IMG/VR virus record: IMGVR_UViG_3300030061_002429
Location: 1 to 64,000 of that record
Strand: one strand, 5' to 3'
DNA length: 64,000 nt
Source of the DNA: a virus
Shown here: one piece after another, positions 1-64,000 of the stretch
How positions within the stretch are numbered: the first letter of the stretch is position 1
Layout: each line of letters opens with the position of its first letter
The notes under the pieces: generated by a model
The model's database searches: none
What the model was told of the DNA's origin: nothing
What the model saw: the letters and a program-made list of their open reading frames with translations, nothing else
Translations under genes and position numbers: made by a program

Positions 1-85
1 TATGGGTTGGGTTCAAGGGACGCTATTCATGGGGGCTTGCGTGTAACGAGGTGTTATGCTATAGGCGTAGGGAAAAGGTCGCCGT

Positions 86-264
86 CATAGCACGTATGCG
101 TGCTATGCGTAGGCGAGGGGCGAGAGCCGTACGCTATGCCCCCGCAAGTACCCCGTTCTATAGACCGTGGCACTGCGCCATAGCACAGACCCATAGCACA
201 GCCCCCAGTGGGGGCATAGCACGCCCCTTAGACGGAGGGATAGCATAGCATAAACCCATAGCAC
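86..264. repeat. GC-rich non-coding region with iterated CATAGCAC motif and inverted repeats
   Basis: CATAGCAC at 86, 179, 192, 215 and 257; hairpin CATAGCACG-tatg-CGTGCTATG at 86-107; 11-bp inverted repeat 133-143/210-220; followed by an A/T tract at 291-320. Confidence 0.8.
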
Positions 265-341
265 TTCTTTTAGTCACGCACACCTTTCCGAGAAAAAAAA
301 TTTCAAACAAAATTTTTATGGTGAAACTACCTCCGAACACC

Positions 342-620
342 ATGAGCCAGTCGTTTAACATAGCATGGTCTATGTTAAAACAAGACTTCCGTGAGGCAAT
401 GGAGTCGCAAGTAGACCCACAGGGTCAATTGGCGCAAGCATTGGCTATGGCTCGACAGCAGGGACAGGCTCCGCCTATCCAGTTTGCACCAAGACTACCG
501 CAACCTCAAACAATGCCTCAAGACCCACGTCAAACAACCCTACCGCCTGAATTTATTGGTGATGCAACTGTAGGTCGTGACTTTAGTCAAGCCTTGCAAA
601 ACATCAAGCCAAAGCGGTGA
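342..620 (+). CDS. small Q/P-rich protein with N-terminal AWxxLK tag
   Basis: ORF 318..620; ATG 342 gives MSQSFNIAWSMLK; TTTTAT about 25 nt upstream; contains DPRQTTLPPEF. Confidence 0.7.
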   Translation: MSQSFNIAWSMLKQDFREAMESQVDPQGQLAQALAMARQQGQAPPIQFAPRLPQPQTMPQDPRQTTLPPEFIGDATVGRDFSQALQNIKPKR

Positions 621-624
621 ACAA

Positions 625-1389
625 ATGAACGCCTTTGACATTGCTTGGTCTTTGCTCAAAGAAGACGACACAATGCAATACGGTGAACGAGCAGTAAATC
701 GGCAAAGAGTACTGCCAAGTGATGGCTCATCTTTCATGCCTGTGCTTGCTGATTCAGCAGAAGTCATAGACAGGGAATTTGCAGAAGGTTTAGCACGTCG
801 AATGGACACAAGCCCACCTAAAACACCAACAAAAGTTGTACGCTATCCTGAAGGTAATTGGGGCGATAAGTATGTTCTTGAAGATGATGAAAGAAATGAA
901 TATTCACAAGTTAGCGGAATGGTAAGAGATTCTTGGGATAAAGGATTCAATGAACGTCAAGGAATATCAACTGTAAATCCTACATTATCAAGCATAATGT
1001 CCGAAACAAAACATGGTGAACGACGCAAAGGACATTACGAAAGACTGTTAAATACAATACTGCAAAACAATATGAACATACATTCAACCTCAAGAAATTA
1101 TGCATCTGAACCATTTCATCAAAAATTTCAAGGTCGTTTAGCACCAAATATTGAAATGCATACACGATACAATAGTATTGGAAAACCAAAATTTCTTTAC
1201 ATGAAAAACCCAATCAAAGACTCAAAACAACAAGCGGTGCGTAATGTACAGGGTTGGGGTGACTTGCAACCTGATTACAATACGTTACCGCTTGTTAATT
1301 TTCAAGATACAATCAAGCCACAATTAGGTAATTTGTTTGAACAACATTATGGTACAAATCAAACAAGTCTTAACGACTTTGGTCAATAA
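625..1389 (+). CDS. tagged protein with GNAT-like acetyltransferase domain and C-terminal PIP-like motif
   Basis: GGTGA RBS then MNAFDIAWSLLK; ERRKGHYERLL resembles GNAT motif A and SEPFHQKF motif B; ends QTSLNDFGQ. Confidence 0.55.
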   Translation: MNAFDIAWSLLKEDDTMQYGERAVNRQRVLPSDGSSFMPVLADSAEVIDREFAEGLARRMDTSPPKTPTKVVRYPEGNWGDKYVLEDDERNEYSQVSGMVRDSWDKGFNERQGISTVNPTLSSIMSETKHGERRKGHYERLLNTILQNNMNIHSTSRNYASEPFHQKFQGRLAPNIEMHTRYNSIGKPKFLYMKNPIKDSKQQAVRNVQGWGDLQPDYNTLPLVNFQDTIKPQLGNLFEQHYGTNQTSLNDFGQ

Positions 1390-2000
1390 AACAATTGCTG
1401 TGGTTGGAACAACGGTTCTTCCATTTTCTCGTCTTCTGTTTCCGCTAAACGGCGAATAATGTCTTCTGTAAACGGTGTGGTATTGTGAACAAGGGTTTCG
1501 TCTTTACCGTTGACAATTTCGTGATTTCTATCAAGTGTTTTGATGCTGTCACGCAACTCTTCGCTTAGTGCGCTTGGTAGTTGCAGTGTGCCTTTAAGAA
1601 GTCGAAGGTCATCAAGTACACCTTGCAACTGCTTTTGCATAGTACCTGCACCAACTTTTGCTTTTTCAGCCATTTGCATAGACCGATTTTGTTGGTCTGT
1701 TTTGCGTTGTTGTTCCATTTGTTGCTCATGTTGTTTTTTCTGTTGTGCCATTTGCGTTGCAACTAAACCTGCTTGTACTTTTTTATCGCCTAATTTTTCA
1801 GTAACAGCACCTACTTTTTGCCCCACGGACGATTGCGCTACTTTTTGTCCGACTTCTTTAGCAGCACCAGCAGCACCACGAGCAAGGTTTGCAGTACCAG
1901 TAGCAAGTGCTCTTGCTCCTGTAGCAGTTGCAACTTTACCTGCTAATGCTCCTAACGCAAGTAATGGAGCCGCTTTGACTACCAATATCTTGTGGCCCAT
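1383..2000 (-). CDS. hypothetical Ala/Gln-rich helical protein
   Basis: ORF 1383..2087; likely start MGHKILVVKAAP at 2000 (or 2015), divergent from the 2052 gene; hydrophobic Ala/Gly stretch followed by a Q-rich coiled coil. Confidence 0.7.
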   Translation of the reverse strand: MGHKILVVKAAPLLALGALAGKVATATGARALATGTANLARGAAGAAKEVGQKVAQSSVGQKVGAVTEKLGDKKVQAGLVATQMAQQKKQHEQQMEQQRKTDQQNRSMQMAEKAKVGAGTMQKQLQGVLDDLRLLKGTLQLPSALSEELRDSIKTLDRNHEIVNGKDETLVHNTTPFTEDIIRRLAETEDEKMEEPLFQPQQLFY

Positions 2001-2051
2001 GACACTCGTAGACATCGGTATTTCTAAATTGTATCGTTGCCTCGCACGAGT

Positions 2052-3722
2052 ATGGTCGGGGCAAAGCCTGTGCTTGTACTTAAGCAACAGACTCGTCTTA
2101 GCGACTTTTATCCAGTGACATTACCTGAAATACAAACACCACAAGAAGAAGAATATTGGCGAACATTACATCAACAAAGCCTAAACAACCCTGCGAGATT
2201 TCAAAGAAGTCTTGGGGGCTTTCTACAACAGCAATTACCCGAAGTTTCACCGTTATCAGCAGAACAGCAATTAAACATGCATCTTGACGAGTTGCGAGCC
2301 GGAACAGAAAATCCTGAAGACATCGTGCAAGAATACGTTGAAGATATGCAAAACAGAAGATATGCTTCAAATGTTCCCCAAAAATTAAGTGAACGAACAA
2401 AGAAAGAAATAATGCGTGCCATAGATACAACGCCGCTTTTCGATAATTACGACAAATTTGACCGTTTAGTTGATACTATACCATACAAAGAAGGAAAAAC
2501 TTGGGACAATAAAATATTAGAAAGTATACGCAATACTCCACAATTTCGTGATTACTTTGGTCGTCAAACTACGTTGCCTGAGCATTTTCCCTCATATCAT
2601 ACCGAAGATTGGCTTGACCCTGAAACTGGCTTAGTGCGTGAAGGCGCAGTAGCCCCTGTAACGGCTGTACGTCGTGCAAATAGCAGTGACATTATGGCTG
2701 GTATGGCGCAAACAGGTGGTGGTTTAATACCGCTTCCAAACGATAGCAATGAAACTTTTGAAAGTCGAAGTACAGCAAAAGTTCCGTTGCTTATGGAATC
2801 ACAAAATCCACCACTTGAACACTTTCAAGGTGGGTACTTTTTGACTACACCGTATGCTGATGATTTAGACCGTTCTGTTACAACACACAGTACAGATGCA
2901 CTTATTGGAGTTCGTGGATTTGGCGCACCAAGCGGTGATATATTCCAAGCACGACCAGCAGGTATGACAAAAGAAGGTGCAACAGAAGCCATTGTACACA
3001 GCCGTATACCCCCTGAACGCCTTGTTCCACTTCGATATGTTGACACAAGAATAGAATATGATAATGAAAATAAACCGTTTTCAGTTAAGCAATCAAAACC
3101 ATCTTTTCTTACACAAAACGACATAAGAAATTTCTTTCGACCAAAAAGAGCAACCGATTTTCGTCAAGCCATAGGTCAAGAAAAAGATGAGTCATCTTCA
3201 CGCAATCAAAAGTTTGACTACATCCGTGACCATTTACCGTTTATGCAGTTTGCGCCTCCTGAATTTGATGAAATGATTGATAGGCATGGAATGCCAGTCG
3301 CACTTACAAACGAAGAAAAAAACCGTTTTTTAGAAGCAATGGAAGAGGAAAATCGAGCGCATCATAGGGATATGAAAACTCCTGAACGTAGATTAAAAGA
3401 AAAACTTGATTTATTGCGTGAATTGGGTGTAAGTAATTGGTATGATAGAAGAAATAACATAACACCTCCAACACTACGTGATGTAACACTACCTCAAACA
3501 TGGGGTGACCCGATGGCATCACTAAAAAACGCACCACCTCACGTAAAAAATGCGCTTATTGATTTGTTTAATCGAAGATTTTATACCAATTATCCGACCA
3601 ATGACTATTTAGAAACGTTGGGTGCGTTACCCGTACCCGAAGAACAAAAACAAAAAGTACTTGAAAGTGCAAACAATCCAGAAAAGACAGATTTTCAAAC
3701 CTTAGGCGAACTATTTGGATAA
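2052..3722 (+). CDS. tagged protein with PIP box and ADP-ribosyltransferase-like domain
   Basis: PVLVLK then QTRLSDFY (canonical QxxLxxFY); VTAVRR...GGYFLTT...LIGVR...TEAIVHSRIPPERL pattern shared with the 61244 and 61748 ORFs. Confidence 0.5.
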   Translation: MVGAKPVLVLKQQTRLSDFYPVTLPEIQTPQEEEYWRTLHQQSLNNPARFQRSLGGFLQQQLPEVSPLSAEQQLNMHLDELRAGTENPEDIVQEYVEDMQNRRYASNVPQKLSERTKKEIMRAIDTTPLFDNYDKFDRLVDTIPYKEGKTWDNKILESIRNTPQFRDYFGRQTTLPEHFPSYHTEDWLDPETGLVREGAVAPVTAVRRANSSDIMAGMAQTGGGLIPLPNDSNETFESRSTAKVPLLMESQNPPLEHFQGGYFLTTPYADDLDRSVTTHSTDALIGVRGFGAPSGDIFQARPAGMTKEGATEAIVHSRIPPERLVPLRYVDTRIEYDNENKPFSVKQSKPSFLTQNDIRNFFRPKRATDFRQAIGQEKDESSSRNQKFDYIRDHLPFMQFAPPEFDEMIDRHGMPVALTNEEKNRFLEAMEEENRAHHRDMKTPERRLKEKLDLLRELGVSNWYDRRNNITPPTLRDVTLPQTWGDPMASLKNAPPHVKNALIDLFNRRFYTNYPTNDYLETLGALPVPEEQKQKVLESANNPEKTDFQTLGELFG

Positions 3723-3730
3723 GTGATTCT

Positions 3731-6382
3731 ATGTTTACAAATTGGAAAAGAAATGCGGATAAAGAAACCCGCTTAAATCCGTTATCTATAGATAATATTG
3801 ATGCTCTTACCATTGCCTCATTACGTGGTATGGGTACAACGCCTGAAAAATTTCGTTCAAATGTACAGCAAGACATGCCTGAAGATATTATGGAACAAGG
3901 CGAAGAAATCATGCGTAGAAATCCAAAAGTAACAATGCCTGAATCGCATTTTAAACTGCAAGGTGCTCAAGAACAACAAATGATGGATGATATAGAACTT
4001 GAAATTCCTGAATTTGAGTTTAATGAAGAAGAGGCATTAAAAAACGCAAGAATGCAAGAAATGAATCGTGAAATACCGATACAACGAATGAATGAAGCAT
4101 ACAAAAAAACATACAAAGACCACGTTATGCAAGCCTTTGAGAAACACAAAGCATTCATGCAAAGTCTTGGTAACCAACCAATGACTGCTCAAGAGTTTAT
4201 GCAACATCCAAAAGTGCCTTCGCTAACCGATTACATCAATCAAGCAAAAGAAGGCACAATGCCCGGTGGAGATAATGCAGACGAACATCCGTTTGCTATG
4301 ACGCACCCTAAAGAGTTCATTCAACATAGAGATGGTACAGGCGATATATTACCACCAATTGGAATGGGAGGGACATTTAGAAACGATGACCCATTTATCC
4401 CCGTCATCACAGGCGAGCCAATGGACTTAGCAATGGACATCTTGCTTAAAGCGGGGCAATTCCAAAGTGCCGCACAGCGTCGTATTTACAGTGAAATACC
4501 AACGCTTGAAGAACGTGGATTAGAAGCAAAAGATGTTCCATTCATACGAAATATAGGTGTACATCGTATAGAAAGTGCTAATATGCCAGCATTCAACATT
4601 CCAGTGCCACTTCGTGGTGAACGACCCGGTGACCCATTACGATTTGAACGTGATGTTTATGCAAGTGGCGGTGCAACCATACCCGGTTTTACGCCTGATT
4701 ATCAAATACCTGATGACCCTCGTAAAGAAATTCAAGGAACGTTTGTTTATTCGAATGATTTACAATCACTTTCACCTGAATTAAGAATGGGTTATCCTGA
4801 TTTTAATTGGGGAATCGGTGATACTGTAACACTTGGTATACTTGACAAACCTGAATGGCTTGCAGGTCAAGCACATGGAAGAACCCAACCCGAAGGGTAT
4901 CAACCATTTGGCTTTGATAAGGACGCATTTGTACGTTTAGACGATGGTTTGGGAACAGCCGCTATTGCTCCACGAAGAGAATTGGTATCATCAGCAAGAA
5001 GACTCTTAACAGGTAACCCACTTACAGGTGATGAGTACAAGTATTATGATTACAAACCACTTTACGATATGTTGTCAAAATTACCAGCGACAACTCTTGA
5101 AAGCCAACGTGACCCAGTAACAGGTTATCTTCCTAAAACATCTGATTTTCTTCTTGACCGTACAGGCGGCGCAAGAATCGTTGCCAGCGAACCAATGGAC
5201 TTGGCAATAGACGCATTGCTCAAGCGTGACTTTGATTCTTGGGAAGTTCACCCCGGTGAAAATCAATACAAACACAATTACAAAATGCCAAATCCTGATG
5301 ATGTACACCCCGAATGGTATGATTGGCTTCATGAAGTTATTAACGAGCCGTGGGAATACGAAGGAATTATGGATGATTATCAACAACCCGACATAGACCA
5401 CTTAACAGGTGCTACATCTCGTGAAGATTTCTTTGAAAGATTATATGATTTACATAATTTTCAAGTTGATGATGCATCACCTCCGCATAACATTATTGAC
5501 GGTGTTCGTAATTTTACTGATATACCATTCAACGAAGAAACAGGCTTTACTCGTAGCGAACCAATGGACTTGGCAATAGACGCATTGCTTAAGCGTGAAC
5601 TTCACCCCGGTTATCCTGAAGATATGTCAATTGAAGACATGATAAATGCTGGACACGATTATCCTTTTAACAAAGATAAATACCCTGACGGGTATCTTGC
5701 TAATTATCCTGAAGAACACATTGAAGAGTATGGAAAAAAACCGTTTAATCCAACTGAACCCGGTGAACAACCTTTACATGTAGGATTAAACGGTCTTCCT
5801 CCATACTCTCAACGTGATATTGATGCTCACCGTGAACAAATGTATCGTGAAACACTTGAAAGAATGAACGCAATAGATAACAGTAGAGATAATGAATCGT
5901 GGGCTAAATGGGTAGCAAGTGAAGCAATGCCACCTGCACCACAGGATTCACCATTACGTTTAACAAGACAAATAATGGTTCCAGTAAAAAATGCTGATGA
6001 AAATGATGTAGACGCTTTAATGGATATGCCTGATGAAACAGGGGCAACAGTAGTACAATCATTTGCAGGTATACCGATGAATGAAAAAACAGGTTTCACT
6101 CGTAGCGAGCCAATGGCATTAGCAATGGATGCATTGCTCAAAGACCTGTCACCTGAAGCCAAGCGTCACAAGTTGGAGTACGACAAGAAGTACGAGTCCA
6201 GTCCTGAACGAGTCAAGTATCGAGAGGAATTAAACCGTGAGCGACGGCGACGTGGTATCTACGGCAGTGGCGACCACATGGACGTGTCGCATACAGAAGG
6301 CGGAAAACTGACACTGGAATCCGAACATGACAATCGAGCAAGGCATTTTAAGGACAAAGGGACACTACGACCCAGTGATTGA
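3731..6382 (+). CDS. modular polyprotein with four EPMxLAxDxLLK linkers and C-terminal HNH-like domain
   Basis: 883 aa; linkers at 4415, 5189, 5558 and 6107; last module GDHMDVSH...LESEHDNRARH resembles short phage HNH domains. Confidence 0.7.
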   Translation: MFTNWKRNADKETRLNPLSIDNIDALTIASLRGMGTTPEKFRSNVQQDMPEDIMEQGEEIMRRNPKVTMPESHFKLQGAQEQQMMDDIELEIPEFEFNEEEALKNARMQEMNREIPIQRMNEAYKKTYKDHVMQAFEKHKAFMQSLGNQPMTAQEFMQHPKVPSLTDYINQAKEGTMPGGDNADEHPFAMTHPKEFIQHRDGTGDILPPIGMGGTFRNDDPFIPVITGEPMDLAMDILLKAGQFQSAAQRRIYSEIPTLEERGLEAKDVPFIRNIGVHRIESANMPAFNIPVPLRGERPGDPLRFERDVYASGGATIPGFTPDYQIPDDPRKEIQGTFVYSNDLQSLSPELRMGYPDFNWGIGDTVTLGILDKPEWLAGQAHGRTQPEGYQPFGFDKDAFVRLDDGLGTAAIAPRRELVSSARRLLTGNPLTGDEYKYYDYKPLYDMLSKLPATTLESQRDPVTGYLPKTSDFLLDRTGGARIVASEPMDLAIDALLKRDFDSWEVHPGENQYKHNYKMPNPDDVHPEWYDWLHEVINEPWEYEGIMDDYQQPDIDHLTGATSREDFFERLYDLHNFQVDDASPPHNIIDGVRNFTDIPFNEETGFTRSEPMDLAIDALLKRELHPGYPEDMSIEDMINAGHDYPFNKDKYPDGYLANYPEEHIEEYGKKPFNPTEPGEQPLHVGLNGLPPYSQRDIDAHREQMYRETLERMNAIDNSRDNESWAKWVASEAMPPAPQDSPLRLTRQIMVPVKNADENDVDALMDMPDETGATVVQSFAGIPMNEKTGFTRSEPMALAMDALLKDLSPEAKRHKLEYDKKYESSPERVKYREELNRERRRRGIYGSGDHMDVSHTEGGKLTLESEHDNRARHFKDKGTLRPSD
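5186..5598 (+). repeat. 44-nt direct repeat encoding the linker peptide
   Basis: AGCGAACCAATGGACTTGGCAATAGACGCATTGCT(C/T)AAGCGTGA at 5186-5229 and 5555-5598, one mismatch; more diverged copies at 4415 and 6107. Confidence 0.9.
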
Positions 6383-6383
6383 T

Positions 6384-6983
6384 ATGACACCAATGCAAGA
6401 GGCTTGGCAGATTTTAAAAACCGAGTTTTTGTTTGAAAATGCTCCAAGAGAGCAAACTATACCTGCTGGTCTTGTCTCTCATAGTTTTAGTCCCGACTGG
6501 CTTTCAAACATTGAAAGTAATCCCGCCGAAGCGGAAATCAACTTAGGCCATAGTAAATTTCCACAAGAGGTAGAAAAAATAACAGGCGGTGAATTTCAAA
6601 CGCCTGAATACCCATACGATAGAGAAGGCGTAATCAATAGTTATTGGAAAAATTATGATAAGAAGTTTGACCCCGCACTTATTGACAGTATGACTGATTT
6701 ACTACGACACGAATCTGTGCATGAAACTCTCAATAACGTTCCTGAAATGAGACAAGCACTTGCTCATGCAGTTAGTGAAGCCAAGAAAGGTAATTTAGAA
6801 CCTTACAAGCAGTGGTTGGTTGTCCACGAAACTATGGCTAATTTTCAACCACCTAATTTTAAAGGTGAAAAAGAAAACGTCAAGAATTACATATGGAATA
6901 ATCCTAAGTTTAGTCACAGTGAGTTGTATGAAGAAGCGCAAAAAGTCAAACAAGGTGGATGGAAAAGAGGTGAAAAACAATGA
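6384..6983 (+). CDS. tagged putative zincin metallopeptidase
   Basis: Starts MTPMQEAWQILK; LLRHESVHETL (HExxH) with a downstream Glu in VHETMA. Confidence 0.55.
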   Translation: MTPMQEAWQILKTEFLFENAPREQTIPAGLVSHSFSPDWLSNIESNPAEAEINLGHSKFPQEVEKITGGEFQTPEYPYDREGVINSYWKNYDKKFDPALIDSMTDLLRHESVHETLNNVPEMRQALAHAVSEAKKGNLEPYKQWLVVHETMANFQPPNFKGEKENVKNYIWNNPKFSHSELYEEAQKVKQGGWKRGEKQ

Positions 6984-7486
6984 CACCAATGCAAGAGGCT
7001 TGGCTGTTATTGAAAATGCCTATTGTTGATAATTCTATACAACAAACAAGTGATAATCGTTTTGAAGCACAATTTCGTGACCCAAAAACAAACAAAATTT
7101 ATCCTATGATTGCAGAAGAAAATCCAAAATTTGGTGTAATGAATGTAGGTATTTATCCGTCACAGCCGACAATTTTAGGTACTCCTACGGCTCTTGATGC
7201 AATGGATTTAACAGATGATGACATAAATGATGATGTAATAGATTCACTCGGTCTTGGATTATCCAATGCTGAATTAAGTGTAGCCGACCGCTATGGTGAT
7301 GGACATGATTCAGACAACTATTGGGAATCAAATATGACGTGGACGCATCCTCTACACAGAAGACGTGGATATGCTACAGCGTTGTATAATTTAATAAATC
7401 AAATCAGTCCTCGTCAAATAAGACCGAGTGATAATCAATCTGATGAAGGAAAATTATTTTGGTCTAAAAGGAGGCGACCTGAATGA
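6980..7486 (+). CDS. tagged GNAT-family acetyltransferase
   Basis: GAGGTGA RBS; MTPMQEAWLLLK; WTHPLHRRRGYATALY is a GNAT acetyl-CoA motif A, followed by QSDEGKLFW. Confidence 0.7.
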   Translation: MTPMQEAWLLLKMPIVDNSIQQTSDNRFEAQFRDPKTNKIYPMIAEENPKFGVMNVGIYPSQPTILGTPTALDAMDLTDDDINDDVIDSLGLGLSNAELSVADRYGDGHDSDNYWESNMTWTHPLHRRRGYATALYNLINQISPRQIRPSDNQSDEGKLFWSKRRRPE

Positions 7487-7638
7487 CACGATGTAAGATG
7501 CTTGACGAATGGTTTGACGACGAATCAAAGCGTATTGATTCTATAGAAGCGAAGACTGGGCTTGAATTTGTAACTGGAGAGCCTAAGTCAAAAAAGTCAC
7601 TTTGGTCACGTTGGTCAAAGTTATGGTCATTCAAATGA
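7483..7638 (+). CDS. 51-aa hypothetical protein with Trp/Lys amphipathic C-terminus
   Basis: Not in the ORF track; AGGAGG RBS, ATGA overlap with the previous stop; MTRCKMLDEWF...SLWSRWSKLWSFK. Confidence 0.6.
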   Translation: MTRCKMLDEWFDDESKRIDSIEAKTGLEFVTGEPKSKKSLWSRWSKLWSFK

Positions 7639-7797
7639 GTACTACTCTTAATTATAATATAATTGTAGTACCTATGAATAAATGACTATTGTATTGGTCA
7701 ATTTAGTGACTATACCTGTGAATAAAGTGAATAAAGCGGTAAAGTGACCATAGCGAAACGTTTATGTTGCCCATTATTTTGACCAACAGTGAGAACG

Positions 7798-8325
7798 ATG
7801 CAGGGCAGTACTGAAAATTCGGACGCTGAAATACGACTAATGGGGCTTATTTTGTCGCAATCCGCACTGGTTGGGTTGGCAATTGGAATCTTTGACAAGG
7901 ACATTTGGCTCAACCACGACGACCCAATGGTAAACGGTTTTACCTACGCAATGGCAGCATTCTTTGTGCAAGGTATTGCGTACTATTTCTTCAAAATGTT
8001 CTTTGAACAGAACATGCAAGAGCGTGTACGTATACAACAATCCGAGCGACAACGCCAAACTCGATACCGTTCTTTGCAAACCAACTTCGATAATCGTCGT
8101 GCCGACATGGAGTTGCGTATGCAAGAAGCGCAACTTGAGCGTGAACTGCGATGGATGGAAGAAAACCCCGGTAAAATGCCTCCATCATGGGGCGTACAAG
8201 GTGGCTCTCCTTCATTGGTAAGCCAGTACGATGAAAATCAACTTAATGTATATCCTCCAAAACACGAGGCTATTGTCGATAAACCAATTAACTTGGGTAT
8301 CAAAGAGGAAGAAAAGAAAGAGTGA
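7798..8325 (+). CDS. two-TM membrane protein with coiled-coil tail
   Basis: Two hydrophobic segments (LMGLILSQSALVGLAIGIF; FTYAMAAFFVQGIAYYFF) then a Q/E/R coiled coil. Confidence 0.75.
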   Translation: MQGSTENSDAEIRLMGLILSQSALVGLAIGIFDKDIWLNHDDPMVNGFTYAMAAFFVQGIAYYFFKMFFEQNMQERVRIQQSERQRQTRYRSLQTNFDNRRADMELRMQEAQLERELRWMEENPGKMPPSWGVQGGSPSLVSQYDENQLNVYPPKHEAIVDKPINLGIKEEEKKE

Positions 8326-8336
8326 GGTGAACCCGC

Positions 8337-8591
8337 ATGGGTCGCATATTCAAAACGCCAAGTGATGACAGCACCGAAGCAACACTTCGTGCCATGCATA
8401 CGCAAAACACACTTGACAATTATTACGAAAAGGGTTGGGGATGGCTTCGTACCATACTGTTTACATTGTTTGCTGTTTTGGCAACGAGCCTGTGGGAAAA
8501 ACACACAGATGCATCGGTATGGGACAACACAGTAGAATGGTTTGTAGGTAAAGTCGAAGACTTTGGTAACTGGGTTTTGGGGTTGTTCTAA
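8337..8591 (+). CDS. small membrane protein
   Basis: GAGGTGA RBS; WLRTILFTLFAVLATSLW hydrophobic helix and amphipathic C-terminus. Confidence 0.75.
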   Translation: MGRIFKTPSDDSTEATLRAMHTQNTLDNYYEKGWGWLRTILFTLFAVLATSLWEKHTDASVWDNTVEWFVGKVEDFGNWVLGLF

Positions 8592-9307
8592 TGGTAGACC
8601 CAGCAGGTTCAGCATTGGTTGGTGTCATGGTTTGGGGTCAAGCCCTTTACAATTCATGGCGACCACGACGTGTTGGAATCTATGGTGCGGGTATGGTCGG
8701 TAAAACAACACTTGACCGTTTTATGACAACGCCCGGTGAAATGGAAGATATATCTGAAGAAGAACGAACATTGCATCGTAAAATGCTCGGTAAGTACAAA
8801 ATGCCAAAACCAACACGTAAGCGTGTAAGTTGGAAAGGACACAAGCGTGTTGTGTATTCTTCTGACGTGGGTGGACAAGAACGTTTTTGGAATCTTTGGA
8901 TTGATGATATGGTTAATCGACAAGTTGAGGCTGTTGTTTACATGTTTGATGACCGAGCCTTCAAAGGTGGTAATGATGCATTACAACAAGTCGCAGGTTT
9001 CAAATTCCTTGTCGATGCTATTCTTAATCGACAATATCGTTACCGCAACTGGAAAGCACGACGCAAGGGCAAAAAGTACATGCCAAAACTGATTATGTTG
9101 GTTGCAAACAAGGCTGACCGTTTCTTCGATGATACTGCCGCAATGTTGTGGCAACAAGACCGCATAGGTGAACATAAGATATTCGACCCGTTTCGGGATG
9201 ATTTAATACGATTGCAACGTGGAGGTGTACCTACACGACGGTCGTTTATGGCTACAAGAATAGGGTGGAACGTTGAAAATACAATGGTCGATTTATTGAC
9301 AGCATAG
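8591..9307 (+). CDS. Arf/Ras-like small GTPase
   Basis: G1 GAGMVGKT, G3 DVGGQERFWNLW, G4 NKAD, G5-like MATRIGWNV; hydrophobic N-terminal helix. Confidence 0.9.
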   Translation: MVDPAGSALVGVMVWGQALYNSWRPRRVGIYGAGMVGKTTLDRFMTTPGEMEDISEEERTLHRKMLGKYKMPKPTRKRVSWKGHKRVVYSSDVGGQERFWNLWIDDMVNRQVEAVVYMFDDRAFKGGNDALQQVAGFKFLVDAILNRQYRYRNWKARRKGKKYMPKLIMLVANKADRFFDDTAAMLWQQDRIGEHKIFDPFRDDLIRLQRGGVPTRRSFMATRIGWNVENTMVDLLTA

Positions 9308-9315
9308 GTGAGCAC

Positions 9316-9480
9316 ATGACAAAAACAAACATTACGTCTGTAGGAAACAAAACACAAAGTCTACGTACGGTTATACCGTTGTGGATTGTAAAAGTCTTGA
9401 AACTGTCAAAAGGTGACAAGATTGAATGGGATGTCGATGTACACAATAGTACAATTGAAATTAAAAAGGTGAAAGAATGA
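9316..9480 (+). CDS. AbrB/MazE/SpoVT-type DNA-binding protein (54 aa)
   Basis: Not in the ORF track; AGGTGA RBS; SLRTVIPLWIVKVLKLSKGDKIEW matches the swapped-hairpin consensus. Confidence 0.75.
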   Translation: MTKTNITSVGNKTQSLRTVIPLWIVKVLKLSKGDKIEWDVDVHNSTIEIKKVKE

Positions 9481-10418
9481 CTCTATTTTACGACAGAAAC
9501 ACAGGTATGCAACGCTTAGGTTCTTCAAATGAAGCACATTTGTACGCACTTAGCCAGCAGGGTAATGAATCGTTAAATTATGCAACGCTTATGGAACAGG
9601 CTACTGCACAATCGGCTATGCAACAAATTGCATCGGAACAAAACCTTGAAGTTCCAAAAGTCAATTTTTATCCTTCACGTCATCCTGACCCGCACAAAGC
9701 ACGACGCAAAGATATTCGACAAGCACGTAAACTACTTTCACCAGCAAAGCGTGCATGGTTCAACCCTATGCGATTCTTGTTTGGGCAAAAATACCGATAC
9801 GACCGTCAAGCCAGTATGTGTGTTGTTGATGGATGCGATTGTGCAAAACTAATTCAACACGACAATTTGTACGCAAAAATTACGGATGAAGAAACAGGTT
9901 ACTCACTATGGCAACTGTATTGGCAAAATCCAGTTACAGGAGAAGCCGAAGCATTTGTTGCAAAAGAAAAAGTCATGAATGGACGTAAAATGAAAGGCAC
10001 ATACTGTCCTGAACATTTGCATTTGTATCATCTTCTCAACAAGTGGGAGTCTGAAGAAGACAAACTACGTGAAGCAAATCCACGTCGTCTACGTGACCGT
10101 GTAAAGAAAGGTGTGTCAATGGTGACTGTACCTGTCGCTACCATGAAGAAAAAAGACCCGCAACCTGCTATGTTGGAAAAGTATGAACCATTCTTTGCTG
10201 AATTGGACAAAGACAGCAAAAAATTCAGTGGTATCAATATACAGTATTATGAAAATCCAATCACAAAAGAAAATGACATTACTACAGTGACTTTTGATTT
10301 GAGAATTTTTAAAGCGGAATTGGAAATGATGAACCAGCCAACTCCTGCTTTTCAAACAATTCTTAACCAACAGATGCAACAAAACACTATTGAAGAAGTA
10401 CAACTTGGGGGAGAGTGA
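9477..10418 (+). CDS. hypothetical protein with putative Zn-binding Cys/His
   Basis: 313 aa, coupled start; CVVDGCDC...YCPEH. Confidence 0.7.
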   Translation: MTLFYDRNTGMQRLGSSNEAHLYALSQQGNESLNYATLMEQATAQSAMQQIASEQNLEVPKVNFYPSRHPDPHKARRKDIRQARKLLSPAKRAWFNPMRFLFGQKYRYDRQASMCVVDGCDCAKLIQHDNLYAKITDEETGYSLWQLYWQNPVTGEAEAFVAKEKVMNGRKMKGTYCPEHLHLYHLLNKWESEEDKLREANPRRLRDRVKKGVSMVTVPVATMKKKDPQPAMLEKYEPFFAELDKDSKKFSGINIQYYENPITKENDITTVTFDLRIFKAELEMMNQPTPAFQTILNQQMQQNTIEEVQLGGE

Positions 10419-11032
10419 GTCTGATGTTGAATCTTAATCAAAACACCAATTCCAACGGTGCACTCAATCTTGGAGTAAACAGTGTTCAACAATCAACACC
10501 AATGCAAAATCCGTGGGCTTCCCAGCAACAACAAAATCCATTTATGCAAGGATTGGTTGGTGAAAATTCACAATTTATGAATCAACCAGTAGCCCCTCCA
10601 TCAGAAATTGAAATTCAAATTATGTTGTTGCGTGGTATTGTTCCTGTAGACCGATTCATAGCAAGTGAATCTATGGCTACAATGGTGCAGATGTTTAACG
10701 ACCTTGTAACATTTAGTGTTCTTGAAGTTTTCAAGAACGCAACATTTGTTGCTGATGATGATGGTAATCTCAAAATGGATGTAACTTCACTTCCTTCACA
10801 TTTACAAACCATGAGTTCAGATAACATTGCATCGAAGTTTACTGCCCTTCAAAGTGCGGCAACTCAAAACGTACAGACGGCTGAACAACAACAAATGCAG
10901 TTGAATCAAATGGCACAGCAATCTATGATGGGTGGTGCGTTAAGTGCCGCATTACAAAATGAAGGCATGATGCAAAAAGTGGGTGGCGGTGTAGGCACAT
11001 TTGCTCGTACACTCTTTACAGGAGGTCGTTAG
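10415..11032 (+). CDS. Gln/Asn-rich hypothetical protein
   Basis: GTG start overlapping the previous stop; Q-rich ends, Gly-rich amphipathic C-terminus. Confidence 0.7.
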   Translation: MSLMLNLNQNTNSNGALNLGVNSVQQSTPMQNPWASQQQQNPFMQGLVGENSQFMNQPVAPPSEIEIQIMLLRGIVPVDRFIASESMATMVQMFNDLVTFSVLEVFKNATFVADDDGNLKMDVTSLPSHLQTMSSDNIASKFTALQSAATQNVQTAEQQQMQLNQMAQQSMMGGALSAALQNEGMMQKVGGGVGTFARTLFTGGR

Positions 11033-11275
11033 ATGCAAGATAAAAGTTACTTACCGTACGGCTTTTCGACTTCATCGTTGAGTGTTATGAATCCACCACG
11101 TAGTGTCATTATTGACATGATAATGGTACAGTTTATCTCAATTATCTTGACAATGATTGCAATTATGTTGTTCAAAGGTAATGAGTTGTCATCTACAACG
11201 TTGTCATACTTTCTCGTTGCTCTCTTCGGAAGCGTCTTGATGGTTACTGGAATCTATTCGAGAATCACTCGATAA
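11033..11275 (+). CDS. small two-TM membrane protein (holin-like topology)
   Basis: GGAGGT RBS; two hydrophobic helices in 80 aa. Confidence 0.7.
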   Translation: MQDKSYLPYGFSTSSLSVMNPPRSVIIDMIMVQFISIILTMIAIMLFKGNELSSTTLSYFLVALFGSVLMVTGIYSRITR

Positions 11276-11512
11276 TGACCATTTACGCAAAGGACACGTT
11301 GAATTTTTTAATTTTAATTTTGTGTTAAGATGGCAACCACAGGCTGTACAACGTGTACCAAAGTGTGGACAAGAACGGCATATGCGAAGTCGATATAGTA
11401 TTGTATCATCATCGGCATAATCCTTTCTTGATATATCTTTCATGGCTTGCTTGATGCTTCTAAACGAATCGGTTGAGATTGGTACTCCAGCGATTCGCTT
11501 GTTCTTCCACAT
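11204..11512 (-). CDS. Cys-rich metal-binding protein (DUF6171-like pattern)
   Basis: RLRICRSCPHF..RCTACGC....K.....CPLRKW; likely start MWKNKR at 11512, divergent from 11573. Confidence 0.65.
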   Translation of the reverse strand: MWKNKRIAGVPISTDSFRSIKQAMKDISRKDYADDDTILYRLRICRSCPHFGTRCTACGCHLNTKLKLKNSTCPLRKWSLSSDSRIDSSNHQDASEESNEKV

Positions 11513-11572
11513 AGTGCAATCCAAAGATACAATCACCATAATTGTTTTCAAAGGGTATGTCTTAAGACAGAC

Positions 11573-12253
11573 ATGGCGGGTGAGCAAGTTGTCAAACGCT
11601 CCTGCGCTTTTTGCATGGACGAAGACCGTGAAGAGTTGGAAGAACAACTGCTTCAAGGTTACATTTCTCCAAAGCAATTGGACAAAGATAAAGGGTGGAG
11701 GCCGAACACATCCGACCGCCATTATCGAAATCACATGGGTGAGTACCATATAGCCGCTAACGCATCTTGTCCTGTGTGTACTTCGCCTCATCGAGCCGAT
11801 TACGAAAGCATTTATTTTGCTGACGGCTCACAAAGTGAAGTCATTGCTCAAGAACTGGGCATCAGTGAAAACTTGGTATATCAACACATGAAACATCACT
11901 TCCAACCATTGGTGCAAAAAACTGCGGCTCTTGAGATAGCATCGTTTGCTGTCGGCAACGAACTTTCTTTATTGCGTAACAATGCTGAACATTTGAATCA
12001 TAAACTAACAGAACTGCTTAACGAAGGCACTGTTCATGAAGATGGATTTGTTCGTGATGCTGTTGCTTTGCATAAAGAAGTAAGAGAAACCGTCAAAGAC
12101 TTGATGCGCTTCCAAGACCAATGGGGTCCACAAGGTGAAACACAGCAAGTCAATCAAACATTCAATATTTTGCAGGTTGAACTGAACAAAGAAAGTCCTG
12201 AAACGTGGGCAAGAATCAAAGCACAATTGCAAGAAAACATGGGGGTTGAATAA
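11573..12253 (+). CDS. tandem Zn-finger/HTH DNA-binding protein, candidate terminase small subunit
   Basis: Two CxxC...HxxxH repeats, the second with IAQELGISENLVYQH HTH, then a helical region; first gene of the operon leading to TerL. TerS role is inference. Confidence 0.5.
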   Translation: MAGEQVVKRSCAFCMDEDREELEEQLLQGYISPKQLDKDKGWRPNTSDRHYRNHMGEYHIAANASCPVCTSPHRADYESIYFADGSQSEVIAQELGISENLVYQHMKHHFQPLVQKTAALEIASFAVGNELSLLRNNAEHLNHKLTELLNEGTVHEDGFVRDAVALHKEVRETVKDLMRFQDQWGPQGETQQVNQTFNILQVELNKESPETWARIKAQLQENMGVE

Positions 12254-14139
12254 TGCCAATGATGGGAAGAGGTTCTGACACCCGAATGTATGCACCACGT
12301 AGTGAATCGGAAACGATGTACTCGTCGGCCAATGAGGATGGCACAAAATACAGTGGCAATACTCCTGAAGAAAAGGAGAAGAAAGAAGAAAACCGCAAGT
12401 TGCGAGCCGAAGAACGCAAGCAACGTCGTGATAAAATCAAGCACATCAAGATTCGCTCATCACAGGGATTGAAGGGTGAAGAGTCACCTGTTCCTGAAGA
12501 CGACAGCAACAAACAAGATGACGAGCGTGAGATTAGCCTACAAGGTGGTCCGGCGGGTAGTCGTGGTAATCTTCTCGACCTTGCAACAGGTGCAAAAACG
12601 GGTACAGGTTCAGCAATGACTGGACCGTTGCCGATTGCAATGAGTGAGCCAATGGATGGTGCTTGGAGTTCGCTACTCAAGGCTGTGCTTGGTGACCAAA
12701 GAGGTGTTGTGTATAACCCTCGTTTCAGAACAAGTGAATCGCCAAATCAAGCAGATGTACGTGAAGGTCAAGCATTTGGAATGGTTGGTTCACGACGTGG
12801 GGCTGGTGAACCAGCAGAACGTCGTAGAAAACAATTGGTTATGGGTCAAAAAAGATTGGACGCAGGTATTGATAAAAGACTGATGTACAGCGACCCTGAT
12901 TATTACGATTACTTGGTGGCACGTACTCAACTTCCTCCTTCAAAGCAACAAGAACTACCTTACCCTGCTGTAGAAAGAAGAAACATTGAACGGTTAGGCG
13001 GAGGACAAATGCAGGGTGGGCGACGTGGCTCGATTGCTCAACGTGCAGGGTTTGATGCAAGTCCAGCACAACTACACAATTTACAACGTCTTTCTACAAC
13101 AATGATACCTCAAAAATTTATGATGAGAGATGACGCAATTGATTATTCGGGCTTAACCCCATCACCAGTACCAAACATGGTGTATACTCCTGATGGTACA
13201 CTTATTCCTGACCCTCGTCTTGAACAAAAATCCAGTGATTTTGTTTTGGTGTCTAATATTCTCAAGCGTGAAACACCTAAGAGTATCGAATCACGTCGTC
13301 GTCGTGAAAAGCGACAACAGTTCCGACCATCAACAGGTCAATTTAAGCGACCACCCGGTGGTATGAATCCTGTTGGTGCAACCATGCGTCGATTCCGAGC
13401 ACGTATGCGTGGTATCAAAGGTGGTAAGAAAACAGGTTTGATGAAGCCACACTTGTCTGTTGAGATGAGTCACCGTGGTATTGCAACAAAGCAACCAATG
13501 TCCAAAGACCCACAGAAGTATCGACAATACATGGGTCAATCCGAGGCTCGTAAAATACTTGGTAATGTACGCTCAACATTTTCACCACACGCTCGATACG
13601 GTGAACGTTCCGTTACAGCAGGTCCAACAGGTGCAGGTCGTCTTGGTGGATTGATGCCCGGACAATCAGGACAAATGCGACAACCTTCGCTCAAACAAAT
13701 CGGTGTACGTCGTCCACGACTACGACGACCTCGTAATCCAGTTATGGCTACCGCACCACCAATGGGTGTACCAAGTCCACCAATGCAAGCACCATCAAGT
13801 ATCTCATCGCTACCCCAAGCATCGACTCCAATGATGATGAGTGAGGAGCGTGCAGAAAGTGATTTGCTCAAAGGTCGTGTAAATTCGTTAAAGTATCATA
13901 AAATCAATCTTCTTCGTCGTTTAATAGCAGCACAAGAACGTGCTGAAAAACTTGGTAAATCAATGCAAGGTACACGTTCAGCAATGGAAAACGGCCATGT
14001 CCCAAGCCACCCTGCGGGTGTACGTGCAAAAGACGAAGAAGACCCTGAAGGTCCAACCGAAAATTTGGAAACAGATGCAAAGCGATTTGGACTTGACCCT
14101 GCTGGATATTTGACCTCAAAGCGGGGGCATATGGGATGA
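12253..14139 (+). CDS. basic low-complexity protein with internal tag
   Basis: 628 aa; EPMDGAWSSLLK at 12646-12681, also NILK/RE and DLLK/GR; Arg-rich segments. Confidence 0.7.
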   Translation: MPMMGRGSDTRMYAPRSESETMYSSANEDGTKYSGNTPEEKEKKEENRKLRAEERKQRRDKIKHIKIRSSQGLKGEESPVPEDDSNKQDDEREISLQGGPAGSRGNLLDLATGAKTGTGSAMTGPLPIAMSEPMDGAWSSLLKAVLGDQRGVVYNPRFRTSESPNQADVREGQAFGMVGSRRGAGEPAERRRKQLVMGQKRLDAGIDKRLMYSDPDYYDYLVARTQLPPSKQQELPYPAVERRNIERLGGGQMQGGRRGSIAQRAGFDASPAQLHNLQRLSTTMIPQKFMMRDDAIDYSGLTPSPVPNMVYTPDGTLIPDPRLEQKSSDFVLVSNILKRETPKSIESRRRREKRQQFRPSTGQFKRPPGGMNPVGATMRRFRARMRGIKGGKKTGLMKPHLSVEMSHRGIATKQPMSKDPQKYRQYMGQSEARKILGNVRSTFSPHARYGERSVTAGPTGAGRLGGLMPGQSGQMRQPSLKQIGVRRPRLRRPRNPVMATAPPMGVPSPPMQAPSSISSLPQASTPMMMSEERAESDLLKGRVNSLKYHKINLLRRLIAAQERAEKLGKSMQGTRSAMENGHVPSHPAGVRAKDEEDPEGPTENLETDAKRFGLDPAGYLTSKRGHMG

Positions 14140-16304
14140 TTCGTATTCAACCTTCACGTTTGCTCAAAGCGTGGAGTATGATACTTCACCCACCCGAAGG
14201 ACCAGTTAATGTACGCAATCCACCTGCCCCAACATTTCGTCCACCGCATGAACCTGATATTCCCGCTTTTGCACACAACGGTCGTGGAGATGTTATTGAA
14301 GGTGAGTGGGATTCAAGTTCGGGTCCGTTAGCGTATAAGACACAACACGGTAATTTTTATCACGGAATTGACGCTTTAGCGATGCAACTTGCTGATTTTT
14401 TGAATAAAACAGGAAGAGGCGACATAGACCCTGTTGCAGTAATTAACAAGGCTATTGATAATTTTAATAATTCTCACACGCATGGGCATCATCACGAACT
14501 ACCCCCGTTTGATAATTTAGCATGGCGAAAAATACGAGCAAATCAACTACCTGCTGGTACAACATCAAAAGATGAGGAAGGAAAAGAAATTACTGACCGT
14601 CAAAGTCGCACACACAACAATACGCTGATTACAACACTTACCAACAAAAATCCAGACCAAACACCACATGGTCGATTTATCGAATCATATTATATCCCGT
14701 TTAATCAAAATCTATTTCATTTGCTTCAAAACATGGGATATGAAGACCGCCAAATCAAAGGTGCGCTTAAATCAGGTGTGACATATCCCTATGTCTATGC
14801 AAAACATACTGCACCGCAGGGTTGGGCGTATTCAAGCAAAGGAGAGCACCCTGATACGTACACCAGTGAAATGATGGGGAATGCACCTGATGATTACTTT
14901 CCTGAACAACAAAGTGTACATACATGGGAAACAGTGCATCACTTACCTGACATTTTCTTTTATCCATCAAAAAAGAATGAACATAAAGATATTATGAGTG
15001 GGGGTGAAGCACCGACCAAACTTATAGCGGCGGCTCACGCTATGATTGACCAAGCATTAGAGCAGGGTGGTATGGAATCCATTCCTGATGTACCAGTTAC
15101 ACTCAACACAGGCACACTTGGCGCACCAAATATGATACAGCGAGGACTCCGTGAAATTCTTGGTAACAATGACCTCAAAGAAGCACTTGTCAAAGACATG
15201 GCACATGTACCCGCTATGATGTATTTGTTTGGACGCAGTTTTCAAGGTAGTTTCAAAAAATTGTATAACTACATGATGGAAAAATATGGTGCGCCTGAAG
15301 ATTTACTTTCAGCCGAAGAACATGGCAAGTACTTCAGGGCAGGGGAAAAAGGCGGTCAAGGTTTGCACAAAAATGCAAAGCGTGTTATGTCGGTTGCTCG
15401 TTCTTCGGGTCAAGGAGAAAATGAAAATCGCAGTAAGTTCGGTGAACATCAAATTACATCCGATGAACTTGAAGTCATGGGGCTACCTTACAGCGAACAG
15501 CGACTTGGACAAGTAGACCGATTCCGTAATGTTATCGAAGCATTAGCCAATCACCAAGCCGAATCACGAGGACATACTGTGCAAATGGGTATTGGTGAAA
15601 TTCCAACAGACCCAATGCGAATGCAAAACATACACGGTTATCCTGTTCGTGACCCTGAAACTGGTGAGTTTCCTGCACCAATATTGGATGAACATATGGA
15701 AGCGTATTTTCACACTATTGATGATTTTGCGCCAAACAAAGATGAAATGTCCCAGCCGGAAGGTGTACCTCCCGTTGAACAGGCAAGAACACCTCCGCCT
15801 GTTCCAGCACCACAGCAAATTCGTCCTGATGTTCAACCGGCTGGGACACCTACTCCTGAATTTCAGCAACTACGACCCGGTATTGCTGACTTCACACCAG
15901 CGCAATTCCGTGAAATGTTGCAAATTGCAGGGGCAACTCGACCGCAACCAATTAGCGATGCCCCTTTGACCGAATTAGAGGCAAGGTCACAGCAAGCCTT
16001 ATCAGACCCACGCCAACGTCTGCTGACTGATTATATGAAGGCCGAGGACATGCATCTTCCACTTATGGACAGACTGATGAAGGCTCTTGAGCGTATGCAA
16101 TACAAAGAAGCAAGCCTTGATGGTGACGTTTCTACCCACATTACTCCATCTCTACAATCACCGTTAAATCTTGCAAAATACACAGGATTGACCAGTAGTG
16201 AAGTTACAGCGATACAACATACAATGGGCGACTGGCATAACATTGCCAAGTCGTACAATGTCAAGCCTCAAGTTGTAAAAATAATAAAGATGAATTTAAG
16301 GTGA
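14136..16304 (+). CDS. hypothetical protein (722 aa)
   Basis: Coupled start; RLLK/AW near the N-terminus; DPRQRLLTDYMK/A near the C-terminus. Confidence 0.75.
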   Translation: MIRIQPSRLLKAWSMILHPPEGPVNVRNPPAPTFRPPHEPDIPAFAHNGRGDVIEGEWDSSSGPLAYKTQHGNFYHGIDALAMQLADFLNKTGRGDIDPVAVINKAIDNFNNSHTHGHHHELPPFDNLAWRKIRANQLPAGTTSKDEEGKEITDRQSRTHNNTLITTLTNKNPDQTPHGRFIESYYIPFNQNLFHLLQNMGYEDRQIKGALKSGVTYPYVYAKHTAPQGWAYSSKGEHPDTYTSEMMGNAPDDYFPEQQSVHTWETVHHLPDIFFYPSKKNEHKDIMSGGEAPTKLIAAAHAMIDQALEQGGMESIPDVPVTLNTGTLGAPNMIQRGLREILGNNDLKEALVKDMAHVPAMMYLFGRSFQGSFKKLYNYMMEKYGAPEDLLSAEEHGKYFRAGEKGGQGLHKNAKRVMSVARSSGQGENENRSKFGEHQITSDELEVMGLPYSEQRLGQVDRFRNVIEALANHQAESRGHTVQMGIGEIPTDPMRMQNIHGYPVRDPETGEFPAPILDEHMEAYFHTIDDFAPNKDEMSQPEGVPPVEQARTPPPVPAPQQIRPDVQPAGTPTPEFQQLRPGIADFTPAQFREMLQIAGATRPQPISDAPLTELEARSQQALSDPRQRLLTDYMKAEDMHLPLMDRLMKALERMQYKEASLDGDVSTHITPSLQSPLNLAKYTGLTSSEVTAIQHTMGDWHNIAKSYNVKPQVVKIIKMNLR

Positions 16305-16308
16305 AAGT

Positions 16309-17595
16309 ATGTCGAATAGACCGATTTTAGTTCTAAAACAGATTGCACCACCTGCACAACAGTTTCAATCAATAGGTGCTGACAGAACGCCTTCATTTAT
16401 GGATTTAGGTCGAACTGCATTTGCTCCACGAGGACGAGTAAAAACACTCCCAAGAATAGCGGCACTGTTAGGTTTAGGTGGTAAAGTTGCGGCAGGTGGG
16501 GCTACTGCTTTACAAACGGCTCACCAATTACAAAGTGGTAATCTTGCCGCACCGTTGGGAGCACAATATACGTACGAAGGATATGACCCTTCAAGAGCAG
16601 TAAGTCGTGTTGTAAATCCAGTAGTTGATGAAAGAAAACAAGGTAGAGAAGCGGCTCAACAAGAATCTGAACGTCTTCTTGCACAACGGAATCAACGAGA
16701 AACAGCCCAACGTCGTGCTTTAGAACCGCATCAAATTACTACATCAACTGCTCCAACAAGTGTACCACTTCCTACTGATACTGGAACATATAGAGGAAAT
16801 CCATTGGCTCCAGCAACGGCTCCAATGGCTCCAATGGCTCCAGCAACAGGTGCACCTGCACCAACCGCACCACATGTACGAACAGGTATAGAAATGAGTG
16901 GTAATCAGCCACAACAAACTGGACCAATGATGCCTACACAAGCACCACCAGCAGGTGTAAACCAATCTCTTGTGGGACAAACGGCTCTTGAATACGCAGG
17001 TGCAACAAACCAACCTATGCAAACGCCCGGTGGACCTGCTGTACCGCAACAAACATCCAGTGTACAAACACGACTCCCTCTTGGTGGTCCACTTAATGCA
17101 CGAGGACCTGACATGAGTTCGGCGGCACAACAAAGAGGTCCACCACCATCACCAATGGACCAAGCAATGGCTCCTCAACAATCAATGGTGGGTGTTTTAC
17201 CACCGATGAATCAATCACCATCGGCGCACAGCACTGCAAATCCACTAAGTCAATCCGACATCAATTATGCAAATGAGGTCTTGGGGCGGTATCACAATAA
17301 GTTACCTCAACATCAACAAGCATCTATGAACACTTATGGAAGTAGTGCTGTATCTCCACATCAAGCACAAGGACATTGGGGTGTGCAATGGGGTCAACAA
17401 GAACCACATATAGGTTCATCGGTTAATTGGAATCAATGGAATACTGATATGCCTGAATGGTTTGATACGCAACAAAAGATGCTCAAAGCGTTCATCTCTT
17501 ACCTCTACGACAACATGGGTTCATATTTGTACAAAATGACACCTCACGAAGCGGGTGCTTTTGCAGTTGATGTATTTTTCAAAATGCGAGAGTGA
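16309..17595 (+). CDS. Pro/Gln-rich hypothetical protein
   Basis: AGGTGA RBS; MSNRPILVLKQ start shared with the 2052 ORF; mostly low complexity. Confidence 0.7.
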   Translation: MSNRPILVLKQIAPPAQQFQSIGADRTPSFMDLGRTAFAPRGRVKTLPRIAALLGLGGKVAAGGATALQTAHQLQSGNLAAPLGAQYTYEGYDPSRAVSRVVNPVVDERKQGREAAQQESERLLAQRNQRETAQRRALEPHQITTSTAPTSVPLPTDTGTYRGNPLAPATAPMAPMAPATGAPAPTAPHVRTGIEMSGNQPQQTGPMMPTQAPPAGVNQSLVGQTALEYAGATNQPMQTPGGPAVPQQTSSVQTRLPLGGPLNARGPDMSSAAQQRGPPPSPMDQAMAPQQSMVGVLPPMNQSPSAHSTANPLSQSDINYANEVLGRYHNKLPQHQQASMNTYGSSAVSPHQAQGHWGVQWGQQEPHIGSSVNWNQWNTDMPEWFDTQQKMLKAFISYLYDNMGSYLYKMTPHEAGAFAVDVFFKMRE

Positions 17596-17599
17596 GTGA

Positions 17600-19081
17600 A
17601 TGAGCGAAGACATTCAAGCCTTCATTAACGAAATGGATGCGAAGATGTCGGCAAAGTCGTTTCAATATTTTTTTGAAAACATACTTGGGTTTGATTACTC
17701 GTATCACCATGAATGTTGGGACAAAGGATTGGAAGAAAACCGATACTACTGTGTCAAAGCGAGTCGTGACCACGGCAAGTCTGTTTTCTTTATGTCGTAC
17801 GCTCTATGGATAGCGGCATTCCGACCCGGAACACACGTCATGATTTTTTCACACTCACTTGAACAGACGCTTGAACACATGCGATTTATTCGCAACAACA
17901 TTGAATCAACACCTATTCTACGTGAATTGATACCACAAGGACGACCGTGGAGAAAGACATACTTTGAGTTTGCAAATGGAAGTCGTATGATGGCAAAGTC
18001 GGTCGGTGGAGGTACTCGTGGTTTCCACCCTGATGTGGTTGTATGCGACGATATTCTATGGGGTACAACGGGTACTGAACTACAGCGTGCGGCTGATTGG
18101 TTTTACGGTGTCTTACTTCCTGTACTGCACCACAGTGGACGCATGATGATTGTCGGTACACCGTTTTCATACAACGACTTGTACGCTGAACTGGAAGAGA
18201 GAGATGCTTTCACCGTTGAAACATATCCCGCTATCAACAACGAAGGCGAAGCACTGTGGCCTGAACGATGGAATCTTGAAGCACTTGAACACAGAAGACT
18301 CTCTATGCCAGCAATTCAGTTTTCTCGTGAGTATCTTTGTGAACCGATTCATGATGTAGCGAGTATGTTTCCAAACGACATATTGGAAAAGGCTCGTGAC
18401 AAAGACTTGGTATTGCTTGACAGGGCTGAAACTGATTACGACGAAGAAGGTGAACCTGTAGGAGTCTTTGGACAACACTTCATTGGATGGGACACAGCAA
18501 TTGCGTCGGATAAGAACGCTGACTTTACTGCAATGATGGTTCTTCGTACACCGCCAAATGATAATGTAAAACAAATTGTAGGTATTGTTCATGAAAAAGG
18601 ATTGGGTGGTGCAGCGCAAAAGAAACACATTCTATTGCTTAACAATCGTTTCAAGCCCGATTTGATTGAACTTGAAGGTAACAACTTCCAGCGTATGTTT
18701 GCGGCTGAACTCAAAGATATGCGTGAAGATATACCTATCAAGACGTTTATGACAACTCGACAACGCAAAGAAAGCATGTTCATGTCATTGTTGATGGCAT
18801 TTGAGCAAGGACAGATTCGTACACCGTATGGTGATGAACGCAGTCGTACTTTCACACATAAACTTGAACAAGAACTCAACCGCTTTGGTATGCAAAAGAA
18901 CGGTAAGTTGGAATCTGTTGGTACACACGATGACTTGGCAATGGCATTAGCATTAGCCAATTGGGGTACGAAAGAGTTCCGTGGCACAGTCGTATTACTT
19001 GATGATTGGATGCCCGGATTTGGCGATTGGCTTGACAATACCGTAGGTGGAAAAAACACAGGAGGGTGGATGATACCATGA
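17600..19081 (+). CDS. terL: terminase large subunit
   Basis: Walker A ASRDHGKS, Walker B VVVCDD, GTP coupling motif, LWPERW, FSREYLCEP, RNase H-like IGWD...HDDLAMALALA. Confidence 0.95.
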   Translation: MSEDIQAFINEMDAKMSAKSFQYFFENILGFDYSYHHECWDKGLEENRYYCVKASRDHGKSVFFMSYALWIAAFRPGTHVMIFSHSLEQTLEHMRFIRNNIESTPILRELIPQGRPWRKTYFEFANGSRMMAKSVGGGTRGFHPDVVVCDDILWGTTGTELQRAADWFYGVLLPVLHHSGRMMIVGTPFSYNDLYAELEERDAFTVETYPAINNEGEALWPERWNLEALEHRRLSMPAIQFSREYLCEPIHDVASMFPNDILEKARDKDLVLLDRAETDYDEEGEPVGVFGQHFIGWDTAIASDKNADFTAMMVLRTPPNDNVKQIVGIVHEKGLGGAAQKKHILLLNNRFKPDLIELEGNNFQRMFAAELKDMREDIPIKTFMTTRQRKESMFMSLLMAFEQGQIRTPYGDERSRTFTHKLEQELNRFGMQKNGKLESVGTHDDLAMALALANWGTKEFRGTVVLLDDWMPGFGDWLDNTVGGKNTGGWMIP

Positions 19082-19239
19082 AAATAGGAAATCATAATTT
19101 CATGTTTTGTGGTATTTGTATGCTTAAAGGGAAAAGACCGTTTGGGTTTTGTGAATTGTGTTGGATTGCACATGGAAAACCAAAAGGTATGAATGGCGAG
19201 GAATGGCAACAGGTGGGTGGTGAATTACATGAATTGTGA
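19078..19239 (+). CDS. 53-aa zinc-finger protein
   Basis: Not in the ORF track; ATGA overlap with the terL stop; CGIC...CELC. Confidence 0.55.
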   Translation: MKIGNHNFMFCGICMLKGKRPFGFCELCWIAHGKPKGMNGEEWQQVGGELHEL

Positions 19240-19414
19240 TTGTGAACATTGTATTGGAATGACATCGGCATGGGACATGCTTGAAAAGAAACTATGTCCC
19301 GAAGGTAAAGCGGCGGCAAAACGTAAATTCAAAGTTTATCCATCAGCATACGCTAATGGATGGGCTGTGCAGTATTGCCGTGGCAAGTTCCGTAAGAAGG
19401 GGAAGAAGAAATGA
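19229..19414 (+). CDS. small basic tagged protein (DUF5872-like pattern)
   Basis: GGTGGTGA RBS; MNCDCEHC..SAWDMLEK then AKRKFKVYPSAYANGWAVQYC. Confidence 0.65.
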   Translation: MNCDCEHCIGMTSAWDMLEKKLCPEGKAAAKRKFKVYPSAYANGWAVQYCRGKFRKKGKKK

Positions 19415-19572
19415 AACTCAAAAAGCCCTCATGTTGCTGTGGCGGTACTAAAGATACGCCCTGCGTTTGCATGATTGAAGGTAGGCAGTGTTCAGCAAAA
19501 GCACCAAAATGTCCTTGTTACCGCTTAATGGACAAGCAAAAAAATATTAAAAAAATGGTAAGGGTAGTATGA
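19411..19572 (+). CDS. 53-aa Cys-rich protein
   Basis: Not in the ORF track; ATGA-coupled on both sides; 8 Cys (SCCCGG..PCVC..QC..KCPC). Confidence 0.6.
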   Translation: MKLKKPSCCCGGTKDTPCVCMIEGRQCSAKAPKCPCYRLMDKQKNIKKMVRVV

Positions 19573-20495
19573 GTCGTTGTTCTTGCTGTAATGATGTTCT
19601 TGTTATCAAGAACTTGAACCGTTGGTTCAAAGAGAAGTGGAAGGACATTTCACGTAAGGACAAAGACGGCAATCACCCTCCTTGTGGACGAAGCAAAGCA
19701 AAGACCTCAAGCAAAGGTTATCCAAAGTGTCGTCCAAGCGTCAAAGTATCGAGTAAAACCCCAAAGACCAGTGGCTCTATGAGTGAAGGTCAAAAACAAG
19801 CGGCTACAAAACGCAAGCGAGCCAAAAAACAAGGTGTTGGTGGAAAGCCAACAATTGTCAAAATGCCAATTGTTGATACCGATATACCGAGTGTTCGCAT
19901 GGCGTACAACTTTGACTCCAGTGAACCAGTTATTGGTAATCAACCGTATGCTTGGGGCAAAGAAGATAAAATTACACAAATGACACCAAATGAGTATTTT
20001 GATGTTTTAAGTCAAGACCATGATGCACCCTTTGTACCAAATAAAGATGCAAAGTTTCGATGGGACGGTAGGCAATTTACTGAACACGGCGGAAGTCGTG
20101 AAAACATTGCTCGTATTCTTCAAGGAATTAAAGCAGGTATGCCAATTGGTATGCCTGAACTTGAATTTAGAAACAATAAGTTTAGCGGATTTCAGGAGGG
20201 TGGACATCGAATGGAAGCCCTTCGACAAATGGGACATGGTGATACACCTGTACCCGTATTTAGACACAATAGAGTGGTGAAAGCAATGAAAGATAAAAAG
20301 AAAGACATGAAAGACATGAAAGGTAAGAAAGGCATGGTAATGGTGATTACCATTGGTGCTAAACCAAAGAAAGTTGGTGTTAAGAAGGCTGATGATACAA
20401 AGAAAATGGGTAGAATGGAACAATGTTACACTTGTGGTAATTTGTTCCCAAATTATCAAATGTTAAACCAACATCAACAACAAATGAATCATTGA
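19569..20495 (+). CDS. modular protein: basic domain, ParB/Srx-like domain and C2H2 finger
   Basis: LNRWFKEKW..CGR..YPKCRP..TPKT basic module; QEGGHRMEALRQMG ParB-like motif; CYTCGNLF..L..H..H at the C-terminus. Confidence 0.65.
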   Translation: MSRCSCCNDVLVIKNLNRWFKEKWKDISRKDKDGNHPPCGRSKAKTSSKGYPKCRPSVKVSSKTPKTSGSMSEGQKQAATKRKRAKKQGVGGKPTIVKMPIVDTDIPSVRMAYNFDSSEPVIGNQPYAWGKEDKITQMTPNEYFDVLSQDHDAPFVPNKDAKFRWDGRQFTEHGGSRENIARILQGIKAGMPIGMPELEFRNNKFSGFQEGGHRMEALRQMGHGDTPVPVFRHNRVVKAMKDKKKDMKDMKGKKGMVMVITIGAKPKKVGVKKADDTKKMGRMEQCYTCGNLFPNYQMLNQHQQQMNH

Positions 20496-20535
20496 TGTAA
20501 GAACAATTAAATGATTGGTCAATGGAGAGGTCAAT

Positions 20536-21834
20536 ATGTGGGGTAGTGCATTCGTGGGCGACACCTATGATGTGCCTATTCATTTTTCTGATGAGTTTTC
20601 CAACATGGTCGTCAAAGCCTTATCTCAGCACCCACATTTTTCATATGAAAATTTACCAGTCGAAGTTTCTTCTACTTTAATGATTAAAGAAGATTTAAAG
20701 AAATACTCGTTTGCAAAAAACGGTGATGGGTGGCTTGAATCTACATGGGGTAAAAGTGCAAACGACATTATTCGTGAGTGCCGTAAAGCCCGTCGTAACG
20801 ATAAAGCCAACAAGCACCTGTATGATTCTATTATCACCGACGTACGTATGCTCAAAGCGATGGAAGTTGAAGCAACCATCAAACAACTGACTTGGGCTGA
20901 TGGGCTTGATGAAGTTATCAAGAGTTTAGGGCTTAATGATAAGTTGCTAAAAGCACTGCGAAAGTTTGGTGAAAGTCGTTCTGTAAGTTTACAAAAAGCG
21001 TGCCAACAATTTTTGAAAGCCAATACAGTTTTGAATTTACTTAATGACAAAGTGGACTGGACACCCGAAGACCAAGAAGAATGGGTTAATGCACATCAGT
21101 TGCAAAAAGATGCAAAGAAAATGTGGCGCAATGTACTCAAGCAAACCGATAATTTACCACACGTTGATATTCAAGCACTTGAGTTTGCATCTGATGTATT
21201 GGAAAAAGAAGGACCGCTATCAAGTCGTGAACTTATACGACGTGGAGTAGGTTATCTTGAAAAGAACATGACTGTGAACAAAATGGCATCGTTATTGAAA
21301 TTATACGGTGAAGAGTATGATGTTTACAAAGCAACATCACGAAGTACATATCTAAAATTTGGGTCACATGGATTAATTATCAAAGACATATGGGGTTACA
21401 TGGCCGGTTCACTTGATTCTGATGGTAGTATCTTTATTTCAGAACGTGGTGACCCTCGTGTAACATTTGTTGCCAGTGGAAACATGGGTAAGCAATTGTG
21501 TGAAGATTTGCAAAAGGCTGTTGGTTGTGGTCGTTTAGTAACTGACCAAAAAGTTGCAAAGAATACTCAAAAAAGCATTCATCGTCTTATTTTTTCAGCC
21601 AAAGATGACATTCGGCATGTGTTAAAACACTCCATGCCACATATGCGTTTGAAAGACTTACAGGCTAAAGCGATGCTTGCATATGTTGATGAAAAAGACA
21701 AACTGCGTAAGAATGAGTTGTATCAATTGGTAACATTTACCAATTGGAAAGACCATCAAACTAAATCCGAATCGTTATTAAACAAATGGGGAGTAGACGC
21801 TGATACCATAGGTGGCTATGCGGAGGGATTGTGA
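20536..21834 (+). CDS. protein with C-terminal LAGLIDADG endonuclease domain
   Basis: WGYMAGSLDSDGSIFI followed by typical beta strands and HSMPHMRLK; about 285-aa helical N-terminal extension. Confidence 0.8.
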   Translation: MWGSAFVGDTYDVPIHFSDEFSNMVVKALSQHPHFSYENLPVEVSSTLMIKEDLKKYSFAKNGDGWLESTWGKSANDIIRECRKARRNDKANKHLYDSIITDVRMLKAMEVEATIKQLTWADGLDEVIKSLGLNDKLLKALRKFGESRSVSLQKACQQFLKANTVLNLLNDKVDWTPEDQEEWVNAHQLQKDAKKMWRNVLKQTDNLPHVDIQALEFASDVLEKEGPLSSRELIRRGVGYLEKNMTVNKMASLLKLYGEEYDVYKATSRSTYLKFGSHGLIIKDIWGYMAGSLDSDGSIFISERGDPRVTFVASGNMGKQLCEDLQKAVGCGRLVTDQKVAKNTQKSIHRLIFSAKDDIRHVLKHSMPHMRLKDLQAKAMLAYVDEKDKLRKNELYQLVTFTNWKDHQTKSESLLNKWGVDADTIGGYAEGL

Positions 21835-23645
21835 TGGCGGAAGAACAAGGTCGAATCTCTCGTTTTCTGTCGGCAATCAGTAGTCCTTTTCGTCGTCGTG
21901 AAAGCCCAACCCCAACTATGCCGCTTTGGTCAAGTGGTATTCAAGAACCTGTTATGGCGCAGGGTATCACTCTCCCTGCATTGTTTGCGGTAAGTAACGA
22001 ATCACTTATTTTACGTACTGTACTTTCAAAACTACGTCAAGAAATGTTTCGACGTGGGTTTTACTGGGAGAAGCGTTTTACTGTTAAATGTACAGCGTGT
22101 GATGAAGAATATCAACAAGAAATGGAAACATGCAAAGAATGTGGCGGTGCTGTGCGTAAACCCGACATTGATGAACTAACATACCCGAAGTGGTTGCTTA
22201 AGCAGGAAAACAGCATGGAGCAATCGTTTCATCACCTTCTTCATGAAGTTGAAAATGACCTTAACATCATAGATGATGCGTTTTTAATTTTAGTCAAAGA
22301 GTACTTTATTGACCCTGAAACCAAAGAAGTACAGTTTTACCGAGTCAAAGAAATGGTTCGTGGTGACCCAATATTTATGCGTATTGTAGCCGATAAGCGT
22401 GGTGTACGTGGAGGTCGTTACAAAACCTGTTTGATTCATCGTGACCAAGTAAAAACACACACAGAAACCGATACTTGTGAAGTATGTGGTTCCGATTTAC
22501 ATGATGTCCATTACGTCAATATGGCGGGTAGCGGTAAGACGCAGTACTTTGTTGAAGGAGAAGTATTGCATGTTTCAAAATACAATCCATCAAAATTGTA
22601 CGGTCGCTCTCCTGTCAATACGATGTGGCGACAAGCCATGACATTGACGGCAATGGACAACTACATTTATACAGCGTATCAAAAACGTCGTATTCCAAAG
22701 GGCGTTATTTCTGTTACAACGGATAACCTTGAATCCATGAAAGCGTTTTGGAAAGCCACTGATGAAAAATTGGAACGTGACCCACACTATATTCCTCGTG
22801 TTGGTATTGAATCACAATCAGGTCGTGGTGGTGTAAATTGGATTAAGTTCATGGACACGCTTGAAGAAATGCAGTATATCGCTGTGCGTGACGAGATACG
22901 TAATCGTATAGCGGCTTTCTATGGTGTATCGTCAATCTTCATGGTTGATAATGGTAAGTCGGGTGGTCTAAACAACGAAGGATTGCAAATACTTGTCACC
23001 AATCGTGCTGTAGAATTTGGACAAAAAGTCTACACCGAAGTCTTGTTCCCAAGATTACTTCGGCAAATGAACATCAATGATTGGAAACTCACACTTTATC
23101 CAAACGAAGAAGAAGATGAAATTACACGTCTACGAAGAGATGAACAAGAACTCAACGTTGCACAGCGTATGGCACAACTTGGATTCCAACCTGAACTCTT
23201 GGAAGACCCATCGAACCGTGATGTACGATTTGTATATCGTAAACCACCACCTGCTCCAGCACCACCACCACCCGGTGGTGCGCCTCCACCCGGCGGAATG
23301 CCCCCCGGTGGAGGAATGCCTCCCGGTGGAGGAATGCCACCACAGATGATGGGTGGTCGAGGAATGCCACCTATGCCACCCGGTGGAGGAATGCCACCAC
23401 AGATGATGGGTGGTCGAGGAATGCCACCGCAATCACGACAACTACCTCCCGGTATTGCTCCCCCACTACAGCCCGGTAGTGAAGGCATGGGAATACGAAA
23501 CCGTGGTCCTGTAGCACCACAACGAAGAGGTACAATGGGAAGCGGTTCTCCGCTTTCAAGTGTACAACAGCGTGGTCCTGAACCTTCTATGATGCAAAAC
23601 GTTTCAAATGCATTATTGAATGCTCGTAGACCAAGAGGGCGGTAA
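21831..23645 (+). CDS. portal protein with Zn-ribbon insertions and Pro/Gly/Met tail
   Basis: Position after terL; DLNIIDDAFL, LYGRSP, IPKGVI and IAAFYGV portal-like motifs; CTAC..CKECG and CEVCG. Confidence 0.9.
   Translation: MMAEEQGRISRFLSAISSPFRRRESPTPTMPLWSSGIQEPVMAQGITLPALFAVSNESLILRTVLSKLRQEMFRRGFYWEKRFTVKCTACDEEYQQEMETCKECGGAVRKPDIDELTYPKWLLKQENSMEQSFHHLLHEVENDLNIIDDAFLILVKEYFIDPETKEVQFYRVKEMVRGDPIFMRIVADKRGVRGGRYKTCLIHRDQVKTHTETDTCEVCGSDLHDVHYVNMAGSGKTQYFVEGEVLHVSKYNPSKLYGRSPVNTMWRQAMTLTAMDNYIYTAYQKRRIPKGVISVTTDNLESMKAFWKATDEKLERDPHYIPRVGIESQSGRGGVNWIKFMDTLEEMQYIAVRDEIRNRIAAFYGVSSIFMVDNGKSGGLNNEGLQILVTNRAVEFGQKVYTEVLFPRLLRQMNINDWKLTLYPNEEEDEITRLRRDEQELNVAQRMAQLGFQPELLEDPSNRDVRFVYRKPPPAPAPPPPGGAPPPGGMPPGGGMPPGGGMPPQMMGGRGMPPMPPGGGMPPQMMGGRGMPPQSRQLPPGIAPPLQPGSEGMGIRNRGPVAPQRRGTMGSGSPLSSVQQRGPEPSMMQNVSNALLNARRPRGR
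23322..23428 (+). repeat. 50-nt direct repeat (57-nt period) in the portal C-terminus
   Basis: CCCGGTGGAGGAATGCCACCACAGATGATGGGTGGTCGAGGAATGCCACC twice, encoding PGGGMPPQMMGGRGMP. Confidence 0.9.
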
Positions 23646-23650
23646 AACTC

Positions 23651-23656
23651 TTTAAA
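23651..23656 (+). promoter_or_regulatory. putative archaeal TATA box
   Basis: TTTAAA in the intergenic gap after portal, upstream of ATG 23691. Confidence 0.4.
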
Positions 23657-23690
23657 CAAGTATGCAATGACACAAACAAGAGGGGTTCTT

Positions 23691-24044
23691 ATGGATTTAT
23701 TAAAAATGCACCCAATGGCACGAAAAATGGAACAAGCGCAAAAAGCATTCGCTACTGCTTTAGAACAAGGTGATGGTAACCTTGCAAAGCAACATTTAAC
23801 AGAAGTACAAAAATTATCAGACTTTTTACTTGAAGATTTACAAACTGAAATTTTCAAGTCTGAAAATGCGGCTACAAAAACTGGCGCAAAAGACATCTAT
23901 GTAAACGGAGTAGCCCCATATACTTTCCAAAAGGAAGACAACTACGTACCGCTTACTGGTAAGCGTCTTTCAGGAACTGTACAAAGCCGTCAATCACGAA
24001 GCAACTTCCGACCAGCAAGCGGTACATTTGGACGACGAGGATGA
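23691..24044 (+). CDS. hypothetical head-module protein
   Basis: GAGGGG RBS then MDLLKM; helical hairpin-like N-terminus. Confidence 0.7.
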   Translation: MDLLKMHPMARKMEQAQKAFATALEQGDGNLAKQHLTEVQKLSDFLLEDLQTEIFKSENAATKTGAKDIYVNGVAPYTFQKEDNYVPLTGKRLSGTVQSRQSRSNFRPASGTFGRRG

Positions 24045-24388
24045 ATCTTATGTCGGATAACAATGCTGAACAGTTGATGAGTGTTCTCATTACTAAAATG
24101 GAAAACATGGATTCTGACTTAGCATTGCTTAAACAAGAAAATCAGCGACTTCGTGCAACTATTAACAATCCACAAGCATTGTTGCGTAAAATGGGCTTAG
24201 TTACATCGTCAACTCCGTTGTCAATGGATTTGGGTTTTGACCCACTTCGTGCTGATATGGAAAACGATTCAATTCTCAAGGGTGACCCAGTTTCATCCGT
24301 TCCTCAATCCAATGAAGAGTTCCACAATATGTCATGGGAAGAAATTCATGAAATGGCACAAACAGCAAAAGAACAGGAGATGAACTAA
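24041..24388 (+). CDS. coiled-coil protein with scaffold-like C-terminal motif
   Basis: Coiled coil; NMSWEEIHEMA matches NMSWDEVHNLA at the end of the protease/scaffold. Confidence 0.65.
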   Translation: MNLMSDNNAEQLMSVLITKMENMDSDLALLKQENQRLRATINNPQALLRKMGLVTSSTPLSMDLGFDPLRADMENDSILKGDPVSSVPQSNEEFHNMSWEEIHEMAQTAKEQEMN

Positions 24389-24960
24389 TGAAGCCTCGTC
24401 CAAGTGAAGCACCTTTACTTACCAAAGCAAGAGAAATCGAGCAACGCCTAAGTCAATTAGAAATTATCAAAGGAAAAGATTGTCCTTCATGCAAAGACGG
24501 TAAACTCGACAAAATGGGTAACTGTATGAAAATGGGTTGCGGTGGCAAAATGGCAAAAGCCGAACCCGGTTTCAAGCCTGAAAAAATCACAGACGTAAAC
24601 CCTGCTTTCATGGCTGAATCAGGTGGACAAACTAAGAGTGGTTACTTTACCACTAACGGTAGGACCATTGAAACAGAAGACGCACCAAAGAAAAAGAAAG
24701 GTAAGGATTCAACCAACATGGAACAACTTTCAACTCGTATGAACCCACATGCAGGTGGTGGTGTGGATAGGGAAGATGCAATGGGAGAGTCAAAGAAACT
24801 CAAGAAAGCATCAAGTAAGGCTCTTATGCGTGAAATGAGTGAGCAACGCCCAGTGCCAACAATTTGTGGTACATGCGGTGCGACACAACAAAGCGGTTGC
24901 AAAATGCCTGAAATGATGGGTGCTGACCTCCACGCATGTCCAGCATTCAAGCCGCTATGA
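24388..24960 (+). CDS. Lys-rich Cys-cluster protein
   Basis: CPSC..C...C and CGTCG...C...HAC clusters. Confidence 0.7.
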   Translation: MKPRPSEAPLLTKAREIEQRLSQLEIIKGKDCPSCKDGKLDKMGNCMKMGCGGKMAKAEPGFKPEKITDVNPAFMAESGGQTKSGYFTTNGRTIETEDAPKKKKGKDSTNMEQLSTRMNPHAGGGVDREDAMGESKKLKKASSKALMREMSEQRPVPTICGTCGATQQSGCKMPEMMGADLHACPAFKPL

Positions 24961-24973
24961 TGGCGGTGAAAGT

Positions 24974-27900
24974 ATGTCGTATGACCAACTTGACATTGCA
25001 AGTGCCGATTTACTAAAGTCGTTGGACGACAAACTTGACCTTGAGCGTAATGCGGCTGAATATATTATAGCATGGCAATCCATGCAAAAAGCACCAAGTG
25101 AAGTCATTTACACGTCACTGTATTCAATCGCTGATGCGATTATCAAAGAAAAAGAAAAGGGTGAAGATAAGTTTGAGTATGAATACGATACTGGAACAGA
25201 CACAGGTGCAGGATTGCTTCTTAACACACAAGACACACAAGACGATTTGACAAACCACATTTGGGTTGATGGACTACAACGTGGTAAGAAAAACGCTGAC
25301 CATCACTCCGTATGGCCTGTGTACCGACCAACAGCAGGTCATCCATACAAAGAATATCACTTCCCATTTCACCCTGCCAATCACCCGCTTCTTCGTATGC
25401 ATTCTGTAACAGGTATGCCGCACTTTGTTGAAATGCTCCGAGCACACACATTTGGCGGTTACATGGATGAAGAGAAAGAAATGGAAAAAGATTACTTAAG
25501 CGAACTTTCTAAAGAAAAACATCCGTTACTATTTGGATTCAAACCGGAAACGTCGGATAAAACATTCAAACTGCTTGGAAGTATATTGCAAAACGGCTCG
25601 ATGCTTTCACATCAAAAAGACCTCTACCAACGTGATTTTCAACGTTGGAAGAAACAAAACACAGAACGAGAAGATGAGTATCGTGCAATGGGTATGGCTC
25701 CAAAAGATGTTTTTCAAAAACTGCGTGAAGACCACTTTGAAGACCGAGCAAGGCAATGGGTAAGTGAAGATACAGTACTTGATGATGATTACAAGATTCA
25801 TGCAACTGCATTAGGACATCATGGTTACATGCTTGGCCTTGAGTGGTTGTCACCTGAAGAACGTACTGCGGTTATGAAAGGTATACGTGAAGGTGTAGAC
25901 GATAATCACTTGATTGAATTACCAAACGGTCAAAAAATACCATCGGCTCGTTTTACGCACAATGCGATTATGCGAAAAACACCTGAAATGAATTGGGCTG
26001 TACGAAGTCCGAGAATGTTAGGACGTAACGCTTCGCTTCGATTAGAAGACAACGATACCGATTATGAAGCAAGTGAAGCAGGTCGTTTCTTACAATCAGG
26101 TATGGCAAGAGGAGCGCATCTTCCATACGGTTCAAACGATGAGTCAATTGCTGATATTATCCTTAATGAAATCAATGAATTGTATGGTGGTATGCGAGAA
26201 GACGCTGGAAAAGGTTACAAGCGAAGAATGAAGTTTTTACCACGACTCAATCTTCACCAAACAGGTGAACTTCCTGAATTGGAATGGGAACAGTTGAAAG
26301 ATGCTGAACGAGCGCAATTTGGTAAAAGAACCATGAAAGTAGACCATACGAGATTACCTATTGAAGATATTTTGTACATGGCGGGTTTTCATCCTAAAAC
26401 AAGAGAACTACTATCCATGCATCCTGTTTATGGAAAAATGGACGGACCGCTTGTACCGCTTGACTGGATTGAAAACATCGAAGAAGATGCTTCTTCGTCC
26501 ATGAATTTGCAACAACAAGAAAAAGATATTCGTAAGCACTTATCGTTTTTGAAAGCCGCTTACGGTCCAGCACCGAGTGAAGACAAGCCTTCCTATTGGC
26601 GCACAAGTGAAGACGGAAGGCACACTTACGGTCTTGGTTCTTTTTGGTCAAAACCGTTTCAAGGAATGGGTGGTGCGGGTATGACATTACCTACGTACAA
26701 CGAAATTATTCACGCTACTACTTCAGACGATGACAGCGTATCGTTGCTCGGTGAAATGCATGATTTTGGTGGAAGTAGTGAAAAAACCGTTATCGTACCA
26801 AATCAAAACAATGTTTCTTTGGGTGCTCATTTTATGCCTGAACACTCTCAAGAACACGGCCAATACGATGAAAATGCGAAAAAATATGTTTATCATAATG
26901 AATTTAAAACCATTCAAAATATACTTTCACCGTCAAATGTTTCACGACCCGTACCAAGTGCGTCATCAAAATCAGGGTACAAAGAAGGCAAAACGTCAAA
27001 GAACAATTTTACTGAACACAAATCATCGCTTTCAGCCCCCTACGAATATGCAATACGACACATGACTGATGGTGAACGAAAAGATTTGTTTGAAAATCAA
27101 CCTCACCTCAAAGCGTTCAACAGTGTACTTACAAGAAATCCATTCATACATCACGGTTCGTATCGTAATTATGCGCCATATGGAAGCGATAAACATATTG
27201 TCAATAACGCACAAGACACTCACAAACAAATTATGCAACTGGGTCGATTTAATCACTTGAACAACCCTACTGAAAAATCTGTTATATCGTTTAACGATTT
27301 TATACGAGATGCACAACCAGTAAGTGGTGGTGAAACCACCGAAGATATGCTTGCGTATTTGGGATGGGGTGTACCATCACCATCGTTTGGTAAAGTCAAA
27401 AACTATTTGCAAAGCAGTGAACAACGTGAAGGATTGCGTTTCTTAACTGAAATATCAAAAACCATCCAATCAACAAATCCAAAGGCTATTTTGGAATATT
27501 TGGAAAAAGAAGATTTTGAAGACCTGTACCAGCGTTTGGGCTTTAACAAGAATGAAACTGCACCAATAAAACAAATTGTTGATAACTTCTTGGATGATGT
27601 ATTGATAAGTTTGTCAAATAGTAGTCGTTCATTTAAGCATAAGAAGCCAACACTTCTTGATGCTGTTACAAGTGGTTTGAGTTTTGGTGGAGCACTCCCT
27701 GCATTTGAAAAGGAAGAAAAATTGCAAGAAGAAGTCGATGATTTGAATCAACGTATGGTTGAGGCTGATGATATTGATAAGCCACTTATCCAACAACAAC
27801 TTTCTCAAAAAGTTGCTGAATTGACTTCGCTTCAACAACAAGCCATTGAAAGCACTCAAGGTAAAATGACAACGCATTGGAAAATAGACCAAGGAAATGA

Positions 27901-30718
27901 AGAAGACCTCAAGAAAGCACATCGTATGTTGGTAACACAAGTTGCTCCAATGATTAAAGAGAAAATGCTTGAGGCTGACCCTACTGCTTTTGACCCAAAC
28001 GACCCGCAAAAATTTATTGACAACACTGCACGAATGTTCCGTGATGCACAACGATACATTACACACGTACCGCACGATGTACACGGATTACAAACACTTG
28101 GTTACGGTCTTTCATTTGACGATATAACATACGATAAACCCCCTGCAAATGGTAACTTCCATCAAAACGTAGCATCACATTTGCAAGAGCATGGATTCCA
28201 AGTAGACGGTAACATGAGTGTTGAAGAAGTGCTTGAAGCACTGGCATTACCAAAGACTCCTGAAATGAAAGAACATGCTCGTTCAATCATCGACAGGTCA
28301 AATGAAATGAACACACCATTGTTTGCTTCTACAGTCAATCAACTCCTAATGCATGGTAACATAACAGATTTGCACAACAGCGATATTTCACACCTTCACG
28401 ATGAAAGTATACTTGAACAAGATGATAAAGATTTGAACGACGCAATGCGTTTCTCAAAGTTGGCTCAAGAAAATGGGTATCATGGTGCGCTTGATACCAT
28501 TTATTCGGAAGTTAAGAAACCAAGTGCGTTCAAGTCATTCCCTCAATTACACTCATTACCACGTCGTGTAAAGCAACTTATGGGTGGTTCATTTACAGCA
28601 TTGGCTGATGCGAATGGATTGGAGATGATTGAAAACGATGTACATGGTGCTGAACAATACAAGCGTGGTTCATCAGGAAAAGGTCTTCCTCAAATCGCCG
28701 CTACGACACGAAACAACTTGGACACGATTTTGCATTACAATCCAATGGTTGAACAGGAAGGACGAATGGAACAACCTACAACTTCCATCAGTGCAAGACC
28801 CGGCATGACACAAGTACCTGTAGGTGCACCTAATCCTAATAATTACAGTATCTTTGATACGTTTGATGCAGGTGGACATCACGGTGGATGGCTTGCAAGA
28901 CCATCAGTTGGTGTTGAATTTACACCCGATGGTCAAATGGTAGCAGGTACGCAAGTCGAGGAAGGGTTGTACCATACTGTGCCACACGAACTTATCGACA
29001 TGGTTCATGGTAAAGATTTACGAGAACAAGTATGGGGTAACGCTCCACCACCAAGAGAAAGCAATCTACCTATCTTTGGTCTTGACCCTGAAACGTTCCT
29101 ACCAATCGGACAAGACCCAAACAAACTGGCTCTCAACGAAATGACGGAGTTTATTCAAGGAATGCTTAATCCTGATGAGTTGTTGATGAAAGAAGAAGAC
29201 CCACAGTGGACTCCTTTGATTCGTCCAATGCATCGCATCTTTGAGATGAGTGACTTAGAACACCTACGTGGATTTAGTGGTTCATGGGTCGTATCAAAGT
29301 GGTACGACGGCAAGCGTGTCATGCTTATCAAGAACGGTGATGAAGTCACTGCGTTGAATGAGAAGGGTAAGAAGGTCGGTCTTCGTAAGAACCACCGTGA
29401 AGCACTGGTGAAGGTAAGCGACAAAAACTACGCTATTGATGGAATTATGGGAGATGAAGACCTCAATATCATTGATATTATCAATTACGACAACAATGAC
29501 ATTAGCGACATGCTGTTGTTTGAGCGTGTCAAGATTCTTCGCTCACAATTTGAAAGCCACGAGAATGTCATTGTACCCGGACCGCACGATACGAAAATGA
29601 CAGACAGTGAGGGCTTGAAAGAATCAGTCAAGCGAATGCAAGATGACCACGATAACATCTTGTTGCGTGATTCTAAATCCACATACATGAAAGGTGAGTA
29701 TCGACATCCAAAGTGGATATTGTACCGACCGACTCGTGACTACAACTTCATTGTACTTGACCGACGAGGTAATGGACCGTACACATACCAATTGGGTGCA
29801 GGTCCACTGCTTGATGATGAAGGACTGCAAAACCGAGCCGTTACGATTGACGGTAAGCACTACATGGATATAGGTACAGCACGACGTGAGCAAAAGGCGT
29901 ACAAGGTTGGTGACATTGTACGAGTATCGGTAAGCGGTATTACCAAGAAAACTCGTGGTGAGAAAAACGTCTACACTGTACAGATTCGTCAAATCGAAGG
30001 TGAGGGTGAGGGTGAAGGTCCAGCGAGTACCGAGTCACTTGACTTGCTAACCAAAGGTTACCTACCTATCAATATCCCACACGACGTTGAATACGACGAA
30101 CATGGTTTACATGTTATTCTAAAGGACATTGATACAGTAACGTACCAAGTTGATGAAGTTGGTGATATGTGGTACGTTCATTCTCCAGTAAGTACAATGG
30201 GCGACTTGTACAAAAATGATTACAGTGTAACATTGGCTGAAAGCCTACAGCCGTTTTGGAGTCCACTTACACCGCTTTTGTTTAGCGGTCAATTGCAAAA
30301 GAAGTCAAAGGTTGAAGACCTTGAAATGCCAAAGAAACCATCACCAAAGCGTATTGAAGAGGGTTCAGTCGGTATTATCGAGGAAGACGACGAAGACCTA
30401 TTGCTCAAACCCGAAGACAAGAAAAAAGCATTAGAAGTTATTGTACGTACATTGGATAAACTTGCGAAAGAGCGTATGACGTGGACTGGACCAAGAGGTT
30501 TAGGTATTGATTTGGGAACTCCGATAGAATCACCTGCTGGACCAACTCAACTTACAGATGAAGAAAACTTACCTGATTATCATCCGAGAGTTGATGATAT
30601 TGAACCAAAGAAAAAGAAAAAACCGCAACACTTCAAGCCTGTTGAAACAGATACCGAAGAGGGTGAACACCTTAGTTTGGACTTCAAAGACGATGAACCT
30701 GTACTTTCCAAAGTATAG
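24974..30718 (+). CDS. large (about 1914 aa) head-module protein with degenerate ATP-dependent DNA ligase-like domain
   Basis: GGTGA RBS; SKWYDGKRV, AIDG, IIDII, ERVKIL, LLRDSKSTY, KWILYRP plus an OB-like region at about 29190-30055. Confidence 0.75.
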   Translation: MSYDQLDIASADLLKSLDDKLDLERNAAEYIIAWQSMQKAPSEVIYTSLYSIADAIIKEKEKGEDKFEYEYDTGTDTGAGLLLNTQDTQDDLTNHIWVDGLQRGKKNADHHSVWPVYRPTAGHPYKEYHFPFHPANHPLLRMHSVTGMPHFVEMLRAHTFGGYMDEEKEMEKDYLSELSKEKHPLLFGFKPETSDKTFKLLGSILQNGSMLSHQKDLYQRDFQRWKKQNTEREDEYRAMGMAPKDVFQKLREDHFEDRARQWVSEDTVLDDDYKIHATALGHHGYMLGLEWLSPEERTAVMKGIREGVDDNHLIELPNGQKIPSARFTHNAIMRKTPEMNWAVRSPRMLGRNASLRLEDNDTDYEASEAGRFLQSGMARGAHLPYGSNDESIADIILNEINELYGGMREDAGKGYKRRMKFLPRLNLHQTGELPELEWEQLKDAERAQFGKRTMKVDHTRLPIEDILYMAGFHPKTRELLSMHPVYGKMDGPLVPLDWIENIEEDASSSMNLQQQEKDIRKHLSFLKAAYGPAPSEDKPSYWRTSEDGRHTYGLGSFWSKPFQGMGGAGMTLPTYNEIIHATTSDDDSVSLLGEMHDFGGSSEKTVIVPNQNNVSLGAHFMPEHSQEHGQYDENAKKYVYHNEFKTIQNILSPSNVSRPVPSASSKSGYKEGKTSKNNFTEHKSSLSAPYEYAIRHMTDGERKDLFENQPHLKAFNSVLTRNPFIHHGSYRNYAPYGSDKHIVNNAQDTHKQIMQLGRFNHLNNPTEKSVISFNDFIRDAQPVSGGETTEDMLAYLGWGVPSPSFGKVKNYLQSSEQREGLRFLTEISKTIQSTNPKAILEYLEKEDFEDLYQRLGFNKNETAPIKQIVDNFLDDVLISLSNSSRSFKHKKPTLLDAVTSGLSFGGALPAFEKEEKLQEEVDDLNQRMVEADDIDKPLIQQQLSQKVAELTSLQQQAIESTQGKMTTHWKIDQGNEEDLKKAHRMLVTQVAPMIKEKMLEADPTAFDPNDPQKFIDNTARMFRDAQRYITHVPHDVHGLQTLGYGLSFDDITYDKPPANGNFHQNVASHLQEHGFQVDGNMSVEEVLEALALPKTPEMKEHARSIIDRSNEMNTPLFASTVNQLLMHGNITDLHNSDISHLHDESILEQDDKDLNDAMRFSKLAQENGYHGALDTIYSEVKKPSAFKSFPQLHSLPRRVKQLMGGSFTALADANGLEMIENDVHGAEQYKRGSSGKGLPQIAATTRNNLDTILHYNPMVEQEGRMEQPTTSISARPGMTQVPVGAPNPNNYSIFDTFDAGGHHGGWLARPSVGVEFTPDGQMVAGTQVEEGLYHTVPHELIDMVHGKDLREQVWGNAPPPRESNLPIFGLDPETFLPIGQDPNKLALNEMTEFIQGMLNPDELLMKEEDPQWTPLIRPMHRIFEMSDLEHLRGFSGSWVVSKWYDGKRVMLIKNGDEVTALNEKGKKVGLRKNHREALVKVSDKNYAIDGIMGDEDLNIIDIINYDNNDISDMLLFERVKILRSQFESHENVIVPGPHDTKMTDSEGLKESVKRMQDDHDNILLRDSKSTYMKGEYRHPKWILYRPTRDYNFIVLDRRGNGPYTYQLGAGPLLDDEGLQNRAVTIDGKHYMDIGTARREQKAYKVGDIVRVSVSGITKKTRGEKNVYTVQIRQIEGEGEGEGPASTESLDLLTKGYLPINIPHDVEYDEHGLHVILKDIDTVTYQVDEVGDMWYVHSPVSTMGDLYKNDYSVTLAESLQPFWSPLTPLLFSGQLQKKSKVEDLEMPKKPSPKRIEEGSVGIIEEDDEDLLLKPEDKKKALEVIVRTLDKLAKERMTWTGPRGLGIDLGTPIESPAGPTQLTDEENLPDYHPRVDDIEPKKKKKPQHFKPVETDTEEGEHLSLDFKDDEPVLSKV

Positions 30719-30724
30719 TACGGG

Positions 30725-30732
30725 TTTAAATA
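30725..30732 (+). promoter_or_regulatory. putative archaeal TATA box for the protease/capsid operon
   Basis: TTTAAATA ending 25 nt before ATG 30757, no RBS; fits a leaderless archaeal transcript. Confidence 0.55.
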
Positions 30733-30756
30733 TGGTTACAAAGAATTGTTAGTTCA

Positions 30757-32133
30757 ATGCTGACGCTAAAGCGACCTTCTATGGACATCGCTCTCCTCAA
30801 GAGTGGTTCCGACTTGGTTGTAGCAGGTTATGCATCGGTCGAACTTGTCGATAAGCAAGGCGACCTTATTACTCGTGGTGCACTTAAAGACGCATTTGAC
30901 GGGTTCATGAAGAGTGAGAAGTACCGCAACGTACAACTCGCTCACTCAAACATCCAAGTCGGTGAAGTCTTGGATTCTTACGTAGACAGCAATGGCCGAA
31001 TGTGGAAGTCCGAATGTGACGACACAGGCATGTTTGTTGTTGTTCAACTCCGCAATGATATTGAGAAGGCTCGTGAAGTAGCCGCCGAGATTCGCAAGGG
31101 TAACCTTCGTGGATTTTCAATTGGAGGACAAGCATTCAAGCGAGTGCGAAAGTCTGACAACATTAAAGGCGATTACCAAGAGATTTCAAAAATGGAATTG
31201 CACGAAATTACGATTTGTGAGAAGGGAATTAACCCTGAAGCACAGTTCAGTATACTAAAGGAGGACACAAATATGACAAGTGAAGTTGATTTGAACAGCG
31301 TTATGGAACGATTAGAAGCCCGACTTGATGCAATGGAAAAGGGAGAAATTCCTCCTCAACTCCGTGAGCACATCAAGGATAAAAAAGATGACGAGCCAAA
31401 AGAAGAAAAGAAAGATGGTGAAGACATGAAAGAAGAAAAAGACAGTGACGACAAAGCATACATGAAGAGTGAAAATTTTGGCGATGTAATTACATCCGAA
31501 TATCTTGACTGGATGGAAAACACATTGAAGTCTGCTGGAGTTGATACAATGGCGGCTCGTGCTCACTTCGATGATGTGGCTAAGGCTCAACTTGGTGGAT
31601 TTGATAATCCTGACTCCGTTGACGGTGCTGACTACTTTGCTGGTCAAGTCCGTGGCCGAGGACAAGAAAATGGCAGTCCATCTACTGGTGCGCTTTCAGC
31701 CCTCACCTCCGGTGGTGGCAAGCAACCATCAGGTGCACTTGGACCAGTTTCAATGTCTAAGGGTTACCTCAATGAAGGCAACGTTTCTTCATCCGACATC
31801 GAGAATGCATACGAAGTCTACAAGGCAGCATCTCTTGAACAAAACTTCCGAAACAATTTGGAAGCAAACTTTTCCCAGCGACTTGCAAAGGAACTCGAAA
31901 TCGAGAAGCAAGAAGCAGAACGAAGCACTTTTGACGCTCGTGGACCACTTACAGAAGTCCTCAAGTCAATCGAGAACCTCTCCGAGCGTATTGATAACTT
32001 GAACACTGAAAGTCACACAATCGCAAAATCTGTTTCCTCCGCTAATGTTGAGATACCATCAACCCAAGACTTGGGTAACATGTCATGGGATGAGGTGCAC
32101 AACCTTGCAAGCAAAACGTTGAGGGGAGCCTGA
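30757..32133 (+). CDS. prohead protease fused to scaffold region
   Basis: GYASVELVDKQGD, LAH, GFSIGG and HEITI match HK97-type maturation proteases; acidic coiled-coil C-terminal half; directly upstream of the MCP. Confidence 0.92.
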   Translation: MLTLKRPSMDIALLKSGSDLVVAGYASVELVDKQGDLITRGALKDAFDGFMKSEKYRNVQLAHSNIQVGEVLDSYVDSNGRMWKSECDDTGMFVVVQLRNDIEKAREVAAEIRKGNLRGFSIGGQAFKRVRKSDNIKGDYQEISKMELHEITICEKGINPEAQFSILKEDTNMTSEVDLNSVMERLEARLDAMEKGEIPPQLREHIKDKKDDEPKEEKKDGEDMKEEKDSDDKAYMKSENFGDVITSEYLDWMENTLKSAGVDTMAARAHFDDVAKAQLGGFDNPDSVDGADYFAGQVRGRGQENGSPSTGALSALTSGGGKQPSGALGPVSMSKGYLNEGNVSSSDIENAYEVYKAASLEQNFRNNLEANFSQRLAKELEIEKQEAERSTFDARGPLTEVLKSIENLSERIDNLNTESHTIAKSVSSANVEIPSTQDLGNMSWDEVHNLASKTLRGA

Positions 32134-32151
32134 AATTAGGAGTTGAACAAT

Positions 32152-33252
32152 ATGGCAAGAGATTACATCAGAAGCATTACAGACATGGAACGATATTATT
32201 ATGGCGCAGGTAACGCTATGGGTTACTCCTACTCCGGTAGCGAGTTGCTCAAGGCTGACGCACCTATGCTGTCTACGACCGCAGGTACATACCAAGCAAT
32301 CTACGGACGCAAGGTTTGGAGCCAGTTGAACCAAGAGTTTAACGCTTTCTCCATTCTACCAAAGCGACCTTGGGAGCGCAGTGGATGGCGAGTCATCACC
32401 GCACGACCTTCCTTCGCAAAGGGTGGCGGTGTTGCTGAAAACGCTACACTACCTGACACAACCAAGCCTACCTTCCAGCACATTGCGGCCAAGCCAAAGA
32501 CGATTGTCCACACATTCGACATGAGCGAAACCGCAATGTTCCTTGCTGACAAGGACGATGGACTTGGTGACATCCGTTCTATCCTTAAGGAAGAGATGGG
32601 TAAGCACCACGCTGAACACATCAACAAGATGATGACTGCTGACAAGGGAACTGTTGCAGGGAACGATTTCGAGTCCCTCGACCGTGTTACCACTGGTGCA
32701 TCCGCATCCGCAAACGAGGACATGTACAGCATTGACCGAAGTGCAAACTCTTGGTCCCTCGCTGAACACAATGTAGACGCTGGTGGCGACCGTGTTCTTT
32801 CACTCGACCACCTTGACGACCTCTTCCAAAAGATTTGGACTCGTGGTGGTAACCCGAAGGTTATCCTTACTGGATATGACACACTCATGCGTCTACAGCA
32901 ACTCCTCCAGTCGCAACAGCGATTCATGGAAGAGAAGCGTGTCACCCCTACCTACAACGGTGTAAAGGGTGTACCCGGTATCGAGGCAGGTTTCATCGTT
33001 GCTACATACAACGGTGTCCCAATCATTCCTTCCAAGGATGTACAACCTGACTCTCTAAGTCGTATGTACTTCCTCGACACTGACTACCTTTACTTCTCCA
33101 CTGCAATCCCAACGCAATACTTTGAGTCCGGAATTGAAACTGGCGACCCATTCGCTATCAACCGTCTTGGACAAGAAGGTATGTACCGCACAATGGGAGA
33201 ACTTTGGACCACTTTCTTTGGAGGTCACGGTTCCATTCGGGATTTGAAGTGA
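32152..33252 (+). CDS. major capsid protein (HK97 fold)
   Basis: Position after the protease; GGVAENATLP, PKTIVH, YNGVPIIPSKDV, MYFLD; strong codon bias; AGGAG RBS. Confidence 0.92.
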   Translation: MARDYIRSITDMERYYYGAGNAMGYSYSGSELLKADAPMLSTTAGTYQAIYGRKVWSQLNQEFNAFSILPKRPWERSGWRVITARPSFAKGGGVAENATLPDTTKPTFQHIAAKPKTIVHTFDMSETAMFLADKDDGLGDIRSILKEEMGKHHAEHINKMMTADKGTVAGNDFESLDRVTTGASASANEDMYSIDRSANSWSLAEHNVDAGGDRVLSLDHLDDLFQKIWTRGGNPKVILTGYDTLMRLQQLLQSQQRFMEEKRVTPTYNGVKGVPGIEAGFIVATYNGVPIIPSKDVQPDSLSRMYFLDTDYLYFSTAIPTQYFESGIETGDPFAINRLGQEGMYRTMGELWTTFFGGHGSIRDLK

Positions 33253-33281
33253 GGAGAAAAAAAATACGGAGATGATGAAAT

Positions 33282-33731
33282 ATGGCTGGACCTTACTACA
33301 ACAAAGGATTGAAATTTACTGTAGCACCTGATGCAAACTTAGCGTCGTTGGTTGTTGCAGTTGACTTGGACATGCGAACCGGTTCACCGGTCGATGAAAC
33401 ACGATGGTTGGATGGAGCAAATGGTGCATCGGGTGACTACCCCGGTAAACTTGATGGTTTCCTCGCAACCAACAACGACGATACCAACCGAGCAGGTGGC
33501 TCAATGCGAATGCTTACTCTTGAATTGGGTGCTGTAACGACTGCACCCGCTATCATTACGATTTCAAGCGGTGCAGAAGGCGTTGGTGATGACCTCGATG
33601 ATGGTACACCTGTAAGCAAGATTGTTGGAATTATCGGACAATCAGGTGCTTCGTCGGTTACAAAGACTGGTGACCTTCAACTTACTGCGGCAGTTGCAAC
33701 TGCTGGGACGGTAACACTGCTACTCATTTGA
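33282..33731 (+). CDS. putative capsid decoration or minor structural protein
   Basis: Immediately after the MCP; small, G/A/T-rich, beta-type composition. Confidence 0.5.
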   Translation: MAGPYYNKGLKFTVAPDANLASLVVAVDLDMRTGSPVDETRWLDGANGASGDYPGKLDGFLATNNDDTNRAGGSMRMLTLELGAVTTAPAIITISSGAEGVGDDLDDGTPVSKIVGIIGQSGASSVTKTGDLQLTAAVATAGTVTLLLI

Positions 33732-33742
33732 GGTTGTTTTCT

Positions 33743-34105
33743 ATGCCCACGGTGACCTACCTCGGTCCTTACTATGAACGACGTGCTCGACACGGTTCAG
33801 GTTCTTGGATTCGTGGTGAAACTATCGAAGTCACTCAAGAGTGGCTCAATGAGTGGCGAAATACGCTACCGTTGAGCCACTTTCGACTTGAAGGTGACGA
33901 AGGGGTAACCGTGGACGGTGGGAATGATGGAATCCCTGACTCCGGATGGAGTCGAAAGGATATACTCAATTGGTTGGATGAACAAAACGTTGATACACCA
34001 AATGGGTACATGACCAAAACGAAGGCACTTGAACTCGTTGAGGCGCATCTAAACCCGTCCGAGGAAGAGGAAGCAACAGAAGAAATTACAGGAGATGAAG
34101 AATAA
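33743..34105 (+). CDS. hypothetical protein with HeH/LEM-like helical module
   Basis: GAGGT RBS; WSRKDILNWLDEQNV...TKTKALELV. Confidence 0.55.
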   Translation: MPTVTYLGPYYERRARHGSGSWIRGETIEVTQEWLNEWRNTLPLSHFRLEGDEGVTVDGGNDGIPDSGWSRKDILNWLDEQNVDTPNGYMTKTKALELVEAHLNPSEEEEATEEITGDEE

Positions 34106-34332
34106 TGGCAGTAACAATTGACCCACGACCAACCGTTTTTGGCGACCGAGTTATAATCACTGGTAGTACCGATGGCGCAGAAGCAATTGATTTGAGCAGT
34201 TTGCTCGCTTCAATTGATGGCGCAATGGTAAATGCAGTAGGTAGTGCCGCTACCGTAACTCACGGAATCAGCGATACAACACTCAATGTCGGTGGCGCAT
34301 GTACATTTGTAGCAATGGGTCGTCGCTCTTGA
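34105..34332 (+). CDS. small putative virion protein
   Basis: Coupled ORF, 75 aa, GGAG RBS. Confidence 0.65.
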   Translation: MAVTIDPRPTVFGDRVIITGSTDGAEAIDLSSLLASIDGAMVNAVGSAATVTHGISDTTLNVGGACTFVAMGRRS

Positions 34333-34343
34333 GGTGACGACAC

Positions 34344-34547
34344 ATGGCATCACTAACCAAGGTTGGTTCAAAGATTATTGGACCTCTTTCACCAAAAGAG
34401 TTCAGTGACTTGAGCACATTAGAAACGACCATCGACACCGCTATTCAAGCGGTAAACGATGCGAGTGCAACCAACGCAGTGCTCGGTACTGAATGCATTA
34501 CGGTGCTTGGTAACACGTTTATCGTTGTCCTCTACCAACTCTCTTGA
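34344..34547 (+). CDS. small hypothetical protein
   Basis: GAGGTGA RBS, 67 aa. Confidence 0.65.
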   Translation: MASLTKVGSKIIGPLSPKEFSDLSTLETTIDTAIQAVNDASATNAVLGTECITVLGNTFIVVLYQLS

Positions 34548-34556
34548 GGTGAGTAG

Positions 34557-34847
34557 GTGGGCTTTGAAGTACGCAACATTGACTTGAGCGACATGGCTCG
34601 TGCCAACAAAGAAGGCGTACGCTTCGACGTGAGTAACGTAGCCGACAAAAAAGACAGTCCCTTAGCGGGGGTGACGAGTGCTCAACGCAACCGTAATCGT
34701 CATATCGGTGATGTGCTTAACATCGGAGCAGGGACACGTTGCAAGCATTGTGGCTTTCTTCACTTCCTGTGGAGAGAAACCTGCGGGGCTTGCGACAAAC
34801 CTATGGAATACAACTTAGGCCATCGAGATGAAACCAAACGAGCGTGA
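34557..34847 (+). CDS. Zn-ribbon protein
   Basis: GAGGTGA RBS, GTG start; CKHCG...CGAC. Confidence 0.7.
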   Translation: MGFEVRNIDLSDMARANKEGVRFDVSNVADKKDSPLAGVTSAQRNRNRHIGDVLNIGAGTRCKHCGFLHFLWRETCGACDKPMEYNLGHRDETKRA

Positions 34848-34851
34848 TACT

Positions 34852-35034
34852 ATGAAACCAATCGAAAAAGCATGGAGAGTTTTGAAAGCCGATGAATGGG
34901 ATATAGTTGACCATACCTGTAGGAGATGTGGAGGAAACTTCAAAACAGTAGCATCGCACCCACGTCCTGAAAATGATTGTCCTCATTGTAGAGCGTATAG
35001 GGAATCTCCTGATTTTGACCCATTTGACTATTGA
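34852..35034 (+). CDS. tagged Zn-ribbon microprotein
   Basis: MKPIEKAWRVLK then CRRCGG...CPHC. Confidence 0.65.
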   Translation: MKPIEKAWRVLKADEWDIVDHTCRRCGGNFKTVASHPRPENDCPHCRAYRESPDFDPFDY

Positions 35035-35046
35035 GAAGGTGATTTA

Positions 35047-35823
35047 ATGAGTAAAGTATTTGTTAAAGCAGTAGCACCACACCGACAAAAAGTGTTGCAG
35101 GGCGACAAAGAGTTCCGCTTACAACAAGTTGCAAACCGAATGATGGCTGACCAAATGCGTCAAGGCGGTCAAAGCCCTACTGGTGACATGTTTACACAAG
35201 GCCGTGACAAACTCATGAGGGACATGGTGATGAATCCTGAAGCCCACAACATCAAATTCTTGGGCGAAAGAGTACCCTTTGAGGGGCAAACTTTGGGAAG
35301 TTCGCTTAGTGAGCCTGATGTAGCAGGTGAGCAAGCGGCTATTGATGCTGAATTTAGAGATGGTGACATACATCCAAAATTGGATGATGGTGACCCTAAA
35401 GTACAACAGTGGCAATCATCAAAAGACCCATCTGAACCTCCTACGCCAAAAACTGCACAAGACAAACTACTTTCTGAAATTCTTGACGAAAAGGGCAACC
35501 TAAAGCCTGACAATCAGTTCATGGATATGGAAGAAGATGATATGCACGATGAAGCACTGGCTGATTGGGAAGCACGACAAGATGACATTGATTTTGCTCG
35601 TAAGGAAGGACATACCGAAGGATTTGAAGGTAAACCATATCACGAAATAGAACAAGAAGAATTAAATGCTGATAAAGAAAATTTTTACGCTAAATTCCCG
35701 CATTTAAAACCAAAAGATGACGACCGCCCACAAAGCGAGGACGACCTTATGGACCGTATGGCTCGAAAGGCTGTACACCACATCAGCAGTTTCCGTGATG
35801 CTTGGAGTGTATTGAAATCGTGA
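35047..35823 (+). CDS. acidic protein with tags at both ends
   Basis: AGGTGA RBS; MSKVFVK/A at the N-terminus and SFRDAWSVLKS at the C-terminus. Confidence 0.7.
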   Translation: MSKVFVKAVAPHRQKVLQGDKEFRLQQVANRMMADQMRQGGQSPTGDMFTQGRDKLMRDMVMNPEAHNIKFLGERVPFEGQTLGSSLSEPDVAGEQAAIDAEFRDGDIHPKLDDGDPKVQQWQSSKDPSEPPTPKTAQDKLLSEILDEKGNLKPDNQFMDMEEDDMHDEALADWEARQDDIDFARKEGHTEGFEGKPYHEIEQEELNADKENFYAKFPHLKPKDDDRPQSEDDLMDRMARKAVHHISSFRDAWSVLKS

Positions 35824-35836
35824 GGGAGGGTAATGT

Positions 35837-36142
35837 ATGCCAGTAGTATTTTCAAACATGACTCCTTTCAATATAGCATGGAGTATCTTGAAATATAGTA
35901 GACCTTTTGATGAACTTCTAAACGCCTATGCTGAACATCCTTTTTTTAATCATCCCGAAAATACATCTTATAGAGAGTTAATGGAATACCTTGAAGATAT
36001 TAAAGGTCAAGAAATAACTCCCGAAATAGATGATGATAGGCGTTTTTCAGCAAAAATGGCATTGGAACATGCTGAACATCTTGATGGAGTGCATCAAGGA
36101 CTTCATGATGATGACGGCAACCCATTAAGAGGGGAGAGATAA
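35837..36142 (+). CDS. tagged acidic protein inserted at the adaptor gene start
   Basis: MPVVFS duplicate of the next gene's start, then MTPFNIAWSILK at 35858. Confidence 0.7.
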   Translation: MPVVFSNMTPFNIAWSILKYSRPFDELLNAYAEHPFFNHPENTSYRELMEYLEDIKGQEITPEIDDDRRFSAKMALEHAEHLDGVHQGLHDDDGNPLRGER

Positions 36143-37731
36143 TGCCAGTAGTATTCTCACCCGGTGAACCTGAAACAAGGCCACTCGACCCGACTGCTAC
36201 TGTATACACAACCGCCCAAAGAGTTGCTGACCTCCTTGACATTGGACCGCAAGAAGCCGTACTGATGTCGGCCACTGCTGATACCAATGCAATATACATT
36301 ACAGGTACAGACTTTCGTAATCACGGTTTTACCGTTGGTGACAAAATAAGAATATACAGCGATGCTGACCCATTCGGTAAAGAAGACTTGGAGATTTCAG
36401 CCATAGGAGCAAGCACAGGTGGTGACAGTGCGGGTACGGGTCACGTCAAAATTACGTTCACTACTTCACCGATTACTGTATCAGAATACGAAGTAGCCGA
36501 CAATGGGTACGTACAGAATCAAGCCTCGTTTACCAACGGTAAAACACGAGGTATGACCAAAGCCAAAGTAGACCACGTTATTCTCAAGATGCAAGACCGC
36601 ATTGATAACGTAACGCATAACTCTTGGCGACCATACTTGGTAAGTGCCGAGTACATTAACTTCGATACTTACAAACCATACCGACGACGATACTATACGG
36701 ATTATGTTGGGACTGCACCACTCTTGTTTCGCAATGTCCAACAGATGCTACGCATTGAGTTGTGGCAAGGTGCTGACTATCGAGAAATATGCGGTGCGGA
36801 GGCACGTATCAAGTTTGATGATGTATCTGATTTGGCAACCGCAGGTATCTACATTTCACCCGGTAACGGTAGTGTCGCATCTCTTGAACAAGGCACTGGG
36901 ACAGGGCAATGGCGTGACGATTTTGATGCTACAACTGTGGCTCAAAATTTTGCGGATTTGGTAAACAAGGAAGACCGTGTGAACAAAGCAACTGTTGAGT
37001 TTTCACCAGCGTTTACACTGGAAGGGTCTACATCAAACGTGGGTGTCCATAACGAGTTCTTAGCAACAGCGAACAGTGATTACGGTACAGGTGTGGTGAA
37101 ATTAACCTCAATGCGTCAAGTCAAAGCAGGTGAAACGTGCAGTATCGTTACTACAAATTCCAACATTGAAATCTCACAAACGCAAACAAATACGGCTACT
37201 GTAACCAGTGTTGTATCGACTACTGTCAATGTAAATTCCACAACTGGATTTGTTGATGCAGGTGTTTGTGTTAAAGGCGACACAGTATTTCGCTATACAG
37301 GTAAAACAGCAACATCCTTTACAGGATGCGTCGTTGTCACTGGTTCACCATTAACAGACATCACTGGAACAATCACTCAAGAATCGCTTTTGGTAGACCT
37401 ACAAGGCGGTTCAAGCAGTGGGGATATGGCACGTCTACGTGACTGGTGGCTCGACCATGAGCAAGGTATTGTTTACTTCAACAACTCATATCCATTCTTT
37501 GAATGGAACGCTATCAAGGTAGCATACATTTGCGGTGAACGTTACTTGGAGAAAGCCATTGAAGACATCTGTACAAAGATGGTGGCTATTGAATTGCTCA
37601 TGGCTGATGACCGTAGCGTGTTGATTCCTGAAGGTACTCAAAACGTTGATTTAACCAGTAAAATACAATTGTATCAATCTGAAATCGACCGAACCCTGCC
37701 GAAGTACATCGAAATGGTGGTGTTCAATTGA
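36142..37731 (+). CDS. head-tail adaptor/connector with inserted beta domains
   Basis: YTTAQRVADLL N-terminus, QDRIDNVT, IKVAY.CG...AIEDICTKMVA C-terminal adaptor-like pattern; position. Confidence 0.7.
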   Translation: MPVVFSPGEPETRPLDPTATVYTTAQRVADLLDIGPQEAVLMSATADTNAIYITGTDFRNHGFTVGDKIRIYSDADPFGKEDLEISAIGASTGGDSAGTGHVKITFTTSPITVSEYEVADNGYVQNQASFTNGKTRGMTKAKVDHVILKMQDRIDNVTHNSWRPYLVSAEYINFDTYKPYRRRYYTDYVGTAPLLFRNVQQMLRIELWQGADYREICGAEARIKFDDVSDLATAGIYISPGNGSVASLEQGTGTGQWRDDFDATTVAQNFADLVNKEDRVNKATVEFSPAFTLEGSTSNVGVHNEFLATANSDYGTGVVKLTSMRQVKAGETCSIVTTNSNIEISQTQTNTATVTSVVSTTVNVNSTTGFVDAGVCVKGDTVFRYTGKTATSFTGCVVVTGSPLTDITGTITQESLLVDLQGGSSSGDMARLRDWWLDHEQGIVYFNNSYPFFEWNAIKVAYICGERYLEKAIEDICTKMVAIELLMADDRSVLIPEGTQNVDLTSKIQLYQSEIDRTLPKYIEMVVFN

Positions 37732-38096
37732 GCCGTGATAGGGACATTAAGAAAACCAATGAGGTTGTTTTTGAACAAATACGAGAAGAACAACGGAAAA
37801 GTAAGCAGTTTCAACAGCAAATGTTTGATACTTTCACCGTTACTCCACCTGATTTACGTGAATTACTCTTAAGAATCGAGGCACAAAATCGTGGTTTTCA
37901 AATTATTGACGGGCAAATTGTTGATGATAGTGAACAACCTGTCAATGAGCAAACCGCTAAAATGGTCGAAGATGAAACCAACAAAGCGATGTTACGTAGC
38001 AATCCTAAAATGGAAGAACTGAATTATGAGTACAAGGACGGTTTTTTTGTAACCATTAGCGTCAAAAAAATGTTGGAAAAGGAGGGTAAAGCCTAA
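37728..38096 (+). CDS. hypothetical neck-region protein
   Basis: TTG start overlapping the previous stop with GGTGG RBS. Confidence 0.6.
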   Translation: MSRDRDIKKTNEVVFEQIREEQRKSKQFQQQMFDTFTVTPPDLRELLLRIEAQNRGFQIIDGQIVDDSEQPVNEQTAKMVEDETNKAMLRSNPKMEELNYEYKDGFFVTISVKKMLEKEGKA

Positions 38097-38545
38097 TGGT
38101 TGCAACATGGAAGGAGGGTCTTACGTCACTGCTTGACATCTTCAAAACGGATTGGAATCGAGCCAATACTGGTAACTATCGGCCAGTCGTTTTGGACATC
38201 ACCGATACTTCCCCTGAACACGGCAAGCGTCTTGATTTACAGAAGCACGATTACGTCCTACTGTACGAAACAGCACACAACGAAGAAGCACCTGAACTGT
38301 TCTACGATTTCGTCACAACACGTATAAATATAACCGTAGATATGAGAACAGTTAAGGGTAGGAAGCACTTGGAACTACTTGAGAACGAGATACGAAGACT
38401 TGTCCACAGTAAACGAAAGGGGGATGGAACGAATTTTGACCGGTTAGTATTCAAGACACGAACTGACCTAAGTGACCGTAGCAAAATTCTATTTCGTATG
38501 ACGTTTCAGGTTGAAGTAGTGATACTCGCAGAATTGATACCATAG
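38096..38545 (+). CDS. putative tail terminator/completion protein
   Basis: 149 aa directly before the tail tube; INITVDMRT...EIRRLV...FRMTFQVEV pattern. Confidence 0.6.
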   Translation: MVATWKEGLTSLLDIFKTDWNRANTGNYRPVVLDITDTSPEHGKRLDLQKHDYVLLYETAHNEEAPELFYDFVTTRINITVDMRTVKGRKHLELLENEIRRLVHSKRKGDGTNFDRLVFKTRTDLSDRSKILFRMTFQVEVVILAELIP

Positions 38546-38555
38546 GTGATAAAAA

Positions 38556-40472
38556 ATGCCATCGACAGTCTACAAGGGAGATGTTTCAGAAGTCTTATTC
38601 GCCCCTGAAGTGGGTTTAACCATACGCCATACAACAGACTCTACATTCACGCTTGCAAATTCGGGCGGTATTGCTACAATAACATTCGGTTCAGACACCA
38701 ACACAGCACTGTTTGATAGTAGTAACCGTCTAAAATTCCCAGTCAATTCACTCGTTGGTTCTCATCTCACATTTGATAACGTACACGCTGATGTTGATGG
38801 AAAAGTATTCACAATTGTTGAAAACGATGGTACTGCCATAAAAATAAGTCCGGAAGTTGCCAACACTTCCACAGGAAGTAGCAATGTCATATTTATTCAT
38901 CCTTACAAAACTCCACCAATGGATAGTGTCAATTATACATATCGAGCAAGTGCAACAGGCGCACCTTCTGAAAGTCTACTTATCGACCAATTTTTAGGCA
39001 TTGCAAACGCTATCACTCTACCTGAAACCAAGTTTGAGGTCAAGCGATACCACGTTGTCGGTCTTGGGCGGGAAACTTCAGTGCAAGTACCCGGTAAGAT
39101 TGTCACAGAAGGTGGCTCGTTTGAGGTTAATTTACACAGTGCTCGTTGGCTTAAGTACTGTTTAGGTGGCGAAGTAATTGGCGATGTTGGTGTTTCAGGT
39201 GGTCCTGTAGGGAATGTTTCAACGACGCTTAGTTCAGCCGCTAACGCTGGTGATGTACACATTGATGTTGCTTCGGCATCAAACTTTACAGTAGGAAAAT
39301 ATGTTCTTATTCAAAATGAAAATGATGCGGCAATTGATATTACACCTGTTGGTCGTGCTTTAGATGATGTGTGGGACCAACTAATGACTGCACGTAAATT
39401 TGACAAAGCCCTCCCATTTGAAATTCGACGTATCACTGCTGTACATAGCACTCGAATTTATCTTGATGAGCCACTTCAATATGACCACGCATCGAGTGTA
39501 GACGCAGGTGATGCGGCATATGGTTCAAGCACAAACACTGTGTTTTGCCTCGATTACGCAACACCCGCTACTGGTGCGCCACAAATTACAACACAAACAA
39601 TTACCAATCCAATTACGCATCTTTTGTACGGTGCAAGTGAACAACCTTCGTTCTGTTTGGAGGTATCACAACGCCGTAGCAATGTCGATAAATCCACAGT
39701 GGTTGATGGAAGCCAAAGCGATACAAAGGAACTTACCCGAATTTATCGTGGTTGCAAAGTCACTGATTTTACGCTTACAACCGATAACGATGCGGCACTG
39801 CGTCTTTCAGTGAATTTCAATGCCGCACTGTGTTACACCGATACTGGAAGACTTGACACACCCGGCACATCAACAAACCGATACAATCCTCACCGTATGT
39901 TTGATGATACAGCAAGTTCAGCCAACGAGCGTTTGAAGGCGGGTATTGGTGTTGGAACGCAAAAACCGTTTATGTTTTACAACGGTCAAATCAATGTAGC
40001 GGGACGTACCGTAGCACAAGTACACAACTTTAGCCTATCAGGTCAAACAGGTATGCAAGCATTCCACACCATTAACAATACCAGTGTTTCAAACACATCG
40101 GCTGAATCGCAAGTACCGTTTGCAGGTAGTCGTAATACCTCAATTATGGTTGAAGGTCAAACATCGTATGAAATGTCATTAGAAATCGTTGTTGATGACC
40201 CAATATTCTTCCATAAGATGCGTTCTCAAGCCGAGTTTAGCGTATCAAGTACCGACGCTACAACCAATCAAATTGTCATTGATTTTGAAAAGCAAGTCAT
40301 TGGAAGCACTAATGTGGCTGACAGTGAACGAATTACAATTTTGATTGACGAGTACTACATTATTGAAGCCCCTATGCAAATTCCTGAAGATAAGGGTGTT
40401 ATGAAGAGTACATTGAAGATTATGCCGAAGAGTATCAAGGTACTTGCTCGTGATACTATTTTGAAGTATTGA
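38556..40472 (+). CDS. major tail (tube) protein with inserted domains
   Basis: PSFCLEV, YRGCKVTDFTL, PFMFYNGQI and YEMSLEI tube-like strands; position before chaperones and TMP. Confidence 0.7.
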   Translation: MPSTVYKGDVSEVLFAPEVGLTIRHTTDSTFTLANSGGIATITFGSDTNTALFDSSNRLKFPVNSLVGSHLTFDNVHADVDGKVFTIVENDGTAIKISPEVANTSTGSSNVIFIHPYKTPPMDSVNYTYRASATGAPSESLLIDQFLGIANAITLPETKFEVKRYHVVGLGRETSVQVPGKIVTEGGSFEVNLHSARWLKYCLGGEVIGDVGVSGGPVGNVSTTLSSAANAGDVHIDVASASNFTVGKYVLIQNENDAAIDITPVGRALDDVWDQLMTARKFDKALPFEIRRITAVHSTRIYLDEPLQYDHASSVDAGDAAYGSSTNTVFCLDYATPATGAPQITTQTITNPITHLLYGASEQPSFCLEVSQRRSNVDKSTVVDGSQSDTKELTRIYRGCKVTDFTLTTDNDAALRLSVNFNAALCYTDTGRLDTPGTSTNRYNPHRMFDDTASSANERLKAGIGVGTQKPFMFYNGQINVAGRTVAQVHNFSLSGQTGMQAFHTINNTSVSNTSAESQVPFAGSRNTSIMVEGQTSYEMSLEIVVDDPIFFHKMRSQAEFSVSSTDATTNQIVIDFEKQVIGSTNVADSERITILIDEYYIIEAPMQIPEDKGVMKSTLKIMPKSIKVLARDTILKY

Positions 40473-40481
40473 GGTGAAAGT

Positions 40482-41006
40482 ATGATTTATTCAATTAACC
40501 AGTGTCGAAAACTTGGACTACAAGACTATCTTGTATGGATTTGTGAGATTAACAATGTAGACCTTCCTACTGATGAGGTGTACATGCTTGACGCTGGACG
40601 AATACATGATTGGGTTGAATTATGTTTGAACCCAGTCGAAGAGATTGTAGAAGAAGTAGAGGTCAAGAGCGACCCAGTACCACCTGCACCTGCTGATGCA
40701 AACCCATTCCCTACTGACTTACAGTATGATTCACTCACCGTAGCGGAACTCCGTGACTTATGCAAAGAGCGAGGTCTACCCGTATACGGTACAAAAGCCG
40801 AGATAGTTTTGCGATTAAAGCAGAACGATGAAGGTATTATTCCCGAAGAAGAACCCGATAGCCCTACCGAAGAGGTAGCCCTTGACGGTGATTCGGAAGC
40901 CCCTACCGAAGAGGTAGCCGCATCCAATGGAGAGGAAACAAATGAAACGGACAGTAATACAAGACAAGAGCCTATTGATGAGCAACCAAGTACCGAAGAA
41001 GCATGA
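40482..41006 (+). CDS. SAP-domain protein
   Basis: YDSLTVAELRDLCKERGLPVYGTKAEIVLRL matches the SAP consensus; acidic tail with PTEEVA twice. Confidence 0.85.
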   Translation: MIYSINQCRKLGLQDYLVWICEINNVDLPTDEVYMLDAGRIHDWVELCLNPVEEIVEEVEVKSDPVPPAPADANPFPTDLQYDSLTVAELRDLCKERGLPVYGTKAEIVLRLKQNDEGIIPEEEPDSPTEEVALDGDSEAPTEEVAASNGEETNETDSNTRQEPIDEQPSTEEA

Positions 41007-41316
41007 AGTACAAATTGACCCTGACGACCCTTCGATGATTATCGAAGTATGGGTTAAAGAATTGACCTTTTTGGACATCCAAAAATCAGTCGAAAAACTT
41101 CTCAAAATTGGTAAAGACGGAAGCATCGGGCTTAATCTTGAAGGCTACTGGAAGTACGCTTTCTCACATTGGGTACAAAAAACAAATCCAAGTTTGACTG
41201 TTGATGATATGATGTCATTGACTGGATATGTTGGAGAACAGATGTCACAAATTTTGCCTAAGCCTCAAGACATTGCGGAGCAAATGCAAGCGGGGTTTAC
41301 GAAAGCGAGTCTTTGA
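40942..41316 (+). CDS. tail assembly chaperone (G-like)
   Basis: Position between tube and TMP; VWVKELTF; GGAGAGG RBS. Confidence 0.65.
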   Translation: MKRTVIQDKSLLMSNQVPKKHEVQIDPDDPSMIIEVWVKELTFLDIQKSVEKLLKIGKDGSIGLNLEGYWKYAFSHWVQKTNPSLTVDDMMSLTGYVGEQMSQILPKPQDIAEQMQAGFTKASL

Positions 41317-41606
41317 GGATTCGCTCGTTTTTAGAAAAAGGTGAAGTAAGGGGCGTGCAAGACATAAAGACACAATTTGAATTGTGGGCTTATATGGTTG
41401 CAAAGCATTACAGTATATCGCTTCAAGAGGTGTATTCAATGAGTCCTGAAATGTTCAAGCAGTCTATTGTTTGGGCGGGTGTTACAACTCAAATCCAAGG
41501 CGAAGAACAAGAAAAACGGATGGAAGAAATGAAACAAAAAACGAAGTCCAATGGAAATGAATCTGTTTCAATAGACCATTATAAGAACTTCTTGGACATG
41601 GAGTGA
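41313..41606 (+). CDS. tail assembly chaperone second ORF (T-like), possibly reached by -1 frameshift
   Basis: -1 frame open from 41262; only a TTG start; VAKHYSISLQEVYSMSPEMF is typical of T domains. Confidence 0.6.
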   Translation: MRIRSFLEKGEVRGVQDIKTQFELWAYMVAKHYSISLQEVYSMSPEMFKQSIVWAGVTTQIQGEEQEKRMEEMKQKTKSNGNESVSIDHYKNFLDME

Positions 41607-41610
41607 TTAG

Positions 41611-42945
41611 ATGGCCGCACCTTTACTTGGAATGCTCACTTCCGCAAGTGGATTGGTTTCTACTATTGGTAGTGGTATTTCGAGTCTTGGTAAAATTATT
41701 GGCGACCTTGTTGGTGAAGTTTTTAATTTGATAAACCAATATCTTGTACAACCATTGACAGATTTTGGTTCTTTCATTTGGGACGGTATCACTGCTGCAT
41801 GGGATTGGACAGTAGCCACTCTTGGTGCGCTTATGGGGTTGATAGGTGACTTCTTTTCATTTGTGAATGAGAGCGTGCTTGTTCCGATAGGGGATATGTT
41901 CGTAACTGGTTACGATTGGACTGTAACGGCTATAGGTGCTATCATAGGTTTCGTAGGCGATATATGGGACTTCATAATGACTTATGTTATTGACCCAGCC
42001 ATTTCTTTGTTTACTGCTGGTTGGGATGCAGGAAAGTCACTGGTTGGATGGGTAATTGATAGTGCTGTATCAATATGGGATTTTATTACTAACAGCATGG
42101 TAAACCCAGCAGTGTCTTTGTATGGTATGGGAATGAACGCTCTTACGACATTATATGATTGGTTTTTAACCTCAATGAGTGCAATATGGGATTTCATTGA
42201 TAGCGTTATTATTCAGCCTACAGTGTTTTTATTTGGAGCAGGAATGAACGCACTTACTGTATCGTACAATTGGTTCTTAACAGCAATGGGCGCAATATGG
42301 AATTTTATTGATACAGTTATTATAAAACCCATTGGATTTGTATTTGGTTTAGCATTAAACGCCGTAACCACCGCTTTTGATTGGTTTACAAGTACGGTCA
42401 CAACAATATGGAATTTTATTGATTCTGTATTTATTACCCCGTTGTTTAATTTTGGTTCAATGGTATGGAATGGTATACTGGCTACGAAAGATTGGATATT
42501 TGGCGCAATAAGCGAAACATGGAATTTTATGAACACATACTTCCTTTCACCATTAGAAACTGGAATTGATTTTCTTAGCGGTATAATTGATGATGTCGTA
42601 AGCAGTATCGAATGGGCTTTGGATGCAGGTAGCAACCTTTGGGACACTGCTACAGGGTGGATTCCCGGCTTTAGCGAGGGTGGTATTGCCACAGGACCAT
42701 CAAGCGGTTACCCTGCTATGCTCCACGGTACAGAAGCCATTGTGCCGCTAAGTGGTGGGCGTTCAATTCCTGTTGAAATTAACGGGGCTACTGGTGGTGG
42801 TGGTAATACTTTCAACATTACTGTAAACGCAGGTGGTATTACGGACCGCACAGATAAAAGACAACTGGCACGAGAGATTGGTAATATGATTCAACAGGAG
42901 ATGTCAAGAAGCATTGGCGGTACAACGATGCAGGGGCGGTACTAA
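41611..42945 (+). CDS. tape measure protein
   Basis: Amphipathic Trp/Phe repeats (about 37-aa units starting IWDFI/IWNFI); C-terminal FSEGGIATGP...LHGTEAIVPL. Confidence 0.85.
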   Translation: MAAPLLGMLTSASGLVSTIGSGISSLGKIIGDLVGEVFNLINQYLVQPLTDFGSFIWDGITAAWDWTVATLGALMGLIGDFFSFVNESVLVPIGDMFVTGYDWTVTAIGAIIGFVGDIWDFIMTYVIDPAISLFTAGWDAGKSLVGWVIDSAVSIWDFITNSMVNPAVSLYGMGMNALTTLYDWFLTSMSAIWDFIDSVIIQPTVFLFGAGMNALTVSYNWFLTAMGAIWNFIDTVIIKPIGFVFGLALNAVTTAFDWFTSTVTTIWNFIDSVFITPLFNFGSMVWNGILATKDWIFGAISETWNFMNTYFLSPLETGIDFLSGIIDDVVSSIEWALDAGSNLWDTATGWIPGFSEGGIATGPSSGYPAMLHGTEAIVPLSGGRSIPVEINGATGGGGNTFNITVNAGGITDRTDKRQLAREIGNMIQQEMSRSIGGTTMQGRY

Positions 42946-44156
42946 TGGCAGGTAATGCAAACACCCCAGTACGTTTGGTAAGTCAAAACGGTAAGTTTTA
43001 CAATCTTAACTGTACTACACTTTCAATTGACATAGACAGAAAAGTAAACGCTTCCCCTATGCCGTTTATGAACAGTTATCGTTTCACTATGGATTTGAAC
43101 TTAACCAATGCGATTATTACGCTTGAAGGGTACATCACGGATGACGATGTTATTTCATTTAGTGACGGTAGTGTAGCAATTGCATATGTTGATTTTGACG
43201 CTGTGGAAACTGCAATTGGAAGTAACACAACTGCAACATTTGAGGATTACATTGATATTTTGTTGGATAACAAAACTTCCTTTAGCGGTATTTTAAATAC
43301 GCATTCTCATGAACTTAATAGAAAACACGGCTTTGTGATTCAAGATGGTAATGGAGCATTAAGAACCATTTTCTTTGGTGTTATTTCAACACAATATGCT
43401 ACGCACAGTGCTGAATCTGATGCGTTTATTGTTCAAATTCATGACGGTACATCGAGTAAAACTAACGCTGAAATAGCGGCCAATCTAAAGGCTCTTGTCG
43501 ATGCATCAATAGCAGGTGCTACTGCATCACTCCAAACGGGTGAAAAAGGAAACACTAACACAAGAGTACAAATTACTTACTCAAGCGTACCTTCAGGTAG
43601 TACATACGTCAATAATAATTCACCTTACATTACATCAGCAACATGGAAAACAACAACACCCACACCTAAATTTACAACATTTTCAGGTGGAAAAAGTAAC
43701 AGTTCTGACACTGGTATGAGTGCTGGTGATATGGTGCAACAACTTTATGCTATTATTGATAACTCAAACGACGAATGGGGTGACAATGGTAAATCAGACT
43801 ATATACACGCTGTGCAAATACCATTTTTGTCCAAAGTAGCGGCTGAAACAGGTGACAAGTACTCTTCTCGATATTTCTTTCAAACAGCAGGTTACGATGT
43901 CGAAGATGGTGATTATCTTGGTGAATTTGCATCAGCATCACTAAGCGCAACGCTTACGAATAATTTACTACAAGAAGGCGGTATATATGCAAAAGGTTCT
44001 GTACCAGTAGGTACAGAATACAGTGAGGCTTGGGGTGGTCGTACATTTACAGGTATCAAAGCCATTGTAGACAAAGCAACGTTTGTTCAAGTAGGCGGTG
44101 AGCCAAACATTTACCAGTTTACAATTATTATGATGCCAACAAATACAATTCTTTGA
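42945..44156 (+). CDS. putative distal tail/hub protein with inserted domain
   Basis: Directly after the TMP; Dit-like N- and C-terminal strands (ITLEGYI; IYQFTIIM). Confidence 0.5.
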   Translation: MAGNANTPVRLVSQNGKFYNLNCTTLSIDIDRKVNASPMPFMNSYRFTMDLNLTNAIITLEGYITDDDVISFSDGSVAIAYVDFDAVETAIGSNTTATFEDYIDILLDNKTSFSGILNTHSHELNRKHGFVIQDGNGALRTIFFGVISTQYATHSAESDAFIVQIHDGTSSKTNAEIAANLKALVDASIAGATASLQTGEKGNTNTRVQITYSSVPSGSTYVNNNSPYITSATWKTTTPTPKFTTFSGGKSNSSDTGMSAGDMVQQLYAIIDNSNDEWGDNGKSDYIHAVQIPFLSKVAAETGDKYSSRYFFQTAGYDVEDGDYLGEFASASLSATLTNNLLQEGGIYAKGSVPVGTEYSEAWGGRTFTGIKAIVDKATFVQVGGEPNIYQFTIIMMPTNTIL

Positions 44157-44165
44157 TGTGATACA

Positions 44166-47100
44166 ATGGTAGCAATTGGAAGAACAAGTCACGCTTTCTT
44201 TTTTGATGGCGTATCTGATTCCATTATTATACCACAAAGCACATTTAACAGCACTGGAATAGAACGTAATGGTGTTAAAGCACCCCTTTCAGCATTGTCG
44301 GATGTTGAATTGCAAAACACCATAGGAAACATTTCGTATTCTGATTTTGTTATTGAAGCATGGGTCATTCCCGATTGTGGTGGTATTATTGCTCAACGAG
44401 ATGGACAGTTTCAATTGGAATTAGGAACAGTTGATACGCCCGGACCAGCAGTATTTCATCTTACTATGCAAACAGCGTTTGGTGATAAAACAATTACACT
44501 TAACACTGCTTTTGATAAAACAACTCGATGGGATGGCGTTGTTTACCCGTCACAAGAATATGGCGGTATACATGACTCATACAATCGTTTTGACACTTCC
44601 AATTACGGTGAAGCAAGTGGTTTGAATTTTAATAATCGACCACTGTATCATATTGTTGCTTCGTATCGAGGAGGTAACATTGAATTGTATGTCAATACAG
44701 ATATGGTTGCATCGAAAAAAGTCCCAATAGAATACCGAGTAAAACAGGTTGATGGTCACGTCTATGTTGGTGGGAAGGGTGGTCAATTTCGTGGTGCTAT
44801 TGAAAGCATACATTTCTCCAACAGTAAATCAAATAACATTTTCCAACCTGATTTTCCAACGTTAGGGAATGCAAGCACTGGTTTGTATCGTTTTGAAGAA
44901 CCACTTGACATTGTAGAAAAGGTCTACACAATGAATGCTGTAACAGCCGCAACTGATGGTTCGACAAAAACCATCACGATTGGAACGGCTGATGCACAGG
45001 AACTCATCGCTAAATTAACTGGTAAAGCATACGATAGCAGTAGTCCTATTGCGACTTTTACCGAATCACCATACAGTATGGGGAATTACGAAGTCAATGA
45101 TTTTTATTCTACACCCGGTACGACTGCAAAACTTTCGATAGCGCACACGCCTTACAATCTACTCATCAATGCGGGTTCACTTAATCGTAACACGTTCAAG
45201 CCTAATCAAAAACCGCCTGAACGTGTGCGTTTGCATTCTATAGATGGAAGCAATGGAAACATTTCAATTTCGAGTATACACGTTGATTTCGTTAATGGTA
45301 CAAGCGGATTGCGAGGTTTATTGCATTCAAGAACGGCTGATATTGATAATTATTTTGTAGTTGTTGGTGCTGATTTATTGATTGATAACGGTACAGGAAA
45401 GCCCTATCAACCACCGCATTACGGTACACAAATTTTTGACAGAACGGGACAAATGGTTCTTGATGAATCGGACAGTGAATCTCACGGATTAGTATACTCA
45501 TCAAGAATGGCAACAACTACATCTGACCCTAAAAATCCTTTTGCGGTTGTATGGCCTACATCAATTGACACGTTGTTCCAAATTGGTCACAGTGGAAGAC
45601 ATGCTCTTTCTCATATTACTGGACACGACTACATGCGAAGATTACCAGTACCAAACGATATGACTGTAGACCAAGTAATGAGTGGTAGTAGTGATATTGT
45701 TACGATGCGTTACGATTCTTCTCAACGTAACTTAAAAAATACAATCAGCATCAATAAGAATGTAGATGCTTACAGTCCTAATTTGAAAGGAAGCGTGAAA
45801 AGTTTTGTTAATACAAGTACTGTGGCTTCTATTGTAGATAACGGCTTACCTGCGTCGGTAAAGGAACTAATCGCTATTGGTGGGGCTGGGTTCGATGTAC
45901 GACCGTTTTTCTTGAAAGGTCCAGTTCCACAATCATATGACGAAGAAAGTCGTCTTTTCCATTTACGACCTGAAAAAGAATCTCGTATTGCTTTGCTCAA
46001 AGTACCCGCATTGCAGTCTTCTCACAATCTTGCACCGTTTGTTGAAATTCATTACAATGCAATTGACTTAACAGGTGCAAGCATGGGGATTAGCGGTCCA
46101 ATGCTCATGGTTGAAAAAACTGTACCAGCAGGGTCTTTTGACTTAGGTAGTGGTACTCGTGTCATTGATGTTATTACCAGTGACCTTGCGAATACTGTGC
46201 TTTATTCAGCAGGTGGAGTAATTGATTTTACAACGGGATATATGGGGTCAAACAATGTATTGAGTAAACCAAATTCTCTTGTTGGTGATACGACTGGTGG
46301 TAATGATAATGATTCTGAACTTGACTTTTCGACTACACCTGCTGTATATACTCCTGTAAGTGATGTTAATGCTATACCAGCCTCCCCGCCTAAAGTTATC
46401 AAAAAGTCACATGTATCATCTAATCACAATTCAGTTTATCATAAACTGTACTTTACACCTTCAACTAACATAATAACAGAAGAAGACCAAACGTTTTATC
46501 GTAAAATAAAACCTCTTACAACAAAATCTTCCACTGGAGAATTTGATATTGGACCGGTCAACACTCGTTCACATATGTTTGAGATGTTTGATATTATTGA
46601 TAATCAATCTACCAATGATAATCGAACAGCCATTTTATATGTTCAACCTTCAAACAAAAAACGTACAAATCAATTTTACAATTTATCCACCGCTACAAAT
46701 GGTCAAGCCACAAGAATGCATATATTGCAACTCATAACAAGAGGGCGAATCCGTAGCATCAATCAAGTTGTAGACGGTGAAACAAATGAAATTGATACTG
46801 AAATTGTCATTCGTGGTATATCGGATGAGTATCTTTCACAGAACATTGACGTTCTTGGTAGTGGTTCGCCTGATTCTCATGTCGTCAAAGAGATTGAACC
46901 CAATGCACCTGTCGTCACCGTCACGCTTGGCGGTCCCGGTCAAGGGGCGGTCAATACCAAGCCCACCTTCGACCCTTCACCGTTAATGCGTCTACCCGGC
47001 TCGACACGGCGAATGTGCGCTGTACAAGGCGTTGAGGTATTTGCTACAAACAGTAGTACAAGCGGTGTCACTGATTCGCTTACTATACGACCTCTTAACA

Positions 47101-50100
47101 ATCAATCACCAGATTTACTTTCATGGGGAACGTATTGCTTCCCAAAGATTGGTCGAGTGTACCTTGCAAGCGGCGCAAGTGCTCTTTACTATGCAAAAAC
47201 TGGTTCGGGCTTTGCATTTGAAAATTCGGCCACTGCAATCAGTGAGCGTCGATTTTTGCTTTCTGATGGAACGGCTGTTGAAAGTTTCTATGTATGGTGC
47301 AAAGCAAACGGGGTAATAACACAATCAGGTGCTACAGTTACAGAAGAAGTTTCTGATTACTTTTACAATGATGATAACTTCAATGATGATTCACTTACAC
47401 AAGATGGTAGTACGGTCAATGACCGTTTATTCCAGTCAATGGACGGAGTAACGCATGATTATCAGTTGGGTTCACAATACTCAAGCACTCGTGCGATGGT
47501 TGAGATACCGTTTTTCCCTCAACAATTCTTTGACCATGAGAATGAAAACGTGTTCCCCGGACCTGACAACAGTATGAAAATTCATATTGATGCCACATAC
47601 ACAGCCCATACTTGGAATCCTACACCCGTTGGACGACGTGCTGATGATGTTCAAGTAGCCGACCGTACAGCGTCATCGGCTTATTCATACAATATCAACA
47701 ATCAAGACTACGTTTCGTCTACAACAATTACAAAAGTAGAATACGACTCAAGTGGTAAATTCTACAAAATTTATGTGTCGCATCCATCGCTTTTCCCACC
47801 TGTCGATACATCAGTGTTTGAATACACCAACATGAAGAAACTACCTCGTTATCGACGTGCATTCTTAGCAAATGGTATGTGGTGTGTGTATCGTAACGAC
47901 CCCAGTAGTGACGGTTATCTTCGTGTTGATGAGCATGAAAGTGCAACGAGTGGTGTCATATCAGGTTCGTACGCCAAAGGTTTCTTTGAAGGTGCAGTGC
48001 CACAAACTGCTCTCTTTATTGCACAAGGTTACCGCAGTGAAAATTTACTACCAATAGCATCCGATAATGAAACGCCTTCTTCTGATTACGAAGCACGCTC
48101 ACCGTACTACTACGACAACGCCAACGTCAAAACACAAGGCGGTAATCTTGACTATGGTCTTCGACAGTACGTGAGTGCAATCGAAATTAAAGCAGGTCCA
48201 CTTGTCAATCCGCACGCCCCACGAGTTCAATCAGGTGTAGCACAATCTACAATTTTGTCTGTAAAAGGAACAAGTGGAAAATACGTATTTAACTTAGAAG
48301 ATGCCAGTTCGTTTCCTGTTCTTACTGAATATACAAAAGACGTTACAAATTTACTTGCTATTGACGAAGGCGACCTAATGTATATTGCAGAAGTGCGACT
48401 TGCTGATGGTACAACACATGAAATGGTTTATTTTGGAAAACTACTTGAAGATAAGTCTGAAAACACAATCATATGCAAATCGGCAAATACTTCTTTGACG
48501 GGTCTTGAAAACGCTACGTTGTCAATAAAAAGAGTTGGTAGAGCCTTACATTCAGCCGCAAGTGTATCAACTGCAACTGATAATGAAAGAAAGGCATTGA
48601 CATTTCTCCCTGACACATCCGAACAGTGGACGGTCGCAGTTGCGGCAACCAGTGGTACTACTACTACGATTGAAATCACAACCACTGCATCAGATAGACT
48701 TGCATCATCGAATACAATAGGATTGAATATACGCAAAGATGACGAGTTGTATATTGACGATGTATCGCATAATGACGTTGATTATCTTGGAAAAGTGTCT
48801 TCTATTGTATCAAACGTTGTAGGAGGTACAACAAACACAGTCATCACGCTTACTACAAACAATGCTTGTGATGTGGCAGTTGGTGACAAGATTCGAGTTT
48901 CAATTCAAAGCGTTGTAGCCGAAGACCAAGACGGTATTTTGAACGCAACGTGGCTAAATCCATACGCTACAGGTGGAATGCGTAACGGTGACACCGTATG
49001 GATGAACATGACCATGAACAACCCACACGCTGTAGAAGGGCTGTTCTGTAAGAGTCGTGGTGTATACAATGAGCATCTCGTATGGAAAGGTTTCAACGGT
49101 GGACGTGGTTCACTTACCAGTCGCCCTCGTGACTCAATCCCTCTTGAGAATTTTTTGATTGGTGATACGTGTTTAGAAACGGCGCAAAACTTGGCTCAAC
49201 ACATTAACAAAACAATTGAAATCAATTATGAATCAATGCTTGGTAGTACATACACAGATATTCCAAGAGTAGCATACGTAGACCCATATCTTGCTACAGA
49301 AGGACATGCTCGTGTATTGCTCTACGATGTAGCCCATGACCGTGAATTTATCGCATTCCATGACCTACACATGCAAGTTCAATCGAGTGCGGCTACACCG
49401 AATATTGGGTTTGGTCGTGACATTGTACATGCAGGTGGCGTTTTAAAACTCGACCGTTTCTTGGTATCTCACAATGGTGGCGCACCGCATTACTTTACAA
49501 CACAAATTGACGTAGCCAATGGATTCCCAAGTGAAAACAAATACTTGCGTAGTACGCAACAATCGAAGTTCATTGAATCAGCCTATGCACACGATATAGC
49601 AAACAGTAGTGAGAATTTCTTGATACAAGACCCAACTACAAGAGGTAATAACATACAACTCAAAGGTAAAGGTCACGGTCACTTTGTACATTCAGGACTA
49701 ATGTATGGCTTCAATAGTAACATCTACGCTGTGAGTGACAATGCGTTACCTCGTGTTGAACCTGCTGTAGCATCAGTCTATTGGGCAAATGAGAAACATA
49801 AAAATTCGAGGATAACAAGTCGAGATGCCTTTGTCAAAGCGGTGAAAAATCACCGATTGTCAAAAAATCCATCTACATTTAGTTTCCGTGACGCAAGTAC
49901 GTTGTTCGATACACCTGATGGAACACGATGTATTTCAGCATTCTTGAGTTTGAAAGGCATACGCTCCTCTACTCTCGACTTATCGGGTCATGAAGAAGAC
50001 CGTTTGGAACATCTACCACACTGGACAGAAATGGATTTTGTGCGACGTATGGTGATTGATTGTGGTGAAGTTGGTGTCAAAGAGGGTGTGACGGATATTG

Positions 50101-53100
50101 AAGCGGCTACTCGTGAAATTGTGCGTTTAATCAATCAAGGCAGTGCAAAGAATGGTCGAACTCACGCACGTCGTCCATCTCAACAATACCCCGGTGAAAG
50201 TGAAAACCTTGACCTTACACGTATTGGTGTACGACAAGACGTGACTTCCGAAGCAAAAGACCCCAGTAGCGCACACATCAATGCTGATTTCGCCGCTACG
50301 GGTTCAACCTATGACCCTGCACCGTGGTGGTTTGTAGAAGAAGCATTTGATACTCACGACCGTGGTAGCCACATGGGGTATGTACGTGCTCACATTGGAC
50401 GTGTTGTTGAAGACATGAATGGTAATGAGGGCTTCTCAATTGTCATTCACTCCACCGTACCCGGTGCATCAGGTCGTAACTTCTGTGTATGGCTTGACAA
50501 CAGTAAGGGTCAATCGAACTACAAGCCGCAATTCCTTATTGGACACGGTGGGCGATTCCGTAACTTTTGGTGTCAGCCTGATGAAACACTGGGCGAGAAC
50601 ATGCATCCAGCCCCAATGCCTCTTAACAAGCATGGTCGCCCATTTGCTCCTGTTACAACACTGCGTGAGTATGTACTTCAAGAAGAACCCGATGAGCCAT
50701 TTACCAACAACCATGATGTCGGTAATCGCAAATCAAACAACTCATCAGAAAACCGCAATGTATCGGCACGTATTGGTGGTATCAATCACAATACTGTATC
50801 GGATGAGTCGTTTGAAGTCCAAGGTCTTTCGACCAATCTTGTCGAAGGATTGCGAGCAGGTAAGCAAGCAGTTGGGCGTATCAACTTTGGTGGGCTTGTT
50901 GCATCAGGAGTACCCGGCTTTGCACCCGATGCAGGTACACATGGCTTTGGTCGAAGAGGTGATGAGCGATTCGATTACAAATACGGTGAAGCCATTAAGT
51001 TTGGTGACAGTGACCCAACTGCTATCGCTTCATACACAGGACATGTCAATCCAAGTGATGTCACAGAAGATGCAATCGGGGATTCACCACTATACGGTTT
51101 CAGATTTACCGACCATAGAGGTCGTGGGTATGGTGTACGTTATGTCTACCGTAAATTCGGTCAAGCGTTTTCCGATGAAAATACTACATTACCTTCGACC
51201 TTAGAAGATGAAGTTATCATTCACATCAATGATGACGATGTTTCAATGGGTGGGTTTACTCTTGGTGGTCATATGCTCGGTTGGGGTGACCCAACAGGTC
51301 GCTTAGATGTATCAGGACTTCAACTCTCTAAATGGCGTGGTAACCAATGGAGAGGCATGTACGCACCAAATGCAGGTGTTGATGCCGAAGTAACATGGGA
51401 CGGTACAGCAAACACACTCACTGTTGTGTTTGAAGCACCATTCAATACTGGTGCTTCTTCATCACCATTAGCAAATCACCCTGATTTACTTGGCTATCTT
51501 GGTTATCCTCATACCAATGGTGTCATTCATCTCCATGACACATTTACGGGTACAACTGATAAAGGGGTTGTTGGAAACGCATTGTCTTACGAATCACGTA
51601 CAGTGGATGATATAACGGGTACACATATCTTTTACGGGGTACGTGGAGAATCCTTTGTATCATCTCACTACGTGAGTAGCGGAACTGTAACAGATGCAAT
51701 AAGGACACAACCTCACGCTTCAGACAACACTATGCGTGTGTTACTATCATCACGCATTAACTGGACAACACTGGTCACCGACGAAGTGCTTGCGTACGCT
51801 ACCAACGTGGCTATCAATCATCCTAATCCAAATCAAGAAGATGGAATAGCAGTTGATGTACGTCGATTGTATGCGTGTGACGGTCGTACGCTCGGTGAAT
51901 GGGGCGTAGCCGAAGATGCAATCATTGTACGCTCGCACAACCCACAGCGTGGTGCTACGCCAATTTCAAGCATGTTCTCTTCAAAACTGCATACCGACTA
52001 TGCTATACAAGCGGCTCATCTTGAGTACGGAGAATATGAAACATTAGCAAAGGACGCTACTGGGATTTACGCATTCAGTTCATCATCCGATGCTGTGCAT
52101 CAACCGATAAGTGATGCACTACTTGACAAGAATAGACAAATTGACGCAGGGTATCTTCCAAGAACAGTACTGCAAATTCGCACAAAAGGACGAGGGTATC
52201 ACGCCAACACCCCTACGCCTATCCTTGTTGATTCGTTTAACGACCCTGTACCAGTCGATGCGTGGCGAAAGAATCTGAAAGGTATCACATTCACATCAAC
52301 AAGTGGTGACCATATCTTACCTGCACTTAACAACGAAATGTTGTTGTTCAATCATTATCAACACTCCGCAAAATACTTTTACCATACAACTACAGATAAC
52401 GGTATTTCTCATGCGCTTATTCCAGCAGGGCAAGAAGGTGCTACAATTGACACTTTTGCTAAAGAGGCATCTTTTGGTGAGCAAAAACGTTTCTACTTTA
52501 CCGATGTACAATATGCCTTGCTTAATTCTATACAGGGTACAAACTCGCTCACTCGTGTTGAATGGGGAAGAGATGACTTTGCAAACCAAGATTGGGTAGA
52601 CCATTTCACTGCAAATTTCAGCAATGAAGACCACATATTAATGCGGTTTGGTAATCAAAAGATAGGTGGTCGTCGCTCATACGGTGCTGTTGATGCTGAA
52701 CCGCTTGTTTACTTCAAAGGCGCAAAAGACAGCAACGACCATTCCGTACCACTGTACTTTGGTGGTGGTTTTAGCGGCGTAGTGCTGGACATTAACGACG
52801 GTACAGAAAACGATTATTCATCGTTCTATACACACCCGTATTCCAATGGACCAACAGGTACAGCAGGTATACAAAATGCCAACGAGATTTCTACTTCATT
52901 TGCTATTGTAGACTGCAATGCGTTGCTTGCATTCTTCCCTGCTACACCATTACTAAATCAACACCGTGGGAGTTTAACGCACCCAGTAGCCAACCGTAAC
53001 AATGTCCTTTCACCCGATTTAGCGGCTGGAGCACACACAAGACACACCGATACACCTGCACACGTTGTAGCAAGATACACGGCAGGTATCGTACAGCAAA

Positions 53101-56100
53101 AACCATCACCGCTTGTGTTGCGTGTAGCGAATCCAAATGCACGATACAAAGACACAGATGTGGGTGAAACACACACGACGTACATTATCTTTGGTCCCGG
53201 TCAAGCCTTCCCGTTTACGGAAATGACAACAGTCAATTCGGATGAACAACCTCACCCCGGTTATGTTGTCACAACTGGTAATACATGGAGCAAAGTACCT
53301 GCTAACAAGAATCTACCAAATGAAATCAAAAACTCCGACGATAAATACGGACCACCATCAAGTACGTATCAATCAGCACGTCAAGTATTCCATTGGAACA
53401 CAACATGGAATTGGTCACCAGCGCAAGGTATACCTAACATTGGCACAACCACTGGTGCTGGACTTATACAACGTCCTGAACATGGTTCGCACTATGGTGA
53501 GCATTTTACAGGACATGTTGCTGTTACGTTAAACAATCTTGAAGATTATCGAAAAGCACATCCGTACAAGTTTGTAGGTGCAATGTATTACGGTATCGCT
53601 ATGGGTGCTGATTTGTGCTTCCACATGGACGGTGGTTATCATCCCGGTGGTTCTTGGATGGACAACCAGTTATCATTTAATCCACCACATGTCATTAGTG
53701 ATTACAAAATAAATCGAGGACATAATATTGTACACCCATCAGCATTCCGTGTATCGGGTAAACTTGCAAACAATTTTGTTACAGGTGTAAGTAATGAAAA
53801 CATTGCTTTATTGTATGAAGATGAGTTCATTGTAGTTGATGCTACACGTTGTCAAAACGGTGAAGAGTTGGCAACCGTACTCGGACAATCCATCAATGAG
53901 TTCCCCGGAAGCAGTGCTATCAAAGCGATGGGTGGTACATTTGCACCTTCAATGGGTAATGCTATGCGTCAAGACCGATATGGTTGGATTGAAATGTCAT
54001 TTGAATCTTATACTGTAGACGGTCCACCAGTTGCAATTACTTCTTCAAAAACAATTTTGATAGCAAGTATATCAGGAGCATCTCAAGCAACGCTTGAACA
54101 AATACCCGCATGTGGGTGGCTCCGTACACCTGATGGTGGTACAACAAATGTTGGTTCGGGTGACATACCTACGTTTGCTCCATATCATAGTCGAGAAGTT
54201 GTTTATGATAGCGGTAGTAGTAGTTACAAAGTGCATTTCTTACTTGCCCCAAACCGTTCATCGAGTCTACCTTTAATGGAAAGTCTACGCACATATGATG
54301 ATGTAGAACAAGGAACTTACGCCGCAGGTTTATCACATCCCGATTATGCAGGTGGAAATCCTACTGCTGTTTATGTGTGGTCAAAGGCAGGTGTGCATCG
54401 TTTCAACAATGAAAATGACTCAACTCGTGACCACATGACACAGGTACACTTTAGCGGTATAGTCGATGCTATTGACCGTACACGCCCCGTAGGTGCAGTA
54501 GGATGGGCAGGGGAGCGTTATTCGTACCTTAACTCTCTTAAGGTAGGTTCGGAGCAGTATGGTGCAGGTTTAGGTGCATGGCATCCAATGCTTGGATTTT
54601 CACCGTATGGACCGAGTAACAGTTGTATGACAGCGTTTGGTCATCTTGCACATAGTAACCCAATTCCTTTTTCTCCTGAAGGAATAAACAGAATCAATAA
54701 TCAAACTATAGTGAGTGATGCCATCATCAGTAACATATATTCATGGAAGTATGGACTTCCGTCTACTGATGATTATTATGCAACAGATTACGCTTTTGAA
54801 CAGGCTGATAACTCCATTTTAGGAAAACAACCAGTAACATATCGTGATAATAGTGATGACACATTCGCACTACCACGTAGCCTTCACATGCCTCAAGGTG
54901 TGTACAGTCGAGCGTTTGTTGTTATATCGTACGAAAGCGAAATGGCACTTGTAGCGAAGCACGACAGGGACGGTATCAAAGCAACAGGTGACTGGCTTTC
55001 TGTATCATCGAAAGTCAATGTTGATAGCGTAATCCCTGCAACAGCCATCACGTTTGCAGGTACTACACGATGGGATGAGCGTATTCACAATCCTGAACGA
55101 TTTACAGCACCCGCTAATGCTGGACCCAACGTAGAAGCATTGGTGAGAAAGGACGGTTCTGACCCGTTTACAATGCCTCAAGCGGAGTACCCAAGTGCAT
55201 TCAATTTTGGAGCACCATTGGCAAATGATGAAGATTTATACAACGCTGAACCTTGTTTTAATGAAACGGGTGATTTGTTTTATGATATAGACATTAGCCC
55301 CGGTGCTTTCCATTTAGAAACAAGTGCGGGTGTTGAACGTAATTTACAACTTAAATACATTACAGGCAGTACAGATGCATCAATTACTTCTCGTTACACT
55401 ATAAGCGGTGCTCGTGACTTTTGGGGCGGTGATTTGAATGCATTCCGTCTTGCTGAACATTCACCAGCAAGGAATTTCTCAATTGAAAACATTGTATGGA
55501 AACGTATGGACGGTGGCAACTTATCACTCCCTGCTGTCAATGCTCGTGGTCTTGGTGCAGTACCGTTTATCACTCGTGTATCGGGCGGTACAGCCTACAC
55601 CACTGGTGAAAAATTGTTTGGTAATTGTCGGTTCTCATTTGAAACAACGAACTCGGCAATGTACCCAATCATACAGGCACAGGAGTTGAGTCATCCACAA
55701 ATTGCGGCTCGACATCCCGATGAGTTACGTAACGTGCTTGAGATACCGAATGAAGAGTTGCAATTCTTAGCCATGTCTGTTGTGGACGACACTGGTCAAG
55801 AACATTCAATCGAAGGTGGTTCGCCGTTTGGTACAATCATACGTTCATTCAAACAAATTTCAGACCGTACAGCCGAGGGGTTAGCACCATCGGAAGCGGG
55901 AAGCGGTGTTGAGCCAAACTTGAAGATTCAACTACCTGATGCTGATGCTATTCCCGGTAACATCATCGTACGTAGTGGATTTGACCGTCTACAAGCCTAT
56001 CAGAACGAAACAATGGGTACGGGCGGTATGCTACGTCCAAACATCGAAACGGGCATAGAGGGCATCTTTACAGACGCTACAGACGGTCCACGCTTAGGAC

Positions 56101-59100
56101 CGACGTTTAGTGACCATGAATACGACCATATCAGTCAAAACTCCGTAGGCGAAGCCTTCCCCGATATGACACGAAAGGGTTGGAAGTCGGCAACCAACAA
56201 TGCACCACTAAAGACATCGTACGAACTGCATGACCGAGCCTTGTTCTTCCACATTACCAAGAACGGTAACTCGCACACGCATCGCTATCCTACAATCTAC
56301 ACACACGATAATGGTGTCATCAACAACGCTCTCACGGCACAGACGTATTCAGGCACTACTTTAACAGTGAATGCAACTATCAATACAACATTGTATCGTG
56401 ACGCATATGGTGATTCACAGAAAGACGATGGTGGTACACGTCGATTTTTACGCATATACGACGACGCAACTGGTGAAAGTGGTGTTGCCTCGTTCACTGG
56501 AATATCGACCAATACATTCACTGGTTGTGTAGGTGATTCAGCATTCGATGCTATTGTTGCTAAGAGCAGTATAACGTCATTCAGCGTCGTGCCTTCATAC
56601 TACGTACCTGCTGGTAGTAACCGATTCTTTGCGGCACGTCGAATCCGTGACCATGCGGAAGTAAGCGGTAACAGCCCTGACATGGCACACTCGATGTATG
56701 TGACTGGACATGGTGGACCGAATGTATTGTGTTATGATGCATACAAAAAGACACGACTTACACCAATGGCAATTCCACGTATGGGTCATCACTTCGTTAA
56801 TGCTACGCAAGCCATGTTACCCGGACATTGGGCGCACCCTGCGTATCAAGGATTGTACTTTAAGCACCGAGCCGACCGTTCAGCAACGCAAAAGAATCTT
56901 GAGCAAGACCTCATTCAAAGCACTGCTCTCGATACCGATAGGTCGAACTTACCAGCAGATACCCAACGTAAGTTACCAGTCTATGACCCTATGATTACAT
57001 TCGGCGCAATGACTGCTACACCAAGTGGTCCGAGTGATATTCACGGCGGTGGATTTACACTCATGTTTGAAACCAAAGTCAAGTACGATGGCTATGGTGT
57101 GTTGGCTTCAAAAGGTCAAGCGGGTGTTGTAAACTCGAAAGGTGGTCATACTATTGTATTGGAAGCAGGTGCTACATATACCCTTAAGCATCACTTCCCT
57201 GACCCATCAGAAGTTGGTGCGTACCAAATCATCATTCAACCTAACGTACACAAGTCACAGTTTTACGGCTACCACGAAAACGGCAGTGCTACTGGACTAC
57301 CTGATGGTTCGGTTAATGAATTAACTGGACAACAAGTAGCGTTAGTTATCGGTATACGTGAGCCTGATTCAGCCACAGGTGGACTTGGTTTGGTCTTAGC
57401 CGAAGCAACTATGGCCGATGTACGTGGTTGTGAAGTGTTCATCAATGAGGTTATGCTTGACCATGACCCTGATTATGGTGGACAACTGGCAAACATACCT
57501 CCGCTATTGCTGTACAATGCGTTAGGTGTACAAGGTACAGAAGCACCTGCATTTACACGACGAAGCCTACCGTATCACCCCGGTATGTTTGTCGATGCTA
57601 CACCCGGCTTTACAACCAACATACCGTGGTGGTCAATCGTTCACAAAATAAGTCCTGAAGATTCATCAGCAGTAGGATTCCGTCATTTGACATGGCACAG
57701 AATTGATAATTACTACGAGTTCTTACGTGCTGGTGCTGGAAGCATTGCGTGTCAATTGACTCTTGCAGGTTATCCGTCCAACTATCCTGACTTCTATTCG
57801 ACCGTATTAGAAAATGTTAGCCTCTCACCTGTTGCTGTGGTAAAGTCGGTGTCTTCAACGCTTATCACTGTCGATGATGCAAGAGGCTTTCCTAAAGTGC
57901 CATACTATGGTATGAAGTTGGAATACACTGATGCTGACGGTATTCGACGTACACATACATACACTGAACGCAGTGGTAATGATGCAACATACATGAACAA
58001 ACCGTATAGATTCACCATTACTGCATCTTCAAATTTCACCAATAACCTTACTGTGGGAACAAAGATTCGCTTGACTCGTGCATATGATTTCCGCCCTGCT
58101 GGAAAATTGATGAAGGAATCGAGGTCAAGTATTTTTACACGCATGTTACCTCAATTACTACAAGGTAGTCGTGATACAAACAGCCTTCACATGGCTGATG
58201 CATATCTATGTTTATGGAATCCAAACCTTGGCCGACCGCACACATTTTATTCAGATGGAAGTCGTACATGGTTGAGTCCAACTGGTGACAGGGCAGTTAA
58301 TCGAAAACCACTGAACAGCCTACCTGAACACTATGAAACCATCCATTACCATGATGCAACATACTACAACAGTTTAGGTCCGTTTACTTTTACAATGAAT
58401 ACAACAAGACCGATTCAACCATTAGTTACACACGCACTAAGTGATAGGATAATCGTATCAACTGCGAGTAATGTCATAACAACGGCACATTCGCCACCAT
58501 CATTACCAAATGATACGATTCAAATTGAAAATGAAATTTTTGTTGTTGTGAGCGATACAGGTGCTTTGCTAACTGTGAATCGTGACATAACGCATCTTAC
58601 AAATGGTAGTAAGATATACATTCATGGAGATGGGGATGCAGTAACAGCAGGTGGGTTGCATAGTGATTACACGGCTCAAGGTGGTACAGATGTCATGCTC
58701 AATCATTACTGGCCGTGTGGTAGTCGTGGTGGGCCGCTTACCAGTCGCCTTGATGGGTATGGGTATGTAAGCACTGCGTGGGATTATCCACAAGAGTATA
58801 CATCAGACGGTCCTGTATGGGAAGACCAAGATGATACTGGTTCATACGTAGTAAGCAGTGGTATCACAAAAACATCGTATGATTCAATCAGTAGCCCTAC
58901 ACGACCTCGACCCTTTGGTTACCGCTTCGGATTGCGACAACCCTACAATAAACCACAGTGGGCTATGTACGGTGCTCGTGCATATCGAGAAACGCCTATC
59001 TCTTCATCAAACACCATTGCGGGGTATCAGCATGGTCCTTTGGTGCAATTAGAAGAAAGAACTACTGGAAACAAGTGGGAATACGTTGGTGGAAGTGGTT

Positions 59101-64000: not shown

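Follow-up and report, generated by a model that had tools for sequence, protein, structure and literature searches.

Why would a virus fuse protein segments that have nothing in common into one chain and place almost the same short peptide at every joint? This question is raised by an open reading frame (ORF) in the stretch of DNA analyzed here, which comprises positions 1 to 64,000 of the IMG/VR record IMGVR_UViG_3300030061_002429 and is called the window below. The source virus is magrovirus-like and infects archaea. In the surface ocean, magroviruses rank among the most abundant viruses, and the majority of their genes are uncharacterized.

Architecture of the polyprotein

The ORF consists of five modules, named by letters, that are joined by four copies of a short peptide, the tag. 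All coordinates refer to the window.

3731..6382, plus strand: polyprotein ORF, 883 aa, open; architecture C-tag-B-tag-E-tag-F-tag-A
3731..4411, plus strand: module C, aa 1-227; acidic, partly helical
4412..4450, plus strand: tag 1, GEPMDLAMDILLK
4451..5185, plus strand: module B, aa 241-485; constant second module, 38-100% identity
5186..5224, plus strand: tag 2, SEPMDLAIDALLK; within copy 1 of a 44-nt repeat (5186-5229)
5225..5554, plus strand: module E, aa 499-608; variable cassette that terminates in IPFNEETGFTR (5522-5554)
5555..5593, plus strand: tag 3, SEPMDLAIDALLK; within copy 2 of the 44-nt repeat (5555-5598)
5594..6103, plus strand: module F, aa 622-791; variable cassette that terminates in IPMNEKTGFTR (6071-6103)
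6104..6142, plus strand: tag 4, SEPMALAMDALLK
6143..6379, plus strand: module A, aa 805-883; basic, very conserved; matches phrog_6437 (unknown function)

The four tags share the consensus (S/G)EPM(D/A)LA(M/I)D(I/A)LLK, and the motif EPM[DA]LA[MI]D[IA]LLK starts at aa 229, 487, 610, and 793 of the protein. These positions in the translated ORF agree with the preliminary description of this DNA, which had noticed four EPMxLAxDxLLK linkers, two of them preceded by IP(F/M)NE(E/K)TGFTR: IPFNEETGFTR (aa 598-608) lies before tag 3 and IPMNEKTGFTR (aa 781-791) before tag 4. In all six frames of the 101,688-bp genome, the strict tag motif is found four times in the polyprotein ORF and nowhere else. 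The final Lys of the tag is invariant, the (S/G)-E ahead of internal tags is nearly so (94-98%), and residues M231-K240 of tag 1 do not vary in 17 orthologues. The DNA repeat, said earlier to be near-perfect, is identical at 43 of its 44 positions, and its two copies are spaced 369 nt, or 123 codons, apart.

The modules themselves are mutually dissimilar, as had been described. When the five were compared all-versus-all by BLAST, the sole match was the pre-tag motif common to E and F, and the segments lying between the motifs, 79-246 aa in length, are unrelated. With unrelated modules and a recurring junction motif between them in a single ORF, the gene is built like a protease-processed viral polyprotein.

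Module C is the constant first module of close orthologues, with 62-100% identity, and its N-terminus contains a tag-like stretch, NPLSIDNIDALTIASLR. B-like regions are present in other A-ending proteins too. Module E is missing, substituted, or relocated in relatives. Searches of the whole protein and of each module against Pfam, NCBIfam, and PHROGs returned only phrog_6437 for module A and a weak, sub-threshold NDUFA12-like motif for module E. The four variable modules, which are acidic and Pro/Gly-rich, have no Pfam hits, and their pLDDT is about 25-40 with a shallow 17-sequence alignment. The AlphaFold2 (AF2) model of the full-length protein, computed with 17 orthologues, has a mean pLDDT of 34.5 and a pTM of 0.19; at this mean pLDDT, no per-module fold can be searched. 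In this model, every tag is a short separate helix between low-confidence segments, and the tags are predicted to be amphipathic. The ESM Atlas gave no usable match for module B, and the Atlas model of the protein has a mean pLDDT of 0.36. The proposal that the modules are effectors is unsupported for the four variable ones, given the lack of Pfam matches and of confident AF2 or ESM Atlas folds.

Module A, the last module, was previously called HNH-like. It contains invariant His, Asp, Ser, Asn, and Arg residues, including H67, N81, and H85, which are invariant in the module A alignment A1. The AF2 model from 18 sequences places a beta-hairpin and a helix at the right spot for HNH, with a mean pLDDT of only 59. 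In the homologue from cyanophage S-CBS2, the first His and the Asn are kept and the last His is missing. No HNH family was found at E <= 5-10 in Pfam or NCBIfam using the module and 18 aligned members, a profile search of PDB sequences yielded nothing relevant, and the model had no meaningful match by Foldseek against the PDB and VIA-align wide. The HNH assignment is thus unconfirmed, with the His/Asn pattern and the low-confidence hairpin-helix speaking for it. Among 240 relatives, module A is last in 201 tagged ones. It also occurs as free-standing genes of 91-92 aa, which begin with MNPMDIAFQLLK, the tag as leader, and continue with the A body. The almost constant last position could mean that module A has a role in cis and is not merely another cassette.

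Exchange of modules among relatives

Comparison of orthologues, which the preliminary description had called for, revealed that the architecture is not invariant and that modules differ in both number and order. Close orthologues have the architectures C-B-A, C-B-E-A, C-B-D-F-A, C-I-B-F-E-A, and C-B-E-D-H-M-A. The 240 relatives contain 440 tags in total, 0-6 per protein, and one relative has 10 tags. Their internal modules fall into 65 families, which are found in many neighbor contexts. Furthermore, in 79 pairs of internal modules that are at least 95% identical, the family of the left neighbor differs in 63 pairs and that of the right neighbor in 46. The product expected from deletion of 5230-5598, in which module B is joined directly to module F, exists in three relatives (P0004, P0006, and P0018).

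The exchange can be followed at the level of single nucleotides. L009 and L006, two loci whose genes are otherwise unrelated, share cassette J with about 99% identity over about 570 nt. This identity begins and ends inside tag codons, and the flanks are unrelated. At tag positions with the same residue, codon identity is 0.61 compared with 0.38 expected, and the DNA core of the tag codons, AGCGAACCAATGGAC, is nearly invariant. The earlier idea that linker DNA serves as a recombination joint is borne out by the breakpoints of cassette J inside tags and by the differing neighbors of near-identical modules. Modules are gained, lost, and reordered at the tags, and fusion and fission take place between free genes and polyprotein cassettes.

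The tag as a leader of free-standing genes

Genes on both sides of the polyprotein begin with a related peptide.

318-620, plus strand: upstream tagged gene, leader ..FNIAWSMLK
about 625-1389, plus strand: upstream tagged gene, leader MNAFDIAWSLLK
2037..3722, plus strand: upstream gene, short ..PVLVLK leader
6384..6983, plus strand: tagged gene, leader MTPMQEAWQILK; start codon separated from the polyprotein stop codon by one base
6980..7486, plus strand: tagged gene, leader MTPMQEAWLLLK; weak GNAT-like matches

The gene at 6980 is 58% identical over its full length, including the leader, to internal segments of the relatives P0081, P0120, and P0047. At another locus (L005), the leader of the gene at 318-620 recurs on a different body. 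Many A-ending proteins of other magroviruses have an N-terminal part homologous to residues 168-332 of the protein encoded at 2037. Syntenic loci have 0, 1, or 2 free tagged genes downstream of the polyprotein.

An HMM of the tag, searched against the six-frame ORFs, picked up the four tags and fragments only, the motif being too short for the local scoring of HMMER. Instead, regular-expression counts were compared with shuffles. The genome contains the pattern A-hydrophobic-x(1,2)-[LIM][LIVM]K 15 times, compared with 4.0 ± 2.1 in shuffles; six of these occurrences are within the first 45 aa of a protein, against 0.62 ± 0.79 expected. The same kind of leader is found on the window genes at 318, 625, 6384, 6980, 35837, and 60893, and LLK-type leaders also occur on the protease, on the gene after the portal, and on a 1932-aa head-module ORF. 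All tagged genes are on the late/structural strand. In carrying one short peptide at the N-terminus of several unrelated proteins, the virus resembles phage T4 with its capsid targeting sequence (CTS). The head-module genes of the halovirus HVTV-1 have no such leaders; the full tag is therefore not general in halovirus relatives.

The prohead protease and the capsid protein

Two genes of the head module bear on how the tag may be processed.

30757..32133, plus strand: HK97-family prohead protease (Peptidase_S78) that has a long C-terminal extension; N-terminus ..PSMDIALLK
32143..33252, plus strand: major capsid protein; variable N-extension that ends in ..SELLK (K37, nt 32251-32253)

The protease scores 38.3 bits against PF04586 (cut-off 21). 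Against TIGR01543, it reaches E = 7.6e-12 with 45.6 bits, which is below NCBI's 59-bit cut-off. The S78 protease gene lies within the head module; the core portal-protease-capsid block does not include the polyprotein gene, which is ~11 kb upstream of terL. The S78/HK97 family membership of the protease and the Lys at the end of the tag do not fit a gp21-type enzyme with cleavage after Glu.

The HK97 protease cuts its capsid protein at K103/S104 (PMC10275583). In the present capsid protein, the conserved body ADAPMLSTT starts right after K37. Among 123 capsid homologues, K or R directly precedes the conserved body in 107, and L, I, V, or F occupies P3 in 92; the N-extension is 16-108 aa long. 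This extension has its own conserved motif, ..TIEDMERYYYG.., and only its last three residues are common with the tag. Since the capsid leader is otherwise unlike the tag, the link between the tag and the protease comes down to hydrophobic-x-Lys. After Lys, tags mostly have E, R, or D, in contrast to the A, S, or T of capsid proteins.

A proposed role for the tag and its alternatives

The explanation that we favor, with moderate confidence, is that the tagged cassettes carry a capsid-targeting propeptide that is cut by the HK97-family protease, and that the codons of the tag provide homology for recombination. The ORF fuses five independent cassettes in frame; each is composed of a body and a predicted amphipathic helix tag of 12-13 residues with Leu-Leu-Lys at its end, and many free-standing late genes of this virus have the same tag as N-terminal leader. 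The tag may carry each cassette into the assembling head, where the HK97-family prohead protease would cleave after Lys and free the pieces. Because release by cutting makes fusion and fission cheap, the cassettes could drift between separate genes and polyproteins. Tag codons with the AGCGAACCAATGGAC core act as short stretches of homology, and recombination there inserts, deletes, swaps, and reorders cassettes between fixed ends, namely module C or a domain like that of the gene at 2037 in front and module A behind. We infer cleavage after Lys from the identity of leader and tag and from the HK97-type protease. Loading into the head is suggested by analogy, and the pieces may have a function after release. 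A more far-reaching version is that one 12-residue tag is at once a head-loading address, a protease cut site, and, via its codons, a recombination site, and that the cassettes enter the archaeal host together with the DNA; this version is tentative, and in our judgment its chance is a little below even.

The chain might instead stay uncut, like beads on a string, with the tag as a docking helix for a common partner such as the capsid interior, a scaffold, or the portal. Several unrelated bodies and several docking sites would then be displayed together. Twelve conserved residues are far beyond the needs of a cleavage site, the tags are predicted amphipathic helices, the capsid boundary has only hydrophobic-x-Lys in common with the tag, and module A is almost always last, all of which would suit such a chain. 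However, the same bodies occur as free genes and in any order and number, which is easier if they are separated after synthesis, and the tag ends in an invariant Lys in a virus whose protease family is known to cut after Lys. We consider an uncut chain unlikely. Less probable still is that the tag has nothing to do with the head and is an address or processing signal of another kind: it might be recognized by another protease, of host or virus, or it might direct proteins to the membrane system of the small-GTPase cassette at 7789-11275. The cassette array is directly upstream of this membrane/GTPase cassette in every syntenic locus, and the location of the polyprotein gene outside the portal-to-capsid block points the same way. 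Against this, the tag is acidic (two Asp, one Lys), unlike membrane-binding amphipathic helices, the LLK-type leaders extend to the protease, the post-portal gene, and the 1932-aa head-module ORF, and the strand of every tagged gene is the late/structural one.

Separate proteins could also arise without proteolysis, by internal initiation at the tag Met or by ribosomal skipping at (S/G)-E-P. Every tag contains an ATG, its DNA core is conserved beyond the need at the protein level, and (S/G)-E-P is almost invariant ahead of internal tags. Yet GGTGA/GAGG-type sites lie 5-10 nt upstream of true starts in this genome, and the tag Met codons lack any such Shine-Dalgarno-like site; the junction is unlike the NPGP skipping motif, and free-standing genes begin one to three codons ahead of the tag Met. 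Internal translation starts at the tags were rejected for the absence of ribosome-binding motifs, and we regard the explanation as a whole as very improbable. An ordinary repeat protein of fixed architecture, in which the motif is a structural repeat, would explain why the motif occurs four times in one chain. The chance of this is negligible: relatives have 1 to 10 tags, the units of 79-246 aa between the motifs are unrelated, and the low pTM of the AF2 model goes with no fold as a single repeat protein. This reading was rejected on the variable architectures and unrelated units.

Cleavage only after Lys would leave the next tag on the C-terminus of each released piece. The near-invariant (S/G)-E before the internal tags is unaccounted for by the cut-after-Lys model.

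Comparison with known systems

The gp21-type protease of T4 cuts after Glu, following an (L/I)-x-Glu rule. In T4, the CTS on IPI-III and Alt is removed by the prohead protease gp21 (PMC9026906, PMC7411985). As with the tag, this is a short N-terminal propeptide common to unrelated head-internal proteins, portable to foreign bodies and ending at a protease cut site, and the tagged set varies between related phages. The differences are that T4 has a gp21-type protease, in contrast to the HK97-type S78 protease and the tag-end Lys here, and that the T4 element is N-terminal only, whereas the tag is also found 1-10 times inside a chain, joining cassettes into polyproteins. For T4, both loading and cutting have been proven, whereas here they are predictions from sequence, and the host here is archaeal.

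The HK97 protease processes its capsid protein and itself. The present protease is of the same family (Peptidase_S78 / TIGR01543), and its putative cut would likewise fall after Lys at the start of the capsid body, with a hydrophobic residue two positions earlier. We know of no array of tagged cargo proteins or polyproteins in HK97. In the giant phages SPN3US and phiKZ, ejection and inner-body proteins have propeptides removed by the prohead protease (PMC7411985, PMC5694885). There too, many head-internal proteins have propeptides cut at one common motif. However, these propeptides are long (about 110-130 aa) and include no single portable tag, and cassette polyproteins with exchangeable modules are undescribed there.

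Conserved junction motifs are also known from polymorphic toxin/effector loci, such as VENN in CdiA, DPxGL in Rhs, and MuF-toxin prophage fusions. As in these loci, a short conserved peptide and its DNA form the border for recombinational exchange of modules. The toxin loci combine a constant N-terminal delivery part with one variable C-terminal toxin, whereas here the cassettes are serial, the interior is variable, the ends are constant, and no toxin domain is recognized. A search of 81 proteins that together represent every module family yielded no toxin family, and assignment as a polymorphic toxin locus was rejected since module A at the C-terminus is constant and the interior variable. 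Viral polyproteins that are cut at repeated sites by a viral protease include those of picornaviruses and pp220 and pp62 of ASFV. They likewise have one ORF, several unrelated products, and a recurring junction motif, but their gene order is fixed and their products are essential, whereas module number, order, and identity vary here.

Implications

No published description of this tag and cassette system was found in the literature. The number of unrelated protein families that the portable tag heads or joins is well above a hundred. If the proposed role is correct, the tag would allow uncharacterized proteins that are carried in the particle to be listed. It would also mark the first proposal of capsid targeting both in an archaeal virus and with an HK97-type protease. 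On the more far-reaching version, magroviruses would run a cassette system at the level of proteins and have a fast-evolving, combinatorial set of injected proteins, any tagged body being free to join a polyprotein or to form a gene of its own. Should the tag work in the proposed way, it may allow chosen proteins to be loaded into archaeal virus capsids, as has been done with the T4 CTS. At nucleotide resolution, the locus reveals module shuffling in frame that is driven by short stretches of conserved linker codons. Some cassettes in relatives resemble SAM lyases and acetyltransferases.

Architecture of the Polyprotein

The ORF at 3731-6382 encodes a polyprotein of 883 aa in which modules C, B, E, F and A (228, 246, 111, 171 and 79 aa, respectively) are joined by four copies of a short linker, the tag. 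The tag motif EPM(D/A)LA(M/I)D(I/A)LLK begins at aa 229, 487, 610, and 793, and no further copy is found in six frames of the 101,688-bp genome. IP(F/M)NE(E/K)TGFTR directly precedes tags 3 and 4. Tags 2 and 3 are held in a 44-nt repeat (5186-5229 and 5555-5598, spacing 369 nt) whose two copies are identical at 43 of 44 positions. The five modules are mutually dissimilar except for the pre-tag motif. Apart from module A, which is basic, the modules are acidic (pI 4.3-5.1) and have a high Pro and Gly content. The repeated linkers, the near-perfect DNA repeat, and the dissimilarity of the modules, all claimed in the preliminary description, are borne out.

The N-terminus of the polyprotein holds NPLSIDNIDALTIASLR (3776-3826, aa 16-32 of module C), a stretched tag-like peptide with Arg at its end. 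No helix of module C is modelled better than this stretch, which may be a degenerate leader.

Module Shuffling and Recombination at the Tag DNA

An architecture invariant across relatives, which would have told against the earlier proposal, is clearly not seen: module number and order both differ. When cut at the tag, the closest relatives read C-B-A, C-B-E-A, C-B-D-A, C-B-D-F-A, C-I-B-F-E-A, C-L-B-F-H-A, and C-B-E-D-H-M-A, among others. Three relatives (P0004, P0006, and P0018) have a direct B-F junction, as expected if the DNA separating the two 44-nt repeats were deleted. The 240 database relatives carry 440 tags in total, with 0-6 per protein, and their internal modules form 65 families, mostly found in several neighbour contexts. 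Among 79 pairs of internal modules with 95% identity or more between different proteins, the left neighbour family differs in 63, the right in 46, and both in 41.

Cassette J, a tag with its body, is 98% identical in protein sequence between P0012 (C-B-J-A) and P0020 (G-J-I-A), from TGEPMDLAIDALLK into the next tag. About 570 nt of its DNA are about 99% identical between the loci L009 and L006, and both identity transitions lie inside tag codons; the flanks show no detectable relationship, with 6-16 of 30 positions matching per alignment window. Divergent loci share an almost unchanged 5' core of the tag DNA, AGCGAACCAATGGAC. Same-residue tag codons are identical in 61% of comparisons versus 38% expected from codon usage (29 tags, 8 loci), a figure that is descriptive only, as the comparisons are non-independent. 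The sequence comparisons support module shuffling, and the earlier proposal that linker DNA is the joint where modules are gained and lost is well supported.

The Tag as a Leader of Free-Standing Genes

Many + strand genes of the genome start with a short tag-like peptide.

Tag-like leaders of free-standing genes (named by start position)
Gene 318, + strand, ..FNIAWSMLK
Gene 625, + strand, MNAFDIAWSLLK
Gene 6384, + strand, MTPMQEAWQILK
Gene 6980, + strand, MTPMQEAWLLLK
Gene 35837, + strand, MTPFNIAWSILK
Gene 60893, + strand, ..TPMENAIALMK

Shorter ..LLK or ..LVLK leaders are found in the protease, the capsid protein, the gene after the portal, the 1932-aa ORF, and genes 2037, 14136, and 16309. 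The predicted proteins contain the pattern A-hydrophobic-x(1,2)-[LIM][LIVM]K 15 times, versus 4.0 ± 2.1 in shuffles; within the first 45 residues, 6 are observed versus 0.62 ± 0.79 expected.

In the protein database, a free-standing module A gene of 91-92 aa starts with MNPMDIAFQLLK, directly followed by the A body; therefore, the polyprotein linker is the leader of a free gene. Gene 6980 (168 aa), which is free-standing in this genome, aligns end to end at 58% identity with stretches inside P0081, P0120, and P0047, and its leader is part of the match. A single base separates the polyprotein stop from the start codon of gene 6384, whose own stop is overlapped by gene 6980. In syntenic loci of relatives, the stretch from the polyprotein to a conserved small-GTPase cassette holds 0, 1, or 2 free tagged genes. 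A second tagged fusion, gene 12253 (12253-14139), has the internal tag SEPMDGAWSSLLK at aa 132-144 (about 12646-12684), and its homologues P0027, P0030, P0034, and P0036 have an extra E-like cassette inserted at this site.

Two adjacent paralogous genes at 61244-62344 share the start MFEKAWRFLK and differ in their bodies, so that one leader stands on two cargoes. The leader MVKLPPN.MSQSF.IAW.MLK is found both on the 100-aa protein at 318-620 and on a 201-aa protein of a close relative (L005, 318-923), where the body differs.

Virus Setting and Predicted Loading and Cutting

The window covers 64 kb from the start of the 101,688-bp IMG/VR virus record, whose completeness is estimated at 94%. Nearly every gene of the window is on the + strand; the opposite strand carries genes for a DNA polymerase of family B and for a TCP-1/cpn60-family chaperonin.

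Selected genes of the virus
17600-19081, + strand, terminase large subunit
21831-23645, + strand, portal
within the window, 1932-aa ORF
30757-32133, + strand, HK97-family prohead protease (matches Peptidase_S78 and HK97 family)
32143-33252, + strand, major capsid protein
66207-67685 of the genome record (L017 208-1686), minus strand, full-length TCP-1/cpn60-family chaperonin (PF00118, E = 1e-124)

The major capsid protein is nearest to those of the haloarchaeal siphoviruses HVTV-1, HCTV-1, and HCTV-5 (35-37% identity). Magroviruses as published (PMC5434244) carry a replication module of their own in a genome of roughly 100 kb and have a capsid protein with about 33% identity to haloviruses; the present virus fits this description. 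A single 5576-aa ORF lies at 44166-60896, 3' of the tail genes.

The tag would load the pieces and then be cut by the prohead protease, a mechanism towards which we lean slightly. The proposed cleavage of the polyprotein and the putative effector roles of its modules, both put forward earlier, are plausible. In favour of cutting, the protease belongs to the Peptidase_S78/HK97 family. The HK97 capsid protein is cut at K103/S104 (PMC10275583), and all prohead proteases studied remove an N-terminal propeptide of the capsid protein (PMC7411985). Among 123 diverse capsid homologues with N-extensions of 16-108 aa, K/R precedes the conserved body (A/S/T)D(A/D)P(V/L)L(T/S)T in 107, and L/I/V/F stands two positions before that K/R in 92. 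The tag likewise ends in hydrophobic-x-Lys. Against cutting, the capsid N-extension (32143-32253) has its own motif, ..I(K/R)TIEDMERYYYG.., kept across the 123 homologues upstream of this boundary, and only its last three residues are common with the tag; the motif could act as a tiny scaffolding or delta-like element. The residue after Lys also differs between tags and capsid proteins. Nor does load-and-cut account for the near-invariant (S/G)-E that precedes internal tags in 94-98% of 393 distinct junctions (in the window, tags at 4412, 5186, 5555, and 6104), where free-standing leaders have N or T in place of Glu. This dipeptide could be a second processing site freeing the tag, or a recombination core. 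Internal initiation at the tag Met codons is unlikely because they lack the GGTGA/GAGG-type sites found upstream of true starts; this too favours cutting.

The closest known system is the T4 capsid targeting sequence, a propeptide of about 10 residues at the N-terminus of internal proteins that are otherwise unrelated; it suffices for packaging, and the prohead protease removes it (PMC9026906). The magrovirus system differs in protease family, in the (predicted) cut residue, and in its archaeal host. Its tags also recur inside chains, giving polyproteins of 2-11 cassettes, and cassettes are exchanged at the tag at the DNA level. A search of the accessible literature found no description of a tag or polyprotein in magroviruses.

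Content of the Modules

No other piece is nearly as conserved as module A, which shows 84-100% identity in close relatives and has His, Asp, Ser, Asn, and Arg residues that never vary. A basic homologue without a tag is found in Synechococcus phage S-CBS2. The HNH-like character first ascribed to module A is putative: its pattern DVSH..GG..N...H, together with a hairpin and helix in the predicted structure, would fit a nucleic-acid-binding unit of HNH-like or zinc-finger-like type. Neither profile nor structure searches support its membership in such a family. Module A is last in 201 of the 240 relatives; in P0393 (1866 aa, 10 tags), about 60 more residues follow the A-like module. This constant position may follow simply from cassette insertion between tags, since the array ends then stay fixed; a role in cis is a conceivable alternative.

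Modules C, B, E, and F are not recognised by Pfam, NCBIfam, or PHROGs. An AF2 model of the full chain (17 orthologues) has a mean pLDDT of 34.5 and a pTM of 0.19, with each tag a short helix between low-confidence stretches, and the ESM Atlas model has a pLDDT of 0.36. One possibility is that these modules are internal proteins that are mostly extended or disordered; another is that the alignments lack the depth needed to model them. A weak NDUFA12-like match of module E (5225-5557; PF05071, E = 7e-4, 20.8 bits, cut-off 23) around ..VHPEWYDWLHEV.. may be due to chance. In a set of 81 relatives that spans all 133 module families, known-family matches are limited to a few cassettes: S-AdoMet lyase (2), GNAT (1-2), IF-2B (1), DUF5872 (4), and DUF3293 (1). 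The S-AdoMet lyase, GNAT, and IF-2B matches are in cassettes among the relatives P0147, P0099, P0185, and P0393.

Follow-up and report, generated by a model that had tools for sequence, protein, structure and literature searches.

A conserved magrovirus gene cassette combines a divergent Arf/Sar-type small GTPase with predicted membrane proteins

Seven open reading frames (ORFs) lie tightly packed on the + strand at positions 7798-11275 of the window, the 64,000-nucleotide stretch of viral DNA analysed here, exactly where the initial annotation had placed them. The first, termed A (7798..8325), more likely starts at ATG 7798 than at GTG 7789 and encodes two predicted transmembrane (TM) helices followed by a basic coiled coil. 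B (8337..8591) encodes 84 amino acids with a single predicted TM helix, and its stop codon overlaps the start of the GTPase gene (8591..9307), the two sharing 1 nt. The GTPase, a divergent Arf/Sar-like protein of 238 amino acids, carries an N-terminal helix, a P-loop, DVGGQ..W and NKAD motifs, and a polybasic loop. It is followed by D (9316..9480), a clade-specific insert encoding 54 amino acids that resemble AbrB/MazE (SpoVT); by E (9477..10418), a 313-amino acid orphan that is basic in its N-terminal region and has a Cys/His cluster; by F (10415..11032), a Q-rich protein of 205 amino acids with a GTG start; and by G (11033..11275), which encodes 80 amino acids with two predicted TM helices and is of holin-like size. 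D and E overlap by 4 nt, as do E and F, and F abuts G with zero gap. Upstream of A, a 159-nt AT-rich, non-coding gap (7639..7797) with TATA-like runs and no + strand ORF is a possible promoter region; a sigma-70-type promoter scan, whose model is not relevant to archaea, performed no better than on shuffles.

Against homologues, pN is far below pS for all seven ORFs, indicating purifying selection, with dN/dS at ~0.05 for the GTPase; D, at 0.24-0.61, is the least constrained of the seven. An AWxxLK-like tag that occurs on the flanking ORFs 3731, 6327, 6980, and 12253 is absent from all seven cassette proteins, as had been noted initially. Neither an envelope hydrolase nor a recognised holin family was found for any cassette protein in Pfam, PHROGs, or NCBIfam, and blastn and tblastn searches with the cassette and the GTPase gave no match in a phage collection.

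The record carrying the cassette (IMGVR_UViG_3300030061_002429; 101,688 bp) represents a tailed virus of ~102 kb. Besides a virion module of terminase, portal, prohead protease, and capsid proteins, it encodes a thermosome subunit, PolB, an RFC-like ATPase, ERCC4, a PD-(D/E)XK nuclease, and an SNF2 helicase. Group A magroviruses (Magrovirales) have been defined by a genome of ~100 kb, an HK97-type virion module, an archaeal-type replication set, a thermosome subunit, and an SNF2 helicase (PMC5434244), and the record shows every one of these features. Judged by size and gene content, the virus is thus a group-A-type magrovirus of Marine Group II, a group of abundant ocean archaea, and the haloarchaeal setting first suggested for it does not hold. 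Magroviruses rank among the most abundant viruses in surface ocean waters (PMC5434244). The cassette shares its strand block with the terminase, portal, protease, and capsid genes and its strand with all virion genes, and in the window it is located directly upstream of four genes termed H, I, J, and K and of the terminase gene.

Across 89 distinct members of the GTPase family, G32, G37, K38, T40, D92, G95, N173, K174, and D176 are invariant, confirming the complete G1, G3, and G4 motifs reported from the initial reading; W103 is likewise invariant. The switch II signature in the window, DVGGQERFWNLW, consists of an Arf-type DVGGQ followed by this conserved Trp. At the 'catalytic' position 96, 50 members have Q, 23 E, 13 D, and 3 H. 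Gln is swapped for Glu, Asp, or His in 44% of the family, which obscures the hydrolysis mechanism. An AF2 model (pLDDT 86.6) places a helix at residues 4-23, within an N-terminal segment that is nearly charge-free (mean KD ~0.5, muH 0.3-0.45). The helix, initially described as hydrophobic, is upheld as a predicted, uncharged element. Judged from its sequence, it is too weakly hydrophobic for a TM helix; in silico it qualifies as an N-terminal amphipathic helix of the Arf family, and it aligns with those of 8OUN (by profile) and of full-length Arl3 and Arf1 (by fold). A conserved polybasic loop is located at about residues 150-165.

The family placement of the GTPase was examined by profile, fold, and single-sequence comparisons. 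A PDB profile search returned GerdArfR1 (8OUN) first (E 4e-8) and Arl8 next (5e-5), with weaker matches to Rab33B (1e-3) and KRas (3e-3). In a VIA-align comparison of the model, the top 15 structures all belonged to the Arf family (Z 16.4-17.9), with Rab and Ras at ~15, and a wide fold search was led by Arf6, Sar1, and SRbeta, Sar1 (1M2O) ranking third (Z 17.2). Both profile and fold put Arf, Arl, Sar1, SRbeta, and ArfR closest among solved structures, in line with the original Arf-like call. The GTPase did not reach the threshold of PF00025 (Arf; 9.4 bits vs a cut-off of 22.3, E 0.037), and Pfam matches of single members scatter over Roc, MMR_HSR1, EF-Tu, and Arf (Roc in 11 and Arf, weakly, in 5 of 20 family members). 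With phmmer, no PDB sequence was matched, while 1.84 billion representative proteins (a library without taxon names) yielded 79 matches, mostly fragments of the GTPase's own family. On profile and fold evidence, the protein is a very divergent Arf/Sar-type small GTPase.

Hydropathy agrees with the earlier calls of a two-TM coiled-coil protein (A), a one-TM protein (B), and a two-TM protein (G). A has a strong TM segment (KD19 2.04), a weaker second one (1.37), and then the basic coiled-coil stretch, which is predicted to be cytoplasmic by the positive-inside rule. This architecture is kept at 20-24% identity in distant clades (alignment A3), and an A-like ORF lies upstream of the GTPase in all 156 loci; a PDB profile search with A gave no match. 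One weak PADLOC match of A to a '4TM effector' model (E 0.0012, only 16 bits) was set aside as noise or a lead at most. B contains a moderate TM segment (KD19 1.44 at residues 35-53) and has counterparts in 143 of 156 loci. The two TM segments of G are more pronounced (KD19 2.57 and 1.92). G was found in 80 of 80 close loci and has counterparts by position and architecture in the loci L087 and L192; none was seen in one large clade, termed P0148-type.

Among the remaining partners, D had been called an AbrB-type regulator and a member of the operon. The fold resemblance stands; family membership is not established, the match to PF04014 falling below the gathering cut-off (20.6 bits vs 24.7, E 4.2e-4) and NCBIfam giving weak PrlF and doc-partner matches. 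Its place in the cassette holds in 76 of 80 close loci, yet D is absent from four distant clades and is thus an insert specific to one clade, outside the conserved core. The Cys/His protein and the Q-rich protein, in turn, could both be recognised as described. E directly follows the GTPase in the core order of every clade and carries a cluster of C115, C120, C177, and H180 (alignment A2), ligands that are lost in the P0130-type clade. It had no Pfam or PDB profile match, and its AF2 model reached a pLDDT of 53; ESM Atlas leads towards an HNH-like identity (0.75-0.77 only) are weak and were regarded as noise or a lead at most. A predicted complex of the GTPase with E residues 56-290 scored 0.01, a value that counts neither for nor against binding. 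From a Q/N/G-rich N-terminus, F runs through a conserved central domain of ~100 amino acids and a Q-rich helix to a Gly/Met-rich tail; it could be aligned across four clades (alignment A4), and an F-like ORF is present in 150 of 156 loci.

Five GTPase clades, in which GTPase identity drops to ~31-40%, share the gene order A-B-GTPase-E-F, and G usually comes next. Within close loci, the GTPase is the most conserved gene of its neighbourhood (67-99% identity). The flanks vary by clade: tagged cargo genes in the window, elsewhere a D12 methyltransferase gene, a thermosome gene, or prohead protease and capsid genes. In this last, P0148-type arrangement, the cassette has the prohead protease and capsid genes on one side and homologues of 36142 and 38556 of the window on the other. 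In two clades, a Zn-ribbon/HTH protein (H) follows the cassette. The differing genomic positions indicate that the cassette moves as a unit. Lack of co-conservation had been named in advance as grounds for abandoning the operon proposal; instead, the neighbours are conserved with the GTPase in five clades and relocate together. Overall, the initial proposal is supported in part, with lysis, vesicle release, and superinfection exclusion as candidate roles. Gene order is often conserved in viral genomes, and this alone is no proof of joint function. A single-protein scan of genome contigs gave only one match, an 8.7-kb contig in a Maricaulis MAG; the complete cassette lies on it, and the contig is probably viral and misbinned. 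Among viral contigs, no genomic contexts were found for P0194, P0163, and P0154, the GTPase relatives that are furthest removed.

The explanation we favour, at a little under even probability, is that the cassette is a virus-encoded GTP switch module that acts at the host cytoplasmic membrane late in infection, perhaps for egress. The analysis establishes the genes, their motifs, the fold, the selective constraint, and the co-conservation; the mechanism built on them is a proposal. A role at the membrane is suggested by the three of six GTPase partners that are predicted membrane proteins (A, B, and G) and by the nearest solved relatives of the GTPase, which are membrane-acting. That the genes behave as a module follows from the order kept in five clades with differing flanks and from the overlapping start and stop codons. 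Late timing is indicated by the location in the virion-gene strand block and, in one clade, between the capsid gene and downstream virion genes, a placement amid virion genes that recalls the lysis cassette of P2-like phages. Mechanistically, the GTPase would alternate between soluble and membrane-bound forms via its uncharged N-terminal helix and polybasic loop. A and B may serve as its membrane receptor or activator, by analogy with Sec12 and Sar1, the orphan soluble proteins E and F as effectors or regulators, and G as an accessory membrane component. In the end, the membrane would be locally remodelled or ruptured, with release of tailed virions as the most plausible purpose. There is precedent in Haloferax, where vesicle formation is driven by the Arf-like GTPase ArvA (PMC10927574), and the egress machinery of archaeal tailed viruses is acknowledged to be unknown (PMC10791045). 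Several observations were counted against this explanation: no hydrolase, no holin family match, and a sub-threshold Pfam Arf score; Roc matched more often than Arf, a variable catalytic Gln, and a type of conserved order that is common in viruses; and the absence of G from one large clade and loss of the E Cys/His cluster in another.

The genomic placement also bears on a different reading, in which the GTPase and its partners would be anchored at the membrane as a platform or checkpoint, serving DNA packaging or the assembly of capsids or tails, and would not act on the membrane as such. The P0148-type arrangement, between prohead protease/capsid genes and homologues of 36142 and 38556, fits such a morphogenesis factor, as does the position of the window cassette, shortly before H, I, J, K, and the terminase gene on the strand shared with all virion genes. 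In other clades, however, a methyltransferase or thermosome gene adjoins the cassette, its proteins lack the AWxxLK tag of the neighbouring putative virion cargo, and to our knowledge tailed-virus assembly requires neither membrane proteins nor small GTPases. We consider a morphogenetic role quite unlikely. The features that point to the membrane would equally fit a module that changes the membrane or envelope so as to block further viruses or alter the cell surface, and in phages superinfection exclusion is frequently mediated by small viral membrane proteins. Such genes are usually variable accessories, whereas this cassette is conserved across five deep clades with a GTPase at 67-99% identity, and late-gene placement is atypical for exclusion functions; exclusion or surface remodelling appears improbable to us.

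Much the same degree of doubt attaches to the idea that the GTPase mimics or replaces a host ArvA-like GTPase and makes vesicles or an intracellular or peripheral membrane compartment for replication or release; we know of no tailed virions that exit cells in vesicles. Haloferax needs ArvA, an Arf-like protein with an N-terminal amphipathic helix, to form vesicles (PMC10927574), and the modelled viral GTPase shares the Arf-like fold and N-terminal helix. However, no neighbour with DUF2073 (ArvB) or DUF2072 (ArvC) was found, and ArvA homologues occur mostly in Halobacteriota, Methanobacteriota, and DPANN (PMC10927574). The most improbable of these alternatives, in our estimate, is a membrane-independent switch controlling host or viral translation, replication, or transcription, with the membrane-protein genes as syntenic passengers. 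It would accommodate the spread of single-sequence Pfam matches over Roc, MMR_HSR1, EF-Tu, and Arf, a polybasic loop that could bind nucleic acid rather than lipid, and the Zn-ribbon/HTH protein (H) that follows the cassette in two clades. Yet the membrane-protein genes relocate with the GTPase and are translationally coupled to it, and the best structural matches are the membrane-acting Arf, Sar, and SRbeta. A bolder version of the favoured membrane-switch explanation, which we regard as unlikely, holds that the cassette is a minimal, self-contained Arf/Sar-type membrane machine. In it, A and B would be membrane-anchored activators, the GTPase would insert its helix into the membrane, and E, F, and G would act as effectors or coat-like partners, together vesiculating or tearing the archaeal cytoplasmic membrane to release tailed virions.

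The cassette, whose target is probably the host membrane at a late stage of infection, is described in no searchable paper: we found no mention of a magrovirus GTPase in the searchable papers on magroviruses (including the supplementary files of one paper), archaeal Caudoviricetes, ArvA, and Asgard ArfR. For a virus-driven membrane process in a host that is not in culture, it offers a concrete candidate that can be cloned, and it supplies a new set of possible GTPase partners that are unlike known GEFs, GAPs, and coats. Arf-type GTPases were long held to be a eukaryotic invention and have lately been traced to Asgard archaea (bioRxiv 10.1101/2024.02.28.582541). If the minimal-machine version is true, archaeal tailed viruses would have an egress mechanism of a new type, and an Arf-type membrane system beyond eukaryotes and Asgard archaea would be carried by a virus.

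Virus-encoded Ras-superfamily GTPases are also known from giant viruses, and the mimivirus Rab (5XC5) appeared in our fold list (Z 14.8), but it is a Rab rather than Arf-like, comes from a virus of another host domain, and lies outside any membrane-protein cassette. Phage lysis cassettes (holin, antiholin, spanin; P2-like) likewise group small one-TM and two-TM proteins in a tight late-gene cluster amid or beside virion genes. Unlike these, the magrovirus cassette has no endolysin or other hydrolase and no holin family match in PHROGs or Pfam, and we know of no lysis cassette that includes a GTPase. The ArvA-ArvB-ArvC operon of Haloferax volcanii, other Euryarchaeota, and DPANN (PMC10927574) shares with it, ArvA being compared by its description, a single-domain Arf-like GTPase with a hydrophobic N-terminal helix and partners that are conserved and include a Cys-rich Zn protein; the link to membrane deformation belongs to the Arv system. 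In the viral cassette, by contrast, the partners include three TM proteins, and neither ArvB (DUF2073) nor ArvC (DUF2072 Zn ribbon) was found when every cassette protein and neighbour was scanned against Pfam at E up to 0.1. The main text of the ArvA paper names neither Thermoplasmatota nor Marine Group II (PMC10927574).

The Arf family itself (Arf1, Arf6, Arl1, Arl3, Arl8, Sar1; SRbeta; Asgard GerdArfR1 8OUN/8OUM and HodArfR1 8OUK) shares with the viral GTPase the G1, G3, G4, and G5 motifs, DVGGQ...W, and a helix ahead of the G domain, with fold matches at an rmsd of 2.3-2.8 over ~160 residues. As in Sar1, Arl8, and ArfR, there is no myristoylation glycine. Identity in these fold alignments is only 14-18%, and the viral protein differs by an insertion of ~28 amino acids before switch I, the polybasic loop before G4, and a longer G4-G5 section. 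It is also set apart by its origin in a tailed archaeal virus, by Q, E, D, or H at the catalytic position, and by partners without similarity to known GEFs, GAPs, or coats. Within this family, Sar1 with Sec12, the membrane protein that activates it, offers a parallel in arrangement: an Arf/Sar-type GTPase with an N-terminal helix adjoins a membrane-anchored protein with a cytoplasmic domain. A and B differ from Sec12 in having no WD40 or other recognisable domain, and an exchange activity of either is pure inference. The likeness extends to the active site in some viral members, which carry His at the catalytic position, the residue that Sar1 has there.

The seven ORFs of the cassette (7798-11275) all lie on the + strand with hardly any spacing between them, in an IMG/VR record of 101,688 bp of which the window covers the first 64 kb. 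Hydropathy predicts two transmembrane (TM) helices in A (7798-8325), one strong and one weaker, with a basic coiled coil beyond them; B (8337-8591) has a single moderate TM helix, and G (11033-11275), which abuts F, has two. The GTPase gene (8591-9307) has one base in common with the stop codon of B and is followed by D (9316-9480), E (9477-10418) and F (10415-11032), with E overlapping D and F overlapping E by 4 nt each. An AT-rich gap of 159 nt precedes A, and about 300 nt separate G from the next + strand gene. When the cassette ORFs are compared with homologues 70-90% identical in protein sequence, synonymous differences greatly outnumber non-synonymous ones in every case: dN/dS is about 0.05 in the GTPase, lies at 0.1-0.2 in A, B, E, F and G, and reaches 0.24-0.61 in D, indicating that these are real genes. 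The seven-gene run described in the initial annotation is thus borne out by ORF positions, hydropathy and selective constraint, as is the absence from it of the long AWxxLK tag: all seven proteins lack an AWxxLK-like tag, while flanking ORFs encode one. Peptide tags of the AWxxLK or EPMxLAxDxLLK type occur in the flanking proteins encoded at 3731-6382, 6327-6983, 6980-7486 and 12253-14139, and a flanking 883-aa protein bears four copies.

A + strand block of the genome encodes a large terminase, a portal, a prohead protease, an SU10/HK97-type capsid protein and a tape-measure-like protein, and a - strand block past the window encodes a group II chaperonin (thermosome subunit), PolB, an RFC-like ATPase, ERCC4, a PD-(D/E)XK nuclease and an SNF2 helicase. 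This gene combination defines magroviruses, with the thermosome subunit and SNF2 helicase singled out for group A (Philosof et al., PMC5434244). As the virion and replication gene set matches the magrovirus definition, the probable host belongs to Marine Group II (Poseidoniales), and the haloarchaeal setting originally suggested for the cassette does not hold. Two giant ORFs lie within the virion block, at 44166-60896 (+, 5576 aa) and 24920-30718 (+, 1932 aa); the latter shows no more than a weak similarity to ATP-dependent ligases over one stretch.

The order A-B-GTPase-(D)-E-F-G-H-I, where H and I are genes downstream of G, is kept in 80/80 close loci (GTPase 67-99% identical), with the GTPase better conserved than any other gene there. 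Four further clades, with GTPases 31-41% identical to that of the window, were found via distant representatives. In the window's clade, tagged cargo genes lie upstream of the cassette and H, I, J, K and the terminase gene downstream; the P0126-type clade (13 loci) has a D12 DNA methyltransferase upstream and the P0128-type clade (4 loci) a thermosome gene; in the P0148-type clade (140 loci) the cassette has prohead protease and capsid genes on one side and, on the other, genes homologous to 36142 and 38556 of the window; the P0130-type clade comprises 11 metagenome loci. Throughout the four distant clades, E is next after the GTPase, followed by F. Reading of the ORFs places A-like proteins, with 2 TM helices and a basic coil, and B-like 1-TM proteins immediately upstream of the GTPase, even past BLAST detection, and G-like 2-TM proteins lie downstream of the cassette core in two of these clades. 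A rule-based scan of the 156 loci with enough flank recovered an A-like ORF in every one, a B-like ORF in 143, an E-like ORF in 151 and an F-like ORF in 150. D is absent from all clades examined except the window's and is a clade-specific insert. Because the flanks differ from clade to clade, we conclude that the cassette relocates as a unit, which argues for joint function more strongly than a conserved order would by itself. A lack of co-conservation between the neighbors and the GTPase had been set beforehand as the refuting outcome; co-conservation was found in all five clades, so the refutation fails.

Records bearing the distant clades are 96-110 kb long and contain PolB and/or chaperonin genes, with terminal repeats in one. 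In the record of locus L181 (G004, C1:81250-82480), PolB is matched in two adjoining pieces, of which the second contains TGA and TAA stops in frame; this recalls the split DNA polymerase described in group B1 magroviruses (PMC5434244). In the P0130-type clade (L192:5217-5999, +), B and the GTPase are separated by an inserted gene for a 260-aa protein whose C-terminal half is extremely acidic and D/E-rich.

Motif conservation in the GTPase was scored on a 20-sequence alignment (A1) and an 89-sequence set. Residues G32, G37, K38, T40, D92, G95, W103, N173, K174 and D176 are invariant, and 86 of the 89 members have Thr or Ser in switch I. Position 96, the site of the catalytic Gln in Ras and Arf, is variable among the 89 (Q 50, E 23, D 13, H 3). 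As a single sequence, the GTPase gives weak matches, to Roc in Pfam (E 0.0035) and to TIGR00231 (E 0.019), and phmmer returned no match among PDB sequences. With the A1 profile, the best solved structure is the Asgard Arf-related protein GerdArfR1 (8OUN, E 4e-8), in an alignment that takes in the N-terminal helix, with Arl8A/B second at about 1e-4, above Rab33B and KRas. Foldseek with the AF2 model (pLDDT 86.6, pTM 0.84) gave generic Ras and Rab matches only; upon re-ranking with VIA-align, the top fifteen chains were all Arf-family (Z 16.4-17.9, rmsd 2.3-2.7 over about 160 residues), with Rab and Ras chains at Z about 15, and a Foldseek-independent search of 48,161 chains placed Arf6, Arf6, Sar1 and SRbeta first. 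The hydrophobic N-helix noted initially is supported by the model, which predicts a helix at residues 4-23; this segment is nearly charge-free, moderately hydrophobic and amphipathic, and too polar for a TM helix. Relative to Arf, the viral protein carries about 28 inserted residues ahead of switch I and a conserved polybasic loop ahead of G4, and its G4-G5 region is longer. The label Arf-like is supported by profile and fold, which are nearest to Arf, Sar1, SRbeta and ArfR, but formal Arf family membership is not established, since the score against PF00025 (9.4 bits) falls below the curated threshold of 22.3. We read the GTPase as a divergent virus-specific branch that would work like an Arf/Sar GTPase.

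The family of this GTPase is large yet isolated. A 5.8-billion-protein index yielded 460 matches, all marine, some with the automatic JGI name "GTPase SAR1 family protein"; among 1.84 billion, only 79 representatives matched, and ESM Atlas clusters of the GTPase itself were 100% viral. The single match in 185,579 species genomes (L084, NZMJ01000140.1) lies on a contig of 8.7 kb from a Maricaulis MAG. The whole cassette, A to I, is present there at 38-72% identity, and for this reason the contig probably comes from a magrovirus and was wrongly binned into this alphaproteobacterial MAG.

Searches of Pfam, PHROGs, NCBIfam and PDB matched no family to A, B, E, F or G. E combines a basic N-terminal region with a Cys/His cluster (C115, C120, C177, H180), and its AF2 model is poor. 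Four clades retain the cluster; the P0130-type clade (L183-L192) has lost it, with S/A, L/F, Q and W in place of C177, H180, H182 and H185 and the remaining protein kept, so the cluster is probably structural. F opens with a Q/N/G-rich low-complexity N-terminus and continues through a conserved central domain and a Q-rich helix to a tail rich in Gly and Met. Between G and H, a minus-strand ORF (11204-11791, likely gene about 11204-11530) with a Cys-rich CxxC...CxxCGC...CP..KW motif matches DUF6171 at E 3e-5 (24.8 bits, below the 27-bit cut-off); G-to-H spacing differs by about 300 nt among related loci, which would fit a lineage-restricted insert. H (11573-12253, +), with two CxxC pairs together with a weak HTH signal at the level of GerE and Sigma70_r4, follows the cassette in the window's clade and, at 30-33% identity, in the P0126-type clade, and could be a regulator or small-terminase-like protein.

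The data establish the genes, motifs, fold, selective constraint, coupling and mobility of the cassette, from which its action is inferred. We tentatively propose, at somewhat less than even confidence, that the cassette is a late membrane-acting GTP switch, most plausibly for egress. A and B would receive or activate the GTPase in the manner of Sec12 for Sar1, E and F would serve as its effector or regulator, and the module would remodel or rupture a membrane late in infection. Late timing is suggested by an orientation shared with the virion genes and by a position, seen in one clade, between capsid and downstream virion genes. P2-like phages carry a lysis cassette set among virion genes, which this position recalls by analogy. 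A role in virion assembly appears unlikely, superinfection exclusion more improbable still and vesicle or compartment formation equally so; a switch acting independently of membranes is the most doubtful of these alternatives.

A magrovirus GTPase is mentioned in none of the papers examined, which comprise work on magroviruses, a survey of archaeal Caudoviricetes, the paper on ArvA and the Asgard ArfR preprint. The partners of the haloarchaeal vesiculating GTPase are ArvB (DUF2073) and ArvC (DUF2072) (PMC10927574); Pfam searches found neither domain among the cassette neighbors. We regard the cassette as an Arf/Sar-like GTPase switch, but one that is virus-borne and operates with an entirely novel partner set.
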